Assembly (NCBI GenBank): GCA_903884535.1
Contig: CAISEZ010000090.1
Coordinates: 1,953 to 65,952, forward strand
DNA from: an uncultured Verrucomicrobia subdivision 3 bacterium
Lineage (GTDB): Bacteria > Verrucomicrobiota > Verrucomicrobiia > Limisphaerales > UBA11358
Length of the DNA: 64,000 nt
Direction: 5' to 3'
A model generated the notes under the pieces. The model was not told the origin of the DNA. It ran no database searches and worked only from the letters and a program-made list of their open reading frames with translations. Positions within the stretch are counted from its first letter, which is position 1. Each line of letters starts with the position of its first letter. Below, one piece after another: positions 1 through 64,000 of the stretch. A program made the position numbers and the translations under genes.

Positions 1-3000
1 CAGCGCTGGAGAGGTTGCTGCTGACATTACCGTTGTATTGATAAGTGATGGTGTAAGGTGAGAAGGCAACGCCATTGGTCTTTAGCGACGCGTCATTGTA
101 GGTAATGCTGAAGTCGCCCGTATTGTCGGTCACCGTGCCATTGACGGTGTGACCGTTGATGGTGGCGCTGACAATATCACCGTTGGCTGGATAGATCGGA
201 CCGCTGGCGCTCAAACTACCGGTCAGGGTCAGGCCGGGCAGATTGGTCTGGCCATAGGTGACTGACTGGGAGGTCACCGTGAATATCGGCACCGGCGCAC
301 TCGGCGTCACACTTGCCCAAGAGGTGCCAATGCGAACTTCATCCCAGGTGTTCGCAATTGTGCTGCCGGTTCCGCCTTGGCTATAGAATGTGAAATAAGC
401 TAGACTGGTCTTATTCGTTGAAGGCGCGGTGCCGGTAGCCGTAACGCTAACATCCGCTGTCGGGGCACTACCTGCTCCATAATTCGCACTCGCGGGGTTT
501 ACCCAGAGTTCCACCGTGTCACCAGCCGCATGAAAGGTATAGCGGGCCACAATCAAATAGGTTTGACCCAGCGTCAAGACCGTGCTGCCGAAGGTCGGCG
601 TCCCGGACGCCATGCCATTCCCTTGAATGATCCCGACCTGCTTGCTGGAATTGACGACAATAGTTCCGGCCGTGCCCGCGGGCGGCGTGGCATTGCTGAC
701 GGGCGGCGCATCACTGAAGGTCGCAATGGCCGCGTTGGCGATGGGCGCAGTGGTCAGTTGGTAAAGAAACGAATAGCACACCGTTGCATTTTCAGTTCCC
801 GCTTGCGTGGCATATTGGGTGCCCTCACTTCTAGGATTGGTGTTCGCTGAGAGCGAAGCCGCCCCGTTTGCCGCCGGAGCGAAACCAGAGGGACCCACCA
901 GTCCGTTGGTGATATACTTGATGACCGTGCTGCCGGTCCCATTCCCCAGCGTCCAAACACCGCCGGAAGCGGTGGCGAGACCGCCGCCACTGGCTGAACC
1001 GTAATTAAAACTGTCAGCGAAAGGTAGCAGTTCCCGAAGCTGACCCGTCACACCGGAAGCTGTCACGGTGGAAGAGTTGCCGCTGGTGCCGGCACAATTG
1101 ATGGTCCGCAAGCGGTAATAATACGTGCCGCCATTGCCCGGGGTCACGGTTTTGGTCGTGACATTGCCAGTCAATAAATTGTTGTAAGCCGGCACCAGGC
1201 TGGCAAAGCCGCTATCGTAGGCGACATCCAGAAAATAGTTTGTGGCGCCAACCGCCGCGGTCCATGTGGCGGTGAACGAGGCGGTGGTGGAGGTTACGGT
1301 CGAAGGCACCACCGGCGCGCTCGGTCCGGTAAAGCTCCCAGCCGCCGAGGGACTGAAGGCCGTGGCCACAGAAGCTCCATTTTCCGCCACTACTTCAAAA
1401 TTGTAAGTTGTGCAAGAACTCAAGTTGGTCACCGTGACCGTGCCCCATGTCGCGGCGGTCTGATAAACCGGCGTGGAGGAAGTCAGGCCACCAGTGGCGG
1501 TGACATATTTGGTTGTGGTCGTTTCATAGATGGCATACAGCGTGCCGGATGGATTGCCGTCGCCGGAACCGATGGTCACATTCAAACTGTTGGCCGTGCC
1601 ACCGTTAACCGTCGGTGCGGTGGGTGTATTAGCCAAGGTGTAGAAACTCATGTCGGCGATGTCGAGGACACTGCCACCCACATTGACGGCATAAGTGCGA
1701 TAGTAGTAAGCCGTATTCACGCTCAAGCTTCCAAGTGAGGCAGTGTAGGATGCCGGATAGACTCCGCCGTTAAAATCAGCGGTTCCCACTTGGATCTGGG
1801 TGCTCCCGGTGGTGACGCCAGGAGTGGTGCTCCAATAAAATCCGTAGTCGGTCAGGGCGCTGCCGCCATTGCCGGCAACGGTGCCATTCAGCGTGGCGGA
1901 CGTGCCAGTCTGTCCGCTGGCCGACTGCGTGGAGATGGCCGGCGCGCCGCCCAAGGTGGTGGTTGAAGCCGAAGGACCGAATGCCGTAGCAACCCCCGCT
2001 CCATTCGTGGCCACTACTCGGAAAGCATAGGTCGTAAAACCGCTTAGGCCGGTCACCGTCACGGTCGCCCAAGTATTGCTGGATTGATAGACCGGCGTGG
2101 ATCCCAAAGTGCCACCTGTCTGCACATAATTTGTGCTGACCAGATTCGTCTGTTGAATGGCATACAGGGTGGTGGCAGGATTACCATCCGCGCCGCCAAT
2201 CTGCACGGTAAGACTATTGGCTGTAGCTCCACCCACGACCGGGGCGCTCGGCGTGCCGGCCAGGGTGTAGAAATTGGTCTGATTCCCCAGCGTATTGCCG
2301 GCGGCATTATTGGCATAGGCACTGTAATAATAAATCGTGTTCGGACTCAGGCTGCCGAGCGAATTGTTGAAGGTGCCGGAATAGTCCGTGGTTCCCACTT
2401 GCGACTTGGTGCTGCTGGTGGTGACGGGTGAAGTGGTGCTCCAATAAAATCCATAGTCGGTCAAGGCTGACCCGCCGTTGGCAGTCACATTGCCATTCAA
2501 CGTGGCGGAGGCCGTGGTGGTGGTGGTCGCACCCTGCGTGGTGACGGAAGGAGCAACCGCCAAGGTGGTGCCGGTGGCTGCCGGTCCAAAACCGGTGTTG
2601 AGGCCGACGGCATTCGTCGCTTCGGCGCGGAAGTTATAAGTCACGCCGGGACTCAAACCGGTCACCGTCACCGTGCTCCAAGTCGAGGCGGTTTGATAGA
2701 CGACCGAGCTGCCCAACGCACCGCTAGCCTGCACATAATTTGTGCTGACCAGATTGGTCTGTTGGATGGCATAAAGCGTGGTGGAGGGATTGCTGTCAGC
2801 TCCGAGAGTGACGGGCAGACTGGTGCTCGCCGCCGTGCCAATGGTCGGCACCGTGGGTGTGGCCGCCAGTGTGTAAAAGCTGACATCCGAGCTGCCCAGC
2901 GTATTGCCAATGCTATTGTTGGCATAAGCCCGATAATAATAAATCGTGTTCGGCGTCAGACTGCTGATGGAAAGATTATAGCTGCCAGAATGGTCAGTGG

Positions 3001-4129
3001 TCCCCACCTGCGCTTTGGTGCTGCTGGTGGAAACGCCAGATTTCGTGCTCCAGTAAAAACCGTAGTCGGTCAGGGCGGAGCCACCATTGGAAACCGTGCC
3101 ATTCAGGGTTGCCGAGGTGGCGTTAGTTGGATTCGCGGCCTGGGTGCTGACCACTGGCGCGGTAGTAGTCAGGGAAGTGGTCGGGTTGTTTGCGGTCAGA
3201 GCGGTGGCGTAATTCAAGGCATTGTCTTGCGTGTAGATGCGGTAATAATACGTGGTGCTGGCGGAAAGCCCGGAGTCCGTGAACGTGGCGGCCGACCCTG
3301 AATACACCACGGTTCCGGAGCCGAGTGTAGAGTTATAAGTAGGAGTGTAGAGCGCACCCTGAATAGGCGCGGTGGTTGGATCGGCCAGACCGCGCACCAC
3401 GATGTAACCGCGAACGCCGGAGCCGGCATCAGTTCCAGCCGTCCAGCTCAAGGTTTGGCTGGAACTTCCCACTGAGCTGAAGACGGGGGTAGTAGCCGCT
3501 GTGGGTGCGGTTGTGTCACCGGTGCTGTTCGCATCAATATAAATCCACACGTCGTCAAAGTTTACAATGGATGTGCCGGCCGCATTGTCTTTTTGGCTCA
3601 ATGCAGCCAGACAAGTGGCGCTGGCGGTGGTCAAAGCAGCGGAGCTGCCGGTCGCAAACCGGGTCCAAGCCGCACTCGGGGTAGCTGTGGCGATAATGGT
3701 ATAAGCACCACCATTAAGCTTATAGCCAAGATAAGCCCGCGAACCAGTGCCGGTGGTTCCACTGTTGTAAACATACCCCCCCACATGAACGTAATAGGTG
3801 CCAGATGCGGGCGCCGTTACTGTGTCCACACTATCTGCCTCATCACCGGTTGAACCAGTCGAAGTGGTGGAAATGGATAAGCTTTTAGTCCCCGCATTCG
3901 CATAAGCTGATCCGATGGACCAGCTGGCGCCGGACTTCACGGCCGCCGCCTTCCATTGACCAAACGTCTGGCCCGCGGTCGGTGTGCCGGCGGCCAGAGT
4001 GGACGTTTCAAAACTCGGGTCGGTGAGGTCCGCCCGGACGGCGGGCGCAAGCGCGAGGATAGCGGTGCAGAGCAAGCCGCACCAGTTGGCCGGGCGGCGC
4101 AGGATATTTATGGATTGTTGGGTTTTCAT
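1..4129 (-). CDS. Giant secreted Thr/Ser-rich repeat protein. It has a signal peptide and an N-terminal CBM/jelly-roll-like module, followed by alternating FN3-like and 'LTDYGFYWS' beta-sandwich modules. Only the N-terminal ~1376 codons are present; the C-terminus lies beyond the window start.
   Basis: Absent from the ORF track because it has no stop inside the window. Hand translation of the minus strand from ATG (4129-4127) gives MKTQQSINILRRPANWCGLLCTAILALAPAVRADLTDPSFE... I checked the frame stop-free at nt 1-120, 960-1060 and 3480-3610. Recurrent motifs include SALTDYGFYWST, NTIYYYRAYANN, TLYAIQQTNLVSTNYVQ and VTVTGLSPGVTYNFR. Confidence 0.8.
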   Translation of the reverse strand, partial: MKTQQSINILRRPANWCGLLCTAILALAPAVRADLTDPSFETSTLAAGTPTAGQTFGQWKAAAVKSGASWSIGSAYANAGTKSLSISTTSTGSTGDEADSVDTVTAPASGTYYVHVGGYVYNSGTTGTGSRAYLGYKLNGGAYTIIATATPSAAWTRFATGSSAALTTASATCLAALSQKDNAAGTSIVNFDDVWIYIDANSTGDTTAPTAATTPVFSSVGSSSQTLSWTAGTDAGSGVRGYIVVRGLADPTTAPIQGALYTPTYNSTLGSGTVVYSGSAATFTDSGLSASTTYYYRIYTQDNALNYATALTANNPTTSLTTTAPVVSTQAANPTNATSATLNGTVSNGGSALTDYGFYWSTKSGVSTSSTKAQVGTTDHSGSYNLSISSLTPNTIYYYRAYANNSIGNTLGSSDVSFYTLAATPTVPTIGTAASTSLPVTLGADSNPSTTLYAIQQTNLVSTNYVQASGALGSSVVYQTASTWSTVTVTGLSPGVTYNFRAEATNAVGLNTGFGPAATGTTLAVAPSVTTQGATTTTTASATLNGNVTANGGSALTDYGFYWSTTSPVTTSSTKSQVGTTDYSGTFNNSLGSLSPNTIYYYSAYANNAAGNTLGNQTNFYTLAGTPSAPVVGGATANSLTVQIGGADGNPATTLYAIQQTNLVSTNYVQTGGTLGSTPVYQSSNTWATVTVTGLSGFTTYAFRVVATNGAGVATAFGPSASTTTLGGAPAISTQSASGQTGTSATLNGTVAGNGGSALTDYGFYWSTTPGVTTGSTQIQVGTADFNGGVYPASYTASLGSLSVNTAYYYRTYAVNVGGSVLDIADMSFYTLANTPTAPTVNGGTANSLNVTIGSGDGNPSGTLYAIYETTTTKYVTATGGLTSSTPVYQTAATWGTVTVTNLSSCTTYNFEVVAENGASVATAFSPSAAGSFTGPSAPVVPSTVTSTTASFTATWTAAVGATNYFLDVAYDSGFASLVPAYNNLLTGNVTTKTVTPGNGGTYYYRLRTINCAGTSGNSSTVTASGVTGQLRELLPFADSFNYGSASGGGLATASGGVWTLGNGTGSTVIKYITNGLVGPSGFAPAANGAASLSANTNPRSEGTQYATQAGTENATVCYSFLYQLTTAPIANAAIATFSDAPPVSNATPPAGTAGTIVVNSSKQVGIIQGNGMASGTPTFGSTVLTLGQTYLIVARYTFHAAGDTVELWVNPASANYGAGSAPTADVSVTATGTAPSTNKTSLAYFTFYSQGGTGSTIANTWDEVRIGTSWASVTPSAPVPIFTVTSQSVTYGQTNLPGLTLTGSLSASGPIYPANGDIVSATINGHTVNGTVTDNTGDFSITYNDASLKTNGVAFSPYTITYQYNGNVSSNLSSA
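1440..3280 (-). repeat. Three tandem coding repeat units of ~609-612 bp inside the giant gene. Each unit is one FN3-like module plus one 'GFYWS' module.
   Basis: Shadow ORFs in the track recur with a 609-nt offset (2059 vs 2668 minus; 2084 vs 2693 plus). By-eye alignment of the stretches starting near 1445, 2057 and 2666 agrees. Boundaries are approximate. Confidence 0.7.
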
Positions 4130-4485
4130 GGATTGGATGTGTTTTGGTCAGTGGCGTGGTAAAAGGAAACAACAGTGACTAGCGCGAATGTGATCAAATC
4201 AATTTGTTTTTGGGTATTTGATTCATCATGACCCAAACCTGCCCTACTGTCTTGTCGGATGAAAAGAGGACAAGGAGGTTAACGCCCTCGAACATTTACG
4301 CGCAGCTTGGATTCTTGAGAAATTGCTTGGATTGGTTTTCACGAGTTAACCATAATATGGCAAAAAGTGCCGGTCACGATACCCCGACAAACGTATGGCA
4401 TGAATCGAATTATTTTGCCTGATTGCGGCATCCATCGTGCTTTGAGCCGACGATTGAATCCCGGCACAAGGGCTGGTCGAGCCAA

Positions 4486-6648
4486 TCAGGGTGATTTCAC
4501 TGCGGCCGCCGGGGCAAGATAGATTTGATGGTTCTGGAAAAGCCCAAGCCGGATCCTGATTTTGGCCACCAGCTGGGTTTGGCCGACGGTTTCAGCCAAC
4601 CCGATGGCCCGCTGGGCGTTGGTAATGGCGGCGGGAAATTGACCATTCGCAGCATAGGCCACAGCCAGCGTGTCGAGGTTGTTTGGCGAGACGTTGGTCG
4701 TCGTCGCACAGGCACGATTAGCCAAAATTAAAGCTAGTTTTGGATTGCCGCCCTCAGTCGCCGGGCGGGTGGCGAGCAGCCAGGCGAAATCATTTTGCGC
4801 CTCGACAAAATTGGGGGCGATTTGGAGCGCGCTTTGAAACATGGCCGCCGCTTCCGGGATTCGCCCCAGCTTGAAAAACCCCAAAGCCAACTGGTAGCGG
4901 GCGGCCGGATCCTCGGGCTTGAGTCGGAGTGATTCTTGAAAATGCGGCAGGGCTTCCACCGGTCGGGCGGTTTTGAGCAACGCCAGACCGAGGTTGTATT
5001 GGTCTTCGTATTCCTCCGGCATCAATTTCAAAACCGATTCAAAATGCGGGATGGCCTCGGCCGGCCGGCCGGTTTCCGCCAGGGCCAGGGCAATGGCGTG
5101 GTGCGCCTCGATCGAGTCCGGCTGCAATTCCAGCGCGCGGTCGCACAGGCGAAGTCCTTCATTCAGCCGGCCGAGCTGGACGAGTGCTTCGCCCAGCCCG
5201 GCATACGAGCCGGGATGTTCGGGGAAAATTTTGAGGGCCGCCCGGTAGTGGGTGATGGCCTCGGAAATTTTCCCATCATTCTTCACATCGCTCGCAATCC
5301 GATAGTGCGCCAGATAATTATCCCGCGTAACCGCCAGCGTGTGGCGAAACAAAGTTTCATCCGAACGCCAGTAGCCGATTTGTCGCCGGGTCAATACCGT
5401 GCAACAGGTCAGCAAAATGAAAACCAAAATTGCCACCGGCCAAATCGGCACGCGCCACGCCCGGGTCAATCCGTGAAACCCCCATACCACGGCCATCGCC
5501 AACCCGACCAATGGCAAATAGGTGTAACGATCCGCGATGGACTGGTCGCCGACATGCACCAGACCAATCACCGGCACCATCATGCCCACGAACCAAAACC
5601 AGCCCACGAGACAGAACGGCCAGCGTTTACGCGCCACCCAAACAAAAACCGAAATGCCGGCCAGCAACGTCACCGCAAGCATGATTTCTGCTGCCGCATA
5701 ATTATTTTCAAACGGGTAAAACACGCCGAGTCCGGCGGGCCAAATAATTTTACCAAGATACAACGCATAGGAAACAGTCGCGCCCTTGAGCCGATCGGCC
5801 ACCGTCAGAAAGCCGGCGACGGCGCCGGAACTTCCCTGCACAAAATAAGTCACCGTGCTGGTTGCAATCGCAAGTAGCAGAAAAGGAATTTTTCCAATCA
5901 GCAATGGCTTCAAATCAGAAATTGAAAACCGGAATTCGGGAATCCGTTTGAGTGGCCAGTAATCCAGCAATAATAAAACGAACGGCCACGTCACCAGCAT
6001 CGGCTTGCTCATCAAGCCGAGGGCGAAAAAAAACAAGGCTGCCAAGTAATTTCTGATTCCCGATTTCTGATTTCCAATTTTTGATTGGGCGTAACGCGCG
6101 TAAAAAATCAGCGAGAGCAATCCGAAGAAAGTGCTGAGAACATCTTTGCGTTCAGCGACCCACGCCACGGATTCCACGCGCAACGGGTGCAGTCCAAAAA
6201 ACAATGCGACCACGAGGCTGCGCCAGGTCGCGCCGGTCAGGTGACGCAGCGCGACGAACAGCAAAACCGCGTTGGCGGAATGCAGGACCACGCTGGTCAG
6301 GTGATGCCCCCACGGTTGCGCCCCGAATAATTGCCAGTCCAAAAGGTGCGAAAGCATGGTGAGCGGATGCCAGTTCGCGCCGACGATGCATGTCATGGCC
6401 CAGCGCAGCGAAGCAAAATTAAGTCCAGTGTGAACATTCGCGTTGGCGACCACATACAACGGGTCGTCCAGCATGATGAAATCGTTTTGCAGGGTTGGAA
6501 TAAAAACCCACATGACCACTAGGAACAACCCTGTGCCCAGCAGAAAAATATTCGGCACCGGCCAGGTGGCGGGCGCGGAACGCGAAGCTGGCGTCGGCGG
6601 CTCGGACTTCATGAAGGCTGATTTTGGTGCAAAGCGAAAGGGGTTCAA
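4486..6648 (-). CDS. TMTC-like GT-C fold glycosyltransferase: a multi-pass membrane domain fused to C-terminal TPR repeats
   Basis: 720 aa. Loop-1 acidic motif DFIMLDDPLYV. DUF1736-type motif HPLRVESVAWVAERKDVLSTFFGLLSLIFY. About 10 hydrophobic segments, followed by repeated TPR-like A-x-x-Y/F-x-x-A-L-x-x-x-P units. Confidence 0.8.
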   Translation of the reverse strand: MNPFRFAPKSAFMKSEPPTPASRSAPATWPVPNIFLLGTGLFLVVMWVFIPTLQNDFIMLDDPLYVVANANVHTGLNFASLRWAMTCIVGANWHPLTMLSHLLDWQLFGAQPWGHHLTSVVLHSANAVLLFVALRHLTGATWRSLVVALFFGLHPLRVESVAWVAERKDVLSTFFGLLSLIFYARYAQSKIGNQKSGIRNYLAALFFFALGLMSKPMLVTWPFVLLLLDYWPLKRIPEFRFSISDLKPLLIGKIPFLLLAIATSTVTYFVQGSSGAVAGFLTVADRLKGATVSYALYLGKIIWPAGLGVFYPFENNYAAAEIMLAVTLLAGISVFVWVARKRWPFCLVGWFWFVGMMVPVIGLVHVGDQSIADRYTYLPLVGLAMAVVWGFHGLTRAWRVPIWPVAILVFILLTCCTVLTRRQIGYWRSDETLFRHTLAVTRDNYLAHYRIASDVKNDGKISEAITHYRAALKIFPEHPGSYAGLGEALVQLGRLNEGLRLCDRALELQPDSIEAHHAIALALAETGRPAEAIPHFESVLKLMPEEYEDQYNLGLALLKTARPVEALPHFQESLRLKPEDPAARYQLALGFFKLGRIPEAAAMFQSALQIAPNFVEAQNDFAWLLATRPATEGGNPKLALILANRACATTTNVSPNNLDTLAVAYAANGQFPAAITNAQRAIGLAETVGQTQLVAKIRIRLGLFQNHQIYLAPAAAVKSP

Positions 6649-6665
6649 TTTATTTCGCCATGATT

Positions 6666-8393
6666 TTATTGGAGCGATTTCAGCCGCAGGATCAAAACTT
6701 TTTCCGGCGCAATCGCGCCAAACGCAAATGGCAGCGGCCCGTATGCCGAGGCATAAAATCCCGCGCCCGCGCCTGAACTCATGGTTGTCAATAAACGCGG
6801 GCCGGCAGTAATGATGGTCTCGCGCAATTCAAACGCATCGGGGTTCAAATCAATCAGGCAGGTATTGTCCAACGGCACGACGACAAAGTCGCCGGCCTGA
6901 AGCTTGGAGGTTTCATCCATCGCGGGCAGCCCCAGCTTGTCCAAATAGAATTGAAATCCCCAGTGGCCCTGATACCAAACGGTCCCGACTGGGTGACTCA
7001 ATTTGTCGGCGACATTCTGCGCACCGGACCGGCAGGCACCGGCCAGCCGAAAATCAGACCAGGCCACCAGCAGCGCCAGGCCGGCGGCGGAAACTAAAAT
7101 CAGGAATTCGGATCGATCATTTTTCGCCGCGGAATTATTCAAACGCCGGGCCAGCAAAATGGCCACGGCTGGCGTGAGCGGCAGCACGGACCGTGTGTTG
7201 ATTTCCCAATTAAAAAATGAGGCGAATACAAACGTGCCGACGACCCAGAGCGCCAATAATATTCCATTCGAATCACGGTTGCGCTGGAAATCTTCAACGG
7301 CAAGAACAAGCACGGCCAACCCCATCATCACCCAAATAATGAATTGAAAATCCATCGCCAACCGTGCGTCTGCGAGCGGTGCGGTGTATCGTTTGAAGAG
7401 CATTCCCGAAGCCAGCGGAATTAAGGCGGCCAAGATACCCGCAAGCCCGATGACCAAGAGTCTTCGCCCGGTCCAGAAGCGCATGGCCAAGAGTGCGACC
7501 AAGCCGGTGCTGCCTCCGGCAAAAGCCAGGCCAATAAAAATCGAAGCGGTTTTCGATGCGCCTAGGTTTTGTTTTGCTCCTCCGGCATACTCCATGGCTT
7601 GGGAAAATAAACCGTGGCCGTAGAGTCTTTTTGTCCATACTTCATAACTTGCCAGCGCGATGACTGGAACTAACAGCCATACCAATCGCCATTCCCAACG
7701 TCGCAGGCGAAAGACGCTGTAAGCCAATAACAGTGGCACTAGCCCGATGCCAAAATATTTAGTCAGCGTCGCCAAGCCCATCAATAGCCCGGATAGAAAC
7801 AAGAATCCCGATTTTTCCTTCGCCCAGCCTTCAAACCAGAAAACCACCGCCCAGACCCAAAACGAAAGCATCAGCACATCACACATGACCGTGGTGCTCG
7901 AAACCAAAAATACCGGCGTCAATAAAGTGGCTAGCGCAGCCAATAAAGGGCGCTCACAAAAATGCCGCGCCAGCCGGTAAGTTCCCAAAATCACCAGACT
8001 GGCCGGCAGAAGGAAGGCTGAGTGCAAGGCCATTTCACTCCAGCCGAGCACCGTTGTCACCAGAGCAATGAAGTAGCTGGCCAGCGGCGGATTCTGGGTC
8101 ACCTGCCACATGGGCATGACCTTGGCATACCAGTTCACGTCAAAGCCAAACGGATCGGCCGGGTGTAACTGAATATGCCGCGCAGTCCAGATGAACAGTG
8201 GGTCGTCAAAATTGAACGGCTTGTCCAAGAATGGAATCAACGCTGCCAGAGAAATGAAAACGAGTGCCAGCCGGGGATGCTGTAAAATCCATCGGCAGAA
8301 AGCCCACTTAGAAAGTTCAACCGAGCGTGGGGATTTTGCCCCAATCAGCGGATCACCTCCCCGCTTAGTTTTCTTTGTGACTCGCTGACGCAT
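6666..8393 (-). CDS. GT-C fold membrane glycosyltransferase, GT39/ArnT (PMT_2)-like, without TPR
   Basis: 575 aa and polytopic. Has an early FNFDDPLFIW acidic loop motif like PMT/ArnT-type enzymes. Sits between the two TMTC-like paralogs on the same strand. Confidence 0.65.
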   Translation of the reverse strand: MRQRVTKKTKRGGDPLIGAKSPRSVELSKWAFCRWILQHPRLALVFISLAALIPFLDKPFNFDDPLFIWTARHIQLHPADPFGFDVNWYAKVMPMWQVTQNPPLASYFIALVTTVLGWSEMALHSAFLLPASLVILGTYRLARHFCERPLLAALATLLTPVFLVSSTTVMCDVLMLSFWVWAVVFWFEGWAKEKSGFLFLSGLLMGLATLTKYFGIGLVPLLLAYSVFRLRRWEWRLVWLLVPVIALASYEVWTKRLYGHGLFSQAMEYAGGAKQNLGASKTASIFIGLAFAGGSTGLVALLAMRFWTGRRLLVIGLAGILAALIPLASGMLFKRYTAPLADARLAMDFQFIIWVMMGLAVLVLAVEDFQRNRDSNGILLALWVVGTFVFASFFNWEINTRSVLPLTPAVAILLARRLNNSAAKNDRSEFLILVSAAGLALLVAWSDFRLAGACRSGAQNVADKLSHPVGTVWYQGHWGFQFYLDKLGLPAMDETSKLQAGDFVVVPLDNTCLIDLNPDAFELRETIITAGPRLLTTMSSGAGAGFYASAYGPLPFAFGAIAPEKVLILRLKSLQ

Positions 8394-8484
8394 GAAGAAT
8401 GAGGCAAACGCTAAGCTGATTAGTAGTTCGGTTCAAGCGCCGTTTTCCAAGTAAGCGAGGGAAACTAGGATGCTTTATCCAAAA

Positions 8485-10476
8485 TCATTTGTTCGACGGA
8501 ACTTTCTTCAAATCCTTCGCATGCGCAAGATTGTTGCGGGCTTCAATGAAATCCGGTTTGGTATGGAGAGCCAGCTGGAATTGGCGGATGGCCTCGTCAA
8601 TTTGACCTTGGTTGAGCAGGATGATGCCCCAATTTTGGTGCGCTTCGGCATAGTCCGGGTTCTCGCGCAGCGCTTCCTGATACGCGCTGCCAGCCTCAGA
8701 CAGCCGCCCGTTGGCCTGCAAGGCCACGCCTAAATTATAGTGGGCTTCGGTGTAATCCGGTTGCAGGCGGACGGTGGTTTGAAACTGGCGGATGGCCAAA
8801 TCCATCTGACCTTGCCGGCCGAAAGCGATGCCAAGATTATAGCTGGCTTTGACGTAATCGGGCTTTAGCCGGAGGGCGGCTTGAAATTGTTGAGATGCTT
8901 CGTCCAGTTGGTTCTGCGCGAAAAACGCATTCCCCAAGTTGTAGTAAGCTTCGGCATGATTCGGGTTCAGGCGAATGGCGGTCTGCAAGGGGCGAATGGC
9001 CTCGTCATTGTTGCCTTGGCGTTCGAGGATTGTGCCTAGATTGTAATAAGCGTCAGCGTCATCGGGTTTCAGGCGGATGGCTTCGCGAAAATGTTCATCA
9101 GCCTCAATCAGCAAACCTTTCGAAGCCAGAGCGTCGCCGAGATTATTGTGCGCGACATAATTATTTTTTGTGACGGCGAGGGCATGGCGGAAGAGGGTTT
9201 CGCTGTCCTGCCAGTAGCCGATCTGCTGGCGAGTTGCCAGCACACACAGGCCGGTCGTCGTCAAACCGGCAACGGTTAAAATCATGACTTGATGCCGCCA
9301 GTGCCGGGTCAGTTCCTCGGCACCCCAGACGACAATGATCAAGACTCCCAGCGACGGGAGATAGGTGAAACGGTCAGCCATGGCCTGTTCGCCCACTTGC
9401 ACCAAACCAATCACGGGGATTAGCGTCCCGACGAACCAAAACCAGCCCACGAGCAAATAGGGTTGATACCGTCGCTTTAGAAAAAACAAAATTGAAAGCC
9501 CGGCCAGCAGCCCGCCCGCCAGGCTTACGGTTGCCAGCGGCCAATATCCCGGGTGCGGATAAAGCACCGCGAGATCCGCCGGCCAGAACATTTCCGCCAA
9601 ATATCGCCAATACGAAATCAGGGCATTGCCGCCGCGTGCCCCGAAAGGAAGGCTTTCCGCCGCCGCGAGACCCACGCCGTGTTTTTGCACCACAAACGTC
9701 ACGGTGCTCGCCGCCGCCGCGAGGCAAAAGAAAGGAATCTTTTCCAAGATCAGCCGAAGCTTGCTTGCGGCTTGCCGCGGGTCTCCCGACATTCGTTGCA
9801 ATGGCCAAAAGTCCAGCAACAGCAAAACCCCCGGCAACGTCACCAGCATGGCTTTGCTCATCAAGCCCAGGGCGAACCAGACGAGCGCCAGGCCAAACCA
9901 AGCTTTGGACTTTGAATTTTTGCCGTGGATTTCTTCGACATATTTCACATAAGCCCACAATGTCAGCAGCCAGAAGAGTCCGCTCAAAACATCCTTGCGC
10001 TCCGTCACCCACACGACCGATTCTACCCGCAACGGATGCAGGGCGAACAATGCCGCCAGCAACAGACTCCGCCGCGTCGCCCCCGTCAGCCGGCGGAACA
10101 CGAGAAACACCAAGGCGGTGTTCGCGGCGTGCAGCAACACATTCAGCAAATGGTGGCCCCAGGGATTCAAGCCGAAGAGTTGGCAAGCCAGCAGGTGCGA
10201 CAGCCATAGAATCGGCGCCCAATAAGCGTGCTGCTCGGTGTTCAAGCACGCCCACTTGACCGCTTCCCAAGTGAATCCGCCCTGGACGTGGGGATTGGCG
10301 CTGACACAGTCCGGATCATCAAAGTTGACAAAACCACAACTCAGCGCCGGCCAGAAAACGGCCAGTGTCAGCAACCCCAGCAACCCGGCCACCAACCCGA
10401 TGGGGAACAGCCGCCGGCCAATCGAGAAAGTAGTTTTAGCTTTTTGTGATTTGGGATTGGTAATGATTCGACGCAT
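8485..10476 (-). CDS. TMTC-like GT-C fold glycosyltransferase with C-terminal TPR repeats (paralog of 4486..6648)
   Basis: 663 aa. Motifs FVNFDDPDCVSANPHV and HPLRVESVVWVTERKDVLSGLFWLLTLWAY. Has 8+ clear TPR units (AYYNLG..., AHYNLG...). Confidence 0.8.
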   Translation of the reverse strand: MRRIITNPKSQKAKTTFSIGRRLFPIGLVAGLLGLLTLAVFWPALSCGFVNFDDPDCVSANPHVQGGFTWEAVKWACLNTEQHAYWAPILWLSHLLACQLFGLNPWGHHLLNVLLHAANTALVFLVFRRLTGATRRSLLLAALFALHPLRVESVVWVTERKDVLSGLFWLLTLWAYVKYVEEIHGKNSKSKAWFGLALVWFALGLMSKAMLVTLPGVLLLLDFWPLQRMSGDPRQAASKLRLILEKIPFFCLAAAASTVTFVVQKHGVGLAAAESLPFGARGGNALISYWRYLAEMFWPADLAVLYPHPGYWPLATVSLAGGLLAGLSILFFLKRRYQPYLLVGWFWFVGTLIPVIGLVQVGEQAMADRFTYLPSLGVLIIVVWGAEELTRHWRHQVMILTVAGLTTTGLCVLATRQQIGYWQDSETLFRHALAVTKNNYVAHNNLGDALASKGLLIEADEHFREAIRLKPDDADAYYNLGTILERQGNNDEAIRPLQTAIRLNPNHAEAYYNLGNAFFAQNQLDEASQQFQAALRLKPDYVKASYNLGIAFGRQGQMDLAIRQFQTTVRLQPDYTEAHYNLGVALQANGRLSEAGSAYQEALRENPDYAEAHQNWGIILLNQGQIDEAIRQFQLALHTKPDFIEARNNLAHAKDLKKVPSNK

Positions 10477-10545
10477 GGAGCACTAAACAAACGAGGCGGT
10501 GTTTCATTCGGAAAAGGCGGCGTTTGCTTTCTGACCCGTGGCCGC

Positions 10546-10938
10546 GCAGCCTAGCCTAATGTTGGGCCACTGGTTTATCATCTGAACTTTTCTGCAATAT
10601 ATCAATGGCTCTGAGCAAACGTAGGTCTGACTCCATTTTGAAACAAATGCTCCAATTAACGGTAGCAGCAAAAACTCCGCCCGCCGATAACTTGCCACCA
10701 CTCCAAAGCTCCAGAATCGCGCAGGCTGAAATCACCGTAGCACAAATGCCAATAATGGTGCGACGCTTGGAAAGCGAAGCAATCTGTGCGCGACGGCGAA
10801 TCGGGTTGGCAACTATCTTATCGAACTCCTCATCTTGTTTGCTGCTCATAATTTTGTGTGGTGAAAGTGGCCTAACAGATAGTAGGCGGCTGGTTTTGCA
10901 GCCTATCCTCGGCCAAGCGCAGCTTATCCTTTTTCATG
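10546..10938 (-). mobile_element. Inverted-repeat-bounded single-ORF unit with attC-like heptamers (candidate gene cassette or ORF-carrying MITE)
   Basis: On the gene strand the layout is: CATGAAAAAGGATAAGC...GATAGGCTGCAAAACCAGCCGCCTACTATCTGTTAGGCC, then 20 nt, then ATG...ORF...GCCCAAC-ATTAG-GCTAGGCTGC. The same framing motif occurs at 26747-27120 around an unrelated ORF. Confidence 0.45.
10556..10849 (-). CDS. Small hypothetical protein (97 aa, one or two hydrophobic segments); cargo of a cassette-like unit
   Basis: ORF in a visibly AT-richer patch, bracketed by a conserved inverted-repeat motif. No recognisable family. Confidence 0.4.
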   Translation of the reverse strand: MSSKQDEEFDKIVANPIRRRAQIASLSKRRTIIGICATVISACAILELWSGGKLSAGGVFAATVNWSICFKMESDLRLLRAIDILQKSSDDKPVAQH

Positions 10939-11028
10939 GTTCGAGCTTTAATCCGTTTGAACAGGTTGTCCAGCCAAATCCTGAATGTTGTCGGTTTGCC
11001 GGATTGAAAAATGCCCGATCAAAAACCG

Positions 11029-11583
11029 TCACTTCATTTTTGACCGGAGCTGGATTCGTTTCCCGGCCACCATGAAGTGGCCGTGGCCGAGATGATGCAT
11101 CGTCCGCGGATTTTTCACGGCGGGATTGATCCAAGCCTGGACGACTTCCACGACAAAGAAACAATAGCTGGCCACCAGCCGGGTGTCGGTCACGCGGCAT
11201 TCGAGATTGGCAAAACATTCGGCGATGAGCGGTGCGGCCACCCGCGTCGCCGGCACGGGCGTGAGGCCGAACTGCGCGAACTTGTCGCGCTTCGCCCCCG
11301 ACGTGTTGCCGCAGCCGACGACTTGTGCCGCCAACTCCACGGTCGGAATATTGATGACGCATTCGCCGGTGGCCTGCACGCGGGCGAAGGAATAATTGCG
11401 GTTGCTGATGACGCACCCCACGAGCGGCGGCACAAACTCCAGCATGGTGTGCCACGACAACGTCATGATGTTGGGCCGCTCCACGCCGGCCGTCGTGACC
11501 AGCACGACCGGGCCCGGTTCGAGCAGGCCATAGACTTTGGACAGCGGATAAGATTTTTTGGCCACGGAAATTCCTTTCATCAA
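11029..11583 (-). CDS. Flavin reductase-like, FMN-binding split-barrel domain protein
   Basis: 184 aa. GPVVLVTT....PNIMTLSWHT and GDHxxxxG-like C-terminal pattern typical of the flavin reductase domain family. Confidence 0.75.
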   Translation of the reverse strand: MMKGISVAKKSYPLSKVYGLLEPGPVVLVTTAGVERPNIMTLSWHTMLEFVPPLVGCVISNRNYSFARVQATGECVINIPTVELAAQVVGCGNTSGAKRDKFAQFGLTPVPATRVAAPLIAECFANLECRVTDTRLVASYCFFVVEVVQAWINPAVKNPRTMHHLGHGHFMVAGKRIQLRSKMK

Positions 11584-11646
11584 AAGTGACCACGTTGCGT
11601 CGTGGTTGTCAAATCCGGCGCGTCGCTGCCACCGGCCGTGACTTGA

Positions 11647-11701
11647 GGTAGGGCGGCGCTGCTGCGCCGCCGGGTTGGCTGACCGGCAGTTCAGCCCTAC
11701 C
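11647..11701. repeat. REP-like GC-rich nested palindrome (GGTAGGGC ... GGCGGCGC-TGCT-GCGCCGCC ... GGCTGACCGGCAG ... GCCCTACC)
   Basis: Inverted repeats read directly from the sequence. A related copy lies at 18302-18340. Located in a divergent intergenic region. Confidence 0.6.
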
Positions 11702-11812
11702 GGTTTGGCGTCTATATCAATGCTGATTGAAACAGCAATATCCTGCCATCTGATGATTTGACGGTGGCAGTTTATTTGCGAACATTGTCAAAGCGCTTGT
11801 CGCAAAAATAAA

Positions 11813-13060
11813 ATGCCCGCCACTCCTGAATTGCTTTGCGAATCCGCGCCGTGGCTGCGCCTGGCCGGATTGCTGCCGCAATGGCGGGAGATTCCGCTTT
11901 ACCGCGCGCGGCTGTCGCCGGAGATTCTTTCGCCGGAAGCGTTCGCCGGGTTGCCGTTCATCACCAAGCACGAACTGCGCGAAAACTTTCCCGCCAATTT
12001 TCTGCCGCCGGAAAAAAATCTGGAGTCGCTGCTTGCCCAGAATGCGGTGGAACTGGAATACACCTCCGGCACGTCGGACGAGCGCACGCCGGTGCTGTTC
12101 CGGCGCGGCTGGTGGGACGAGCAGGAAGCCCGCGCGCTGCGGCTGAATGAATTCGTGGCGGCTGCGCTGGCGGAAAACCCGGCCACGCGCCGGGCGACGC
12201 TGACGCCGCCGGTTTGCAACGGCCGCGCGTGTCCCACGGTTTGGGCGTCGCGCGAGCAGCGGATGATCGGCGCGACGGTTTATCTGAACCTGGCGCGGAT
12301 TCCGTTCACGCTGGCCGAGGCGGAACTGGCGCGGATGGCGCAGGAAATTTTGGTTTGGTCGCCGGTGTTTCTGGATGTGGACCCGGTGCATGCGGTGTGG
12401 TTCGCGCTGTATTGCGAACGGCACGGGCTGCGGTTTCCGTCGCTGCAATTTATTTTGGCCAGCTACGAGTTCACCAGCGCGGTGCACCGGCGGATTTTGC
12501 AGCGCGTGTTTGGCGTCCCGGTTTTGAACCTTTACGGCTCGACGGAAGCCGGCCACTTGCTGATGGAAGACACGCACGGAAAAATGGTGCCGAGCGAGGC
12601 GACGGCCTATTTTGAACTCGTGAACACGGATGCCGGCGGCGTAGGCGAACTGGTGGTGACCAGCTTGAGCAATGAGCTGATGCCGCTCATCCGCTATCGC
12701 ACCGGCGATCTGATGGCACGGCGCGAGGAAGTTTGCGGGACAAATTATATTCTCCACGGCCGGGCGCGGGACGCGTTGCGCGCCGGCGATGGCCGCCGCG
12801 TGACGACGCTGGAGGTGGACCGCTGTTTTGAAAATGTGGCGGGCATCGCGCATTACGAATTGCGCCAATCAGCGGACGGCGCGTGCGTTCTGCGTTTCGT
12901 GCCGGACGTGCGCGGGCCGGCGGTGGAAGATATTTCCGCGCTGGCCGTGCGGCTGGCCGCGCTGCTGCAATTGCCGGAAACCATCGCCGTGGAATCGGTG
13001 CCGATGGTGGTGCCGACGCATTCGGGAAAATTCCGGCTCACGGTGCCGGCCGCCGGTTGA
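11813..13060 (+). CDS. Adenylate-forming enzyme of the phenylacetate-CoA ligase / coenzyme F390 synthetase (CapK-like) family
   Basis: 415 aa. Motifs YTSGTSDERTPV (AMP-binding P-loop-like), LYGSTEAGHL and IRYRTGDL. Confidence 0.7.
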   Translation: MPATPELLCESAPWLRLAGLLPQWREIPLYRARLSPEILSPEAFAGLPFITKHELRENFPANFLPPEKNLESLLAQNAVELEYTSGTSDERTPVLFRRGWWDEQEARALRLNEFVAAALAENPATRRATLTPPVCNGRACPTVWASREQRMIGATVYLNLARIPFTLAEAELARMAQEILVWSPVFLDVDPVHAVWFALYCERHGLRFPSLQFILASYEFTSAVHRRILQRVFGVPVLNLYGSTEAGHLLMEDTHGKMVPSEATAYFELVNTDAGGVGELVVTSLSNELMPLIRYRTGDLMARREEVCGTNYILHGRARDALRAGDGRRVTTLEVDRCFENVAGIAHYELRQSADGACVLRFVPDVRGPAVEDISALAVRLAALLQLPETIAVESVPMVVPTHSGKFRLTVPAAG

Positions 13061-13116
13061 TTTTTCCGGGCGACAATTTCACTGGACGTGGGCGTGGCAT
13101 TCACTAGATTGCCGTC

Positions 13117-13521
13117 ATGTCCGAAATCGCCAAATTCGTCAATCACGGCTCCGCAAACATCACGCCCGCCGTCGCGCAAAAAGTGCTGCGCCAGTTGCCG
13201 CAGTGGAAACTGGAATTCACCCAGATCAGCGCGCCCAAATTCCCCCACCTGGTCAACCAGCTTGAATTTCTCGCCGACGCCGTCGAGGACGTGATGGAAG
13301 GCGCCTACAAGGAATTGCCGTTCATCGCCATCGCGCAGGCGGTGTTCGCCCTCGTCTATGCGCACAAGAAAACCGGCTTCATTCCGGAAGGTGTTTTGGA
13401 ACTCGGCGGGGCCGATAATTCGAGCGTCGTGCGCGCCGTGCTGATCCAGAACGAAAAAGCCTTTGCCATTTACGCCGGCACGCAGGGCGTGGATTGGCGC
13501 AAAATCACCAGCGAAGCTTAA
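13117..13521 (+). CDS. Hypothetical protein, weakly DUF1232 (YkvA)-like
   Basis: 134 aa with coding-like composition. The FIPEGVLELGGADNSSVVRAVL segment resembles the DUF1232 core. Weak call. Confidence 0.5.
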   Translation: MSEIAKFVNHGSANITPAVAQKVLRQLPQWKLEFTQISAPKFPHLVNQLEFLADAVEDVMEGAYKELPFIAIAQAVFALVYAHKKTGFIPEGVLELGGADNSSVVRAVLIQNEKAFAIYAGTQGVDWRKITSEA

Positions 13522-13532
13522 CTTTTTTTGTG

Positions 13533-14060
13533 ATGCCAATTCCCCTCGTGATGACGGTCATCGGCCCGGACCGCACCGGCCTCGTGGAGTCCATCGCGCG
13601 GGTGGTGGCGGATCACGGCGGCAACTGGCTGGACAGCCGCATGTGCCGGCTCGGCGGCGAGTTCGCGGGGATATTGCGAATCGAAATTCCAGTGGAGAAA
13701 AAATCGCCGTTGTTCGCCGCCCTGGAAGATTTGCAGGAGCGCGGCTTGCAAATCATCGTGCGCGTCGACCAGCCGGTGGCGGCGGCTACCTCGGGTAAGC
13801 AGACGAAACTGGAAATCGTTGGCAGCGACCGGCCGGGCATCGTCCGTGACATCACCAGCGCGCTGGCCCGGGCGAACGTGAACGTCGAGGAATTTTCCAG
13901 CGAACTGGTCAGCGCGCCGATGTCCGGCGAAACCTTGTTCAAAGCCAGTGCGCGCTTGCAGTTGCCTGACCGGTGCGACGTTGCCGCGCTGAAAAAGGAT
14001 CTCGAAAAGATCGCCGCGGATTTGCTGGTGGATGTTTCGCTGGCGGATTTGCCAGCCTGA
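13533..14060 (+). CDS. Two-ACT-domain regulatory protein, GcvR-like
   Basis: Two repeats of the V-x-G-x-D-R-x-G-(L/I)V pattern (VIGPDRTGLVESI and IVGSDRPGIVRDI). ATG at 13533 is preferred over the track start at 13494, which overlaps the upstream gene. Confidence 0.7.
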   Translation: MPIPLVMTVIGPDRTGLVESIARVVADHGGNWLDSRMCRLGGEFAGILRIEIPVEKKSPLFAALEDLQERGLQIIVRVDQPVAAATSGKQTKLEIVGSDRPGIVRDITSALARANVNVEEFSSELVSAPMSGETLFKASARLQLPDRCDVAALKKDLEKIAADLLVDVSLADLPA

Positions 14061-14113
14061 ATGAGCGGTTGATTATTTTTGTCATGCCGGGTGTTTGGTT
14101 TTGAGGGTTATTT

Positions 14114-16621
14114 ATGCTGAAAAAAATCATTCCAATTGGTCTCTGCCTTTTGCTGGTTTGGGGGATTGCCACCGGTTGCAAACGCGCCAGTCACGCGGCC
14201 CGGCATAATCCGGCCGACTATTTTCAGACGCATTTCCAGGACGAATCCCAGTTCATCGTCGAAACCATCGTGGCGGATCTGGCGGAACAAATTTATTTCG
14301 CAAAATTTCACCGCCTGCCGGAAGCCCAGAACTTTTTTGTGGCGGCCACCGAGACGCCCGAATCGCCGTTTGGCGCGCCGGTGTATAATTTGCAACTGGA
14401 TCTTGATGCCAAACATCAGGGGTTGAAAACCAAGCTGAATGGCAGCGGGCCAATCTGGTCGCCGGAGACTTATGACGCTGTAAGTCTGTGGCTGGCCCAA
14501 TCTGTCGGGCTGTCGCCCACCACGGAAGATGCCGCCGCGGACACCAGCCTGCTGGCCAGACTGGTGGATGGCGAGGCCACGAGCTTGGAAAAGGAAAATC
14601 AGACCGTTTCCGGGGCGTTGGAAAATGATTTCACCAACCCCGGCCTGCACGAACAAGCGGCGGTGGTCCTGGGCGCGTTCATGCTGCGCGAACATTCCGG
14701 GGATTTTTTTGAAATCCGTTCGCCGTTGTGCCGGATGACCGCGCATCTGGCGCTCGCCCGCTATCTTCAGGGCGGCGAACTGGCCGCCGGCAACGGGCAG
14801 ATGGCCGAGGCCATGTTGCTGACCTTGATGAACAACCAGACGGCGGCGCTCGAACAATTGCGCGGCATCAAAACCAACACCGTGGCCCTGACCGCCTGGG
14901 TGCGGGCGTTGTCGGCGCGCAATTCAAGCGACTATCGGCCGCTGGACAAACTCGACGGGCTCACGCCGGTCGAGTGCATCGAATGGTTTTATGCCTTGGA
15001 TCGCGCGGCGAACCCGGATATCGCCTGGAACAAATTGAGCGATGTTCAGAAGAAAGACATCAGCTTCGTCCGCATCGCCAGCCAGGAAAACTATTCGGTG
15101 GGCATGGGGCATGAATTGCTGGCGGTCGCCTTGCCCCTGGAATTCCGGGAGATCAGCGCGGTGTATGCGTTGTCGCATTCCAAAAAGTTCACGAAGGAAG
15201 TTCTGGTGCCCGCGCTGAATGAAATGCCCGACCGCTGTTTTTCCACCGAAGATAAAAAAACCGTCCATGTGCATGTCCTCGGCTGGGGATTGTGGGCGGG
15301 CTTTTTGCAACGGCAGTTGTGTCACGCCGTCCAGAATGATTTTAATTTTCTCCAGCGGAAGTGGGGCGTGCCGGATGAGGCGGGAAAATTTTCCGCCAAG
15401 TCCGATGGTTTGCTGGCCGGGCTGCGGCTGTATCCGTTTGTGCGGCGCTTCAACGCCACGGACGTGGCGGCTTATCATCAATCCGTGGACGACGGTTTCA
15501 AAGTGACGGTCGCCACCCCGCAACTGGTTGCCCCGGAATGCTGGAATTATCTTTGCTACGGTTTTTCCCACACCGAGCATTATCAGCCGAACCCAAACCC
15601 GCACATCAACGAATGGCATAAGCACAATCCGCCGCCCGGAACGGCCTATAATATTCTCCCCCGCCTGGATCACCCCAGTTTGGTGGAACGCGGTGATGCG
15701 TCAGCGCTGCTGGATCAACTGCATGATCGCGCGCCGGCTGACCGGGATTTGAACTATTACCTGTTGAAAAATAAATTCAAAAATGCGCCGACCTATGCCC
15801 AGGCCACGGCGCTGTTTGGGGCCTCCGATGCCTACAGCGTTCAGGCCATGATCTGGCTGGCCTGGTCCGTCAAGGATCAGCCGGACAAATATGAATACCT
15901 GATGTCCAAGGCCGCCGAGGTGAATCCGGCGGAGTATTCCCAGCTGGCCGAATATTTTATTGGGCGAAAGGAAGATTCAAAAGCGGTGAAATATTATGAA
16001 AAAGGCGACGCGGCGGATCCGGATGCCGTTTCCGTGGCCAGCCATGCGCCCTGGCTCGTGAAATATTATTTGCAACAAGGGCGGACCAATGACGCGCGCC
16101 GCGTCGCGGACTTTGCAGGCGAGGTTTATTCTTTTTCCGGCTTGGAAGCCAAGGCCCAATTTCTCGAAGCCACCAAAGATTATGCCGGGGCATTTCAGTG
16201 GTATGCCAACATTGAGGAACGTTACGAGGATTCGGGGCCGGTCGTCGCCTTTTGCCTGCGCTACAAAAGCAAGACCGGGGACCCGCGGTTTGATGGCGAA
16301 ATCCAGAAGCGGGCGACCAAGGTGTTTCCCCACGGCATCGAAAAAGCCGGCCTGGCCGATTTCAGCGGTGCGCCCGCCGACGGTGTCTGGTTCAAGGCGG
16401 AAAGCGATTTGTTGAAAGCTGCCGGTTTGAAACAAGGCGATGTCATTGTCGCGGCCTACGGCGTCCGGGTTCACAATGTCGCCCAATACAATTATCAGCG
16501 CGACAACAGTAGCGATCCCGAACTCGACTTGGTTGTCTGGCAGGGCGACGGCTATCACGAAATCAAAGCGAGCCCGCCCAATCACCGCTTTGGCGTGGAA
16601 ATTGGCAACTACGCAAAATAA
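14114..16621 (+). CDS. Large lipoprotein of unknown function with TPR-like helical repeats and a C-terminal PDZ-like domain
   Basis: 835 aa. Signal peptide plus lipobox MLKKIIPIGLCLLLVWGIATGC. C-terminal GLKQGDVIVAAYGVRV is PDZ-like. Confidence 0.7.
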   Translation: MLKKIIPIGLCLLLVWGIATGCKRASHAARHNPADYFQTHFQDESQFIVETIVADLAEQIYFAKFHRLPEAQNFFVAATETPESPFGAPVYNLQLDLDAKHQGLKTKLNGSGPIWSPETYDAVSLWLAQSVGLSPTTEDAAADTSLLARLVDGEATSLEKENQTVSGALENDFTNPGLHEQAAVVLGAFMLREHSGDFFEIRSPLCRMTAHLALARYLQGGELAAGNGQMAEAMLLTLMNNQTAALEQLRGIKTNTVALTAWVRALSARNSSDYRPLDKLDGLTPVECIEWFYALDRAANPDIAWNKLSDVQKKDISFVRIASQENYSVGMGHELLAVALPLEFREISAVYALSHSKKFTKEVLVPALNEMPDRCFSTEDKKTVHVHVLGWGLWAGFLQRQLCHAVQNDFNFLQRKWGVPDEAGKFSAKSDGLLAGLRLYPFVRRFNATDVAAYHQSVDDGFKVTVATPQLVAPECWNYLCYGFSHTEHYQPNPNPHINEWHKHNPPPGTAYNILPRLDHPSLVERGDASALLDQLHDRAPADRDLNYYLLKNKFKNAPTYAQATALFGASDAYSVQAMIWLAWSVKDQPDKYEYLMSKAAEVNPAEYSQLAEYFIGRKEDSKAVKYYEKGDAADPDAVSVASHAPWLVKYYLQQGRTNDARRVADFAGEVYSFSGLEAKAQFLEATKDYAGAFQWYANIEERYEDSGPVVAFCLRYKSKTGDPRFDGEIQKRATKVFPHGIEKAGLADFSGAPADGVWFKAESDLLKAAGLKQGDVIVAAYGVRVHNVAQYNYQRDNSSDPELDLVVWQGDGYHEIKASPPNHRFGVEIGNYAK

Positions 16622-16677
16622 TTTTTGCAGTCATTTTTCACCTTCATTCGCCCCGGTTTTGATTTATCCTCCGCGCG

Positions 16678-17823
16678 ATGTTTGAACTCCTCAAAACGGA
16701 TACGACGACGAAAGCTCGCCGCGGCCGGCTGACCACGACGCGCGGCGTCATCGAAACGCCCGTGTTTATGCCGGTCGGCACGCAGGCCAGCGTCAAGGCG
16801 CTCGACCCGCGCGAACTGCACGAAATGGGCACGCAGATCATTCTCGGCAACACCTACCATCTGAATCTGCGCCCCGGCCTCGACATCATCCGCGCCGCCG
16901 GCGGCCTGCACAAATTCATGAATTGGGATTTGCCGATTCTCACCGACAGCGGCGGCTTCCAGGTTTTCAGTCTCGCCAAAATTCGGAAGGTGAAAGAACA
17001 CGGTGTCGAATTCCGTTCGCACTTGGATGGGTCGCTTTTATTTATTGGCCCGAAAGAATCCATGGAAATCCAGCGCGTGCTCGGCTCGGACATCGCGATG
17101 GTGTTCGACGAGTGCCCGCCGCACGACGCGCCCGCCAAGGAACAGCGCCTCGCCGTCGAACGCACCATCCGCTGGGCGCGCGAATGCCGCGAACAGCCGC
17201 GCGCCGACGGTCAGAAAGTTTTCGGCATCGTGCAGGGCGGCAGCGACGCCGCGCTGCGCGAACAATGCGCGAAAGCGCTGGTGGAAATGGAATTCGACGG
17301 CTACGCCATCGGCGGCGTGAGCGTCGGCGAACCCGAACCGGAAATGATGCGCGCCATCGAACTCGCCGAGCCGCATCTGCCCGCACACAAGGCCCGTTAC
17401 GCGATGGGCCTCGGCACGCCCGCGCAGATGGTCGAGCTGATCGCGCGCGGCGTGGACATGTTCGACTGCGTGCTGCCCACGCGCATCGCGCGCACCGGCA
17501 CGGCCGTCACGCACACCGGCGCGTTCGCGCTAAAAGGCGCGGCTTACAAAACGGATTTTGGCCCGATTGAAGAAGGCTGCGAATGTTACGCCTGCCGCAC
17601 GTTTACACGTTCGTATTTGCGCCATCTGCTCCGCGCGAATGAAATTCTCGGCCTGCGTATGGTGAGCGTCCACAACTCTCATCTGTATCTGAAAGTGATG
17701 GAAGAAGTGCGCGCGGCGATTGTGGCGGGGACGTTCGCGGATTATTACCGAAATTTTATCGCCAATTACAAGCCGTCGCAAAAAATCATGGCCGCCCGCA
17801 AAGCGGCGAGCGATGAACGGTGA
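16678..17823 (+). CDS. tgt: Queuine tRNA-ribosyltransferase (tRNA-guanine transglycosylase)
   Basis: 381 aa. Motifs ARRGRLTTTRGVIETPVFMPVGT, LTDSGGFQV, and the zinc site C-x-C-x-x-C...H (CECYACRTF...H). Confidence 0.95.
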   Translation: MFELLKTDTTTKARRGRLTTTRGVIETPVFMPVGTQASVKALDPRELHEMGTQIILGNTYHLNLRPGLDIIRAAGGLHKFMNWDLPILTDSGGFQVFSLAKIRKVKEHGVEFRSHLDGSLLFIGPKESMEIQRVLGSDIAMVFDECPPHDAPAKEQRLAVERTIRWARECREQPRADGQKVFGIVQGGSDAALREQCAKALVEMEFDGYAIGGVSVGEPEPEMMRAIELAEPHLPAHKARYAMGLGTPAQMVELIARGVDMFDCVLPTRIARTGTAVTHTGAFALKGAAYKTDFGPIEEGCECYACRTFTRSYLRHLLRANEILGLRMVSVHNSHLYLKVMEEVRAAIVAGTFADYYRNFIANYKPSQKIMAARKAASDER

Positions 17824-17881
17824 AACTTTAGCCGCCGGATAAAAATTTGCCCTGCGGGTATGCTTGTGGCATTATTTAGCC

Positions 17882-18226
17882 ATGAGTAAACCAAAAATTG
17901 TTGCCTATTTGAAACCGACCTGCGGCTGGAGTCAGGGTGTCCGCGCCGTGATGAAAAAATATGACCTGCCGTTCGAGGATCGCGACATCATCAACGATCC
18001 GTTGCAGCGCCAGGAAATGATCGAGAAAAGCGGCCAGATGATGAGCCCGTGCGTCGAGATCAACGGCCAGATGCTGCCCGACATCAGCGGCGAGGAAGTC
18101 GAAGCCTGGATGCTCGCGAACAAAGTCGTGACGCCCAACGACCGCGTGCCGGAGGCGCCGATCAACCAGCCCTGTGCGCATGAAATGCCGCAGAGCGCGC
18201 CGCTGAATTTCGCCGCGCGCCATTAA
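17882..18226 (+). CDS. Glutaredoxin/thioredoxin-fold protein (single-Cys CGWS motif)
   Basis: KIVAYLKPTCGWSQGVRAVMKKYDLPFEDRDI... has glutaredoxin-like topology. ATG at 17882 is preferred. Confidence 0.6.
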   Translation: MSKPKIVAYLKPTCGWSQGVRAVMKKYDLPFEDRDIINDPLQRQEMIEKSGQMMSPCVEINGQMLPDISGEEVEAWMLANKVVTPNDRVPEAPINQPCAHEMPQSAPLNFAARH

Positions 18227-18245
18227 CCAATTCAAAATCTCACCA

Positions 18246-18278
18246 GCCGCGTGGAGTCATCCGCGCGGTTTTTGTTTT
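18246..18278 (+). terminator. Weak rho-independent terminator candidate after the glutaredoxin-like gene
   Basis: Stem CCGCG (18247-51) / CGCGG (18264-68) followed by TTTTTGTTTT. Confidence 0.4.
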
Positions 18279-18301
18279 AAAATGGGGAGTGCGGCAGCAC
18301 C

Positions 18302-18340
18302 GCCCTACCGTTATTGGTAGGGCTGACCTGCCGGTCAGCC
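18302..18340. repeat. REP-like palindromic element (GCCCTACC-GTTATT-GGTAGGGC + TGACCTGCCGGTCA)
   Basis: Two adjacent perfect hairpins. Shares the GGTAGGGC and GGCTGACCnGCAG boxes with 11647-11701. Confidence 0.6.
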
Positions 18341-18397
18341 AAACTTCTCCGCCGACAATTGCATTGATTGCCGCCATTTCGCCGGTAGCTTTTCCCC

Positions 18398-19264
18398 ATG
18401 CAAATCGTTTCTTCCATCGCGGCGATGCAACGACACGCCAAAAAATGGCAGCGCGCCGGCACACGCATTGGCTTTGTGCCAACGATGGGTTATTTGCACG
18501 CCGGTCATCTGAGCCTGGTGAAACGCGCACGCCAGTCCGTCGGCAAAACGGGCAAAGTGGTCGTGAGTATTTATGTCAATCCGACGCAGTTCGCGCCGAC
18601 GGAAGACCTTGCCCAATATCCGCGCGATTTGAAACGCGATTTGAAACTCTGTCGCGAGGCGGGCGCGGACGCCGTATTCACGCCGGGCGACGCCGAGATG
18701 TATCCAAACAAAGCCGAGAACGGATTCAGCGCTTATGTCGTCGAGGAAAAACTATCGCAAAGCATGGAAGGCGCGGCGCGGCCGGTGCATTTTCGCGGGG
18801 TGACGACGGTGGTGGCAAAACTATTTAACATTGTGCTGCCGGACGTGGCGGTGTTTGGACAAAAAGATTTTCAGCAGGCGGCGGTCATCAAGCGCATGGT
18901 GGCGGATTTGAATTTCCCGGTAAAAATCATCGTCGCGCCGACGTTGCGCGAGCCGGATGGATTGGCGATGAGTTCGCGCAACAAATATCTCGAAGGCGAT
19001 TTGCGGCTGCAGGCGACAGTGCTGTGGCACGCGATTCAAAAGGCGCAAGCCGTGGTCAAAAAATCGGCGCGGCCGGTGCCGGCGGAAAAACTGAAGGCCG
19101 AACTCAAAGAATTCATCCAGCACAAGCCGGCGGCGCGCGCCGACTATGTTGAGTTTTTTGATCCGGATAATTTGTCGCCGGTGGCAAAAGTGACCCGCGG
19201 CTCGCAGTTGGCGCTGGCGGTTTTTGTTGGAAAAACGAGGTTGATAGACAACGCACAACTTTGA
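18398..19264 (+). CDS. panC: Pantoate--beta-alanine ligase
   Basis: 288 aa. Motifs [25 protein letters not shown] and SSRN. Confidence 0.95.
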
Positions 19265-19265
19265 A

Positions 19266-20867
19266 ATGAAACAATTTGATTTTCTCGTTCTCGGCAGCGG
19301 CATCGCGGGACTGACGTTCGCGTTGCAGGTTGCGCCGCGTGGGCGCGTGGCTATCGTCACGAAAAAGGATCGCGCGGAGTCGAACACCAATTACGCGCAG
19401 GGCGGCATCGCGTCGGTCACGAGCAAGGAAGATTCCTTCGAGTCGCACGTGCGCGACACGCTCACGGCGGGCGCGGGACTGTGCAAAGAAAATGTCGTCC
19501 GCACGATTGTCGAGGAAGGTCCGGCTCGCATCGCGGAACTGATCGCGCTCGGCATGAAATTTTCCGAGAGCGACGCACCGAGCGAGGACGGCGGCAAGCA
19601 GCTCGATCTTGGCCGCGAAGGCGGACATTCCGAACGTCGTATTTTGCACGCAAAAGATGTGACCGGCCGCGAGATCGAACGCGCGTTGTTGAATGCCGTT
19701 TCCAGGCAGCCGAACATCGAGATTTTCGAAAATCATCTGGCGATTGATTTGATCACCAGCCAGAAGCTCGGCTACGTCGGCGTAAATCATTGTCTCGGCG
19801 CATATGTGTTCGACAAGAAATCCGGGCGCGTGCAGATTTTTTGCGCGCCGGTGACGATTCTCGCGACGGGCGGCTGCGGCAAGGTTTATCTCTACACCAC
19901 GAATCCCGACATCGCGACCGGCGACGGCATCGCGATGGCGTATCGCGCCGGTGCGAGCATCGCGAACATGGAATTTGTCCAGTTTCATCCGACGTGTTTG
20001 TATCATCCGAAGGCGAAATCTTTTTTGATTTCCGAAGCCGTGCGCGGTGAAGGTGGTATTTTAAAAACGCTCGACGGCCACGAATTCATGGACGGCTGTC
20101 ATCCGCTGAAATCGCTGGCGCCGCGCGACATCGTGGCCCGGGCGATTGACAGCGAGATGAAAAAATCCGGCGCGGACTGCGTGCTGCTGGACATCACGCA
20201 CAAGCCGGCCAAATTCATCATCGAGCGGTTTCCAAATATTTATCAGACGTGTCTGCGCTACGGAATTGATATTACAAAAGAGCCGATTCCCGTGGTGCCG
20301 GCGGCGCATTACCAATGCGGCGGCGTGGTGACGAACATTGACGGCGAGACGGACATTGCGGGGCTGTTCGCCGTCGGCGAGGCGGCTTGCACGGGCTTGC
20401 ACGGCGCGAACCGGCTGGCAAGCAATTCACTTTTGGAAGCCATGGTCTGCGCGCACCGCGCGGCGGAAAAAATCCTTTTCCGGACACCGCCGAAAAATGG
20501 CTTGATCATTCCCGCCTGGCAATCCGGCCACGCGACGGACGCAGATGAAATGGTGGTCGTGTCGCATAACTGGGACGAGATCCGCCGGCTGATGTGGGAT
20601 TACGTCGGCATTGTCCGGACGAACAAGCGCCTTCAACGCGCGCAGAAACGCATCGCGAATCTTCAGGAGGAAATTCACGACTATTACTGGAATTTTAATT
20701 TGACCGCCGACTTGCTGGAACTGCGCAACATCGCCACGGTTGCCGAATTGATTGTGCGATGCGCGTTGCTGCGACCCGAAAGCCGCGGGCTGAATTACAA
20801 TCTGGATTATCCCGAGGCGAATCCCGAATGGGCGCAGCGCGACAGCGTGGTGCGGCGCGGCAATTAA
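19266..20867 (+). CDS. nadB: L-aspartate oxidase
   Basis: 533 aa. FAD-binding [12 protein letters not shown], plus the [13 protein letters not shown] and RSE-SRG motifs. Starts 1 nt after the panC stop. Confidence 0.95.
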
Positions 20868-20870
20868 AGT

Positions 20871-23800
20871 TTACGGCACGAGCAGGGAGAAGAAATTCAG
20901 CGACGAGCTGGTGCCGACGGTGTTAGTCCAGCCAAAATTTCCGCCGGCATCGAAAACATTCGTGGCGAGGCGCGTCCAGTTCGCGAGCGGCAGCGCGAGA
21001 TTGGTCGTGCCGACGATGTAATAAATATTGCCCGGCACGCCGTTGGAGCCGCTTAAAACAAAAGTGCCGCTTCTCAGAATGGTTTTGCCGATGGTCGGCG
21101 GCGTGTTGCTGACCACGGTGATGATGCCGGACGAGGCGAGCGCGGTTTTGTTCCAAGCCAGGCCGGTGACGAGCGGCGGCAGCGTGACCGAACTGAAATT
21201 TCCAGCCGGCGCGGCGGCGTTAAAAAGTTTGAACGAGTCGCCGAGTGCGGGCGTGCCGGCCAGATTGGTGACGACGAGCGCCCCGTTCAAATTCAGGCTG
21301 CCGCTCACGACGAAGGCGTCGTTGGTTCTTGGCGTTTTGGAAATCTCAATGAGCGTGGTGCTGGCGACGGCGAGCGTCAGGCCGTTGCTGAACGAAAGCG
21401 TGGCGAAGTTCGGGCCGGGCGACAGTTTTCCATTCACCGTCGTCGCGCCGCCGACGATGCCTTTGCCGCCCAGCGTGCCGGCCGAATTGATGGTGACCCC
21501 GGCGGTGGCGGAATGATTGTCGCCATTGATGAAAAGGGTTCCCGCATTCACGGTGGTGGTGCCGGTGTAATTGTTCGAGCCGGTGAGCGTCCACGCGCCG
21601 GTGCCGACCTTGGTGATGGAATTGCCGGTGATTCTGCCGGCGAAGGTGGCGTCGGTGTTTTTTGCGCCGACCTGCCACGCGCCCGCCGACAAAACGGAAT
21701 TCGGCCCGCCGGAAAGTTCGCCGACGGCGACGGTCGTGTTGGCGGTCGTGTGATAGGCATACATCCAGTTCGTCAGATAAATCGCGCAGTTGCCGTAGCC
21801 GAAGGAGTTGCTGATGCGGAAATCGCCGTTGGTGCCGGTGCCGCCGGTGCGCGGGTCGCCGGCGTTGCCGGGCAGCACATTTATTTTTCCGGTGAACGCG
21901 GACCAGTTGCCGTAAAGGGTCGTGCGGACAAAGGGAATGCACATCTTCAACGTGCCGCCGCCGGTGAGCGTGCCGTAGCAGTCAATGCGGCTGTCGCAGT
22001 CCAGCTCGCCGCCGGAATTGGTCGGCACGAAAATATTGTAGGCCATCGTGCTGTAAGTGCTGCTGTCGTCGAGCATTTTCAAAATGCCGCCGTCGAGCGT
22101 CACCGTGCCGGTGCCGACGCCGTAGGTATTGCCGGCCTCGGTGGCGAGTTGCACGACGCCGGCCTTGGCGATGACCCCGCCCGAGAAACTGTTGCTGGTG
22201 CCGAGGATCAAAGTTCCCTGACCGATTTTCTGCAACGCGCCCGCGCCGGTCACGAGGCCGCTGAAATTCACGAGCGCGCCGTAAGTCGGCACGTCAAAAA
22301 TGTTCGTGCCGGATTGCAACGTCGTGCCGCGGTCGGTGTAAGCCTGCGTGGAATTGATGCGCAGCGTCGCGCCGCCGAAGATCACGAGGTTCGTCGGGCT
22401 GGCGCTGGGCGCGGAACCGAGCGGACCGGGCGAGTTGGCGACAGACAAATCGTTCACTTCCAAAACGCCGCCGCCGACCAGCGTGCGGCCGGTGTAATAA
22501 TTGTCGTTGTTGATGACGAGCGTGCCGGCATTGGTTTTCGTCAGGCCGGTGCCGCCGCTGATGCCGCCGCTGCCGGTGAAAAAATAATTGGAACCGGCAT
22601 TCACCGTGACGGACGCGGCGAGCAGTGTCGCGGACAAATTCACATTGCTGTTGGCGCCGCCGGCGTCGGTGAAAACCACGTTGTCCTGCGGCACGAAGAA
22701 ATCCTGCGCCGCGCCGTTGAGAAAATTGCTCGTCGTGACCAAATCCCACGCGTTGCCGTTTTGTCCGCCGTTCCAGACGAGGCTGGCCGTCGCGCGGACG
22801 GATTTGACGACCAGCGCGATTTGGCCGGGCGGATTCGTCAGCGCAAGCGGCGTGCCGTCGAGGCCGGCGACGGTGAAATTATTCAGGCTGCCGCTCAATG
22901 CGCCGTAATTGATGAGCGGATAAATTCCCGGCGGCAAGGTGGAATTTAATTTGTGAATCGTCAGCGTGTTCGTGCCCAGCAAAGACAACGTGCCGGTGAC
23001 GATCAGCAAATCATTGGTTTTCGTCACGCCGGTTACATCGTCGGACAAATCAAAATCGTTGAGCGCATTGTTCAGCGTGAGCGAATTCGCAATCGTCAGC
23101 GTGCCCGGCGAGTTGGTGCCCTGGCCCGGCGAAATGCCGCCGCCGGGTTCGCAGGAAACCGGCGAGCCAACCACGCCGCTGCCGCCGAGCCGGCCGTCCA
23201 GCCAGATGCCGCCGCGAACGGTCACGGGGCTGTTGGCCAACGCGCCGTTGACGAGGAACGGGCTTTCGCAAATCAGCGTGCGGCCGGAATAACTATTCGT
23301 GTTGTTGAAAATCAATTTGCCCGCGCCGGCTTTGGTGAATGGCATCGCACCGTCGAGCGAGCCGCCGTTGAACGAGTAATCTTTCGGCGAATGCACCGTG
23401 ACGGTGCCGGGCTGGAGCGAGCCGATAAGATTAACGGCATTATTTGAGCCGCTGATGTCGAAGAGCACGGTGTCGCCGGGATTGAACGCGACGGCGGTGT
23501 TGTTGGAAATCCACAAATTATTTGTAAACCAGTTGGCGGTTGAACCGGCGTCCCAATTTGTCCCGGCGTTTCCGCGCCAGGTGAGCTTGGCATTGGAGAC
23601 GGGCGGAATGGCCGGCGGCTGCATGCCTGGGCCGAGATAATAATCTGGATAACTGGACTGGTAATAACCTTTCGCCGTGCATTGGTCGCGATATTGCGGA
23701 TTCTGCATCAGGCAATAAATTTTGTTCGTCGCGGAAATTGTCGTGGAGTAAATGCGGATTTCGGAATAGTCATTCGCGACGAGCACCAGTTCCTCGCGCC

Positions 23801-25424
23801 AGTCGCCAAAAATATCGCCCCAGAATGCCGCGCGTCCGCCGTAGGCTTGATGAATGCCGCCGTTGTCGTTGTATAATGTTTGCAGGCGAAACGCCGTGCC
23901 GCTCACCGGATCAAATTTGTTGACGACCGGACTCAAGGCACCGCTGCCCGCGCCGTCCTCGAACTCGCGCGTTAGATCGGCGTCCCACCAGACCGTTTCC
24001 GGTGCCCACAGGTTGTTCGCGTAAATCTGATTGCCCTTGCAATCATAAATGCCGGGTTGCGTGGAATACATTTCGTAGCCCTTGCGGTTCGGGTCCATCG
24101 CCAGCGCGACGCCGCGGCCGACGTCCACGACGTTCGGCGCATACCATTTCTTGATGATCTTGCCGGAGCCGGAATCGTAAAGCATCGTGGCGAGCAGCGT
24201 CGAATTGAGCTGCTGGATGGAATACGTTTCCAGACCGGGCCGGTCGGGATCCATGTCGGAAATGTGATAGCGATCGCCGTGACCGAGTTCCGTGTCAAAA
24301 AGCGGCTGGCCATCCGCGCCGCTGTTCGCTGAACCAACCTCAATGATGTCGTCAATCCCGTCGTGGTTCACGTCGGCAAAACGGATTTGATGACCCCAGG
24401 CGAAATTGGAATTGGCCGGCTGCGTCCAGAACCAGCGGCGCGTCAACTGGCCGTTGCGATAATCAAACGCCATGCTCTCGCGCTGAAACGCCTTGCTGAC
24501 ATTGCGGTTTTCGCCTTCGATAAACAGGCTCGGATGCACGCCGTCGCAATAAATGACGCCGAAATGACAGTTCAGCGGGCCGTCTGCCGGCCACATATTC
24601 GTCAGCGTTGTGCGGGCCAGTTCCTTGCCAGTCAGTCCGTCGAGAATTGAAATGTATTGCGTCGTGTCATCCGGCCCGGTGATGGTCGAGCCGTCGGGCA
24701 GAATCACGCCGCGCGCCGTGCGCACTGCGACTTGGGCGCGGCCGCTGCCGTCGAAGTCATACATTGTCACATTGTCCTTGTCGCCGATGCTGATGGCCGA
24801 CGCGCCCGGCTCGATGTTGTATTGGTTCGTGCTGTTGTAACCCATGTCCATCTGCCAGAGAAAAGTTCCGTCGCGTTTGTAAGCCTGCAAATACTCGTTT
24901 GTCGCCACGGTCGTTGACATGCGGTCCACCACGAAATCATATTCGCCATCGCCGTCCACGTCGCCGACCCAGCAGAACTTCACGTCGTAAGGTGCGGCCG
25001 CACCGCCGGTGACGTGCAGCGGCACGGCAAAATACTGGCGCACCGGCGGATTGGCCGCGAGTCCCCACGGCGCGCTCAACGCCTGCGTGACGCCGATGAA
25101 CACCGGCTGGATGAACCACGCGTTGGAGACGGTGAAATCCGCCGTCGTGTCGAGAAAATCCGTCGTGTTGGTGACGAGGCTGGCGTTGATTTGCACCGGC
25201 GCGGCACCGCTGGCCGAACGCAGCACGTTGTAGCCGGCACCGTCCGGATCAGTGGCGAGTTGCCGCCAACTAACGTAAGCCTGGGTTGAACTTTTGTGCA
25301 GCACGATGACGCCGCGTCCAAGCTTTTCCATCTGCCGCTGCGCGTGGACAGGCAGCGTGAACGCGGCAATCAAAATGATTGCCGCTAAAACACGGAACGC
25401 GCTGGCCGGTAAAAATAGTTTCAT
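20871..25424 (-). CDS. Secreted rhamnogalacturonan lyase (PL11/YesW-like beta-propeller) fused to a long array of PATR repeats and a C-terminal beta-sandwich
   Basis: 1517 aa with a signal peptide. Calcium/FG-GAP-like motifs VGDVDGDGEYDFVVDR and DVNHDGIDDIIEV. Many repeats of G-T-L-x-L-x-x-x-N-x-Y-(T/S)-G-x-T. Confidence 0.8.
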   Translation of the reverse strand: MKLFLPASAFRVLAAIILIAAFTLPVHAQRQMEKLGRGVIVLHKSSTQAYVSWRQLATDPDGAGYNVLRSASGAAPVQINASLVTNTTDFLDTTADFTVSNAWFIQPVFIGVTQALSAPWGLAANPPVRQYFAVPLHVTGGAAAPYDVKFCWVGDVDGDGEYDFVVDRMSTTVATNEYLQAYKRDGTFLWQMDMGYNSTNQYNIEPGASAISIGDKDNVTMYDFDGSGRAQVAVRTARGVILPDGSTITGPDDTTQYISILDGLTGKELARTTLTNMWPADGPLNCHFGVIYCDGVHPSLFIEGENRNVSKAFQRESMAFDYRNGQLTRRWFWTQPANSNFAWGHQIRFADVNHDGIDDIIEVGSANSGADGQPLFDTELGHGDRYHISDMDPDRPGLETYSIQQLNSTLLATMLYDSGSGKIIKKWYAPNVVDVGRGVALAMDPNRKGYEMYSTQPGIYDCKGNQIYANNLWAPETVWWDADLTREFEDGAGSGALSPVVNKFDPVSGTAFRLQTLYNDNGGIHQAYGGRAAFWGDIFGDWREELVLVANDYSEIRIYSTTISATNKIYCLMQNPQYRDQCTAKGYYQSSYPDYYLGPGMQPPAIPPVSNAKLTWRGNAGTNWDAGSTANWFTNNLWISNNTAVAFNPGDTVLFDISGSNNAVNLIGSLQPGTVTVHSPKDYSFNGGSLDGAMPFTKAGAGKLIFNNTNSYSGRTLICESPFLVNGALANSPVTVRGGIWLDGRLGGSGVVGSPVSCEPGGGISPGQGTNSPGTLTIANSLTLNNALNDFDLSDDVTGVTKTNDLLIVTGTLSLLGTNTLTIHKLNSTLPPGIYPLINYGALSGSLNNFTVAGLDGTPLALTNPPGQIALVVKSVRATASLVWNGGQNGNAWDLVTTSNFLNGAAQDFFVPQDNVVFTDAGGANSNVNLSATLLAASVTVNAGSNYFFTGSGGISGGTGLTKTNAGTLVINNDNYYTGRTLVGGGVLEVNDLSVANSPGPLGSAPSASPTNLVIFGGATLRINSTQAYTDRGTTLQSGTNIFDVPTYGALVNFSGLVTGAGALQKIGQGTLILGTSNSFSGGVIAKAGVVQLATEAGNTYGVGTGTVTLDGGILKMLDDSSTYSTMAYNIFVPTNSGGELDCDSRIDCYGTLTGGGTLKMCIPFVRTTLYGNWSAFTGKINVLPGNAGDPRTGGTGTNGDFRISNSFGYGNCAIYLTNWMYAYHTTANTTVAVGELSGGPNSVLSAGAWQVGAKNTDATFAGRITGNSITKVGTGAWTLTGSNNYTGTTTVNAGTLFINGDNHSATAGVTINSAGTLGGKGIVGGATTVNGKLSPGPNFATLSFSNGLTLAVASTTLIEISKTPRTNDAFVVSGSLNLNGALVVTNLAGTPALGDSFKLFNAAAPAGNFSSVTLPPLVTGLAWNKTALASSGIITVVSNTPPTIGKTILRSGTFVLSGSNGVPGNIYYIVGTTNLALPLANWTRLATNVFDAGGNFGWTNTVGTSSSLNFFSLLVP

Positions 25425-25467
25425 GGACGGTGGGGACGCTTAAAAATACACCCAAACTGGCGGGAAC

Positions 25468-26646
25468 CTATTCACCAGAATTGGCGATGCGCAAAACCAA
25501 CCACCAGGCCGCCACCAGCATCACCCCGGCAGAAATCGCGCGAATGCCAAAACGCTGAAACCACGGGTGTTTTTGCAGCACAAACAAAATCGGCAATAAA
25601 ATTGCGGCGACGATGAGCTGGCCGGTTTCCACGCCAAGATTGAAAGCGACCAGCGGTTTGGCGATTGCCGCGCCGGTCCCGCCGAGACCGCTGGCGCGCA
25701 GCGCGCCGGCAAAACCAAAACCGTGGATCAGCCCGAAGCCGCCGGTGAGCGCGTAGCGATGCCACGGTTTTTCCTCGCGCCGGAAATTTTCCGCCGCCAC
25801 AAACAGAATCGAGGCCGCGATGGCCGGTTCCACCACGCGCGCAGAAATTGTGACGAGGTTCAGCGCCGCCAGCGCCAGCGTGAGCGAGTGCGCCAGGGTG
25901 AAACCGGTGATGACCAGCAGCATCGGCTTGAGCCGCTGGCAGCCCAGCAGCAGCGCCGTCAGAAACAGCAGGTGGTCAAACGCGCCCAAGTTCAAAATGT
26001 GGCCAACGCCGAGTTTCCAAAATTCCCCGAAGCTTGGCCGGGTTTTCTCCGTCGCCACGGGCAGCGGCGGTTTTTCCGCCGGCGGATTTACCGTGGAAAC
26101 CGGAGCGGCGGCGGAACCCGGCGGAAATAATTTTTCTGGCAGCGCAAAATCGGCGCTGTCCTTGGCGGGCGAGAGAATCGCGCTGGCAAAAATGTTGCCG
26201 TTTTCGTCGGTCAGCACGAGCGGCGCGTTGCGCGGCGCGGGCAGGGCGGGGAGAAACTGCGATTGCAGCCGCAGGGTTTTTGCCGGTGCGAGCGCGTATT
26301 CAAAATGAAATTGAAATTCCAGCCCGTCCGTGATGACGTCCGCCTCGCGCGGCTGGATGCTGTTGCCATCGGCGGACGCCGTGAAAAAATTCGTGACCAT
26401 CGCCGGGTTCAGCGCGAACGGATGGCCGGACGGCAACTGGCCGGGGCTGATCTGCGCGGCGCGCAGAAAATTTTCGCCAAGCGCGGTGCCCACGGTGACC
26501 ATGATTTCGGCGGAGTCCGCGTGGACGATGACGCGCGCCGAGCAGTCGAACGGCGCGTGGGCGAGGACGGTCTGCGCCAGAAAAAGCGCGCCGGCCAGAA
26601 GGGCGTAGAAAAGCAGCGCGCGTGGCTTCATGGTTTGAGGCCGCAA
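25468..26646 (-). CDS. hupE: HupE/UreJ family membrane protein with an N-terminal periplasmic extension
   Basis: 392 aa. Signal peptide, then a C-terminal half with GxxHIL...G.DHLLFL and five or six TM segments. Confidence 0.7.
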   Translation of the reverse strand: MRPQTMKPRALLFYALLAGALFLAQTVLAHAPFDCSARVIVHADSAEIMVTVGTALGENFLRAAQISPGQLPSGHPFALNPAMVTNFFTASADGNSIQPREADVITDGLEFQFHFEYALAPAKTLRLQSQFLPALPAPRNAPLVLTDENGNIFASAILSPAKDSADFALPEKLFPPGSAAAPVSTVNPPAEKPPLPVATEKTRPSFGEFWKLGVGHILNLGAFDHLLFLTALLLGCQRLKPMLLVITGFTLAHSLTLALAALNLVTISARVVEPAIAASILFVAAENFRREEKPWHRYALTGGFGLIHGFGFAGALRASGLGGTGAAIAKPLVAFNLGVETGQLIVAAILLPILFVLQKHPWFQRFGIRAISAGVMLVAAWWLVLRIANSGE

Positions 26647-26746
26647 TTTACCGCAGCGCGCGGCGAACGACCATCCTCGAAACGGGTGACGGAAAGGAAT
26701 GCTAAAACCGTGGCGGGTGATGGCGGCTGGCGAGCAGCGGAATTTT

Positions 26747-27120
26747 GCAGCCTATCAGTCTGTTAGGCGGCATAGAGCTACAATCTATAAGGTTGCTTGA
26801 CATAATTCATAGCCCACCAAATCCACGGCAAGCCATTAACAATCAAACCCAACAACGAAATAATCAATAATCTCTCGCGTCGCACAAGCGATAAAACTGC
26901 AAATAAAACACCCAAAGCAGCAAAGAAGAGAAAAACATAGATGCCAAAAATGGTGCCGAACACTGGGCCGAATCCGAAATAGCATGGTATCGCCAAAAGA
27001 ACTCCGATGCCTGTAAAAAACAACGATGTGATATTCCAGTCTGGCTTATTGCGATGGGATGACATAATGCCGCCTAACAGTTAAGTAGGCCGCAGTTTTT
27101 GTGGCCTATCCTTTTTCATG
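26747..27120 (-). mobile_element. Inverted-repeat-bounded single-ORF unit with attC-like heptamers (second copy of the framing motif)
   Basis: Perfect IR ctgttaggcggcat (26760-26773) / atgccgcctaacag (27067-27080). On the gene strand the layout is: CATGAAAAAGGATAGGCCACAAAAACTGCGGCCTACTTAACTGTTAGGC-GGCATT-ATG...TAG-CTCTATGCC-GCCTAAC-AGACT-GATAGGCTGC. Confidence 0.45.
26778..27065 (-). CDS. Small hydrophobic membrane protein (95 aa, three predicted TM); cargo of a cassette-like unit
   Basis: AT-richer ORF flanked by a perfect 14-bp inverted repeat. No family recognised. Confidence 0.45.
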   Translation of the reverse strand: MSSHRNKPDWNITSLFFTGIGVLLAIPCYFGFGPVFGTIFGIYVFLFFAALGVLFAVLSLVRRERLLIISLLGLIVNGLPWIWWAMNYVKQPYRL

Positions 27121-27242
27121 AATTTGAGGTTGCGCTGGACGCAAATCGTTGTCGAGCAATTTTATTTGCGGATCATGACGGCCGAATTCATTTCAGCAAA
27201 GACTGCAAATTTGCATCCGTCGCCGCGCAATGTGCTTTCGAC

Positions 27243-28142
27243 TCACGACCAAAGTTTGTCCGGATATTTTCTCTGCGCGATGAGCTGGCGAATGCTCTCC
27301 ACCACTTGCGGCCGGTCTTCGCGGTAGGTCACACCAAACCACGAGTCGGACGAGCGCAGCACTTTGCACTTGGCCTGGCCGCTGGTCACAAGGTCGCCCA
27401 CCGTGGCGGGAATGTAGCACTCGGATTTTTGTTCGCCGCCCGCGCGTTTGAGAAATTTTTCAAACTCCACCCGGAGCTGCGGGAAGATCGCCGGCGTGAA
27501 GCCCCAGAAATTCATCGAGACGGCTTCGTCGCCGCTGAGCTGGGTGAGCTTGCCATCGGCCTCGGTGTTTTTCGCGCCGGAGCCATCCGGTTCGATCTTC
27601 ATCATCTCGACGATGTGCGTGAGATAATTATTGGCGTCCACCCGCGACACGCCGCGCGCCACGCTGCCGTGGGCGGACAAAGTGTTTTTCAAAATGAAAC
27701 CGACCATCGCGTAATCCGGCGTGCCGGAAGTGAGATGTTGGACAAGAACTTTGTAAGCTTCCTGACCGTAAAAATCATCGGCATTGATCGCGGCGAACGG
27801 TTCGTGGATGACGCCGTCGGCCATCAAAATGGCGTGCGTGGTGCCCCACGGCTTGGTGCGACCGGCGGGCAGGGAATAGCCGGCGGGCAGTTTGTCGAGT
27901 TCCTGAAAAACGTATTCGACGGGCGCGTGCTTTTCAAAACGGGCGCCGACGATTTCGCGGAATTGCTGCTCGATGTCCTTGCGGATCACAAAGACGAGCT
28001 TGCCGAAACCGGCGCGCAACGCGTCGTAAATGGAATAATCAATAATGGTCTCGCCGGCGGGGCCGACGGGATCAATTTGTTTGAGGCCGCCGTAGCGGCT
28101 GCCCATGCCGGCGGCGAGAACGAGCAAAGTCGGTTTTGTCAT
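27243..28142 (-). CDS. Sugar-phosphate nucleotidyltransferase (NTP_transferase fold)
   Basis: 299 aa. N-terminal LLVLAAGMGSRYGGLKQ signature (G-x-G-(S/T)-R). Divergent from the gme operon. Confidence 0.7.
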   Translation of the reverse strand: MTKPTLLVLAAGMGSRYGGLKQIDPVGPAGETIIDYSIYDALRAGFGKLVFVIRKDIEQQFREIVGARFEKHAPVEYVFQELDKLPAGYSLPAGRTKPWGTTHAILMADGVIHEPFAAINADDFYGQEAYKVLVQHLTSGTPDYAMVGFILKNTLSAHGSVARGVSRVDANNYLTHIVEMMKIEPDGSGAKNTEADGKLTQLSGDEAVSMNFWGFTPAIFPQLRVEFEKFLKRAGGEQKSECYIPATVGDLVTSGQAKCKVLRSSDSWFGVTYREDRPQVVESIRQLIAQRKYPDKLWS

Positions 28143-28281
28143 GCGCGGAAATTTTAATTTTTTTGGCGCGGTTGTCGAGCGTTCTGCGCGGCGAATTGCG
28201 TCAACCGAGCGCGCCGTTTAAGTTTCGACTTTGACAAAAATTGAGATGGCGACGGCCGGGCGGTCTTGGTTAAACTTGAAC

Positions 28282-29331
28282 ATGCAACACACCAAACGAA
28301 TTGTGGAAAAAGGCCCGGCCACCAAGAAAGATGATCTGATCGTCATCACCGGCGCGGGCGGTTTTATCGGCGGCAACCTTGCGCTGCACTTCAAGAAAAA
28401 GGGCTTCACCAACATCCGCGCGGTGGACAAGAAGCCGCTTTACGAATGGTATCTGCACGTTCCCGGCGTCGAGAACATTTGCCTCGACGTGAGCAACGAG
28501 GCCAACTGCCATCGCGTGTGCGAAGGCGCGGTGGAAGTTTACAACCTCGCCGCCGACATGGGCGGCATGGGTTTCATCGAACGTTTCCGCGTGGAATGCT
28601 TGCGCTCGATTTTGATCAACACGCACATGGTCGAGGCGGCTTACAAGGCCGGCGCGCGCCGGTATTTTTATTCGTCGTCGGCGTGCGCTTACAACACGCT
28701 GCTACAAAAAGATCCGAAGGTCCGCGCGCTCAAGGAATCCGACGCGTATCCCGCGATGGCCGAACGCGGCTATGGCTGGGAGAAATTGATCTCCGAAATG
28801 TTCTGCGAAGAATATTGGCACGAACGCGGCATGAAGACGTTTATTGCGCGTTTCCACAATGTTTACGGCCCGAACGGCACCTGGGACGGCGGCCGCGAAA
28901 AAGCGCCCGCCGCGATGTGCCGCAAAATGATCGAGGCGATTGATAAGAAAGATTTGAAGATCAACATCTGGGGCAACGGCGAGCAGACCCGCAGCTTCAT
29001 GTATATTGACGACTGCGTGAAGGGCATCGACATGATCACGCATTGCGACGACCTCATCGCCACGCCGATCAACCTCGGTTCGAGCGAACTGGTTTCCATC
29101 AATACTCTCGTCAGCAAGGTGGAAAAAATCGCCGGCAAAAAACTGGAGCGCTCCTATAATTTGAACGCGCCGCAGGGCGTGGCCGGGCGCAATTCGGACA
29201 ACACCTTTATCAAAAAAGTTCTCGGCTGGGAACCCAGCACGCCGTTGGACAAAGGTCTGGCGGTCACTTACAAGTGGATTGCCGAGCAGCATCACGCCCG
29301 CAAGGCCGGCAAACGCATCGGCATCGGCTGA
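28282..29331 (+). CDS. gme: GDP-mannose 3,5-epimerase (SDR family)
   Basis: Long colinear motif matches to plant/bacterial GME as I remember it: ITGAGGFIG, NLAADMGGMGFI, SSACAYN, KESDAYPA, RFHNVYGPNGTWDGGREKAPAAMCRK, WGNGEQTRSFMYIDDCV, GVAGRNSDN. The start is uncertain (28246 or 28282). Confidence 0.85.
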   Translation: MQHTKRIVEKGPATKKDDLIVITGAGGFIGGNLALHFKKKGFTNIRAVDKKPLYEWYLHVPGVENICLDVSNEANCHRVCEGAVEVYNLAADMGGMGFIERFRVECLRSILINTHMVEAAYKAGARRYFYSSSACAYNTLLQKDPKVRALKESDAYPAMAERGYGWEKLISEMFCEEYWHERGMKTFIARFHNVYGPNGTWDGGREKAPAAMCRKMIEAIDKKDLKINIWGNGEQTRSFMYIDDCVKGIDMITHCDDLIATPINLGSSELVSINTLVSKVEKIAGKKLERSYNLNAPQGVAGRNSDNTFIKKVLGWEPSTPLDKGLAVTYKWIAEQHHARKAGKRIGIG

Positions 29332-29927
29332 TGAAAACCAAAACAGAACCGGAGCAATTATTTCAAGCTGCAGCACGAAATGACGCAGCGGGTGTGAAGG
29401 AAATGATTGCTGCCGGTGCTGACCCAAATTCCGTATCTGAAAAGTTTGGACACACTCCGCTATACAACGCGTGTATTTCTGGAGCGGCAGATTCGGCTAG
29501 TGCTTTAATCGCAGCTGGTGCTAACCCGAACTTGCGTTTCACCTATCGCTCGCCGGTTGATGGAAGGGTTGAAGCGGACATTGTCGCTTTGACTCACGCA
29601 AGGACGGCAGAGGTTGCAAAAATTCTGATTGCGGCGGGTGCTGATGTAAATGCGCCCGATGCAAATGGCACAACTCCGTTGATGCGCGCAGCATTCAACG
29701 GGAAGTTGGAAATTGTTGAGGCATTATTGCAAGCCGGAGCATCATCGCTGGTTAGACAGATTAAGCGCGCCAGAAAGAAATCACACACCGCCAGAGAATT
29801 AACTGAGTCAAAAATCCAGTTCTTTACAGAAATTATGGACGATTCAAATCGAGCGACCGTGGGAAAACGATTAACCGAATATCGAGAAGTTCAAAAACGA
29901 CTTATGGAAGCCGAACGTGAAAAATAA
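29331..29927 (+). CDS. Ankyrin-repeat protein
   Basis: 198 aa. At least three ANK units (GADPNS...TPLYNA; GANPN; GADVNAPDANGTTPLMRAAFNGKLEIVEALLQAGA). The ATG overlaps the gme stop (TGATG). GC is visibly lower than the neighbours. Confidence 0.75.
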   Translation: MKTKTEPEQLFQAAARNDAAGVKEMIAAGADPNSVSEKFGHTPLYNACISGAADSASALIAAGANPNLRFTYRSPVDGRVEADIVALTHARTAEVAKILIAAGADVNAPDANGTTPLMRAAFNGKLEIVEALLQAGASSLVRQIKRARKKSHTARELTESKIQFFTEIMDDSNRATVGKRLTEYREVQKRLMEAEREK

Positions 29928-30717
29928 ACTTTCGCCGGTCGAAAAACTTCTCGGTTCCATTCCTAACCGCCTGCAGCTTGCCGGCGGTTGGATTGACCAG
30001 CCGTTCGTTTCGCAGCACAACCCGAAGCCGCCCGGTTCAATGGTCGTAGTGCAAATCGAACCGGATTTCCGGCCGATGGATCGTTCCGGCATTGCCAGCG
30101 GCACGCGCGCGGTGGCGATGAAGCTCTGGAAAGGAAAATTACCGAACCGGCCGCCGGCGGAACTGGCGCGCGAACTTTACGAAGTCGAAAACAAAGGCAA
30201 GGCCGAGCCGAGCGGTTCGCAGGACATGATCGGGCTGGTTTATCCGGGCGTGAACCGGCTGGATTACGATTTCAAAATTCACGGCGGCATTTTTCCGGCA
30301 CACATCGAATCACTGAACTCGGCGAAGCACGCGCGCTGGCTGGAAAAAGTGCTGCACCTGCTGCCGATTGAACCGCGTCCGGACGGCTACAGTCCGCTTG
30401 GCATCAAAAATCTGGCGCCAAAATGGGTGGCTCGCCTCGGCCAGAGCGGAACTGATTGCTTTGCAGTGATCAAGAAAATGGACGTGAATGCGCTCGGGGC
30501 ATCGTTCAATGAAACCATGTTGTGCTGGGAAAAACTGTTGCCGCACGTCGTAGCACATCCGCTGATCAAGTTGGATTTGAAGGCGATTTTGAGAGTTTAT
30601 CAAAAGAATTTCCCGGGCGCGATGTTCTCCGGCTGCGGTGGCGGGTATCTGCTCGTCGCGTCGAAGGAAAAAGTCCCGGGCGCGTTGCAAGTCACCGTGC
30701 GCACCACCGCCCCATGA
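29917..30717 (+). CDS. GHMP-family sugar kinase-like protein (fucokinase/HddA subfamily pattern) with an atypical motif II
   Basis: 266 aa. RLQLAGGWIDQP (compare R-x-x-x-x-GGGTD), SGIASGTRAVA in place of GSGLGSSSA, GSQDMIG (compare GxQDQ), GCGGGYLLV (compare GAGGGGF). GTG start overlaps the ankyrin gene by 11 nt. Confidence 0.55.
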   Translation: MKNKLSPVEKLLGSIPNRLQLAGGWIDQPFVSQHNPKPPGSMVVVQIEPDFRPMDRSGIASGTRAVAMKLWKGKLPNRPPAELARELYEVENKGKAEPSGSQDMIGLVYPGVNRLDYDFKIHGGIFPAHIESLNSAKHARWLEKVLHLLPIEPRPDGYSPLGIKNLAPKWVARLGQSGTDCFAVIKKMDVNALGASFNETMLCWEKLLPHVVAHPLIKLDLKAILRVYQKNFPGAMFSGCGGGYLLVASKEKVPGALQVTVRTTAP

Positions 30718-31532
30718 GTTTGCCCAAACAAGTCGTCGTCAGTGGCGGTTTTGATGATCTCAAGTCGGGCGACCTGCGATTTCTCGAAGAGGCGGCGAAG
30801 CTCGGCGAATTGACCGTGCTGCTCTGGCCGGACCAAACTATTCAAAAACTCACCGGCAAGCCGCCTAAGTTTCCGCTCGCCGAGCGAAAATATTTTCTCA
30901 ATGCGGTGCGTTATGTCGGCCACGTCGCGGAGGCGGAGGCGTCCGCTGATTTCAATTCTTTACCGAAAATTTTTCACGCGCATATTTGGGCGGACGGCGA
31001 AACCACGGCCAACGAAGCGCGCCAAAAATTCGCCGCCGAAAACAAAATCGTCCGCCGCGTTTTTTCAACGAATGAGCTGAATAGTTTTCCCGAACCGCCG
31101 ACGATGCTGTCCGCGCCGGACCGGAAAAAAGTTGTCGTGACCGGAAGTTTCGACTGGTTTCACTCCGGTCATGTCCGCTTTCTCGAAGAAGTGAGCACCC
31201 TTGGCGATTTGTTTGTGGTCGTCGGCCACGATGCGAACATTCGTTTGCTGAAAGGGCAGGGGCATCCGCTTTTGCCGGAAGCTGAGCGCCGCTACGTCGT
31301 CGGCTCGATCAAGTTTGTAAAACAGGTGTTGGTTTCCAGCGGCGACGGCTGGCTGGACGCGGATCCGGAAATAAAAAAAATCCAGCCGGACATTTACGCG
31401 GTGAACGAGGACGGCGACAAGGGCGGCAAACGCGAGTATTGCGAAAAGCTCGGCATTGAATACCTCGTGCTGAAACGCACGCCCGCGCCGGGTTTGCCGG
31501 CGCGTTCCAGCACCAACTTGCGTGGTTTTTAG
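30714..31532 (+). CDS. Tandem cytidylyltransferase-like (HxGH nucleotidyltransferase) protein: degenerate N-terminal domain plus an intact C-terminal domain
   Basis: 272 aa. Domain 1 is VVVSGGFDDLKSGDLRFLEEA, where the HxGH histidines are replaced. Domain 2 is VVVTGSFDWFHSGHVRFLEEV, with HxGH intact. ATGA overlap with the upstream gene. Confidence 0.75.
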   Translation: MSLPKQVVVSGGFDDLKSGDLRFLEEAAKLGELTVLLWPDQTIQKLTGKPPKFPLAERKYFLNAVRYVGHVAEAEASADFNSLPKIFHAHIWADGETTANEARQKFAAENKIVRRVFSTNELNSFPEPPTMLSAPDRKKVVVTGSFDWFHSGHVRFLEEVSTLGDLFVVVGHDANIRLLKGQGHPLLPEAERRYVVGSIKFVKQVLVSSGDGWLDADPEIKKIQPDIYAVNEDGDKGGKREYCEKLGIEYLVLKRTPAPGLPARSSTNLRGF

Positions 31533-31744
31533 GGGAAGGCTCCGGGGAAATGGCCAAAGACCTGTCAAACACCTAAAAATCATTAAAATTGCGGGACGGG
31601 ACACTGAAACGCTCTTGGGACGATTTTATTGGAAATTTTAGCTTGAAACAAATTGTCAAGTACGCGAAATTTGCGGAAGAAATATTCCATTCAGGCCAAA
31701 GTGGTAGGAATAGATTTAATTTGTGGTGCTGAACCAGTTGCTAA

Positions 31745-32428
31745 ATGAAAACAATTAAGCTGACAATTTTTGCCGCCGCCATGCTGGTGGCCGCACTGGC
31801 CCAGGGGCAAGCCACGGTTGGTTTCACCAACACCGTCAACGCGGTGGTGCCGGACGCCAATCCCACCGGTCTGACCGTTTCTCAAAGCTTGTCGGCTGTG
31901 CCGGGGACAATCACCAACGTTACGGTTACGTTGGACATCACCGGTGGTTTCAATGGCGATTTGTATGCCTACCTGGTGGATCCGAACGGGAACATCTCCA
32001 TTTTGTTGAACCGTGTCGGCGTGACGGCGGTTGGCGGTAATAACTATTTTGGCTACGGCAACACGGGTTTCGATGTTGTATTGAGCGAGGCGGGTTCATC
32101 CAATATTCACAACTATCAGTCAGGAAGTTACTCGGTGAACGGCGGCGGACAGCTTACGGGAACTTGGCTGCCAGATGGCCGAAACATTCTTCCAAATTCA
32201 GCTCCCAGCGTGTTTGACTCGGCCTCGACTTCAGCGGATTTGAGCGTTTTCAACAACATGGTTCCCAATGGCACTTGGACGTTGTTCATAGCCGACTTGT
32301 CCGCCGGTGGAACTTCTACTTTGGTCAGCTGGGGCTTGACGGTCGTCACCGTGCCGGAACCGCAGACGTGGGCGCTGGTTGCGGGCGGACTCGGCACGCT
32401 GCTGGCCTTGCGCCGCCGGTCGCGCTAA
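31745..32428 (+). CDS. PEP-CTERM-anchored protein with a proprotein-convertase P-domain-like module
   Basis: 227 aa with a signal peptide. I(T/P)D...ITNVTVTLDITGGFNGDLYAYLVDPNGNISILLNRVG is the P-domain pattern. C-terminal VPEPQTWALVAGGLGTLLALRRRSR. Confidence 0.8.
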   Translation: MKTIKLTIFAAAMLVAALAQGQATVGFTNTVNAVVPDANPTGLTVSQSLSAVPGTITNVTVTLDITGGFNGDLYAYLVDPNGNISILLNRVGVTAVGGNNYFGYGNTGFDVVLSEAGSSNIHNYQSGSYSVNGGGQLTGTWLPDGRNILPNSAPSVFDSASTSADLSVFNNMVPNGTWTLFIADLSAGGTSTLVSWGLTVVTVPEPQTWALVAGGLGTLLALRRRSR

Positions 32429-32466
32429 ATCAGTTCGTCGGTTTTCTGCGGTGCTTTCCTGATTTG

Positions 32467-32484
32467 GCTGGCGGAGTCGCCAGC
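32467..32484. terminator. Hairpin between convergent genes (possible bidirectional terminator, weak U-tract)
   Basis: GCTGGCG-GAGT-CGCCAGC, a perfect 7-bp stem. Confidence 0.35.
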
Positions 32485-33360
32485 TTAATTCACAAATTTC
32501 TCCTCTTTCAGCCAAAATAAACATTCATTCGCCCACGGATGCGGATTGGCGAACGGCGGTTTGTCTTTCAGTCCCATGCCGTGACCGCCTTTTTGATAAA
32601 TGTGCAACGCGAAAGGGACCTGATTTTTCCGCAGCGCTTCGGCAAAGAGCATCGTATTTTCCATCGGCACGGTTTTGTCCTCAAACGTTGTCCATAGAAA
32701 ACACGGCGGGGTATTGGTCGTCACCTGCAATTCATTGGAAAGCAGGTTGACCAATTCAGGTGACGGATTTTTGCCGAGCAGATTATCGTGCGAACCTTTG
32801 TGCGCGAATTCGCCCATTGAAATTACCGCATAGCAAAGGATGCCCAAATCTGGGCGCGAACTTTGCCGCTCAATCACATCGATCGCGTTCGTATCACCCG
32901 CATCAAAATGCGTCATCAGCGTTGCCGCCAGATGGCCGCCCGCCGAGGAACCCATGATGCCGACGCGCTGCGTATCAATGTTCCATGCGGCCGCGTGGGC
33001 GCGCACCAGGCGCACGGCGCGGGCGGCGTCATTGAGCATCGCCGGATGATGATAGCCGCTGGAACCCAGCCGGTATTTCAGGACAAAACAGGTGACGCCC
33101 TGCTGGTTCAGCCAGAGCGCGTAATCGTTGCCTTCGTGCGGTGCAAGGTGTGCGTAACCGCCGCCCGGACAAATCACCATGGCCGCACCGGTGGCGTTGG
33201 TCGCATCGGGAAAATACGGCGTGAGCGTGGGAATGTCGGTGGCGTTGGTGCCGAGCGCGCCAGGCGCGCCGTCGGGCCAGAGGGGAATGGCGGATTTCAT
33301 TTCAGCGCGGGATACAATGAGCGACAACAATAAAATTGCCGAGACAAAAATCGGTTTCAT
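32485..33360 (-). CDS. Secreted alpha/beta hydrolase (esterase/lipase, BD-FAE-like)
   Basis: Signal peptide MKPIFVSAILLLSLIVSRA. Oxyanion GGGY and nucleophile elbow GSSAGG. The ATG at 33360 is preferred over the track start at 33444. Confidence 0.75.
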   Translation of the reverse strand: MKPIFVSAILLLSLIVSRAEMKSAIPLWPDGAPGALGTNATDIPTLTPYFPDATNATGAAMVICPGGGYAHLAPHEGNDYALWLNQQGVTCFVLKYRLGSSGYHHPAMLNDAARAVRLVRAHAAAWNIDTQRVGIMGSSAGGHLAATLMTHFDAGDTNAIDVIERQSSRPDLGILCYAVISMGEFAHKGSHDNLLGKNPSPELVNLLSNELQVTTNTPPCFLWTTFEDKTVPMENTMLFAEALRKNQVPFALHIYQKGGHGMGLKDKPPFANPHPWANECLFWLKEEKFVN

Positions 33361-33457
33361 GACTTGGGTGGACGAATGCTCGCGGAATTCTAAACTCAAT
33401 TCAACCCCAACTTCGCCGCAGGTTTGACAGCGACCGATCCTCATCAGTTTTCAATCC

Positions 33458-33612
33458 GTGTTTGAACTTGTGTCAGATTACGCGTCCGCAGGCGATTGAG
33501 AAGTTAATCGCAGGTATTTTGGCCGGCGCGAAAAATCAGACGTTGCGCGGCGTCACCGGTTCAGGCAAGTCAGTCAGCGTCGCCAACGTCATCAAAAACA
33601 CCGGTAAGCCAC
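33458..33612 (+). pseudogene. uvrB: Frameshifted relic of the uvrB 5' end (codons 1 to ~56)
   Basis: GTGTTTGAACTTGTGTCAGATTACGCG... aligns with 37926-38095. It encodes FELVSDYA, then after a net 14-nt deletion PQAIEKLIAGILAGAKNQTLRGVTGSGKSVSVANVIKNTGKP. Similarity ends abruptly at 33612. Confidence 0.8.
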
Positions 33613-33656
33613 ATACACCGTTGTTTGAGAAGCCCATCAACCCGTGGCGTTACTGG

Positions 33657-34679
33657 CTAAAACGTGAAACTCAATCCGGTTGTAGCATAGATGGCCTGGC
33701 TGAAATCTAACTCGACAGCGGAGCCGCCGGCGGACTGATTGACGGTATCGGTCATGGGTTGGTATTGCACACCGGCAAAAACACGCCAGGACGGCGACAG
33801 CGCATAACTGATTGCGCCGCGAACGTAGGGACCAAAAATCGCGTCGGTGCCGCCGCCGCTCCCCGAGCGGGTTTCGGAGATGCCACTGACAGTCAGCGTT
33901 TCCGAGTAGCGGAATTGGTTGTCCACCACGGCCACAGCCAGACCCGTTGCCAGTTCCAAATGCACTTTCTTGCCCGCCGGCAGTGTGAACACCGGGCCGA
34001 GGCGGAAACAATAGATGTCTGCATCGGTGCTGCGTGAACCGGATATCGAACCCGATGCGAGAGAAGTGGCACGAGTCGGGGTTGCCCCGAGCAGGGCACC
34101 GGGACCAGAGAAGGTTCCGCCGTATGGCGCAAAGGGCGGAATAACCGCGCCGAGCGGGAACGAGTCGGTGGTAACCGTCGCGCTCACCGGATGGGAGGAA
34201 TTATCCGTAACCTCCAGACGATTGTAGCCGAAAGCAAGTTCAACGGAGAAGTATCCCGGGCCGCAGTCAACCAGCCGCCGCAGGTAGGAAAGTTCAAAGC
34301 CGTAGTTCGGGTCATCACTTGCCGCCGGCGAGGACTCTTTATTCACCGACAGATTATGCATGTTGATGGTCGAGGCGGTTGCATTGTATTGCGCGTTGTT
34401 CTGGTAGCCCCAGTTCCATGTTTGATTACCGGAGTTTCCGCTCGAGTCCACGTGCACATAGCCATCCGGGTAATTGCGATCCACCAGCGGCCCCGCAGCC
34501 GGCGAGGTGGCCGGTGGAGACCCCTGCAAACGGAGAAACTTTGCCGTGACGTTAAAACCGAAACTCGGACCAAGCCGGAACTCGTTCATCGGAGTCTGGT
34601 CTGCTTCCGCGGCTGGCAAATTTGCGCCCGCAGTGAGAGCGATGATGGAACTGATGCTTTTCAGAAACAAAGTTTTCAT
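33657..34679 (-). CDS. Putative outer-membrane beta-barrel protein
   Basis: 340 aa with a signal peptide. Alternating-hydrophobic strand pattern, Gly/Ser/Thr-rich loops, and C-terminal ...TTGLSFTF with a terminal Phe. Confidence 0.55.
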   Translation of the reverse strand: MKTLFLKSISSIIALTAGANLPAAEADQTPMNEFRLGPSFGFNVTAKFLRLQGSPPATSPAAGPLVDRNYPDGYVHVDSSGNSGNQTWNWGYQNNAQYNATASTINMHNLSVNKESSPAASDDPNYGFELSYLRRLVDCGPGYFSVELAFGYNRLEVTDNSSHPVSATVTTDSFPLGAVIPPFAPYGGTFSGPGALLGATPTRATSLASGSISGSRSTDADIYCFRLGPVFTLPAGKKVHLELATGLAVAVVDNQFRYSETLTVSGISETRSGSGGGTDAIFGPYVRGAISYALSPSWRVFAGVQYQPMTDTVNQSAGGSAVELDFSQAIYATTGLSFTF

Positions 34680-34706
34680 AGTTGTGTGCGGTTTAAGGGT
34701 TCAGGT

Positions 34707-37523
34707 TTATGGCAGTTCAACTACGCGGTAGTAGCGGTTGCCTGGGCCAGGCGGCGACACGGTCTTGGGCGGGCCGGCATCAATCCATTGTGTCCGGTTG
34801 GCCGCGGCTTTGATGGTCGGTGCGGCCGAAACCCAATTTATTAAATCTCCACTGTATTCGATTGCATAACTGCGACTGGCGGTGGAGTTGAACTCAACGA
34901 GGAAACTTCCACCCGGAAGCATTTGCGCCCGTGTGACCGCAATCCGAGTGCCGTTGTTCGTAGGTGGCGTCGCTGTGGTAGTGGATTCTAGGGTAACAGT
35001 GGGGGTGAACGTGGCGCGATTGGTGACATAATACTCGATGGTCAACGTGACGGAGCCGTTGGCGGGAATGGGGCCGTTGTATTGCACAAACGGGGTGCCG
35101 TTGTTCGTGCCTGTGGCGTTGTAGACCTGCACGCCCGCTGGCAGTGAAGTGATGAGCACTCGATACGGCGTGGTGTTTGGTGTGGCGCAGGTGTTGCCAA
35201 TCACGACACGCTGTTCGAGCAGCCCGGTCTGTGGATTGACGGTGGGCATGGATGTGGAGGTGATCGCCGTCTCGCACTCCACGGCGCCGGGCGGCCAGAT
35301 GCCTTCGGCCCACGGTCCCCAATCCGTGCCGTCGTTGGCGCGAACACGAATGTAATAAACGACCGGGCCCAAGTCCGGCCCGGTGTAGAGCGCGGATTGA
35401 TTGGTGCCGACGAACGGCGGCGGGTTCCACAAGTTGGTGCCGGTGGCGTCGGGGCCGCTCCAGACTTGGATTTCCGCTTGAGCTTGCGGCGCACCTTCCC
35501 TGTCAGCGTAGGTCCAGGTGATGGTGAACGAGTTCGTGTTCGTGCCGCCAGCCGCCACCGCGATCACGGGCACGACGGCGGGCGGAATATTCGTGGTCGA
35601 AGTGGTGAATGCGTATTCGGTCACGCGATCTCGCGGACAGTTCTGCCAGGAGATGTTGTTCTCGTCCGAATCTTGGACCTGCGCCAGAATACTCGCACCG
35701 GATCGGTAATCCCAAGCGTAGTTTAACGGCGCAGTAAACCCGTCGACCGTCATGGTCACGTAATCAATTCCTGCTGGTTCGTATTGATAATCTTGCCAGA
35801 CCTGGACGCGCAGTTCGCCATTGGGATCGGGGAGGAACAAGGAAAGATCGTATGTCTTCGTGGCTTCGGTGCCTGGATAGGTGAAGGAATCGCGCTGCAC
35901 CCAACTGCTGCCGTCCCAAGTATAGACCAGATAGCTACCGCCGCTGGGCAGATAATAACCGCGCGAGCGAAACACAAATTCGCGCGTTTTGCCCGTAGCC
36001 AGTGCTGGAACCGGAAACGAGATCGAGAATTTTTCGCCGCTGGAGATTTGAACCCGGTTGCCGTCCACGTTCGCCAGCGTGGCGAGGACGTTTTTCGAAC
36101 CAAACCAAGCCGCGCTCGGTTGCAATGTTGTAGCCGTGAACGCCGGCGCTGCCCCGGCATAAAGCGCCACGAAATCAATGGAGTGGTATTTGGTTGAGTG
36201 TGAAATCGAACGCAGGCGCACCTGCACCGCCTTGCCCGCCGTCAGATAGGGCTTCAAGTCGAACGCGTTGTAGGAATTTTCAAAGCGCGGCAGCAACCGT
36301 CCGCGCTCGATCCAGTTTCCGCCGCTGTCGCGGGTTTCGACCACCACGGCCGGAGGGCTGGTGAACGGAATCTCCGGGCCGGTGCCAATGATGAAGCCTT
36401 TCACCTTGAGCACCAGCACCGCCGCTTGCGAAAGGTCCACGATTCCGAAATCCAAACTGACCGTGTCGCCATGATACGCCGCATGCCCGACATCGTCGTT
36501 GGCAATAACCAACGGCAGGACATTTTCAGATTGGCCCGAAACCGCGGAGTTGGGTGCCCGCAAGCTGGCCGGCCGGTAACCAGTGAGGTTGCCCGCGCCG
36601 TCCGGTGCTACCGCCACATCCGCCGCGTGATCCACGGCTACGAGCGTCGCGTCGTCCGTGAAGGAGGTCTCGCTGTCCCGCTCCTGCACTTCGAGCCAAT
36701 AGCTTCCGTTCAGTGGCACCAGCGGTTTTTGCAGCCGGTAAGCATCGGTGTATTCAGCACTCGCTCCACGCGCAACGGAATAGATGTCATTGTCCGCCAT
36801 GAAGTCACTCCCATTCCACGGAGCCACCCACGGGCAGGAGGCGGACGAGGACGGGTCTTCCCACGCTTCCATGGTGAACATTTTGGCGGTGCCCGATTTC
36901 ACGTTCTTGGTAACGGCGATGTCATCCACATACACCCCCGACAGGCTGCCGCTGCCGCCGCAATAGAATGAAGGCGAAGAACTGAAGACCACCGCGCGAA
37001 AACGCAGGTAGAGCGGCATGCCGGAGTAGGTTGGATCCAGCGAAAACTCGTAATGCTTCCACGACGGGGCGTTGGCGCCATAGTGCTCCATGTTATTATA
37101 AAATTGAATCAGTGATTGCCATTCGGTGCGATTCGTGGAGACGAAGAATTCACCCCGGTCGCGCATACCATCCAGATCAACGTAGGCCCAGAAACGGACG
37201 CGCAGAATCTCGTTGCTGGAGATGGTGGGAAGCGAGATTGGCAGCGAAACAATGGACCCATCACACGTTCTTGGAATCGGCCCGTCCAGCACCGTGCCCC
37301 AGCACTTGGTTCCCGCGTGGGCGGCGTGCGGTCCCACCGAGCTGGGCGAAGGCGTGCCCCACGCCCAACCGGCGGTATTGTCCGTTTCCAATATTCCGTA
37401 ACTGCCATCGTCGGTTTCAAATCCCTGCGAGTAGATGATGACTTCCTGTGCTGGGGCAGTGAGTGACAGGATCGAGAAAACGGCTGCGATACCGCATCCG
37501 ACTATTAAACAATTGGTTTTCAT
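34707..37523 (-). CDS. Large secreted protein of unknown function (N-terminal MAM/jelly-roll-like module, FN3-like module, C-terminal beta-sandwich)
   Basis: 938 aa. Signal peptide MKTNCLIVGCGIAAVFSILSLTAPAQE. GWAWGTPS...HAGTKCWGT...GVYVDDIAV pattern. Ends with ...RYYRVVELP. Confidence 0.75.
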   Translation of the reverse strand: MKTNCLIVGCGIAAVFSILSLTAPAQEVIIYSQGFETDDGSYGILETDNTAGWAWGTPSPSSVGPHAAHAGTKCWGTVLDGPIPRTCDGSIVSLPISLPTISSNEILRVRFWAYVDLDGMRDRGEFFVSTNRTEWQSLIQFYNNMEHYGANAPSWKHYEFSLDPTYSGMPLYLRFRAVVFSSSPSFYCGGSGSLSGVYVDDIAVTKNVKSGTAKMFTMEAWEDPSSSASCPWVAPWNGSDFMADNDIYSVARGASAEYTDAYRLQKPLVPLNGSYWLEVQERDSETSFTDDATLVAVDHAADVAVAPDGAGNLTGYRPASLRAPNSAVSGQSENVLPLVIANDDVGHAAYHGDTVSLDFGIVDLSQAAVLVLKVKGFIIGTGPEIPFTSPPAVVVETRDSGGNWIERGRLLPRFENSYNAFDLKPYLTAGKAVQVRLRSISHSTKYHSIDFVALYAGAAPAFTATTLQPSAAWFGSKNVLATLANVDGNRVQISSGEKFSISFPVPALATGKTREFVFRSRGYYLPSGGSYLVYTWDGSSWVQRDSFTYPGTEATKTYDLSLFLPDPNGELRVQVWQDYQYEPAGIDYVTMTVDGFTAPLNYAWDYRSGASILAQVQDSDENNISWQNCPRDRVTEYAFTTSTTNIPPAVVPVIAVAAGGTNTNSFTITWTYADREGAPQAQAEIQVWSGPDATGTNLWNPPPFVGTNQSALYTGPDLGPVVYYIRVRANDGTDWGPWAEGIWPPGAVECETAITSTSMPTVNPQTGLLEQRVVIGNTCATPNTTPYRVLITSLPAGVQVYNATGTNNGTPFVQYNGPIPANGSVTLTIEYYVTNRATFTPTVTLESTTTATPPTNNGTRIAVTRAQMLPGGSFLVEFNSTASRSYAIEYSGDLINWVSAAPTIKAAANRTQWIDAGPPKTVSPPGPGNRYYRVVELP

Positions 37524-37776
37524 TATGAACTCCTCCTAATGCAAGTGTGGCTTTGTAAAAGTAAACCTGCTTGTATCAACTTAAACTCCTGCTGGCGTTT
37601 AAAGTCAACACATATTTTCATGTTTTTTATCATGGTTTAAACGGGAGGGTGAATCGTTTCCCAAAAAAACGAGCAGACCGTTTAATGCCCATGGGTGCGG
37701 CAGCCGGTTCCAACCGCCCGCAGATTTGCCTCAGCGAGTATTTTTGGAAGAGCTGTTCCGAGGCAGTTTCAAATTT

Positions 37777-37848
37777 GGTGGGGCGAGCGTCCGGCGAGCC
37801 GCTCAAACCCAAGACTCCCGACGGTTCGCGCGGACGCCCACCCCGCCG
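37777..37848. repeat. GC-rich palindromic element sharing the 'CGCTCAAAC' box with the elements at 39150 and 62065
   Basis: GGTGGGGCGAGCGTCCGGCGAGCCGCTCAAACC ... CGACGGTTCGCGCGGACGCCCACCCCGCC, an imperfect inverted repeat, 78 nt upstream of the uvrB ATG. Confidence 0.55.
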
Positions 37849-37887
37849 GCTTTTTGAAATTAGGCCACCACCTGTTCCGACGGTTCG

Positions 37888-37916
37888 TTGACACGCGGGG
37901 CTGACACTTCTAACTT
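37888..37916 (+). promoter_or_regulatory. Candidate sigma70-type promoter of uvrB (TTGACA-N17-TAACTT), implying a very short leader
   Basis: Hexamers read directly. The -10 element ends 9 nt before the ATG. A TTGACA box also precedes the relic copy (33424-33429). Confidence 0.3.
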
Positions 37917-37925
37917 TTCCTTTCG

Positions 37926-40070
37926 ATGTTTGAACTTGTTTCCGAATACGCGCCCGCCGGTGACCAGCCGCAGGCGATTGAAAAATTAACCGCCGGCATT
38001 TTGACCGGCGTGAAAAACCAGACGCTGCGTGGCGTCACCGGTTCCGGCAAGACGTTCACCGTCGCTAACGTCATCAAAAATACCGGCAAGCCCACGCTCG
38101 TCATTTCGCACAACAAAACCCTGGCCGCGCAACTTTACGCCGAGTTCAAAAGTTTTTTCCCAAAAAACGCCGTCGAATACTTCGTCAGCTATTTCGATTT
38201 TTACCAGCCCGAGGCCTACATTCCGCGCACCGACACGTTCATCGAAAAAGATTCCAGCATCAACGAGGAGATCGAGCGGCTGCGGCTCTCGACCATGAGT
38301 TCGCTCTTCTCGCGCCGCGATGTGATTGTCGTTGCGAGCGTCTCTTGCATTTACGGTATCGGCAGCAAGGAAGATTACGCGGTGATGGTTTTGCCCATCA
38401 CCGTCGGCGGCGCAATGTCGCGCGAGCAGTTGTTGTCGCGCCTGGTGGATCTGCAATACACGCGCAACGACATCGCGTTCGAGCGCGGCCAGTTTCGCGT
38501 GCGCGGCGACACGGTGGAAATCTGTCCCGCCGGCCGCGAGGACGCGCTGCGCGTGGAATTTTTCGGCGAGGACATCGAACGCCTCACGCGCTTCGAGCCG
38601 CTGACGGGAAATAAGATTGAATCGCTCGTCGCCGAAACCATTTTTCCGGCAAAGCAATTCGTGACCACCGGCGACAAATTAATAAATGCCATCCTCGGCA
38701 TTCGCGAGGAATTGCGCGAACGCATCGTTTTTTTTGAGAAGCACGGCAAGCTGCTGGAAGCCCAGCGCATCAAGATGCGCACGGAATACGATCTGGAAAT
38801 GATGGAACAAATGGGCTTCTGTTCCGGCATCGAAAATTATTCGCGCCACATCGCCGCGCGCAAGCCGGGTTCGCAGCCGAACACGCTGTTTGATTTTTTC
38901 CCGAAAGATTATCTGCTCGTCGTGGACGAATCGCACGTCACCGTTTCGCAGATCGGCGGCATGTATGAAGGCGACAAATCGCGCAAAACGGTTTTGGTGG
39001 ATCACGGCTTCCGGCTGCCGAGCGCGCTGGACAACCGGCCGATGAATTTTCTGGAATTTCAGTCCATGCAAAACCAGACGATTTACGTCAGCGCCACGCC
39101 CTCGCTGCGCGAAATCGAATGGTCGCGGCAAAGTGCCGTCCAAAATTCTGGTGGCAGCGGACGTGAGTCCGCTCAAACCTTAAAATCGGAAATTGAAAAT
39201 CGGAAGTCGGAAATGAGTCAGAGCCGACTCACGTCGGCTGCTACCGAACTGCCCGGCGTCGTGGATCTCGTCGTGCGGCCGACCGGCTTGATTGATCCGA
39301 AAGTCACCATCAAGCCGCTGAAAGGTCAGATTGACGATTTGATGGAAGAGGTCCGCAAGCGCGGCGACAAAAAGGAACGCACACTGGTCACGACCTTGAC
39401 CAAGCGCACGGCGGAAGAACTCACGGATTATCTGCGCGACATTGGCATCCGCGTTCAGTATTTGCACAGCGACATTGACGCGATTGAGCGCGTGGAAATC
39501 CTGCGCTCGCTGCGCAAGGGCGAGTTTGACGTGCTCGTCGGCATCAATCTGTTGCGCGAAGGATTGGATTTGCCAGAAGTTTCGCTCGTCGCAATTTTGG
39601 ACGCGGACAAGGAAGGTTTTCTGCGCAGCGAAACGAGTTTGATCCAGACCGCTGGTCGCGCGGCGCGGCATTTGAACGGCGAGGTGATTCTTTACGCCGA
39701 CGTGATGACGGACAGCATCAAAAAATTTCTCGCCATCACGGAATATCGGCGCAAGCGGCAGATCGCTTATAATCTTGAACACCACATCACGCCGCGCAGC
39801 GTCATTCGCGCGGTCGAGGAAAGTCTGGCGGTTTATCGGACGACGCGTGAAGAAGCTGACGCCGTTTTGCACGACGCCAAAATGGACGTGGACGTGACCG
39901 AGACCATCCGCGAACTCGAAGGTGAAATGCTCGTGGCCGCCGAGGATTTGAAATTTGAAAAAGCCGCGCTGCTCCGCGACCAGATCAAAGAACTCAAACA
40001 CATGATTGACGGCACGAAATCCGAAGCGAAGCCGGTGAGCTATCGGAAATCAAAACGAGCGAGGAAATAA
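37926..40070 (+). CDS. uvrB: Excinuclease ABC subunit B
   Basis: 714 aa. Motifs GVTGSGKTFT (Walker A), DESH, RPTGLIDP and GRAARH, plus a C-terminal UVR domain (FEKAALLRDQIKELK). Contains an in-frame repeat-element insertion. Confidence 0.97.
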   Translation: MFELVSEYAPAGDQPQAIEKLTAGILTGVKNQTLRGVTGSGKTFTVANVIKNTGKPTLVISHNKTLAAQLYAEFKSFFPKNAVEYFVSYFDFYQPEAYIPRTDTFIEKDSSINEEIERLRLSTMSSLFSRRDVIVVASVSCIYGIGSKEDYAVMVLPITVGGAMSREQLLSRLVDLQYTRNDIAFERGQFRVRGDTVEICPAGREDALRVEFFGEDIERLTRFEPLTGNKIESLVAETIFPAKQFVTTGDKLINAILGIREELRERIVFFEKHGKLLEAQRIKMRTEYDLEMMEQMGFCSGIENYSRHIAARKPGSQPNTLFDFFPKDYLLVVDESHVTVSQIGGMYEGDKSRKTVLVDHGFRLPSALDNRPMNFLEFQSMQNQTIYVSATPSLREIEWSRQSAVQNSGGSGRESAQTLKSEIENRKSEMSQSRLTSAATELPGVVDLVVRPTGLIDPKVTIKPLKGQIDDLMEEVRKRGDKKERTLVTTLTKRTAEELTDYLRDIGIRVQYLHSDIDAIERVEILRSLRKGEFDVLVGINLLREGLDLPEVSLVAILDADKEGFLRSETSLIQTAGRAARHLNGEVILYADVMTDSIKKFLAITEYRRKRQIAYNLEHHITPRSVIRAVEESLAVYRTTREEADAVLHDAKMDVDVTETIRELEGEMLVAAEDLKFEKAALLRDQIKELKHMIDGTKSEAKPVSYRKSKRARK
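39150..39245. repeat. 96-nt palindromic (MITE/REP-like) element inserted in frame within uvrB, with a central 7-nt-periodic array
   Basis: Left arm GGTGGCAGCGGACGTGAGTCCGCTCAAAC. Centre AAATCGG AAATTGA AAATCGG AAGTCGG AAATGAG. Right arm GAGCCGACTCACGTCGGCTGCTACC, the near reverse complement of the left arm. Confidence 0.7.
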
Positions 40071-40100
40071 TTCGAGTGATTATTTGCGGAAATTTACAAG

Positions 40101-40334
40101 CTATTCTGTTTTCTCGTCACTCTCACCTGTGACTTTGTGAGTGCGAGATTTTCTAATTTTGGAAATGAACAAATAGAGAGTAATCCCAGATGCCACCAAC
40201 ACTGGCCCAAGAAGCGCGCCTAATATTGCTCCTCCGAAAAACTTCCCGGCAAACAGGCCAATGACAACGCTTCCGATAACAGCTCCAATTATTGCCGTTA
40301 CAGAAAGGAAAATCAGCAATTCAAAAAATGTCAT
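40101..40334 (-). CDS. Small membrane protein (77 aa from the ATG; two or three TM, Gly-rich)
   Basis: MTFFELLIFLSVTAIIGAVIGSVVIGLFAGKFFGGAILGALLG... AT-richer than the flanks. No confident family. Confidence 0.45.
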   Translation of the reverse strand: MTFFELLIFLSVTAIIGAVIGSVVIGLFAGKFFGGAILGALLGPVLVASGITLYLFISKIRKSRTHKVTGESDEKTE

Positions 40335-40882
40335 GACATTGATACGCAACAATTACTTCGCCGGATTCGTGCGATAAAATTTCCAGCGCCGTCGGCGCGA
40401 CATCTTTGTAGAACCAAACCCAAACCGAATCAAGGTTCTTGCGAACGGTCACCATTTGCCGACGGCCACCAGCGGGCGGCATATTCGGTGGCCCGTGAAG
40501 CGGATTTTGGCGGAGCCGGCTGAGTGAAAGTTAGCTGAAACGAAAAGGTTGTGGGACACGGTGGGCGGTGGAATCGTTTTTCAGCGAACTGAAATCGGCG
40601 ATGGGTTCGACCCTGCCGGGTGCCTTGGTGGTCCGGTTCGGGTGCTGGTTCACCGCGAAGTTGCCTTAGAAATTTTTGCTGAAGCGCCGTCCTAATGATT
40701 TCAAAAACGTGAATGCCTATAGTCCTAAGCACCGTTAAGGAGTCCAATAAAAACAGTCATTCCGTCCGATTCCGCCCATGGTCAAAAATGGCGCAAACTA
40801 TTTTGTTCTGGAATATCACGCAAGCGGGCAGCGATAAATTTCCGGAAAATTATTTTAATTCACGCCCCAGCGCCCGTCGCGT

Positions 40883-41953
40883 TCAAATCTTCACCTTGAA
40901 CGCTTCGTCCTTTTTCAGCGACTGCACGAACGCCGCCATCAACTGCGGAATCAACTCCAGATCTTTCAAACTCACCACCTCGACCGGCGAGTGCATGTAA
41001 CGGTTCGGCAGACTGATCAGCGCGCTGGCGATGCCGCCGCGCGTCCAGAAAATCACGTCCGTGTCCGTGCCGCTCGTCGCCGACATCGCCTCGTGCTGCA
41101 ACGGGATTTTTTTCTTCGCCGCCACTTCCTCCAGCCGCGCGACGACGTCGGGATGATTGCAGCCGCCGTGCGTGAGCGCCGGGCCGGCGCCGACCTTGAT
41201 GTCGCCGTGCTGCGTCTTGCTGACGGTCGGATAATCCGTCGCGTGCGTCACGTCCACCACCAGCGCGATGTCCGGCTTGAGCGAATACGCGATTTGCCGT
41301 GCGCCGAGCAGGCCGACTTCTTCCTGCACATTCGAGACGGCGCAAATCTCTGCATTCAACTTCACCTTGGATTCCTTCAGCAGCCGCAGCGCTTCCGCCA
41401 CGGCGAACGTGCCGATCCGGTTGTCGAACGCCCGCGCCACCGCGAGGTCGCCGCGCAAAATGTCGAACTCATCCGCCAGCGTGATCGGGTCGCCGACGCG
41501 GACGAGCTTCTCCGCCGCCTTGCGGCTGTCCACGCCGATGTCAATGAACAAGTCGTGGATTTTCGGCGGTTTGGGTTCGCCTTCCAGCTTGGTCAAATGC
41601 GGCGCGACATTGCCGACCACGCCCTTGACCGCGCCGCCGCGCGTGTGGATGACCACGCGCTGCGCCTTGGTGATGGCCGCGTCAATGCCGCCCATTTTGC
41701 GGACGTAAATAAAACCGTTGTCATCAATATAATTCACCGCCATCGCGATTTCGTCGGCGTGCGCGGCGAGCATGATGCGCGGCGCAGCGCCTTTGTTCAG
41801 CACCGCCACGCAATTGCCGTAGGCGTCGGAAAACGTTTCGTCGGCGAACTGGCCGGCGTAATCCAGCCAGACGCGCTGGCCGCGGGTTTCGTGGCCGGTG
41901 GGACTCGGTGTGTTCACCAAGGTTTTAAGAAAATTCAGGGAGGCATCGCGCAT
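40883..41953 (-). CDS. M42 family metallopeptidase (glutamyl aminopeptidase/FrvX-like)
   Basis: 356 aa. Motifs SPTGHE, MLAAHADEIA, DDNGFI....GGID and DNRIG. Confidence 0.85.
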   Translation of the reverse strand: MRDASLNFLKTLVNTPSPTGHETRGQRVWLDYAGQFADETFSDAYGNCVAVLNKGAAPRIMLAAHADEIAMAVNYIDDNGFIYVRKMGGIDAAITKAQRVVIHTRGGAVKGVVGNVAPHLTKLEGEPKPPKIHDLFIDIGVDSRKAAEKLVRVGDPITLADEFDILRGDLAVARAFDNRIGTFAVAEALRLLKESKVKLNAEICAVSNVQEEVGLLGARQIAYSLKPDIALVVDVTHATDYPTVSKTQHGDIKVGAGPALTHGGCNHPDVVARLEEVAAKKKIPLQHEAMSATSGTDTDVIFWTRGGIASALISLPNRYMHSPVEVVSLKDLELIPQLMAAFVQSLKKDEAFKVKI

Positions 41954-42017
41954 GACGGCAGGCTAGTCGGCGCCAATTTAAACGGAAAGGCAAATGTGCG
42001 CCCGCCACTTTGCGGAA

Positions 42018-42046
42018 TTGACATGGCCGCGCGGCATCCCTAATTT
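42018..42046 (+). promoter_or_regulatory. Candidate sigma70-type promoter for purA (TTGACA-N17-TAATTT)
   Basis: Hexamers and the 17-nt spacer counted directly. Confidence 0.35.
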
Positions 42047-42051
42047 CTTAA

Positions 42052-43428
<1,377 letters not shown>

Positions 43429-43435
43429 TGATTTT

Positions 43436-44056
43436 ATGACGCTCTCAGATTACGCAAGTTGTGCTTCAATATTGAGCCTTCCGTTATCTGTAGTGCTTTG
43501 GCTTTTTACACGGGAAACGGCTGCGAAATTTTGGAAAAATTGGTTTGGAAGGATTTTTTTTGTAGGATTTATTCTCGGACTGGTTGCTGTATGGCACATG
43601 GGATGGTTAAGTTGGTTGACTAAACCGGTTGTCTGGCCAGTGTGGGCTTTAATCTTGCTTGGAGTTGGAGGTTTAGTTTTGCCTCTTCTTTACTGGGGCT
43701 TGATAAAATTATTTGGTAAACAATCAATTATTTCACAGTTGAATTGGCGTAATTATGTTAACGATGAGATTTTTGGGGTGAACTGGCACTGGAATTATTT
43801 GGGAGATAAATTGAACGATGATTTATCCGCATTCTGTCCAGACCATAAATGTAAATGTCGGTTGAGGTCTGAACCAAACAGAAATGCTCCTTTTAATCCA
43901 AACAGGTATGAATCTCCAATTTCTCTAGTTTGTCCCCGATGTGGATTTCAAAAGGATTTTGATTCTGATTTTGAATCTATCAAGCGAAATGTATTCATCG
44001 AAATCGAAAGACGACTTAACACCAAGGAATTTCTAAAACGTTCCGAAAACAAATGA
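43436..44056 (+). CDS. AT-rich hypothetical protein: N-terminal ~110-aa polytopic membrane region plus C-terminal Cys4 zinc-ribbon-like domain
   Basis: 206 aa. The CPDHKC...(31 aa)...CPRCG pair. Composition is strikingly AT-richer than purA and uppS. Lies 7 nt after the purA stop, and its stop overlaps the uppS ATG (ATGA). Confidence 0.55.
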   Translation: MTLSDYASCASILSLPLSVVLWLFTRETAAKFWKNWFGRIFFVGFILGLVAVWHMGWLSWLTKPVVWPVWALILLGVGGLVLPLLYWGLIKLFGKQSIISQLNWRNYVNDEIFGVNWHWNYLGDKLNDDLSAFCPDHKCKCRLRSEPNRNAPFNPNRYESPISLVCPRCGFQKDFDSDFESIKRNVFIEIERRLNTKEFLKRSENK

Positions 44057-44787
44057 GTTCCGTTCCACAATTAAGTGCCGAAGCCGCCGCCAATCTCCCG
44101 CGCCACGTCGCGGTGATCATGGACGGCAACGGGCGTTGGGCGAAGTCGCGGCACCTGCCGCGCATCGAGGGCCATCGGCGCGGCGCGGATTCCGCGCGCG
44201 AAATCATCCGCACGGCGGGCGAACTCGGCATCAAATATCTCACGCTCTACGCCTTTTCGGCGGAAAATTGGAATCGTCCCAAAGACGAAGTGGACGCGCT
44301 GATGAAATATCTCGTCCATTATCTCAAAACCGAGACGAAGGACCTGAACAAGAATAATGTCCGGCTCGAAGTCATCGGGCAAATTCATCGCCTGCCGGAC
44401 AACGTGCAGGAGCATCTGGCGAAATCCATCGCCACGCTTTCCAAGAACAACGGCCTGACGCTGATCATGGCGTTGAGTTACGGCAGCCGCATCGAAATCG
44501 TGGATGCCGCGCGGCAGATTGCCGAGAAAGTGAAGTCCGGCAAACTTGAACCCGCCGACATCACCGAGAAAGTCATTTCCGATCACCTATGGACGCGCAA
44601 CGTGCCGGACCCCGATTTGCTCATCCGCACCAGCGGCGAGATGCGCGTCAGTAATTTTCTACTCTGGCAAATTTCCTACGCCGAGTTGGTCATCACGCCC
44701 ACGCTCTGGCCGGATTTCAAGAAGCCGCAATTCTTCGCCGCGCTGGAAGAATACGCCCGCCGCAACCGGCGGTTCGGCGGAGTGTGA
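44053..44787 (+). CDS. uppS: Undecaprenyl diphosphate synthase (cis-prenyltransferase)
   Basis: 244 aa. Motifs HVAVIMDGNGRWA, FSAENWNRP, RTSGEMRVSNFLLWQ. Confidence 0.95.
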   Translation: MSSVPQLSAEAAANLPRHVAVIMDGNGRWAKSRHLPRIEGHRRGADSAREIIRTAGELGIKYLTLYAFSAENWNRPKDEVDALMKYLVHYLKTETKDLNKNNVRLEVIGQIHRLPDNVQEHLAKSIATLSKNNGLTLIMALSYGSRIEIVDAARQIAEKVKSGKLEPADITEKVISDHLWTRNVPDPDLLIRTSGEMRVSNFLLWQISYAELVITPTLWPDFKKPQFFAALEEYARRNRRFGGV

Positions 44788-44789
44788 TG

Positions 44790-44880
44790 GAATGTGAAGT
44801 CAGAATGATGAATGTTGAAACAAAACCGCCCCAACAAAGGGTGAACGGTTTCATCATTCTTCATTCATAATTCATCCTTC
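44790..44880. repeat. Inverted pair of 7-nt-periodic arrays forming a long hairpin between uppS and the RluA-family gene
   Basis: GAATGTG AAGTCAG AATGATG AATGTTG AAAC ... GTTTC ATCATTC TTCATTC ATAATTC ATCCTTC. Arms 44803-44821 and 44848-44866 are complementary at 17 of 19 positions. Confidence 0.65.
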
Positions 44881-44883
44881 GTA

Positions 44884-45663
44884 ATGAACCCGCTGTTTCA
44901 GGTAATCCACGAAGACGCCGACCTGCTGGTCGTCCACAAACCCGCCGGGCTGGTCTGTCATCCCACCAAGGGTGATGAATACTCCAGCCTCATCAGCCGA
45001 GTCCGGATTTATTTGAATCGCTCGGTTGACGGCAACTCCCAACTTTCAACTTTCAACCCTCAACCGTTTTTGGTCCACCGCCTCGACCGCGAAACCAGCG
45101 GCATCGTGTTGCTCGCCAAAAATCCGGTGGCGGCTGGCGAACTCGGCAAAATCTGGGAGACGCGGACCGTCCTCAAAGAATACTTGGCCATTGTTCACGG
45201 CCACGTCGCGGCGGAGCAGGGGATCATTGACGCCCCGCTGGGCAAGGACACCGCCAGCATCGTCGCCATCAAAGATTGCGTCCGCCTCGACGGTTCCCCT
45301 GCGCAGACGGAATTTTGCGTGGAAAAAAGATTCGCGCGTTTGATCCCAACTTTCAACCTTCAACCTTCAACCTTCACGCTTCTGAGATTACGCCCGCTCA
45401 CCGGCCGCAAGCATCAGCTCCGCATCCACCTCGCGCACCTCGGCCATCCCATCGTCGGTGACAAAATTTACGGCGGCGATCCGGATTTGTATCTGGCGCT
45501 GGTCGAGAACCGGCTCACCGACGAACAGCGAGTCCGGCTCATTATGCCGAACCATGCGCTGCACGCTGGCCGGCTGCAATTCGAGTGGCGCGGCCAGACC
45601 CGCCAGTTTCTCGCCCCGCCCGAAGCAGATTTCAAAAATTTTCTTGAGGGGCAGCCGGCATGA
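44884..45663 (+). CDS. RluA-family pseudouridine synthase
   Basis: 259 aa. Motifs LLVVHKPAGL, VHRLDRETSGIVLLAK and TGRKHQLRIHL. Carries two in-frame heptamer arrays. Confidence 0.85.
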   Translation: MNPLFQVIHEDADLLVVHKPAGLVCHPTKGDEYSSLISRVRIYLNRSVDGNSQLSTFNPQPFLVHRLDRETSGIVLLAKNPVAAGELGKIWETRTVLKEYLAIVHGHVAAEQGIIDAPLGKDTASIVAIKDCVRLDGSPAQTEFCVEKRFARLIPTFNLQPSTFTLLRLRPLTGRKHQLRIHLAHLGHPIVGDKIYGGDPDLYLALVENRLTDEQRVRLIMPNHALHAGRLQFEWRGQTRQFLAPPEADFKNFLEGQPA

Positions 45664-45738
45664 GCTGACTAAAATCCGGGTTTGTCCGTTTGACAAACAA
45701 TGCGTCGGTCGGAATGTCGCGGCGCGTCACTCCGGTCG

Positions 45739-47307
45739 TCAAACCGGCGTGTGGCGCGACTGGCGTTTCGGCAGCGAGCGGTCGCGGTTGCGGATGGCGG
45801 ACCAGTTTTCTTCCGGCAAAAATTCTTTCAGGAAATTCGGGGCATCGCGGCGGCCGGTGCGTTGGCAATCTTTCCAAAAGGTTTCTGCCACCAGCTTCGC
45901 ATCGAGCAAAAGTTCGCGGGTGAGAAATTCAAACAGCAGTTCCATCAGCCGCGCCAGGGCGATGCTGTCGGTGCGGTTTATTTTTGCGAACAGCCAGTCG
46001 CTGAAGCGGAGAAAATTGGTGAATGGCGAGGTGCCTCCGCTCCAAAGTAACGGTGCAGTGGCGACGAAGTTGCCGCTGTTGCCAACCAGATCCCAGTAGC
46101 GGGCAAAGCGGCGCAGGCGCTGCATCGTGGCGAAATCAATCAGCTTGTTTTGCAAAATTTCGTAAGGCGGATGCGCGTTGTAAATCATCTGCCACTCAGC
46201 GTCATGCCGGATGATGGGCGTGCCGCGCAGCCGTTTTAAAATACCGACCTGGATTTCCTGCGGGCCGAACGCGATGAGCCGGTCGAAACCGGCGGCAAAA
46301 CTTTCCGGCGTCTCGCCTGGCAGACCGACGATCAGATCGGCGTGTATGTGGACGCTAGTTTCTTGGCGCAGAAAAATAAAATTATCCGCCATCCGTTCGT
46401 AATTCTGCCGCCGGCTGATGAGCGAGCCGACTTCGGGATTGAATGTTTGAATGCCAACCTCAAATTGCAGCGAGCCGGGCGGAAATTTGGCGATGACTTC
46501 GCGCAACTCGGCGGGCAGGCGGTCGGGAATCATCTCGAAATGAAAAAACATTCCGGGCTGATACCGCGTGAGAAAAAAATCGAGCAACGCTTTGCTCACC
46601 GCAATGTTCAAGTTGAACGTGCGGTCCACGAACTTGAATTGCTTCAAGCCGCGGTCCAAAAGCTTTTGCATCGCGGCGAGAAATTTGTCCAGCGGCACCT
46701 GGCGCACCGGAATGTCCAGCGATGAAAGGCAAAACTCGCAGGTGAACGGACAACCGCGCGAGGCTTCGACATAAATGATGCGGTGCGCGAGATCCGCTTC
46801 GGTGTAAAAATCGTAGGGCAGCGCGATCCGTGAAAAATCCGGCAGCTCTGCTGGGATGATTTTTGGCAGGTCCTTGCGCCCGGCTAGCAATAAGTCCCGG
46901 CACACTTCAGCAAATTTCAAATCCGCCTCGCCGGTGATGACATGGTCGGCCAGCTCGACGATTTTTTGGCCGTCGGTCTCGTAGCTGACCTCCGGGCCGC
47001 CGAGGATGATTTTGATTTCCGGGCGGAGGCGTTTGATCGCGGTGATGACTTCGGTGGTTTCCGTCACGTTCCAAATATAAATGCCGAAGCCGAGAATTTT
47101 CGGTTCGCGCGCGAGCAGCATTTCCGCGATGTCGAGCGGCCGCAGATTGATGTCGAACTCGACGATGACGGCGCGCGACTGCAAGTCGCCGAGGTTGGCG
47201 AAAAGATAGCGCAGCCCGAACGCGGCGTGGATGAACTTCGCGTTGAGCGTGGTGAGGACGATGTCCGGCATCGCGTTAAAATTAGCAATCGCCGCCGCGC
47301 GCGGCAA
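45739..47307 (-). CDS. B12-binding-domain radical SAM protein with a DUF4080-like C-terminal region
   Basis: 522 aa. N-terminal Rossmann-like B12-binding module, then the [12 protein letters not shown] (CxxxCxxC) motif. Confidence 0.8.
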
Positions 47308-47402
47308 TGAATTGCCGCAAACCGGCGGTCAATCCACGTCCAGTATTTGCCAATAGTGGTTTGGAATAATTATCCAAGTGGCGCGAATGTTGAGTCACAC
47401 TT

Positions 47403-47735
47403 ATGAAAAAACTAGCACTCCTCGCAATCCCGGCGGCGCTCGCGCTCGCCTTCACCACCACGACTGCCAACGCCGCTGACGGCAAGGCGGTGTATTCCGA
47501 CAACTGCGCCAAATGCCACGGCGACGATGGCAAGGGTGCGACCAAGATGGGCGCGAAGCTCGGCGCGAAAGATTATTCCGACGCGGCGGTGCAGGCGGCC
47601 CTCACGGATGATCAGGCGTTCAAATCCATCAAGGAAGGCCTGAAGAAAGACGACAAGACGTTGATGAAACCATCCGAGCTTGCCGACGAGGACATCAAGG
47701 CGTCCATCGCCTATCTGCGGACGCTCAAGAAATAG
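47403..47735 (+). CDS. Small periplasmic c-type cytochrome
   Basis: 110 aa with a signal peptide. Haem motif CAKCHG and a distal Met (TLMKP). Confidence 0.8.
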   Translation: MKKLALLAIPAALALAFTTTTANAADGKAVYSDNCAKCHGDDGKGATKMGAKLGAKDYSDAAVQAALTDDQAFKSIKEGLKKDDKTLMKPSELADEDIKASIAYLRTLKK

Positions 47736-47817
47736 TGGCCGCGAACCGTTCCCGTTTTTGTGGCGCCCATCGTCATTGACTTTTATGGCGATCGGCGTCT
47801 AATTCTTCGCCATCAAT

Positions 47818-48459
47818 TTGCTTGAATACATTTTGCTGGCGGCCAGTTCACTCTTTGTGATCGTGGATCCGCTGGCCACCGTGCCGGCGTTTCTGGCCAT
47901 GACGCCGAACGACACGGCGGAGCAGCGCATCCGCACGGCGCGGTTGGCGTGCTGCGTGGCGGCTGGCGTGCTGCTGGCATTTTCCTTCGCGGGTCAACTG
48001 GTCTTCAAAGTTATGGGCATCACCATGCCGGCGTTTCAAATCGCCGCGAGCATCCTGTTGCTGATCGTGGCGCTGGACATGGTGCGGGCCCAACGCTCGC
48101 GCGTTCAGGAAACGCGTGAAGAAACGAAGGCCGGCACGGAAAAAACGGACATCGCCGTGACGCCGCTGGCCATTCCGATGCTGGCCGGGCCGGGCGCGAT
48201 TTCCACCACGATCCTGTTGCAGAACGAGGCGAAAACAATTCCACAACACATCGCGCTTTACGGCTGCATCGTGGCGGTGGCACTGGTGAGCTATTTGATT
48301 TTGAGGATTTCCGCCCGCAGCGTGCGCTGGCTGAATCCGATTCTGATGAATATCGCCATCCGCATCATGGGCCTGCTGCTCGCGGCCGTGGCGGTGCAAT
48401 TCATGCTCAATGCCATCAAAGCGTTCCGGCTGGAATTGCTGACACCGGTGACGAGTTAA
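47818..48459 (+). CDS. marC: MarC family (UPF0056) integral membrane protein
   Basis: 213 aa, six TM, with LFVIVDPLATVPAFLAM and the repeated GPGAIST motif. TTG start as given in the track. Confidence 0.75.
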   Translation: MLEYILLAASSLFVIVDPLATVPAFLAMTPNDTAEQRIRTARLACCVAAGVLLAFSFAGQLVFKVMGITMPAFQIAASILLLIVALDMVRAQRSRVQETREETKAGTEKTDIAVTPLAIPMLAGPGAISTTILLQNEAKTIPQHIALYGCIVAVALVSYLILRISARSVRWLNPILMNIAIRIMGLLLAAVAVQFMLNAIKAFRLELLTPVTS

Positions 48460-48480
48460 ACTCGTGCCCCGCCGCAATGG

Positions 48481-49182
48481 TCAGCGATAGCCGGCGTAGC
48501 CACCCGCCGTGGGCACTTCTGTTTCGTCGGGAAACTCATCCAAAATTTCTTTTGGGATGCCCTTGAAATCATGGTGACGCGCACACGCCACCACCGTCAT
48601 GCCCGATTGCTCCCGTTTGCCAAAGTTGGACAAAATCAAAAACGGTTTCGGAATTTGATCCAGATGGCCTTCAAACGCGGCCACATGAAAAACCGTGCCG
48701 CCATCGGCCCCGGTTTCGTTCAGAATTTTATTGCTCAAAACAGCCGCCGGAATTTGGTCGAGATGACCGTAGCGCGCCGCCACGTGCAACGCCGTTTCGC
48801 CCCGTTCACATTTGAGACTCAAGTTTTCCGCGGTGATACCGGCGGCCGGAATCTGGTCCAGATGGCCATGTTGGGCGGCGAGATGGAGCACCGTTTTGCC
48901 TTTTTGAAATTTTGTGTTCAGCGGTTTGCTCAAGTTGGCGGCAGTCAAAAATTCCTTGGGCACCAGATCCAGATTGCCGTGTTCTGCCGCCAAGTGCAGC
49001 GCCGAGAAACCCAGGTAAGTGGGGCAGGTGAAATGAGATTCGTTGAGCGACTGCGCATTCGTTTCCAGCAGCTTCAACAAAATGCTTTTGATGCGTTCGC
49101 CGGTGCCGCGAAACAGCTCGCACAAATCGCCCGGCAAGGCGGTGGCCGGCGTGGCTAATGTGAGATGGGTAGGCATAAACAA
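48481..49182 (-). CDS. Ankyrin-repeat protein
   Basis: 233 aa. Four consecutive units of the type T(A/V)LH(L/V)AA.(H/Y)GHLDQIP. Confidence 0.8.
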   Translation of the reverse strand: MFMPTHLTLATPATALPGDLCELFRGTGERIKSILLKLLETNAQSLNESHFTCPTYLGFSALHLAAEHGNLDLVPKEFLTAANLSKPLNTKFQKGKTVLHLAAQHGHLDQIPAAGITAENLSLKCERGETALHVAARYGHLDQIPAAVLSNKILNETGADGGTVFHVAAFEGHLDQIPKPFLILSNFGKREQSGMTVVACARHHDFKGIPKEILDEFPDETEVPTAGGYAGYR

Positions 49183-49380
49183 TTCCTTTCCGGTTGGTCA
49201 GACCGGGTTGACCAACTGGCCGACATCCTGTGCCATGAGATACGCATGTCTGTCTAAATTTTTGTCGCGCAGTTTGCATTTCTGGACAGTGTCCGACTGC
49301 AATCCGCCCGATATTTCACTTTTTAATTAAAAGCAATTCTGAAGCCACAAGTGAACAACAATGGATTCACTTAAAAACAA

Positions 49381-49500
49381 AAGTCGAAACCACGAAATAC
49401 ACGAAAATAAAAACGGCATCAATTGGGCGGTTTCCGTGTCATTCGGGTATTTCGTGGTTTATCAATCCCGGTATTCAGGTTTAATTCCGGCGTGGCGATT
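49381..49500. repeat. Inverted 7-nt-periodic array element upstream of, and overlapping, the annotated 5' end of the TrmH-family gene
   Basis: AAACCACGAAAT (49387-49398) is the perfect reverse complement of ATTTCGTGGTTT (49449-49460). The 17-mer ATTTCGTGGTTTATCAA recurs at 63249-63265. Confidence 0.65.
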
Positions 49501-50307
49501 TTGCACATTCAACCCGTTTCATCACTGGACGCGCCGGAACTGGCGCTGTATCGGACGCTCAAGCGCGTTGAGGAACACGAGCGGGCCGGCGTGCTGGTGG
49601 CCGCGAACATCAAAGTGATCAAGCGCCTGCTCGCAAGCCGGTTCACCGTCGTCTCCGCGCTGCTCACACCGGCTTGGCTGGAAAAACTAGAGCCGCAACT
49701 GCGCGCGCGGCCGGAAATCATCGGCGTTTATGTCGCCGACCAGAAAGTTTTGGAAACCATCACCGGCTACAAATTGCATCAAGGCGCGCTGGCGGTGGCC
49801 AAAATTCCGCCGCTGCCGGACCTGGAAACGCTGTTGAAAAACTCCCCACGTCCGCTGCTACTGGCTGCCGTCGAAGGCATCGCCAGCGCGGAAAATCTTG
49901 GTGCGGTGGTGCGGAGCTGCGCGGCATTCGGCGCGCACATTTTAATTATTGGCGAGACGTGCGGCAGCCCGTTTCAGCGGCGCGCGGTGGCCGGTTCGAT
50001 GGGCACCATTTTTGAGCAGCCCGTCGTGCGGGTGGAAAATTTGGCGGAAACTTTGATGGCCTTGCGGGTGCGCGGCATGCGTTGTTTCGCGGCCCATCCA
50101 CGACCCGGCGCGACGAAGCTGGCGCACGCCGATCTGCGCGGCGACTGCTGCCTCGTGTTCGGCGCGGAAGGGCCGGGACTAACAGCGAACGCGTTGGCGG
50201 CATGTGACGAAATGGTTGAAATCCCGATGCCGTCGCACATGAATTCACTGAACGTGGCGGTGGCGACGGGAGTTTTTCTTTACGAAGCGACCCGGCAGCG
50301 CGAATGA
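49492..50307 (+). CDS. TrmH/SpoU-family RNA 2'-O-methyltransferase
   Basis: Has the AENLGAVVRSCAAFG, LVFGAEGPGL and IPM....SLNVAVATGVFLYE motifs. The GTG at 49492 is preferred because residues 1-23 of the track ORF (FRVIRVFRG...) are translated repeat element. Confidence 0.8.
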   Translation: MAILHIQPVSSLDAPELALYRTLKRVEEHERAGVLVAANIKVIKRLLASRFTVVSALLTPAWLEKLEPQLRARPEIIGVYVADQKVLETITGYKLHQGALAVAKIPPLPDLETLLKNSPRPLLLAAVEGIASAENLGAVVRSCAAFGAHILIIGETCGSPFQRRAVAGSMGTIFEQPVVRVENLAETLMALRVRGMRCFAAHPRPGATKLAHADLRGDCCLVFGAEGPGLTANALAACDEMVEIPMPSHMNSLNVAVATGVFLYEATRQRE

Positions 50308-50318
50308 ATTTGCGACAA

Positions 50319-52634
50319 TTATTTTATCGGATTTAATTGCCCGTCGAAGGCGTAGCTGCGGCCCGGCTTCGTCTTCAATTCCACTTCGTGCTGACCGCTG
50401 CGGAGGAGACATGGATTGCCGAGTTTGGAATGCACCACCGCTTGGGCGAGCGCCCCATCTTTCCAAACAAGATCAACTTCAAAACCGCCGCGCGCGCAAA
50501 GTCCGCTCACCGAACCCGCCGACCAAACCTTCGGCAATGCGGGCAGTAGATTCAAAATTCTGACTTCTGACTTCTGGCTTCTGCCTCCTGTTTCATGACT
50601 TTGCAGCAGCATCTCTGCGATGCCGGCGGCGGTGCCGAAATTACCGTCAATCTGAAACGGACCGCAAAGATCAAAAAGATTGGGCAGCGTTTTGCGCTGA
50701 AACAAACTGTTCAACTGGCGAAAAACAAGATCGCCGTCGCCGACACGCGCCCCAAGTCCCATGCGCCACGCGTAACTCCAGCCGGTGCTGCCGTCACCGC
50801 GCCAACCCAACAAAACTTTGGCGGCGGCAAAAACATTCGTGTCGGCGGGCGTGATGTCATTGCCGGGATACAGCGCCCAGAGCGGCGACATGTGGCGATG
50901 CGCGTTGTTTGGCTTGTCAATATCTGCCAGCCATTCCTGAAGCTGGCCATGCTGGCCGATTTGATTGGGTGGCAACTGATCGCGGACGGCGGCGAGCTGC
51001 GCGGCGAATTTTTTATCCCTATCCAAAATATTCGCGGCGGCGATGGTGTTGTTCAGCAGCGCGCGGATGAGTTGGTTGTCCATCGTCGGGCCTTGCGTCT
51101 CCTCGCCTTGTTCCGGCGAATATGACGGCGAGGTGACGAGCCAGCCGGTCTGCGGATCTTTGATCAGAAAATCCGCGAAAAATTGCGCGGCCGATTTCAG
51201 GTCGGGATAAGCGCGGGCGAGAAATTTTTTGTCGCCGGTAAATTGGTAATGTTCCCACAAATGCTGGCAGAGCCAGGCGCCGCCGGTGGGCCAGACGCCG
51301 TCAATGCCGTTGATCGGCGCGGAGCCGCGCCAGAGGTCGGTGTTGTGATGCACCACCCAGCCGCCGCAGCCGTATTGTTTGCGAGCGGTGCGCGCGCCGC
51401 TGACGGCGAGATCGTCAATCAAACCAAACAGCGGCTCGTGGCACTCGCTCAAGTTACAGACTTCGGCCGGCCAGTAATTCATTTCGCAATTGATGTTCAA
51501 GGTCCATTTGCTTTCCCACGGCGGGTCAAGGTTGTCGTTCCACAAGCCTTGGAGGTTCGCCGGTTGTCCGCCGGCGCGGCTGCAGGAAATGAGAAGATAC
51601 CGGCCATAATTAAAATAAAGCGTCGCCAGCGCGGGATCGTTGGTGAGGCCGGAAGTTTTCACCTGCTTCAACCGCTCATCGGTCGGCAGCGATGCGCGGT
51701 CGCTGTGGCCAAGATCAAGCTGAACACGGTGGAAAAGATTTTTGTAATCCGCCTGTTGGTCAGCGAACACCGAATCGAATCCGCGCTTGGAAACTTTTTT
51801 CAAATCGCTGGCGCAGCGCACCGCCGGATTGGCGCTGATGTCCTGAAAATTCTTGAAGCTCGTCGCCGCCACGAGATACAGCGTGACGCTGTCCGCGTTT
51901 TCCACCGTGATGGAATTTCCATTGGTAGTGACTTGGCCGCCGGTGTTGAGAACCCGCACGCGCGATTCAAAACGCAGTCCGTCCGTCTCCACCTGGCCGT
52001 CGAGCGCGAGCGTGTGGGAATCGAGCGCGCTCGTTTTCGAATCCGCGTGCGGACTGGTCATCGCCAGCGTGAAGCTGATCTGCGCGGCCTTGTCCGCCGT
52101 GAAATGCAAAATGATGGCTTGGTCAGGAACACTCGCAAACGCCTCGCGCCGGAAGGTCGTGCCGTGCGCGCGGAAACTGACGCTGGCAACGGCGGAATCT
52201 AAGTTCAGTTCGCGGCGGTAATCCGTCGGATTATCCGCGCCGGAAAAATGCAGGCGCAGATCGCCGAACGGCTGATACGCCTTTTGCCGCGACGGTGTGC
52301 CGAGGAAATTGGTTTTGGCCAGCCCGCCCGCTTCCTTGTTTTTGCCGGCGGCGAGCAGTTCGCGGATTTTCGGCAGCCATTGCAGCGCATTGGGGTTCGC
52401 GTAATCGTGCGGGTGACCGGTCCACAGCGTGTCTTCGTTGAACTGGATGCGCTCGTCGGTGATGCCGCCAAAGATCATCGCGCCCAGCCGGCCGTTGCCG
52501 ATGGGCAAAGCCTCCGTCCATTTCACGGCTGGCTGCGCATACCACAAGACCGGTGGCGGATTTGTTTGACCGGTGGCAGGCCGAATAAACGGCAGCAGGA
52601 CGAACAAAGTTAGGATCAAGCGACGGATTGGCAT
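50319..52634 (-). CDS. Glycoside hydrolase family 95 (alpha-L-fucosidase / alpha-L-galactosidase type)
   Basis: N-terminal WTEALPIGNGRLGAMIFGG...ERIQFNEDTLWTG signature. Motifs NLQGLWN and NINCEMNYW. Signal peptide from the ATG at 52634. Confidence 0.85.
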   Translation of the reverse strand: MPIRRLILTLFVLLPFIRPATGQTNPPPVLWYAQPAVKWTEALPIGNGRLGAMIFGGITDERIQFNEDTLWTGHPHDYANPNALQWLPKIRELLAAGKNKEAGGLAKTNFLGTPSRQKAYQPFGDLRLHFSGADNPTDYRRELNLDSAVASVSFRAHGTTFRREAFASVPDQAIILHFTADKAAQISFTLAMTSPHADSKTSALDSHTLALDGQVETDGLRFESRVRVLNTGGQVTTNGNSITVENADSVTLYLVAATSFKNFQDISANPAVRCASDLKKVSKRGFDSVFADQQADYKNLFHRVQLDLGHSDRASLPTDERLKQVKTSGLTNDPALATLYFNYGRYLLISCSRAGGQPANLQGLWNDNLDPPWESKWTLNINCEMNYWPAEVCNLSECHEPLFGLIDDLAVSGARTARKQYGCGGWVVHHNTDLWRGSAPINGIDGVWPTGGAWLCQHLWEHYQFTGDKKFLARAYPDLKSAAQFFADFLIKDPQTGWLVTSPSYSPEQGEETQGPTMDNQLIRALLNNTIAAANILDRDKKFAAQLAAVRDQLPPNQIGQHGQLQEWLADIDKPNNAHRHMSPLWALYPGNDITPADTNVFAAAKVLLGWRGDGSTGWSYAWRMGLGARVGDGDLVFRQLNSLFQRKTLPNLFDLCGPFQIDGNFGTAAGIAEMLLQSHETGGRSQKSEVRILNLLPALPKVWSAGSVSGLCARGGFEVDLVWKDGALAQAVVHSKLGNPCLLRSGQHEVELKTKPGRSYAFDGQLNPIK

Positions 52635-52764
52635 TTGATAATTATCACTGGCTGGTCGTCGCGTGACAAGGCTGGCCCGTGCGGTTGTCATTTTCAGCAA
52701 GTATTATGCTGGTTTTCGCTACCGGCGGGGAGCCATTCGAACCGACCTGTCTGCCACCGACCTT

Positions 52765-53238
52765 TCACTCACATTTGCTCATTTTGGCCAGGAAAGCTAT
52801 GGCGTTGGCGGCGATTTGCTCTGGCGTGTAATCCTGCTGGTGCGTGGCGATCGCCCATTGATGGCCGATCGGATCTTCCACCACGCCGTAGCGGTCGCCC
52901 CAGAACGAGTCGGAAATGGGCAGCTTCACCGTGCAGCCGGCTTTGACCGCGCGGTCAAACGCGGCGTTCGCGTCGGCGAGGTAAAGGTGGAGGGAGACGC
53001 TGGTGCCGCCGCAGCTTTTGGGTGACAACGTGTGTGGCGGCATCTCGCCGCCGAGCATGAGCAACGAGTCGCCGATTTTCAATTGGGCGTGCATCACTTT
53101 CTGGCCGTCCGGCGTCAGCAGCCGGAATAGTTCCTGCGCGCCAAACGCTTTTTTGTAAAACTCAATCGCCTGCGCACCGTCCGGCACGACGATGTGCGGC
53201 GTGAGCGTGTGGAAGCCGGTGGGAATGGGGTTGGCCAT
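52765..53238 (-). CDS. VOC/glyoxalase-fold protein (PhnB-like)
   Basis: 157 aa. L.PHIVV.DGAQAIEFYKKAFGA...H(A)QL.IGDS.LML... is the typical PhnB-like pattern. Confidence 0.7.
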   Translation of the reverse strand: MANPIPTGFHTLTPHIVVPDGAQAIEFYKKAFGAQELFRLLTPDGQKVMHAQLKIGDSLLMLGGEMPPHTLSPKSCGGTSVSLHLYLADANAAFDRAVKAGCTVKLPISDSFWGDRYGVVEDPIGHQWAIATHQQDYTPEQIAANAIAFLAKMSKCE

Positions 53239-53359
53239 GATTTTTCTTTCGTTTGAATTTTTGGAAAGATTTCACTGCCATAAAAAAATGCAAGTGAATG
53301 TTGAATTCATTTGATAACGGTGATTGCTGAGGTCAGGCGTCGCCGTCATTTTTTGGTTA

Positions 53360-53384
53360 GAGCCTCGTTACCTCGGCTGCTGCC
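53360..53384. repeat. Solo half-copy resembling the right arm of the 39150/62065 palindromic element
   Basis: GAGCCTCGTTACCTCGGCTGCTGCC compared with GAGCCGACTCACGTCGGCTGCTACC (about 19 of 25 by eye). Confidence 0.4.
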
Positions 53385-53389
53385 AATTT

Positions 53390-53959
53390 TCATAGGACGA
53401 ACGGCACGAGCGCCTTCACTTCTTTGCGATACGCCGGATAGTCATCGGGGAAATGTTGCAGCATCAGTTTTTCCTCCTGCTTGAGCTTGACCCAAAAGCC
53501 GATGAAGACCACCACTAATCCCAGCCAGCCGTGCAGGTGGCCAGTGTTGAGGGCCGAGCCGAGGCACATCACCAGCAGACCGGTGTAAATGGGATGCCGC
53601 GCGAAACGGTATGGCCCGGCCAGCACGAGTTCATGGTTCTGCTTGAAGGTGACGTCGCTGCTCCAATTGCCGGCGAGCGTTTTGCGCGCCCAGATCGTGA
53701 TGAACAATCCGGCCACGCACAGGGCGGCGCCGATGGTTTGCGTGACGTCCGTGCGCGGGGTCAAATGGTGGTTCAGCGGCGGCGGGAATCCTTGAAACGC
53801 CAGTAGCCACCAGCCGAATCCCACCGGCAGCCGATGGCGCATTGCAGCGGCCAGGCTTTGTTTTTCGGCGATCGCCTTGACCTTTTGCGCGCTGATGAGC
53901 CAGTAAAGCAGAAAGACCACCCAACAACCGATGATGATGGAATCTGCGCTTTTGAACAT
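53390..53959 (-). CDS. Isoprenylcysteine carboxyl methyltransferase (ICMT)/phospholipid methyltransferase family membrane protein
   Basis: 189 aa, four or five TM, with L(V/A)..GPYRFARHPIYTG motif. Confidence 0.75.
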   Translation of the reverse strand: MFKSADSIIIGCWVVFLLYWLISAQKVKAIAEKQSLAAAMRHRLPVGFGWWLLAFQGFPPPLNHHLTPRTDVTQTIGAALCVAGLFITIWARKTLAGNWSSDVTFKQNHELVLAGPYRFARHPIYTGLLVMCLGSALNTGHLHGWLGLVVVFIGFWVKLKQEEKLMLQHFPDDYPAYRKEVKALVPFVL

Positions 53960-54069
53960 GGCGATGTCAGCAGAATTACCGCATTCCGCCGGAAGTTCAA
54001 GCGCGCGGATTTACGGTTCCCCAAAAATTTGCGGCGACTACCGGCCATGTCCCGTCCCGGTTTCCAGTT

Positions 54070-54450
54070 TCAAGTTTTTTGCTTTTTCGCAATCTGCCCA
54101 TACCAGATGCCGGAAGCGGTGAACACCACGCTGCATCCGGCAATGAACCAGACGAGAAACGGCACCGGCAAATAAAAATACGCGCCAACCGTGCCGGCCG
54201 CGGAAAGCCCACCGCATAAATAGGAATAAAAGGCGCTGGCCCGCGCGCTTTGCAGGCTCTTCTGCAAAATTAATTGCATGGCGGCATCGGCGCGGATGAG
54301 GGCGTCGGCGCAGTTTTCGGAACACACCAGCCGTTGCGTGGCGCTGGGCTTGGCGCAGTCAGCGCACACGGCGCGGCCGCAATAAATGCAGACGCCGATG
54401 GCTTGGGTCTGGTGCGGAGAACATTTCATGGTGCGGGAACATTCCGCCAC
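54070..54450 (-). CDS. Hypothetical protein: N-terminal Cys-rich zinc-ribbon/B-box-like motif plus two C-terminal TM helices
   Basis: 126 aa. Motif C-x2-H...CIYCGRAVCADC...C-x3-C. Family not recognised. Confidence 0.45.
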   Translation of the reverse strand: MAECSRTMKCSPHQTQAIGVCIYCGRAVCADCAKPSATQRLVCSENCADALIRADAAMQLILQKSLQSARASAFYSYLCGGLSAAGTVGAYFYLPVPFLVWFIAGCSVVFTASGIWYGQIAKKQKT

Positions 54451-54523
54451 GGCCGCTGCAAAGGCAAATCAGAAACGGTTGAAACCGTGGGCTCTTTTCG
54501 ATTGGGCCGTCGGCGCTAAATTT

Positions 54524-55576
54524 TTATCGGACCTGTTCGATTTGAAACCGTGCCGGATTGGCGATGCCGAGTTGGAGCAGCGCGGCGTTCGTGTAGATTT
54601 CAAAATTCGATTTTGCCGGCGGCACAGCAAAGTGATCGCGTTCGCGCGCCAGTTCTTTTAACGCCAGCGTGTCGAGCGCCACGGGGTCGTGGCTGAACCA
54701 AAGCTGTTGCAGCACGGTGGAGTATTGCAGATAGCCGGCCGGGCCGCCCTGAAACTGGCCGAGCAACGCGTCGGTGACGTAGAGCGTCGTGCGGTCGCCG
54801 ACGGCGGGCAGCGCGATGATCTCCGGCAGCGCGGTGGCCAGCCGGTCACCGTCGCCCTCGAAGCGGCGGGTGTTGTCCACGCTGCCGAGCGCGAGGCTGA
54901 AAAAATGCCCGCAGGTGCCGGCGTCGTTTTCGTTGATCAGCGGCGCGACGGAAATGATCTTGGTGAATCGCTGGCTGACGAGTTTGGTAACGAAGGATTT
55001 TTTGCCGAGAATTGAATCTTTATTTGTCCGGCCGAATTCCAGATCGCCCCAGTTGAGTTGGCCGATCACCGGTGAGTCGGGCAGATAAAAAGTTTTTTCG
55101 TCGTAGCCGGATTCCACCGCGCCGGCCACGCGCACACCGAGCGTTTTGCCCAACCGAAAAAATCCGGCCGAACGCAAATCGCGGGCGTGCTTGTCCCAAA
55201 TAATAATCTGTTCGCGCGTCAGTCCGGCGGCGAGCAAACCGCGCGTGATCGCGGCGACGACGGCGGGATGCGTGCCGTCGAGCGGTCCGGGCTGGGAAAA
55301 AACCTTGATGCCGACGGTGTCGTTCGTGGCGACGAGGCTCCGCCAGGCGTCGGCGACATTGGTGGTGAGCGTGAAATGGGTGAGGCCGCGATTGAACAGC
55401 ACTTCCACACCGTCGTCATGCGCTAGAAACGCGTCGAACAGGTTTTCGCCCTGCGCCAGGACGACGCGCGCCACGGCGTTGGTCGTGGGCATGGGCAACG
55501 AATCCGCCGCACCGGCGCGTCCGACGAGGACGAGCAGCGCGAGCAAAACCAACTGTGCGTTTCTTGACACTTGCAA
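54524..55576 (-). CDS. Secreted DUF362-like protein
   Basis: 350 aa with a signal peptide. VGIKVF...THPAVVAAITRGLLAAGL...IIIWD and SHDPVALDTLALKEL resemble the DUF362 N- and C-terminal motifs. Confidence 0.5.
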   Translation of the reverse strand: MQVSRNAQLVLLALLVLVGRAGAADSLPMPTTNAVARVVLAQGENLFDAFLAHDDGVEVLFNRGLTHFTLTTNVADAWRSLVATNDTVGIKVFSQPGPLDGTHPAVVAAITRGLLAAGLTREQIIIWDKHARDLRSAGFFRLGKTLGVRVAGAVESGYDEKTFYLPDSPVIGQLNWGDLEFGRTNKDSILGKKSFVTKLVSQRFTKIISVAPLINENDAGTCGHFFSLALGSVDNTRRFEGDGDRLATALPEIIALPAVGDRTTLYVTDALLGQFQGGPAGYLQYSTVLQQLWFSHDPVALDTLALKELARERDHFAVPPAKSNFEIYTNAALLQLGIANPARFQIEQVR

Positions 55577-55600
55577 GCGTGGATGATAACACCATCAGCG

Positions 55601-57328
55601 ATGTTGGCCAAAATAAATTCAGTTCCGCGCGGCGCGCTTTGGTTTTGTGCGCTGGCGGTCATCCTGGCCGGTTGCACGCCGGCGGGGCCGCGCGCTTTGT
55701 TGTCGGGAAAAAAGTTGCTCGACCACGGCGATTTCGCGGCGGCGACGACGCAGTTGAAGACGGCGACGACGCTGCTCGCGACCAACGCGCTGGCGTGGGA
55801 TTATTACGGCGTGGCCTTGCAGCACGCCGGTCAGCCGGACGAAGCCGCCAACGCCTATGCGCGGGCGCTGGAATGCAACCGCGATTTGGTCGAGGCGCAT
55901 TTCAATCTCGGCAGCCTGTGGCTGGAACAAAACAAGCCGGACGCGGCGAAAACGGAATTCACCGCCTACACGCTGCGCCGCAACAACGACCCGGCGGGCT
56001 GGCTCAAGCTCGGCTCCGCGCAGTTGAAGCTCGGCGAAACCGTGCCGGCGGAAAAATGTTTCAGCACTGTGCTCGCCTTGAAACCGAATGATGCCGAGGC
56101 TTACAACGGCCTTGGTTTGGCGCGCATCCAGCGCGGCAAGCCGCGCGACGCCGCGCAGTTTTTTGCCGCCGCCGTGTCGGCGCGTCCGGATTTTGCCCCG
56201 GCCATTTTGAATCTCGCCACGACCTCGCAGCAGTATTTGCGCGACAACAAAACGGCGCTGGAAAATTACCGCGCCTATCTCGCGCTGACGCCGCGCCCGG
56301 CGAATTGGGATGACGTGAATGCGCTCGCCAGCGGCTTGGAACAAGCGCAGGCCGCCATTGCGCAGGCGGCCATGCCCGCGCCGAAGCCCGTGCCGGTCGC
56401 GCCGGTGGTGGAACCGAAGCCGCAGCCCAAACCCGTGGTCGTCAGCACCTCGCGTCCGCCGGTGGCGGCAAAACCCATCGTGGCTCGGGTGATTATTTCC
56501 AATCCGCCAGCCGCGCATCCGGCGCCGGCCGCGCCGGTGCAAATGGTGAAAGTAGCGCCCGCACCGGTGATTGTCACCACGCCCGCGCCGGTTGTGGTAG
56601 CCGCCCCCGTCACGCCGGAATCCATCGAGGTGCCGATGCCGGAACCGCCGAAGAAAGCCGGTTTCTGGCACAAGCTGTTTGGTGCATCCAAAAACGAAAC
56701 CCCGGTGGCCAGCACGCCATCCGAACCCGCCGTGACACCGTTGCCCGCCACAACCGAACCGGTAGTTCACTCTGCGGCCAAGCCTATTTATTCGGAACCG
56801 GCACCGGTCACCTTTTCGCGCTATAATTATATTTCACCGGCGAAGCCGGCCGCAGGCGACCGGCGGGCCGCGAGCGGCGCGTTCACCAAGGCGCGCGTGC
56901 TGGAGCAGGACGAGCAATGGACCGAGGCGCTTCGCTGGTATCAGTCGGCGGCGGAGCTGGACCCGTCGTGGTTCGAGGCGCAATACAACACCGGCGTGCT
57001 CGCGCACAAGCTGCGGAATTATCCGCTGGCGCTGCCGAGCTACGAAAACGCGCTGGCCATCCAGCCGGACGCGGCGGATGCGCGCTACAATTTTGCGCTG
57101 GCGCTCAAGGCGGCGGGCCACGCGCCGGACGCGGCGGATGAACTCAAAAAAATGCTCGCGGTGAGTCCCGGCGAAGTGCGGGCGCACCTGGCGCTGGCCA
57201 ATCTCTGCGCGCAATCGCTGCACGACAATGCGCAGGCGCGGACGCATTATCGGAAAGTGCTGGAACTGGAACCGGACAACGCCCAGGCTGATGACATCCG
57301 TTTCTGGCTCTCGGCCAATCCCAAGTAG
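55601..57328 (+). CDS. TPR-repeat lipoprotein with a central Pro/Ala/Val-rich linker
   Basis: Lipobox AVILAGC. TPR units lie on both sides of a ~140-aa PAP/PVP-rich low-complexity region (about 56340-56760). Confidence 0.8.
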   Translation: MLAKINSVPRGALWFCALAVILAGCTPAGPRALLSGKKLLDHGDFAAATTQLKTATTLLATNALAWDYYGVALQHAGQPDEAANAYARALECNRDLVEAHFNLGSLWLEQNKPDAAKTEFTAYTLRRNNDPAGWLKLGSAQLKLGETVPAEKCFSTVLALKPNDAEAYNGLGLARIQRGKPRDAAQFFAAAVSARPDFAPAILNLATTSQQYLRDNKTALENYRAYLALTPRPANWDDVNALASGLEQAQAAIAQAAMPAPKPVPVAPVVEPKPQPKPVVVSTSRPPVAAKPIVARVIISNPPAAHPAPAAPVQMVKVAPAPVIVTTPAPVVVAAPVTPESIEVPMPEPPKKAGFWHKLFGASKNETPVASTPSEPAVTPLPATTEPVVHSAAKPIYSEPAPVTFSRYNYISPAKPAAGDRRAASGAFTKARVLEQDEQWTEALRWYQSAAELDPSWFEAQYNTGVLAHKLRNYPLALPSYENALAIQPDAADARYNFALALKAAGHAPDAADELKKMLAVSPGEVRAHLALANLCAQSLHDNAQARTHYRKVLELEPDNAQADDIRFWLSANPK

Positions 57329-57422
57329 GATTTTTCAAACTTCTTTAAGCGGGTTCCCCAAAGGGCAGGTGTCCGATTTCTCGGGGTATTGTAATATCTG
57401 GATGACATTTAAATTGCACCTG

Positions 57423-57779
57423 ATGAATACCGCTTTTTTTGAAAGCCACCTTGCCGGTGACGCGAGGGTTCCGGAAGGCTTGCCGTTGGCCGGCGAGCCT
57501 GCGGATGATTTCCTGCGTTTCAAAAATGGAGTTTTTCAAAAGATGCAGCCCACCCAATTTGCGGGACTCAGTCTCGACGGCTGGCAAATTTTTGATTCAC
57601 TGGAAGCGGCGCGCGCGGCGGCCAAGGAATGGGTCAGCCGTTATCCCAACCAGGAGTATCTCATCTATGACGCGGGCCAGCAATTGGTCAAACGTGTCCT
57701 GAACGGCCAGCCCAACGGGGATTTGCAGGCCCTTTGGCGGGCCACCCAGACCAAGCCATGGTGGAAGTTTTGGTCCTGA
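57423..57779 (+). CDS. Hypothetical protein (118 aa)
   Basis: ORF with coding-like composition after the TPR gene. The start is uncertain (57402 or 57423). Confidence 0.4.
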   Translation: MNTAFFESHLAGDARVPEGLPLAGEPADDFLRFKNGVFQKMQPTQFAGLSLDGWQIFDSLEAARAAAKEWVSRYPNQEYLIYDAGQQLVKRVLNGQPNGDLQALWRATQTKPWWKFWS

Positions 57780-57986
57780 GTGTTGCCCATGTTTCTCTTG
57801 TGTCTTGAAATTTATCTGGTCGGCTGCGGCGTGTCGTTGCTGGTTTTTCTGCTGGGAAGTTTTGCCGTTTTAAGCACGTGGAACCGGTCGTGGCCGGTGG
57901 TTTTCCTCTGGCCGGCGCTGTTGCTGTGGCCGCTTTATTTCCTCGCAGAACGGTTCCTGAAATGGAAATGCCGGCAGTCGAAATAA
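57780..57986 (+). CDS. Hypothetical small membrane protein (68 aa, two TM)
   Basis: The GTG start directly abuts the upstream stop (TGAGTG). Hydrophobic throughout. Confidence 0.35.
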   Translation: MLPMFLLCLEIYLVGCGVSLLVFLLGSFAVLSTWNRSWPVVFLWPALLLWPLYFLAERFLKWKCRQSK

Positions 57987-58084
57987 GCTGACGGCGGCCA
58001 TCGGTCTAACCAGCGCCCGGCGCGGCGGGTTTTCTTGGCACGGATTTCGCTGGCATTCGGGCGGCGACGATTTATTTTCAATCC

Positions 58085-58777
58085 ATGTTTGCTGCGGCCA
58101 TTCATAATCCAAAACAGTGGTATCAGAGCCTGTCATTCAACTGGTTTGACATCACGCTGGTGGCGCTGCTGGCGTTCGGCTTCTGGCGCGGACGCAAGCG
58201 TGGCATGAGCCGGGAATGTCTGCCGGTCATGTTCTGGATTTCCGTGCTGCTGGCGGGGGCTTTCGGCTACAAGCTCCTCGGCGACCAGTTTTTGAATGCC
58301 GCATGGGTGAAACAGGTGTTCGGCAGAAATTTCGTGAACCGCGCCCAGGTGTTCATGTCCAGCTACGCGATCATCGCGTTCGGGGTTTATTTGGTCTTCG
58401 CCATTCTCAACCGCGCGTTCAAGGCCAAGCTGGAGGGCAGCAACGCCTTTGGCGGCAGTGAATATTATTTGGGCATCCTCTCGGGCATTATCCGCTACGC
58501 CTGCATCGCGCTGGTGGCGCTGGCGCTGATCCACGCGCCGTTTTATTCCGCCGCCGAGATTGCCGCCAGCAAGGCCTTCAAACTGGACACCTTTGGTAGC
58601 AAAGGTGTCAAAGGTCTGGAAAATGACACGGGCGATTACATCCCGGATTTTTCGGAAATCCAGGCGAGCATTTTCAAAGGCTCGCTGCTCGGCCCGTTCA
58701 TCAAGGACAACCTGTCCGTGCTGCTCATTGACGGCTTGCCGGCCACGGTCAAGACGCACGGTTCCTACCACAACTGA
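58085..58777 (+). CDS. cvpA: CvpA-family membrane protein
   Basis: 230 aa. N-terminal (F)NWFDI.LV.LL..GFWRG.KRG pattern plus four TM. Confidence 0.65.
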   Translation: MFAAAIHNPKQWYQSLSFNWFDITLVALLAFGFWRGRKRGMSRECLPVMFWISVLLAGAFGYKLLGDQFLNAAWVKQVFGRNFVNRAQVFMSSYAIIAFGVYLVFAILNRAFKAKLEGSNAFGGSEYYLGILSGIIRYACIALVALALIHAPFYSAAEIAASKAFKLDTFGSKGVKGLENDTGDYIPDFSEIQASIFKGSLLGPFIKDNLSVLLIDGLPATVKTHGSYHN

Positions 58778-58789
58778 GCGCGCCGCATC

Positions 58790-60652
58790 ATGGCCGGATT
58801 CCTTTCTCCCGCCACGCGCGAACAAATCCGCGCCGCCAGCGACATCGTGGACGTCATCGGCTCGTATCTGCCGCTGAAACGCAACGGCGCGAACTTCACC
58901 GCGCTCTGCCCGTTTCATAAAGAAAAATCGCCCAGCTTCAACGTCAATCCGCACAAGCAGATTTTTCATTGCTTCGGCTGCCACAAGGGCGGCGATGTTT
59001 TTACGTTCGTCAAAGATTACGAGAACATCGGTTTCATGGACGCCGTGCGCCGGCTGGCCGAGCGCGCGAAAATCCCGCTGGAATTTGAGAACAATCCGGC
59101 CGCGCAGGAATCGCGGCATCTCAAGGATCAACTGCTGCAAATTCACGACCAGATCGCGACACGCTGGCAGAATTGTCTGGCCAACGAAGCCGCCGGCAAA
59201 ATGGCGCGTGATTATCTGGCCAAGCGCGGCGTGTCGACGGACGCGATCAAATTGTTTCGCATCGGTGCCGCGCCGGAATTGTGGGACGACACCGTCAACT
59301 GGGCGAAGAGCAAAGATTATGACCTGGAAGTCATCGAGAAAGCGGGACTCATCATCCGCAAAGCAGCCGGTGAAAATGCCGGCGGCGAGTCCGCGCCCCA
59401 GACGCCAGATGCCCGGCCCAATCCCCGATTGTTTTATGACCGTTTTCGCGGGCGCTTGATGTTTCCGATTTGCGACGAGCAGGGCCGCGTGGTTGGCTTC
59501 AGCGGCCGCATTTTGTCTGGCGACGAAAAGACGGCGAAATATGTCAACTCGCCGGAGACGCCGATTTTCACCAAAAGCAAAATCTTCTTCGGCCTCGACA
59601 AATCCAAGCGTGCGATCCTCGACGCCGGCTCGGCCATCATTTGCGAAGGCCAGCTCGATTTGATCGCGTGTTTCATGAACGGCGTGCAGAACATCGTTGC
59701 CCCGCAGGGCACGGCCTTCACCGACCAGCACGCGCGCATCATCAAGCGTTACGCCAACGAAGTCGTGCTGTGTTTCGATTCCGACAACGCTGGGCAGAAC
59801 GCCATCGTGCGTTCACTCGATCATCTGCTGGCGGCGGAACTGGCCGTGCGCGTGGCGGTCGTGCCGCCGCCGCACGACCCGGACAGCTTCGTCAAAAATT
59901 TCGGCGCGGAAGCATTTCAAGAATTGATCAAAAACGCCGCTGGTTTTTTTGATTATTTGTTGAACCGGCTTTGCGCGACCAACGATGCTGCTACCGACAA
60001 AGGCCGGCTGGCGATTTTGCGCAGCATGGCCGAGGCGCTGCACAAGACCGGCAACAATGTTTTGCTCGACACGCACGCGCAGAAAACCGCGCTGCGGCTG
60101 GGCGTGCCGCCGGAAGCCGTCCGTGCCGAGTTTGCCAAGTTCAAAGTTCAAAGTTCAAGGTTCCAAGACCAGGAACCAGATGAAACGCTGAACCCCGAAC
60201 CGGAAGCCGTGGAACGCCCGTCGCCGCTGGAATTTCACCTGCTCAAACTGATCTTGTTGCACGATGAATTGGCCGGCTGGACTGCGCTGCATCTGGATGT
60301 GAACTGGATTGCGCATCCGCTCGTGCGGCAGATCATCGCGGAACGGCTCACCGCACAGGCCAACGGAACGTGGCAAAGTGTGGGCGCTTTTCTGGATGGT
60401 TTTGAATCGGGCGACCTTCGCAGCCTCGTCACTGAAGCGGTTGCCGAGGAACGAAAAATCCCGAATCCGGAAATGCAGTTAGCCGACCTGACGCTGAAAT
60501 TGCGCAACCAGTTTCTCGACCGGCAGATTGCCGCCTCGATTTTGCGCGCCGCCCAGCCGCAAACCGGTGAGGACGAAAAAATGGAACGCCTCCACGCGCA
60601 ACAGGAATTACGGCGCTTGAAACGCGAGCCGTTGCAGGCGCTGGCCCAATAA
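58790..60652 (+). CDS. dnaG: DNA primase
   Basis: 620 aa. Zinc ribbon CPFHKEKSPSFNV....FHCFGCHKGGD, TOPRIM motif (ICEGQLD, FDSDNAG), and a C-terminal helicase-interaction region. Confidence 0.95.
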   Translation: MAGFLSPATREQIRAASDIVDVIGSYLPLKRNGANFTALCPFHKEKSPSFNVNPHKQIFHCFGCHKGGDVFTFVKDYENIGFMDAVRRLAERAKIPLEFENNPAAQESRHLKDQLLQIHDQIATRWQNCLANEAAGKMARDYLAKRGVSTDAIKLFRIGAAPELWDDTVNWAKSKDYDLEVIEKAGLIIRKAAGENAGGESAPQTPDARPNPRLFYDRFRGRLMFPICDEQGRVVGFSGRILSGDEKTAKYVNSPETPIFTKSKIFFGLDKSKRAILDAGSAIICEGQLDLIACFMNGVQNIVAPQGTAFTDQHARIIKRYANEVVLCFDSDNAGQNAIVRSLDHLLAAELAVRVAVVPPPHDPDSFVKNFGAEAFQELIKNAAGFFDYLLNRLCATNDAATDKGRLAILRSMAEALHKTGNNVLLDTHAQKTALRLGVPPEAVRAEFAKFKVQSSRFQDQEPDETLNPEPEAVERPSPLEFHLLKLILLHDELAGWTALHLDVNWIAHPLVRQIIAERLTAQANGTWQSVGAFLDGFESGDLRSLVTEAVAEERKIPNPEMQLADLTLKLRNQFLDRQIAASILRAAQPQTGEDEKMERLHAQQELRRLKREPLQALAQ

Positions 60653-60655
60653 AAA

Positions 60656-60693
60656 AGGCGCAATCCGGTTGCGGACTGCGCCTCTTTCGTTTT
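60656..60693. terminator. Bidirectional rho-independent terminator between dnaG and the convergent cytochrome gene
   Basis: AGGCGCAATCCG-GTTG-CGGACTGCGCCT (11 of 12 bp), flanked by AAAAAA upstream and CTTTCGTTTT downstream. Confidence 0.7.
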
Positions 60694-60701
60694 GCAGAAA
60701 A

Positions 60702-61100
60702 TTATTTCGCGCCCTGGTTGATCCACGCGATGACCAGCCCGATTTCATCCGGCGTCAGCGTTTTCGCGCCGGCCTTGTTCGGCATCGGCGGCATCCAGCC
60801 GTCTTTGTCGGGGAGCAAATGCGTGATCGCTTTCACGATCAAGCTGTTCGCGCCGTCGCCAGCGGTCAAGATGGCGCCTTTCTTGTTGCCTTTGAGGATG
60901 CCGGCAAGCGTGTCCATGTGCAGCCGGGCTTTGGGCTTGTCGCCGGTGTGGCATTTCACGCAGTTGGCGTCAAAAATCGGCTTCATGTCGGTGGCGTAAG
61001 TGAGGCCGGTTTTGGTGGAAGCGGGCGGCAGCGGGGCGGCGGCTGCGGCAAAACTGAAAGCCACGGCCAAGGCGGCGAGCAGGCATTTGGTCTGATTCAT
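60702..61100 (-). CDS. Secreted c-type cytochrome domain protein (planctomycete cytochrome C / PSCyt1-like)
   Basis: 132 aa with a signal peptide. The I...NCVKCH(T)G...K motif and MPP residues. Confidence 0.75.
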   Translation of the reverse strand: MNQTKCLLAALAVAFSFAAAAAPLPPASTKTGLTYATDMKPIFDANCVKCHTGDKPKARLHMDTLAGILKGNKKGAILTAGDGANSLIVKAITHLLPDKDGWMPPMPNKAGAKTLTPDEIGLVIAWINQGAK

Positions 61101-61241
61101 TATGAATTTAGGTTATGGAATTGATATGTTTTGGTTGCGAACAGGAAATAAGACGCCAGAAACCACCAAAAGGTTCAATAAAAATCTACCGGCGGGCGGA
61201 CGCGGCTTGCAGTCGGCGCGAGCCTGCGCCAACTTTGGCCC

Positions 61242-62096
61242 GTGCAAAGTGAGAATTTTTCCGATGCCGTGCTGGTCATCCTCGGCCACGGCACGACGCT
61301 GAACGCCGAATCCGCCGCGCCGGTTTTTCAGCACGCGGCGGAGTTGCGGCGTCGGAAGATTTTCGCCGCCGTCCGCGAAGCCTTTTGGAAGCAAGAACCG
61401 CACATCAAAACCGTGCTGGCGGAAATTGCCGCGCCGCGCGTCTTCATCGTGCCGTTTTTCATCAGCGAAGGCTATTTCAGCACCGAAATCATTCCGCAGG
61501 AACTTGGCTTCAGCTTTCCCTCCAACTTAAAATTAAAAACTCAAAATTCAGAACTGCATTACTGCCGCCCGGTCGGTTCGCACGACTCGATGACGAAAGT
61601 GATTCTCGCCCGCGCGGAGGAAGTCGTGAAACAATTTCCCTTTCCGCGTGCGCCAAAAAAATCGGAAACGACGCTGCTCATCGCGGGTCACGGCACCGGG
61701 CGCAACGCCAAGTCCCGAAAGGCCGTCGAACGGCAAGTGGAATTGATTCGCGCGCTAAATATTTTCGCCGAGGTCGGCGCGGTGTTCATGGAGGAAGCGC
61801 CGTTCATCAAGGGCTGTCACGCGGCGGTGAACACCAAAAACATCATCGTCGTGCCGTTTTTCATCAGCGACGGTTTGCACGCGGTCGAGGATATTCCGGT
61901 GCTGCTCGGTGAGCCGGATCGGTTCGTGAAAGAACGGCTTGCCGCCGGGCAGCCGACATGGCGTAATCCGACCGAGCGCGATGGCAAACGAATCTGGTAT
62001 TCCGCATCCGTCGGCACCGAGCCGCTGCTGGCCGACGTGATTTTTGAACGCGTCAAAGAAGCATGTGGCAGCCGAAGTGAGTCCGCTCAAACTTAA
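61242..62096 (+). CDS. cbiX: Two-domain CbiX/SirB-type chelatase-like protein
   Basis: 284 aa. Two repeats of the (V/L)LI(L/A)GHGT......P....VVPFFIS(E/D)G pattern. The last 10 codons and the stop lie in a repeat element. Confidence 0.7.
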   Translation: MQSENFSDAVLVILGHGTTLNAESAAPVFQHAAELRRRKIFAAVREAFWKQEPHIKTVLAEIAAPRVFIVPFFISEGYFSTEIIPQELGFSFPSNLKLKTQNSELHYCRPVGSHDSMTKVILARAEEVVKQFPFPRAPKKSETTLLIAGHGTGRNAKSRKAVERQVELIRALNIFAEVGAVFMEEAPFIKGCHAAVNTKNIIVVPFFISDGLHAVEDIPVLLGEPDRFVKERLAAGQPTWRNPTERDGKRIWYSASVGTEPLLADVIFERVKEACGSRSESAQT

Positions 62097-62130
62097 ATTT
62101 AAAGTGAGCGAACTCACGTTCGCTGCTACG
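62065..62130. repeat. 66-nt palindromic element of the same family as the uvrB insertion. It supplies the C-terminus and stop of the CbiX-like gene.
   Basis: GTGGCAGCCGAAGTGAGTCCGCTCAAAC-TTAAATTTAAA-GTGAGCGAACTCACGTTCGCTGCTACG. The left arm is nearly identical to 39151-39178. Confidence 0.7.
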
Positions 62131-62141
62131 CTAGAAAATTT

Positions 62142-63200
62142 ATGAAAAAACTCCGCGTCGGATTTTTGAGCACCGCCGGCATCGGCAAAAAAAACTGGAA
62201 GGCCGTTTTCAATTCTGGTAATAGCGTCGTGGCCGCAGTCGCCAGCCGCGACCTCAACAAAAGCCGCAATTACATTGACGAATGCCAGCGCGAATCCGCC
62301 TTTGCCGAAACGCCGCGCGCGTTCGGCCGCTACGAGGAATTGATCGCCTCGCCGGACGTGGACGCCATTTACAATCCGTTGCCGACGGGCCTGCGCAAAG
62401 AATGGGTCTTGCGCGCGGCGGCCGCCGGCAAGCATGTGCTTTGCGAAAAACCGTGCGGCACCAGCGTCGCCGACCTCGACGAAATGGTTGCCGCGTGCGC
62501 CAAAAACCAGGTGCAATTCCTGGACGGCGTGATGTTCATGCACAGCCCGCGCCTCGCCAAAATTCGCGAGATGTTGAGCGATGAAAAAAGCATCGGCGAA
62601 ATCCGGCACATTTCCTCGGCCTTCAGTTTTCTGGGCGGCGGAAATTTTTATGATGGCATCCGCGTGAACCGCGCGCTGGAGCCGGCCGGCTGCCTTGGCG
62701 ATCTCGGCTGGTATTGCATCCGGTTCGCGCTCTGGGCGCTGAACTGGCAACTGCCGCGCGAAGTCACCGCGAAAAATTTGTCGAAAAATACCGCGTCGGC
62801 GCCGACCGAATTCACCGCCGAGCTACTTTGCGACAACGGCGTTTCTGTCAGTTTTTATTGCTCATTTCTCGCCGCCAACCAGCAATGGGTTCACGTCAGC
62901 GGCCAAAACGGTTGGCTGCGCGTGCCCGGCTTCGTTCATCCGCTGAACAGCTACGAACCGGCGTTCGAGGTGAATGACGCGGAAGTTTGCGTCACCTCCG
63001 ATGTGAAATGTCCGCCGGGCGCCGATTCCCGGGCGTCCGGCCACGCCACGGCGCAAGACACGCGGATGTGGCGAAATTTTGCGAACCAGATTTTCTCCGG
63101 CCAGCTCAATGCCGAATGGCCGATGTGGGCGCAGAAAACGCAAATTGTTTTGGATGCCTGCCACGAAGCCTCACGGCGCGCTGCGCCGGTGAAGATTTAG
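62142..63200 (+). CDS. Gfo/Idh/MocA family NAD(P)-dependent oxidoreductase
   Basis: 352 aa. N-terminal Rossmann (LRVGFLSTAGIGKK) and the VLCEKP motif. Confidence 0.85.
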   Translation: MKKLRVGFLSTAGIGKKNWKAVFNSGNSVVAAVASRDLNKSRNYIDECQRESAFAETPRAFGRYEELIASPDVDAIYNPLPTGLRKEWVLRAAAAGKHVLCEKPCGTSVADLDEMVAACAKNQVQFLDGVMFMHSPRLAKIREMLSDEKSIGEIRHISSAFSFLGGGNFYDGIRVNRALEPAGCLGDLGWYCIRFALWALNWQLPREVTAKNLSKNTASAPTEFTAELLCDNGVSVSFYCSFLAANQQWVHVSGQNGWLRVPGFVHPLNSYEPAFEVNDAEVCVTSDVKCPPGADSRASGHATAQDTRMWRNFANQIFSGQLNAEWPMWAQKTQIVLDACHEASRRAAPVKI

Positions 63201-63275
63201 AATCTACGAAATACAAAAATCACCCGAAAGCAGATTTTGTTTTTGTGCATTTCGTGGTTTATCAAAAAAGTCCGT
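63200..63275. repeat. 7-nt-periodic inverted array element, second copy of the 49381 family, just upstream of the tyrA-like start
   Basis: Shares ACGAAATACA and the 17-mer ATTTCGTGGTTTATCAA with 49392-49465. Confidence 0.6.
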
Positions 63276-63281
63276 TCCGCT

Positions 63282-64000
63282 ATGCTTCGCGCCGTGCAGT
63301 TTCAGAAAATAACCATCGTCGGTGTCGGCTTGCTCGGCGGTTCCATTGGGCTGGCCGTGCGCCGCCGCAAGCTCGCGCGCGAAGTCGTCGGCTACGTCCG
63401 TCGCGCCGCGAGTTTGAAGGATTGCGAACGCGCGGCGGCGGTGGATTATGCGACGACCGATCTGCTCGCCGCGGTTTCCAATGCCGATCTCGTGATCCTG
63501 TGCACGCCGCTCGCGCAGATGCGCGCGCTCGCGGAGCAAATTCTGCCCGCGCTGAAACGCGGCGCGATTGTCACCGACGTCGGCAGCGTGAAAGCCGGGG
63601 TCGTGCGCGAGTTGGAATCTGTCATCGCCAAGGCGGGCGCGCATTTTGTGGGCAGCCATCCGATGGCCGGCGGTGAAAAAATGGGCGTGCTGGCCGCGCG
63701 GGCGGATTTGTTCGACCGCGCCGTCTGCATCGTGACGCCGACAAAAAAATCCAATGCGACCGCCGTCCGCAAGCTGGAACAATTTTGGAAATCGCTCGGC
63801 GCGCGCACGGTGAAGTTGGAAGCAACCAAACACGACCGGCTGGTGAGCCGCGCAAGTCATCTGCCGCATGTCGTCGCGGCGGCGTTGGCGGGAATGGTTT
63901 TGGATCCGAAGCAATCGCCGGTGCTGGCAGAATTGTGCGCGACCGGTTTTCGGGACACGACGCGCATCGCGTCCGGTTCGCCGGAAATGTGGCGCGACAT
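63282..64000 (+). CDS. tyrA: Prephenate/arogenate dehydrogenase (N-terminal ~239 codons; continues beyond the window end)
   Basis: Not in the ORF track because there is no stop in the window. Hand translation gives MLRAVQFQKITIVGVGLLGGSIGLAVRR...VTDVGSVK...FVGSHPMAGGEK...HDRLVSRASHLPH... Confidence 0.85.
   Translation, partial: MLRAVQFQKITIVGVGLLGGSIGLAVRRRKLAREVVGYVRRAASLKDCERAAAVDYATTDLLAAVSNADLVILCTPLAQMRALAEQILPALKRGAIVTDVGSVKAGVVRELESVIAKAGAHFVGSHPMAGGEKMGVLAARADLFDRAVCIVTPTKKSNATAVRKLEQFWKSLGARTVKLEATKHDRLVSRASHLPHVVAAALAGMVLDPKQSPVLAELCATGFRDTTRIASGSPEMWRD

Follow-up and report, generated by a model that had tools for sequence, protein, structure and literature searches.

The intact uvrB gene of an uncultured Verrucomicrobia subdivision-3 bacterium, a member of Verrucomicrobia with a soil and peat setting, is preceded by a truncated, decayed copy of its own 5' end, and the two copies bracket a pair of opposite-strand genes, p938 and p340 (Table 1; positions refer to the window, that is, the entire 64,000-nt stretch of DNA that was analyzed). 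Related genomes contain the corresponding empty site as well as the donor-type gene arrangement, and the promoters that precede the two copies belong to different types. We propose that the upstream copy (hereafter, the relic) is probably the displaced native start of uvrB, which would have been left behind when a block of donor-type DNA was imported into a locus of the esterase type.

A truncated copy of the uvrB start upstream of the intact gene

Table 1. Features of the esterase-uvrB locus
Feature	Position	Strand	Description
Secreted acetyl-esterase gene, 291 aa	32485..33360	-	Pfam BD-FAE / Abhydrolase_3; conserved left neighbor of uvrB in relatives
Esterase-uvrB spacer, 97 nt, apparently ancestral	33361..33457	.	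Decaying 'esterase-type' uvrB promoter; TTGACA at 33424-33429
uvrB relic	33458..33612	+	Copy of uvrB nt 1-170, frameshifted; GTG start; net 14-nt deletion after 33485; Walker A TFT replaced by SVS
44 nt from relic end to p340 stop codon	33613..33656	.	Contains the novel joint
p340, 340 aa, second cargo gene	33657..34679	-	Signal peptide and C-terminal Phe (from the translation)
p938, 938-aa secreted protein, first cargo gene	34707..37523	-	From the translation
p938-uvrB spacer	37524..37925	.	'p938-type' uvrB promoter; TTGACA at 37888-37893
5'-terminal 170 nt of working uvrB	37926..38095	+	Intact repeat partner; ATG start, Glu7
Intact uvrB, 714 aa	37926..40070	+	Pfam ResIII, UvrB_inter, Helicase_C, UvrB, UVR

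The relic and the intact 5' end are direct repeats with 86% identity. Comparison of the two stretches with blastn aligned 33486-33610 with 37968-38092 without gaps (107 of 125 positions identical, E=2e-34) and 33460-33485 with 37927-37952 (23/26 identical), and a repeat search of the window recovered the same pair, with spacings of 4482 and 4468. These alignments bear out the match proposed by eye in an earlier, sequence-only reading of this locus, but the divergence is about one substitution in seven (14-16%) rather than the one in five estimated there. The net 14-nt deletion and the ensuing frameshift noted in that reading agree with the MAFFT alignment, in which a 15-nt stretch, CCCGCCGGTGACCAG, is replaced by a single T in the relic; the reading frame that starts at the relic GTG runs into a stop after 13 codons. 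Homology ends as abruptly as described, at 33612 and 38095 (within 1-3 nt), and the end of the relic adjoins the cargo. The entire region is present at 99.97% identity in three independent contigs (L001-L003) from separate ENA metagenome assemblies, and therefore the duplication is not an assembly artefact.

The intact UvrB contains the full set of domains (helicase domains, UvrB interaction domain and UVR motif, by Pfam), shows 95-96% amino acid identity to the proteins of the relatives L173 and L177, and evolves with a dN/dS of 0.05 in comparison with L173. For the esterase, NCBIfam pectin/acetylxylan esterase matches fall below their cut-offs. The cargo proteins are less readily classified: p938 has 67 homologues, the closest non-self ones with 70-81% identity, but no family or structure match in Pfam, NCBIfam, PHROG or structure searches, and p340, a putative outer-membrane barrel, has no match in Pfam, NCBIfam, PDB or PHROG. 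The p340 gene always follows p938 in L164-L172. The 44 nt between the relic and p340 show no similarity to the p340 3' flank in 9 other cassette loci, and no terminator-like fold was found there. On the other side of the cargo, the p938-uvrB spacer is split by a 108-nt MITE-like element (37764-37871, as read from the sequence), which lies between direct repeats of CTGTTCCGA(G/C)G and is missing in L177.

No recombinase was detected between the copies, either in any ORF of at least 106 aa (the ten longest besides p938 and p340, with Pfam) or in p938 and p340 themselves (Pfam and PHROG); the flanks consist of housekeeping genes and yield none either, in accord with the sequence-only reading. A comparison of base composition, also suggested there, revealed no anomaly: GC and GC3 of the segment resemble those of the neighboring genes.

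Empty sites and two types of uvrB promoter

Orthologs of the esterase were identified in 80 loci (77-95% amino acid identity), and in 42 of these, the gene is divergently adjacent to uvrB. The gap between the two genes is only 94-104 nt in 14 of the 42 loci, including L173, the closest esterase-linked relative, and neither p938 nor p340 is found in any of the 42. Judging from these comparisons, the short arrangement is the empty site, which the earlier reading had suggested seeking in related esterase-uvrB neighborhoods. In L173 and L085 (UvrB 95% identical at the amino acid level), the alignment to the window is continuous over 31633-33610 (corresponding to 8183-10167 in L173) and is picked up again at 37927-40071; the left flank is syntenic with L173 for more than 14 kb, and the window segment 33361-33457 can be aligned over its full length with the 94-104-nt spacers of the empty-site loci.

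The sequences upstream of the two copies differ in their affinities. On the relic side, positions -54 to -1 are identical to L173 at 47 of 54 sites, and the relic shares its GTG start and Asp7 with all esterase-type loci. The same interval on the intact side is 51/54 identical to L177/L178 (UvrB 96%) and 42/55 identical to L169, and the ATG start and Glu7 of the working uvrB are common to L177/L178 and L086. The two promoters match each other at only 29 of 58 positions. The sequence-only reading extended the repeat some 35-40 nt upstream of both starts: the TTGACA boxes are indeed located where it placed them, but the ~40 nt in question represent two different conserved uvrB promoter types and not duplicated DNA. 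In annotation, the working promoter of uvrB should be placed at 37888 and not beside the esterase.

The order p340-p938-uvrB, with the first two genes divergent from uvrB, recurs in L169 (p938 80% identical) and L171 (71%), together with a homologous p938-uvrB spacer (window 37872-38053 versus L169, E=2e-25 with blastn). Judging from this shared gene order, two other lineages have inherited p340-p938-spacer-uvrB as a syntenic block. No sequenced lineage combines a close uvrB (>90% nucleotide identity) with a demonstrated p938 neighbor; L169 and L171 are more distant, and in L177, the contig ends after 66 nt of sequence upstream of uvrB.

The 170-nt coding stretch taken alone can tell almost nothing about which copy is foreign, as far as its sequence goes: the parsimony-informative sites divide 2:1:0, with the start codon and codon 7 as the two in support. 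In a comparison of the uvrB 5' end with the remainder of the gene, another suggestion of the earlier reading, the divergence of the intact 5' end from L173 did not exceed that of the other codons. Downstream of uvrB, the DNA is not syntenic with L173/L182 (M42-purA adjoins tRNA-ilvD in their closest relatives), so that a larger or second rearrangement is possible.

Origin of the duplication

The empty sites, the orthology of the relic-side promoter, the different promoter on the intact side and the synteny in L169/L171 all support the reading preferred in the earlier note, namely insertion of a segment that supplied a surrogate promoter and 5' end while the displaced native end decayed. Under this scenario, the uvrB promoter of the ancestral locus would have lain in a 97-nt spacer between the esterase and uvrB, an arrangement still present in close relatives, and the donor would have been a sister lineage with p938-p340 directly upstream of uvrB. 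The incoming DNA, about 4.4 kb, would have comprised the p340 3' flank, p340, p938, the spacer with the donor uvrB promoter, and uvrB nt 1-170, and would have entered through the general recombination machinery of the cell, without an integrase. By the most likely route, the fragment would circularise and undergo one homologous crossover within the first 170 nt of uvrB (a Campbell-type insertion); in a less typical variant, a linear fragment would be joined illegitimately at recipient nt ~170 and by a homologous crossover in uvrB. Both routes would produce the native promoter with truncated uvrB 1-170, the cargo, and the donor promoter with a 5' end fused in frame to the remaining uvrB. Because the fragment brings a promoter and a 5' end, uvrB would be kept whole, and the insertion could survive because uvrB stays functional. 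The direction of transfer, the choice between a circular and a linear intermediate, and the position of the crossover are what we infer here.

Transfer in the opposite direction is an unlikely course of events, even though the structure itself is symmetric in this respect. In that case, the genome would be natively of the p938 type (Y-p340-p938-uvrB), and an esterase block ending in truncated uvrB 1-170 would have joined illegitimately just downstream of p340, with a relic that never functioned here. The p938-type promoter of L177, the closest UvrB relative (96%), and the lack of synteny between the right flank and the esterase-type relatives are compatible with such a history, as is the higher dS to L173 immediately to the left of the relic (0.77 for orf266, 0.80 for CTP_transf and 0.82 for PEP-CTERM) than in uvrB (0.46). 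However, the dS of the esterase, 0.55, is near that of uvrB, and given the >14-kb left synteny with L173, where the outer genes have dS of 0.49-0.53, the reverse direction would require a long replacement. It also depends on an illegitimate joint and offers no selective advantage to account for a fragment end within uvrB, whereas the Campbell route explains this end point directly.

A second, independent case in a relative is in line with the import scenario above and also bears on whether a site-specific element could be involved: in L104, a CorA-type promoter with uvrB nt 1-35 is followed by a 761-nt ParD/ParE insert and then by intact uvrB. Furthermore, the esterase-uvrB interval is empty in some relatives and in others holds a GH43 gene, a CorA gene, a gene for a 399-aa membrane protein, a restriction-modification-like pair, or p938-p340. 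A decayed or non-autonomous integrative element that targets the uvrB 5' end and carries a replacement end would account for these repeated insertions, for the direct repeats at both borders, for the empty site in relatives and for the intactness of the target gene. We nevertheless regard such an element as very unlikely. No integrase, recombinase or transposase is encoded in or beside the segment, with its housekeeping flanks, and there is no identical core at the borders (the longest exact run common to both copies, the 14-nt CCGCAGGCGATTGA, lies in the repeat interior and not at the joint). The insertion joints differ as well, at uvrB nt ~170 in the window and nt 35 in L104, and the different duplicated lengths imply that there is no fixed site. 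Finally, cargo, spacer and promoter are ordinary inherited synteny in L169/L171, and the GC and GC3 values are unremarkable. It is similarly improbable that a dedicated trans-acting system for cassette insertion repeatedly uses the first ~35-170 nt of uvrB as its landing pad and always regenerates the gene start; if this were true, p938-p340 in the window, ParDE in L104 and the varied gene sets upstream of uvrB would be products of one targeted system, not of general recombination.

Local duplication followed by decay was the alternative named in the sequence-only reading; here, the uvrB promoter and 5' end would have been duplicated in situ, with two genes arriving between the copies and one copy then decaying. 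The direct orientation and 86% identity of the copies, and the neutral appearance of the relic-unique changes, would fit this course of events, but it is disfavored by the different origins of the promoters and appears extremely unlikely: as described above, each 54-nt upstream sequence matches its own promoter type (that of L173 for the relic; those of L177 and the L169/L171 spacers for the intact copy), and the DNA between the copies duplicates nothing upstream. Of the 45 positions in the esterase-type promoter core, 33 do not vary among lineages with 10-20% divergence in uvrB, so that a change of ~50% in situ is not possible.

Decay of the relic

The relic and its promoter have decayed. The relic has 11-13 unique substitutions in ~153 nt, at all codon positions, compared to 2-6, mostly synonymous, in functional lineages. 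In the relic-side promoter, 6 of the 33 sites at which 8 esterase-type loci show no variation are now altered, including the -10 region, where TCTATTTT has become TCAGTTTT. The relic is covered by an 82-aa ORF with a TTG start (33462-33710), which encodes a Walker A peptide and yields a weak ResIII match (E=0.029), but there is next to no chance that the relic is a functional small gene such as this ORF, a regulatory decoy, or a promoter of antisense transcripts that extend into p340: the ORF owes its existence to the frameshift and runs into the opposite-strand p340, metagenome annotations call no gene here, no other genome carries the ORF, and the Walker A surroundings and the -10 region are mutated at otherwise invariant positions. 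In annotation, the 82-aa ORF should not be called as a gene.

Comparison with known systems

The closest parallel is Campbell-type insertion of a circular DNA carrying a gene fragment, as seen in insertion-duplication by suicide plasmids and with conjugative fragments that have re-circularised. In E. coli crosses set up to reveal homology-facilitated illegitimate recombination (HFIR), 56 of 60 recombinants were duplications of the homologous segment, 109-950 bp in length, produced when a molecule that had closed into a circle again underwent one crossover (PMC3240628). The locus described here resembles these products in that a direct duplication (~170 bp) flanks the insert, one copy is truncated exactly at the fragment end (nt ~170 in the relic), relatives have a single-copy empty site (14 loci, with L173 mapping to both copies), the insert-proximal copy has upstream sequence that appears to be donor-derived (51/54 with L177, 42/55 with L169), and the process would depend on general recombination, with no need for an integrase. 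It differs in being a natural event in an uncultured verrucomicrobium, in which the 'vector' would be chromosomal DNA of a sister lineage without a plasmid backbone; moreover, the copies are 86% identical, a divergence that either predates the event or has arisen since, and the circular intermediate is one that we infer.

HFIR itself is known in natural transformation of Acinetobacter, S. pneumoniae and P. stutzeri, and typically deletes a similar-sized stretch of recipient DNA, with 3-10-bp microhomology at the joint (PMC3240628). As in HFIR, foreign genes would have been gained here via a one-sided homology anchor, the conserved uvrB, and a novel non-homologous joint, but recipient uvrB nt 1-170 were retained and duplicated, not deleted.

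There are also similarities to integration into gene ends and to exchange at genomic hotspots. Some phages and islands insert at gene ends and bring a replacement end with them (e14 or phage 21 in icd; tRNA-targeting islands). In such systems, as in the present locus, a surrogate end on the insert keeps the target functional and a partial duplicate of the target remains at the far border; here, however, an integrase and a conserved identical att core are both absent, the cargo consists of two ordinary genes for putative envelope proteins, and the two events duplicated stretches of different length. At hotspots of gene turnover, homologous recombination in the core genes on either side allows flexible islets to be swapped. 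The varied contents of the esterase-uvrB interval across relatives fit this pattern, but such exchange is usually scarless, whereas here a joint inside uvrB left the relic.

The event is of a known kind: its footprint is a clear one, but it is what ordinary gene acquisition without an integrase would leave, and it reveals no new mechanism. Its value is that of a well-resolved natural example of ordinary genes apparently moving between sister lineages without mobile-element machinery, in which the highly conserved uvrB would serve as the homology handle and the insertion would be tolerated because the incoming DNA rebuilds the promoter and the gene start. From metagenomes, it is possible to recover the scar together with the empty site and the donor-type arrangement.

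Relic of the uvrB start

As the sequence-only reading had proposed, the stretch between the esterase gene and p340 is truly related to the 5' end of uvrB. In blastn, 33486-33610 aligns without gaps to 37968-38092 (107 of 125 nt identical, E=2e-34) and 33460-33485 to 37927-37952 (23/26), and a repeat finder independently recovered the same pair. In the global alignment, a single T of the relic stands for 15 nt of the intact copy, which upholds the predicted frameshifting net loss of 14 nt, and because of this loss the frame opened by GTG stops after 13 codons. The similarity ends abruptly at 33612 and 38095, as had been noticed, and the divergence is about one in seven rather than the one in five estimated by eye. 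The longest identical run shared by the two copies is 14 nt and lies away from the joint. Three contigs of separate ENA metagenome assemblies contain the whole region at 99.97% identity, and therefore it is not an assembly artefact.

Features of the uvrB region and other elements of the window
Feature	Position	Strand	Remarks
Tandem units	1766-3118		609-nt unit present three times, 63-78% identical; families D1, D2 and D4 of the repeats
Diverged direct repeats	5243-6027, 8576-9876		72-79% identical, ~3.85 kb spacing
35-nt units	8576-9018		recur every 204 nt
Indel region	20871-26646		differs from L173 in gene content
Esterase	32485-33360		secreted; left of relic
Relic	33458-33612		decayed copy of uvrB nt 1-170
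p340	33657-34679	-	340 aa; signal peptide, C-terminal Phe; between the copies
p938	34707-37523	-	938-aa secreted protein; between the copies
MITE-like element	37764-37871		108-nt, palindromic; direct repeat CTGTTCCGA(G/C)G at 37753-37763 and 37872-37883
Intact uvrB	37926-40070		partner of the relic, 37926-38095
REP-like insertion	39127-39255		in uvrB; 123 nt, in frame
Region of synteny break	40071-40883		right of uvrB
Orphan membrane ORF	40101-40352		83 aa; right of uvrB
Conserved element	40384-40475		~70-90 nt, ~310 nt 3' of uvrB
M42 peptidase			right side
purA			right side
REP-like copy	62051-62130		intergenic (62064-62130)

Neither p938 nor p340 has a match in Pfam, NCBIfam, PDB (sequence search) or PHROG. 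Neither Rfam families nor tRNAs were detected by scans of 33000-41000 and 30000-44000, and there is no terminator or hairpin at the p340/relic joint (z-score 0.6).

Empty site in relatives and two uvrB promoter types

A scan of metagenomes with the esterase, which made the synteny comparison possible, yielded 80 orthologous loci (77-95% aa identity); uvrB is the divergent neighbor of the esterase in 42 of these, and neither p938 nor p340 is found in any of the 42. The scan of the genome collection with UvrB produced only two family-level relatives, Verrucomicrobia subdivision 3 MAGs (79% and 72%), the flanks of which are not shared. The metagenome loci with a short, empty esterase-uvrB gap (94-104 nt in 14 of the 42) include L085, L173 and L174, with UvrB 95% identical to that of the window and a left flank syntenic with it over >14 kb. 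Positions 8183-10167 of L173 are continuous with window positions 31633-33610, covering a PEP-CTERM gene, the esterase, the spacer and uvrB nt 1-167, and positions 10002-12125 align to 37927-40071; therefore the first ~166 nt of the L173 uvrB map twice to the window. L173 has no counterpart of 33613-37925. The otherwise syntenic left flank contains further indel variation: in the indel region (table), the window has additional 1517-aa and 392-aa ORFs between an FAD-binding oxidoreductase and a 299-aa gene, and lacks the AraC regulator and alpha-L-fucosidase of L173.

When the 110 nt 5' of uvrB were lined up across all loci, a conserved core promoter emerged (a TTGAC box ~30-35 nt before the start codon, together with a TA-rich -10 box), the type of which follows the identity of the upstream neighbor. 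On the relic side, the promoter belongs to the esterase type (over -54..-1, it shares 47/54 positions with L173), as do the GTG start and Asp at codon 7 of the relic. The intact-side promoter, which has a TAACTT box at 37905-37910 and is only 29/58 identical to the relic-side one, matches that of the closest relative, L177/L178 (51/54; UvrB 96% aa identity), and that of L169 (42/55), and the ATG start and Glu7 of the intact gene are common to L177 and L086. Given that the two sides belong to distinct types, the upstream likeness with its TTGACA boxes, previously taken as an extension of the repeat, is explained by two uvrB promoter versions rather than by duplicated DNA.

Close homologs of p938 are 70-81% identical and in every case precede p340. 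In L169 (80%) and L171 (71%), uvrB is the divergent upstream neighbor of p938, and the whole spacer, uvrB promoter included, is homologous to that of the window, so the p340-p938-spacer-uvrB block is inherited synteny elsewhere. The p938-p340 pair occurs in other contexts in further lineages (L164-L168, L170 and L172).

Decay and age of the relic

When sites are polarized by means of the intact copy, L173 and L177, 11-13 substitutions in ~153 aligned nt are unique to the relic (6 at third, 5 at first and 2 at second codon positions), compared with 2-6, mostly synonymous, in functional lineages. The otherwise invariant GKTFT of the Walker A region has become GKSVS, and of the 33 promoter positions that do not vary among eight esterase-type loci, 6 are altered on the relic side, with changes in the -10 box among them. 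A synonymous bias seen by eye in the raw relic/intact differences disappeared once these were polarized with L173 and L177; the codon-position test does not separate the models because relic-unique changes are spread over all positions. A rough comparison of the ~7% relic-specific change with the uvrB dS between the window and L177/L173 (0.36-0.46) suggests that the event is younger than the split from these lineages, although not recent.

Donor and direction of transfer

The 170 coding nt carry almost no phylogenetic signal, with informative sites split 2:1:0, and the divergence from L173 is no greater at the intact 5' end than in the remainder of uvrB, so the donor must be a close sister lineage such as L177, the contig of which ends 66 nt upstream of uvrB. 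Neither sliding identity of uvrB to relatives nor a comparison of dS between codons 1-57 and the full gene reveals a clear discontinuity at nt 170. The maximum-chi-square test against L085/L086 suggests mosaicism near nt 600 (p=0.001, uncorrected), which may reflect recombination in the relatives. The GC content, GC3 and skew of the insert show no anomaly, the cargo equaling its neighbors in GC and GC3, as expected of a donor within the family.

The mirror-image history, import of the esterase block into a p938-type genome, appears unlikely; three genes left of the esterase have a higher dS, which lends it weak support. Downstream of uvrB, there is no synteny with L173/L182, and M42-purA adjoin tRNA-ilvD in their nearest relatives; because the uvrB 3' flank also varies among other 90-96% relatives, this difference may be an independent event. 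Closest-relative look-ups with M42 and UvrB likewise showed a variable right flank and did not locate the boundary. Synteny breaks where the M42 peptidase gene ends, at its stop codon: the closest relatives (L180/L181, 96% aa) have a tRNA gene and ilvD there, and the window has 0.8 kb that is mostly non-coding and includes the orphan membrane ORF, which is present in no other locus. No relics of SGL, GH28, tRNA or ilvD were detected in 40050-40900.

Gene turnover in the esterase-uvrB interval

Between its conserved anchor genes, the esterase-uvrB interval (L084-L163) is a hotspot of gene turnover. Where not empty, it contains one of the following: a gene for GH43 (~1.1 kb) or CorA (~1.1-1.3 kb); a gene for a membrane protein of 399 aa, a secreted protein of 223 aa or a protein of 1107 aa; or an insert of 6.8 kb in which a GH43-like gene accompanies two large ORFs (765 and 860 aa) that may encode a restriction-modification system. 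L104 (1000-2010) bears a second, independent scar at the start of uvrB: a CorA-type spacer and promoter, uvrB nt 1-35 with 2 mismatches, an insert of 761 nt with genes for a ParD antitoxin and a ParE toxin, and intact uvrB. The latter has no recognizable promoter of its own and is probably co-transcribed with the ParD/ParE pair.

Small elements and other repeats

The in-frame insertion in the working uvrB, relative to L005, adds 41 aa (...SGGSGRESAQTLKSEIENRKSEMSQSRLTSAATELPG...) and is a REP-like palindrome, GTGGCAGCGGACGTGAGTCCGCTC...GAGCCGACTCACGTCGGCTGCTAC, with a related copy elsewhere in the window (table). UvrB is 673-788 aa long in relatives, so this loop seems to have repeatedly tolerated insertions. 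The MITE-like element in the p938-uvrB spacer lies directly upstream of the uvrB promoter and is absent at the same point in L177/L178. The conserved element 3' of uvrB has nine counterparts, 89-98% identical and oriented alike, behind uvrB in 8 relatives, a conservation far above that of coding DNA. It combines a 5' hairpin (GCGCC/GGCGC) with a 3' hairpin that shows compensatory variants (GTTC..GAAC, GTCT..AGAC, GCTCC..GGAGC) and has no Rfam match; it may be a small RNA or a regulatory element. Far to the left, the tandem units presumably represent a repeated domain inside a large gene, and the diverged direct repeats and 35-nt units suggest paralogous genes with internal repeats.

Probable origin of the insertion

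The empty site, the two promoter types, the donor synteny and the decay support the earlier proposal that a segment was inserted into the 5' end of uvrB, leaving the native end to decay. Consistent with the initial impression, no recombinase, integrase or transposase was found in p938, in p340 or in the ten ORFs of the segment that come next in length (>=106 aa), and housekeeping genes flank the segment. These data support an insertion that needed no integrase, duplicated the homology segment and left behind a decaying gene-start relic. A dedicated uvrB-targeting mechanism is highly improbable. The joints of the two scars differ (nt 170 and nt 35), which favors general recombination over a site-specific system.

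Under the route we favor, a circularized donor fragment of ~4.4 kb (33613-38095, minus the MITE-like element) would have entered the chromosome by a crossover 3' of codon 7, inside the first 170 nt of uvrB, and the MITE-like element would have been added to the spacer later. In a close variant, which would leave the same structure, the fragment was linear, with one joint homologous and the other illegitimate. True homology-facilitated illegitimate recombination (HFIR) couples insertion with deletion (PMC3240628). The circularized-fragment route is favored because the layout of the window (native promoter and truncated 5' end, cargo, donor promoter and 5' end fused to the remaining uvrB) corresponds to the textbook outcome of one homologous crossover that joins a chromosome and a circle carrying a promoter-proximal gene fragment, and because, in HFIR-capture experiments in E. 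coli, 56 of 60 recombinants were duplications (109-950 bp) from re-circularized fragments (PMC3240628). The window provides a new, well-documented instance of an already known kind of event.

Follow-up and report, generated by a model that had tools for sequence, protein, structure and literature searches.

The uvrB gene of an uncultured Verrucomicrobia subdivision 3 bacterium harbours in frame, where the predicted protein has the linker joining its two helicase domains, an inverted pair of GTAG-type REP units that resembles a REPIN, and in related bacteria the same linker site is either empty or filled by REP families unrelated to this one. We consider it likely that the element is non-autonomous and resides in UvrB as a tolerated in-frame passenger, and that the slot has been shaped both by the turnover of REP units and by recombination.

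Results

An inverted REP dimer in the uvrB reading frame

The features found in the window, which is the whole stretch of 64,000 nt that was analysed, are collected in Table 1. UvrB chains in the PDB match the product of the host frame at E = 1e-246, and the frame stays open through the insert GGSGRESAQTLKSEIENRKSEMSQSRLTSAAT between the VSATP and VVRPTG blocks, with the sequence and placement that the original prediction had described; one peptide predicted from the frame to span the insert is SEIENRKSEMSQSR. The gene had also been called essential, an epithet that has to be dropped: uvrB is a conserved repair gene and is non-essential for the growth of E. coli.

Table 1. Coordinates of the REP element, its host gene and related features in the window
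Feature	Positions	Strand	Remark
uvrB CDS	37926..40070	+	ORF; 714 aa; host gene of the REP insert
Lineage-specific linker expansion, R401-G444 (RQSAVQNSG...SAATELPG)	39126..39257	+	relative to empty-site relatives
Left REP unit GTGGCAGCGGACGTGAGTCCGCTC	39151..39174	+	degenerate GTAG tag (GTGG), 7-bp stem, GTGA loop
Dimer spacer, 46 nt	39175..39220	+	imperfect AAATCGG-like heptamer tract at 39182-39214
Right REP unit, minus-strand reading GTAGCAGCCGACGTGAGTCGGCTC	39221..39244	-	GTAG tag
Second family copy, 65-nt dimer with 17-nt spacer	62065..62129	+	arm-pattern matches
Palindrome from another REP family, GGTGGGGCGAGCGTCC...GGACGCCCACCCC	37777..37847		intergenic, upstream of uvrB

The element consists of two 24-nt units in inverted orientation. 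Each folds alone into a stem of 7 bp capped by a GTGA loop, and the two stems differ by a compensatory C/G swap in the right unit. With up to three mismatches allowed, the arm pattern matches four times in the window (39153 and 62067, and on the minus strand 39222 and 62107) and never in shuffled sequence, and the segment 39145-39250, folded as single-stranded DNA, reaches -24.1 kcal/mol against a shuffle mean of -12.1 (z = -5.3; 0 of 200 shuffles fold as well); the pattern and the fold both agree with the earlier description of inverted arms that are hairpins in their own right. Conservation across 163 arms of the family ends exactly at the GTAG tags, and in the lake metagenomes the loose ends of other copies begin at 39149/50 and 39244/5. 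The predicted place, 39150-39245, is therefore upheld and the predicted length of 96 nt is not, the unit GTGG...CTAC occupying 39151-39244, or 94 nt; the larger figure equals this unit plus one flanking base per side. No outward extension of the palindrome was seen beyond the element, and direct flank repeats of 2-8 nt occurred around the 70 sampled dimers at control frequency, which indicates that there is no target-site duplication.

The five phased heptamers that had been read in the spacer are present in about that number, but they are imperfect, TRF giving 4.7 copies at 73% matches. The relative L001, 95% identical, has a spacer shorter by 21 nt, exactly three heptamer units. Heptamer phase variation within the source population was considered and rejected, four lake metagenome runs containing no indels, at a resolution at which contigs hide rare variants.

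A dispersed family with in-frame copies in many genes

The near-identical left arm that had been noticed at 62065 does mark a second copy of the family, which overlaps the end of a CbiX-like gene (61242-62096), encodes the last residues of its product (GSRSESAQT) together with the TAA stop, and ends 12 nt ahead of the ATG of the downstream gene. The palindrome at 37777, regarded earlier as a related element, belongs instead to a distinct REP family (GGTGGGGCGAGC...), which fills the uvrB slot in the relatives L004 and L207. Outside the window, a metagenome pattern scan found at least 120 stretches that match the family, and in source-like lake metagenomes the arms are covered at a depth of 146-279 and the flanks at ~17, an 8-16-fold difference, with other organisms adding to the arm depth. 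These copies and depth spikes, together with the second copy in the window, bear out the view of a dispersed repeat. Further copies in the same lake metagenomes have short spacers unrelated to that of the uvrB copy, and the family is widespread in Verrucomicrobia of the subdivision-3/Limisphaerales kind from freshwater, peat and soil. In the 163 arms the letters G, T, A and G of the tag are each conserved at 96-99%, and tag and stem overall at 90-100%. Mobilisation by a RAYT-type transposase would be expected for such an element; a crude HUH-motif scan for RAYT in the window and about 90 loci returned no convincing candidate.

Among the matches listed, 95 elements were sampled, a non-random set on short contigs, of which 70 were dimers, most often 70 nt long, and 18 lay in frame within Pfam-verified genes. 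The verified hosts include HsdR, NadE, OGG, a DEAD helicase, TrpC, UvrA, PurL, IspG, AlaRS, ValRS, Dus, HemL and others, with no obvious over-representation of repair genes among the sampled hosts. That the element might have evolved to be translatable, an alternative raised earlier, is contradicted by the number of open frames per family dimer, 2.44 of 6 compared with 2.46 in shuffled copies, and by the two stops that the family arm has in one forward frame; survival of an in-frame minority is enough to explain the in-frame copies. The element probably persists in uvrB because the linker tolerates extra residues and only stop-free, frame-keeping insertions survive. The length from GTAG to CTAC was a multiple of 3 in 0 of 17 verified intragenic dimers versus 13 of 53 others (p = 0.03), and simple insertion of the GTAG..CTAC unit does not explain the missing lengths.

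A predicted inter-domain excursion within a lineage-specific expansion

Alignments of UvrB with PDB chains are interrupted at query residues 403/445. The AlphaFold model, built from a diverse alignment since close homologues alone gave an unusable pLDDT of 44, has a pLDDT of 83.5 overall and below 50 at residues 409-439, and superimposes on solved UvrB structures with a TM of 0.93-0.96. The alignments and the model place the insert in the inter-domain linker, where it had been expected, and support its reading as a low-confidence excursion between the two helicase domains, the predicted fold being otherwise normal.

We propose that the insert is expressed, in RNA and in protein, as a floppy excursion on the surface between the RecA-like domains. 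In the metatranscriptomes listed, from which the organism of the window is itself absent, the matches came from conserved parts of relatives' genes and from REP arms, and a freshwater contig of a relative's uvrB was found in which WS continues directly into a KASATRPLT-type insert, a reading to which DNA carry-over may contribute. It is imaginable that a very stable intragenic hairpin stalls ribosomes or diverts them, and the segment would be missing from the mature protein if the RNA were processed at the hairpin, if ribosomes bypassed it or if the protein were spliced. We hold any such removal to be very improbable, for the relative's RNA contig reads across the 5′ junction, there are neither intein motifs nor a take-off/landing codon pair with a stop, and all 110 occupied alleles, of many unrelated families, recovered by a search for intact proteins, are stop-free and in frame, a state that would be needless if the segment were skipped.

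The original prediction had correctly put some 14 residues between the two blocks of an ordinary UvrB: among the matches listed, which cover 80 species of many phyla, the span SATP..RPTG measures 24-25 aa in 76. The segment is absent from 78 of these 80 species, two of the 80 loci belonging to close relatives, and the site is empty in some close relatives, so that alignment with orthologs establishes the insertion as lineage-specific. Both points on which the original prediction could have failed, a homologous segment in the UvrB of other phyla and the want of further copies, came out in its favour, for other phyla lack the segment and the window holds a second copy. In the empty-site relatives UvrB is 673 aa long, versus 714 aa here, and three codons (QKK or QGR) occupy the place of R401-G444, which brings the net gain to 41 codons instead of the 32 proposed. 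As the expansion replaces only three codons, the element sits within a larger lineage-specific expansion.

The uvrB slot is hypervariable

Among 120 UvrB relatives the linker site was empty in ten close relatives and otherwise held REP units of at least eight unrelated families, the insert states comprising eight multi-member classes and seven singletons besides the empties. The absence of stops and frameshifts among the occupied alleles was seen through a protein search, which yields intact proteins alone and would miss broken uvrB alleles. Insert peptides are 14-55 aa long and show no relatedness between families, and wherever an insert was inspected in its DNA sequence it proved to be a strong hairpin belonging to a different family. 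All occupied alleles have the expansion RQSA...E-x-PG in common, so the single landing event first envisaged gives way to an element inside an older expansion, in a slot with many alternative occupants. On the weakly resolved UvrB tree the insert state takes 70 changes, compared with a minimum of 15 and with 82.8 for shuffled labels; the REP family in the slot is nearly independent of that tree. The AU test rejects monophyly for the empties (p = 2e-8), and well-supported branches force 7-10 changes each in the classes F01, F04 and F03. A loop of prmC shows the same cassette pattern and is a second such slot.

Three strains or loci, L209, L210 and L211, carry three unrelated cassettes between flanks that differ at 0-1 positions over ~250 nt upstream and ~115 nt downstream. 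Arms are multi-copy and Logan contigs break at them, so assemblers might have fused uvrB flanks to repeat copies from elsewhere; this we regard as exceedingly improbable. Exact contigs cover flank, arm and spacer in three runs, jumping via shared arms swaps spacers within one family and cannot create different families, and the different cassettes derive from samples and sources independent of one another, long MAG contigs at NCBI among them.

How different families came to occupy one slot may be approached from two sides. It is conceivable, if rather unlikely, that lodged REP hairpins become a target for RAYTs or further REPs and that families replace one another in situ, repeatedly and independently, as a site-specific exchange of cassettes with no need of allelic recombination. 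The occupation of one uvrB slot by so many families and the second slot in prmC are in keeping with this, as are the two REP families in tandem in L005, the three-unit intermediate in L207 and the fact that 4 of 7 occupied loci also hold the slot family at another place in the locus; REPs are moreover known as insertion targets and tend to cluster (PMC3733652). L205 and L208 have a clade-specific RQDA flank in common and different cassette families, which would need crossovers at the cassette edge under recombination and fits in-situ replacement equally. Replacement in situ is opposed by the extent of the swapped segment, which exceeds the GTAG..CTAC unit and carries non-REP junction codons common to each allele class across clades (xQNxx in family A, x-I/T-N/D-R in F07), whence a single origin per allele class. 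The cassette of L210 has four synonymous differences in its RQSA codons, matching the same-class allele L213, next to 250 nt of perfect identity, a pattern that cutting at the tags would not yield. Furthermore, the three-unit complex alleles P0007, P0016 and P0050 recur nearly unchanged in separate clades, and the empty, ancestral-like alleles are dispersed over the tree, so that insertion alone is insufficient. These junction details point to old allele classes that recombination over short tracts would have reshuffled, with REP turnover acting as well. A point against recombination is that its tracts, at only about 100 nt, would be short. REP turnover is supported by the tandem families of L005 and by the allele P0097, an internal deletion of P0052 with the remaining protein identical.

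Between the window and L205 the arms of the uvrB REP differ at 3 of 48 positions while fourfold sites are just 70% identical, and we conclude that the preservation of the arms is not due to neutrality but to another cause, for example homogenisation, selection acting on the hairpin or a replacement in the recent past. Such conservation far beyond neutral sites would also be expected if the insert were functional, its hairpin tuning the expression or stability of uvrB, or its loop or heptamer slippage modulating or switching excision repair and so giving mutator-like variants. The retention of a strong hairpin in every occupied allele, the recurrence of repair hosts (UvrA, UvrB, OGG and helicases; also PMC3733652) and the spacer difference of exactly three units from L001 lie in the same direction. 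We nevertheless judge a function improbable, as the peptides are unrelated and vary severalfold in length, empties are common in close relatives, the verified hosts are mostly ordinary metabolic enzymes and tRNA synthetases, and the heptamers, imperfect here and showing no length variants in the four lake metagenomes, are entirely missing from other alleles.

Discussion

We propose that the insert is a tolerated passenger rather than a functional module, its loop being presumably neutral, and that the slot predates its present occupant. First, an ancestral event would have made the expansion bounded by RQSA and E-x-PG, after which many REP families could have occupied its interior. Two processes may then have acted on it. 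One would be the birth and death of REPs in an unconstrained stretch, through insertion beside existing hairpins and palindrome-mediated deletion; the other would be short-tract homologous recombination between uvrB alleles, moving whole cassettes across strains and species. The nearly invariant flanks make recombination between uvrB alleles easy. The data themselves show the REP architecture and the dispersal of the element, its in-frame residence in many genes, the lineage specificity, the hypervariable site and the identical flanks of different cassettes; RAYT mobilisation, a neutral loop and the balance between turnover and recombination are inferred.

More tentatively, and with a confidence that stops a little short of even, we suggest that the UvrB linker and at least one PrmC loop are multi-allelic REP-cassette loci, in which at least eight old, unrelated alleles and the ancestral empty state coexist across a family-level radiation of Verrucomicrobia, transferred from strain to strain and species to species in very short recombination tracts that perhaps arise from hairpin breakage. 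If so, a housekeeping gene would display trans-specific polymorphism in selfish DNA, and a natural recorder of REP turnover and cross-species recombination may be at hand. If recombination is the right explanation, very short conversion tracts pass from one species to another among uncultured bacteria of freshwater and soil.

As a single case, selfish palindromic DNA read as protein is rare and has been documented in Rickettsia in 2000 and in Opitutus and others in 2013. The uvrB case shows how much the inter-domain linker of a conserved helicase tolerates, and for annotators and phylogeneticists it means that such loops are non-orthologous sequence. The slot also offers a tractable, PCR-sized marker for the birth, death and exchange of REPs and REPINs in natural populations.

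Comparison with known systems

The element has the marks of a REP: a short stem-loop, a GTAG/GTRG tag, inverted pairing and no target-site duplication. A classical MITE was rejected as an identity, target-site duplication being absent and the arms being self-folding REP units, and so was an intein or a translational bypass, the frame being open with no stop, the peptides varying among alleles and the Pfam domains of homologues being those of UvrB alone.

Enterobacterial BIMEs and species-specific REPs offer a parallel, in that orthologous intergenic sites carry different lineage-specific palindromic units in related species. Those sites are intergenic, whereas the uvrB site lies inside a reading frame and every state must stay in frame. 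For RPE elements, we know of no multi-family cassette site. REPINs, in which two inverted REPs form a larger hairpin (REPIN-RAYT system; Bertels and Rainey, 2011, PMC3116915; PMC5581495), are similar in this architecture, in having subfamilies with covarying stems and in lacking target duplication, and they persist as populations of tens to hundreds per lineage; they are described as extragenic, and the uvrB element is intragenic.

RPE-1 and its relatives (Ogata et al., 2000, cited in PMC3733652 and PMC1779305) are in-frame selfish palindromes in Rickettsia genes. As these citing papers portray them, they are like the uvrB element in being palindromic, in frame in functional proteins, read as surface segments and intragenic to a large extent, and differ in their length of ~100-150 bp or CGTC tags and in their obligate intracellular alphaproteobacterial host, and they have no sequence relationship to the uvrB element. 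In-frame residence of the RPE kind was found in UvrB and 17 other Pfam-verified hosts. The element thus acts in the manner of an RPE, but membership in the RPE family was rejected, the tag being GTAG/GTGG and the consensus unrelated to the CGTC families (PMC3733652).

The closest precedent is the survey of intragenic in-frame GTAG REPs and dimers by Di Nocera, De Gregorio and Rocco (2013, BMC Genomics 14:522; PMC3733652). GTAG REPs form stem-loops of 20-40 bp that end in a GTAG tag, which in the verrucomicrobium Opitutus terrae is often GTGG; they pair into inverted dimers with 20-100 bp spacers, and copies in frame within genes encode 20-30 residues (PMC3733652). O. terrae has the most in-gene copies, in hosts that include uvrA, uvrB, uvrD, polA and recBCD; in recB, different REPs lie at about the same site in two Xanthomonas species, and functional effects of REPs in repair genes were speculated upon (PMC3733652). 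The in-frame insertion of REPs in repair genes of Verrucomicrobia is therefore already known (PMC3733652), and the peptides listed for GTAG-19 of O. terrae, GTGVSPV and HGRDARAT (PMC3733652), recur here as one class of uvrB insert. That survey includes neither the present REP family (GTAGCAGCSGACGTGAGTCSGCTC) nor this host lineage, and the uvrB linker site is unreported in it (PMC3733652). What is new here is the scale on which one site has been reused, with at least eight families and empties in 120 near-identical orthologues, and the polymorphism between strains whose flanks are identical.

A REP dimer lies in frame inside uvrB

The residues encoded between the helicase motif VSATP and VVRPTG of the window UvrB are SLREIEWSRQSAVQNSGGSGRESAQTLKSEIENRKSEMSQSRLTSAATELPGVVDL, and, as in the original prediction, a palindromic element lies there in frame, with a left hairpin unit GTGGCAGCGGACGTGAGTCCGCTC and a right unit, on the opposite strand, GTAGCAGCCGACGTGAGTCGGCTC. 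Each unit has a 7-bp stem and a GTGA loop, the stems of the two units differ by a compensated C/G swap, and the region folds as single-stranded DNA at -24.1 kcal/mol (z = -5.3). The phased heptamers described at its centre were recovered by TRF as 4.7 imperfect copies. The claim that the repeat is dispersed was borne out as well, as the arm pattern, at ≤3 mismatches, matches four times in the window and never in 100 shuffles, and a second dimer of the family ends an upstream CbiX-like gene (Table), coding its final nine residues, GSRSESAQT, in the frame used in UvrB, and its TAA stop, and terminating 12 nt 5′ of the next gene's ATG. The element thought related at 37777 is indeed a palindrome, but it belongs to a different REP family. 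Contigs of four lake-water metagenomes match the uvrB insert exactly; depth there rises from ~17 to 146-279 over the two arms only, and the other copies part from the window sequence exactly at 39149/50 and 39244/5.

When metagenome contigs were scanned for GTRGCAGCSRAMGTGAGTYSGCTC, at least 120 stretches matched, and the 80 loci retrieved contain, among the matches listed, 95 elements; dimers account for 70 of these and are most often 70 nt long. Across 163 aligned arms, the GTAG tag and stem are 90-100% conserved, and conservation reaches background level 1-2 bases beyond the tag. Neither a target-site duplication nor an outward continuation of the palindrome was found at the family dimers, and a crude motif scan of the loci compared gave no convincing candidate for the cognate RAYT transposase, a further defining feature. 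With its short stem-loops, GTAG-type tags, inverted pairing of units and lack of a target-site duplication, the uvrB element matches the definitions of GTAG-tagged REPs (Di Nocera et al., 2013; PMC3733652) and of REP dimers, or REPINs (Bertels and Rainey, 2011; PMC3116915).

Elsewhere in the window, two heptamer-type arrays in inverted orientation (AAATCAG AAATTGA AAACCGG AATTCGG ...) are akin to the spacer of the uvrB element, and the 110-nt segment between them is itself repeated. A third GTAG REP family (GTAGGGCTGACCTGCCGGTCAGCC / GTAGGGCGGCGCTGCTGCGCCGCC) is represented by two dimers, of which the first lies directly 3′ of the stop codon of a minus-strand gene. Upon membership testing, the uvrB element fell outside both the Rickettsia RPE families and the MITEs.

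Table. Coordinates of the repeats and genes discussed
Sequence	Feature	Positions	Strand	Remark
Window	Heptamer-type arrays, inverted pair	5913-5944, 6055-6086		
Window	Repeat of inter-array segment	9791-9876		
Window	Third-family REP dimers	11648-11700, 18292-18340		
Window	Gene with dimer 11648-11700 just downstream of its stop	11717-12868	minus	
Window	Abhydrolase/COesterase gene	32485-33444	minus	
Window	Decayed uvrB copy	33448-33610		
Window	Secreted or outer-membrane-like genes	33657-34679, 34707-37523	minus	
Window	uvrB CDS	37926-40070		714 aa UvrB
Window	REP dimer in uvrB	39151-39244		two inverted 24-nt units
Window	CbiX-like gene	61242-62096		
Window	Second copy of the uvrB dimer family	62065-62129		17-nt spacer
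L004	prmC	19595-20542		
L004	REP segment in prmC	20166-20237		before NPPY of release-factor methyltransferase
L005	uvrB	2771-4978		
L116	trpC	919-1998	minus	
L127	uvrA fragment	3-1799	minus	

The insertion is lineage-specific and predicted to leave the interdomain linker

Alignment with orthologs confirmed that the insertion is lineage-specific. Among the matches listed, the SATP..RPTG span has 24-25 residues in 76 of 80 species-representative genomes from many phyla, and the only long span among those 80 belongs to L005, a locus of a more distant Verrucomicrobiota genome, whose UvrB (72% identity) carries 85 residues at the same site, one REP-derived segment (SSRREEAHS...SLLTSAAT) being followed in tandem by a different one (APLTPSLSPSGGE...). 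In ten close relatives (87-89% identical, 673 aa) the site is empty and reads WS-QKK/QGR-V(V/A)EL, which is ancestral-like since it lines up with S-x-G-R-I-I-E of other phyla. Structure mapping agreed with the proposed loop between helicase domains: the insert is predicted to be an excursion from the linker joining the two RecA-like domains, because PDB UvrB chains cover query residues 2-403 and 445-694 and leave it unmatched, and because an AlphaFold model on a diverse alignment (pLDDT 83.5), otherwise UvrB-like (TM 0.93-0.96, rmsd 2.0-2.6 Å to solved structures), falls below pLDDT 50 only at 409-439 and in two C-terminal linkers. Weak evidence that the insert is kept in mRNA comes from a relative, whose uvrB is represented in a freshwater metatranscriptome by a contig that passes from ...WS straight to a KASATRPLT-type insert.

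Upstream, the start of uvrB (~160 nt) is present as a second, decayed copy with ~85% identity and an internal deletion, which adjoins the abhydrolase/COesterase gene. In relatives that gene lies next to uvrB on its upstream side; here a 4.3-kb block, in which two genes are secreted or outer-membrane-like, parts it from the intact uvrB. The copy and the block look like what an insertion or an allele replacement at the uvrB 5′ end would leave behind.

The uvrB slot is hypervariable

In each of the best 120 UvrB homologues (79-96% identical, from Verrucomicrobia of the subdivision-3 / Limisphaerales kind), the site is either empty or filled by 14-55 inserted residues between R-Q-S-A (variants KASA, RASA, RQDA) and (E-I)-P-G. 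These inserts cluster into eight multi-member classes and seven singletons, and the class peptides (SGRES...SRLTSAAT; VGRASPRAE...GASPHQ; GTGVSPV...GQDARAT; PLTRPSATLSP...GEGRGEG; others) are recognisable translations of different REP families, the third class having peptides that the supplement of the 2013 paper (PMC3733652) lists under O. terrae GTAG-19. As DNA, all examined alleles form a strong hairpin whose outer ends are GTAG or GTGG, and each belongs to a different family. On a UvrB tree with the insert columns left out, the class label changes 70 times (minimum possible 15; 82.8 with shuffled labels), the well-supported branches alone force 7-10 changes per class, and the AU test rejects a monophyletic grouping of the empties (p = 2e-8). 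Four families occupy four genomes whose uvrB is 79-87% identical at fourfold sites, and three occupy three contigs, from three samples, with a common gene order and 96-100% identity in most 300-nt bins. In run X4, a ~90% identical relative from the same lake system skips 131 nt over window 39124-39256 and has 8 other letters in their place; its uvrB site is of the empty type, so occupied and empty alleles co-occur in one habitat.

How the patchwork may arise

Each insert class probably arose once, because class-specific non-REP junction codons (x-Q-N-x-x before the tag in family A, x-I/T-N/D-R in class F07) are common to distant UvrB clades. The loci L209, L210 and L211 are identical over ~250 nt upstream and ~115 nt downstream of the slot, and in L210 every one of the four RQSA codons has a different third base (CGG CAG AGT GCA vs CGC CAA AGC GCC/T), a pattern also present in L213, another F07 allele; the L210 cassette would thus have brought its own flanking codons, as expected of a short gene-conversion tract from another uvrB allele. 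Junction codons and L210 codons together argue against clean cut-and-paste at the REP tags as the sole process. In-situ turnover also appears to take place, judging from loci L205 and L208, which both have clade-specific RQDA codons and differ in family, from the tandem state in L005 and the three-unit state in L207, and from the protein P0097, an internal deletion of the otherwise identical P0052. In this pair and in P0011/P0078 vs P0061, UvrBs that are otherwise near-identical or identical, the insert has lost a stretch between repeats of GEG or similar motifs, which points to recent palindrome-mediated shrinkage. Of 7 occupied loci, 4 contain the slot's family at another position too, and several families coexist within genomes.

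We conclude that turnover and allelic recombination probably yield the patchwork jointly: REPs would be born and die within an unconstrained in-frame stretch, alongside recombination between uvrB alleles. Conservation of the arms fits neither process neatly, since between the window and L205 they differ at 3 of 48 positions where fourfold sites are only 70% identical, and they would be homogenised, selected or renewed.

Residence inside genes

Open stretches of at least 80 codons flank 28 of the 95 sampled elements on both sides, and for 17 of these Pfam domains on both sides mark real genes (HsdR, NAD synthetase, OGG glycosylase, sugar kinase, DEAD/DUF3516 helicase, TrpC, UvrA, PNP-family enzyme, PurL, acyl-CoA ligase, GH127 hydrolase, IspG, AlaRS, Dus, ValRS, HemL, RlaP); an 18th verified copy lies in the UvrB of a relative. 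Therefore, about one fifth of the sampled copies would be read as protein, an approximate fraction from a non-random sample of short contigs. The original prediction offered either selection on insertions or an element evolved to be translatable, and only the former stood. Dimers have on average 2.44 open frames of six vs 2.46 in shuffled copies, one forward frame of the arm has two stops, and intragenic copies use several frames (SSGRESA.../...SRLTSAAT, VAADVSPL.../...ADSRRLL, ...PTDVGCY); an in-frame, stop-free minority surviving at permissive sites explains the intragenic pattern. For family A (loci L085-L164), none of the 17 Pfam-verified intragenic dimers has a GTAG..CTAC length divisible by three (11 being 1 and 6 being 2 mod 3), vs 13 of 53 among the remaining dimers (Fisher p = 0.03). 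This would mean that the unit inserted is other than the exact tag-to-tag stretch, or else that copies within genes arrive by replacement instead of simple insertion.

In L004, a relative's locus, the family that occupies this relative's own uvrB slot also lies in frame in prmC, in another reading frame and directly 5′ of the NPPY motif. About three quarters of 120 PrmC homologues carry this family there (GWGERPREP...GSPGVSPHQ in most relatives), the remainder include at least six further families, and the site is empty in four proteins, making prmC a second hypervariable in-frame REP slot. Further contigs encode a UvrA fragment (L127) with two in-frame REP-derived segments, one a half-unit and the other a complete dimer that precedes the second Walker B region, and a TrpC (L116) with segments of two different REP families. 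Therefore, the uvrB slot is one example of a lineage-wide habit.

Discussion

The reading of a dispersed, in-frame and lineage-specific insertion holds, but not that of a single simple landing, as the slot houses many families, nor that of evolved translatability. Natural REP dynamics and short-tract recombination could be gauged with such a multi-allelic slot.

Rickettsia RPEs are the classical precedent for palindromes read in frame, but the uvrB element is not one of them. Closer are the intragenic GTAG and CGTC REPs surveyed by Di Nocera et al. (2013; PMC3733652). Their count of GTAG ones was highest in the verrucomicrobium Opitutus terrae, the inserts span 20-30 residues, the hosts include uvrA, uvrB, uvrD, polA and recBCD, and recB of two Xanthomonas species carries different REPs at nearly one position. 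That survey speculated that intragenic REPs are a targeted modulation of repair, which finds no support here, as repair genes are not clearly preferred over large multi-domain enzymes in general in our sample. New in this work are the sequence family, the uvrB linker as host site, and how widely and how fast cassettes diversify at one codon slot.
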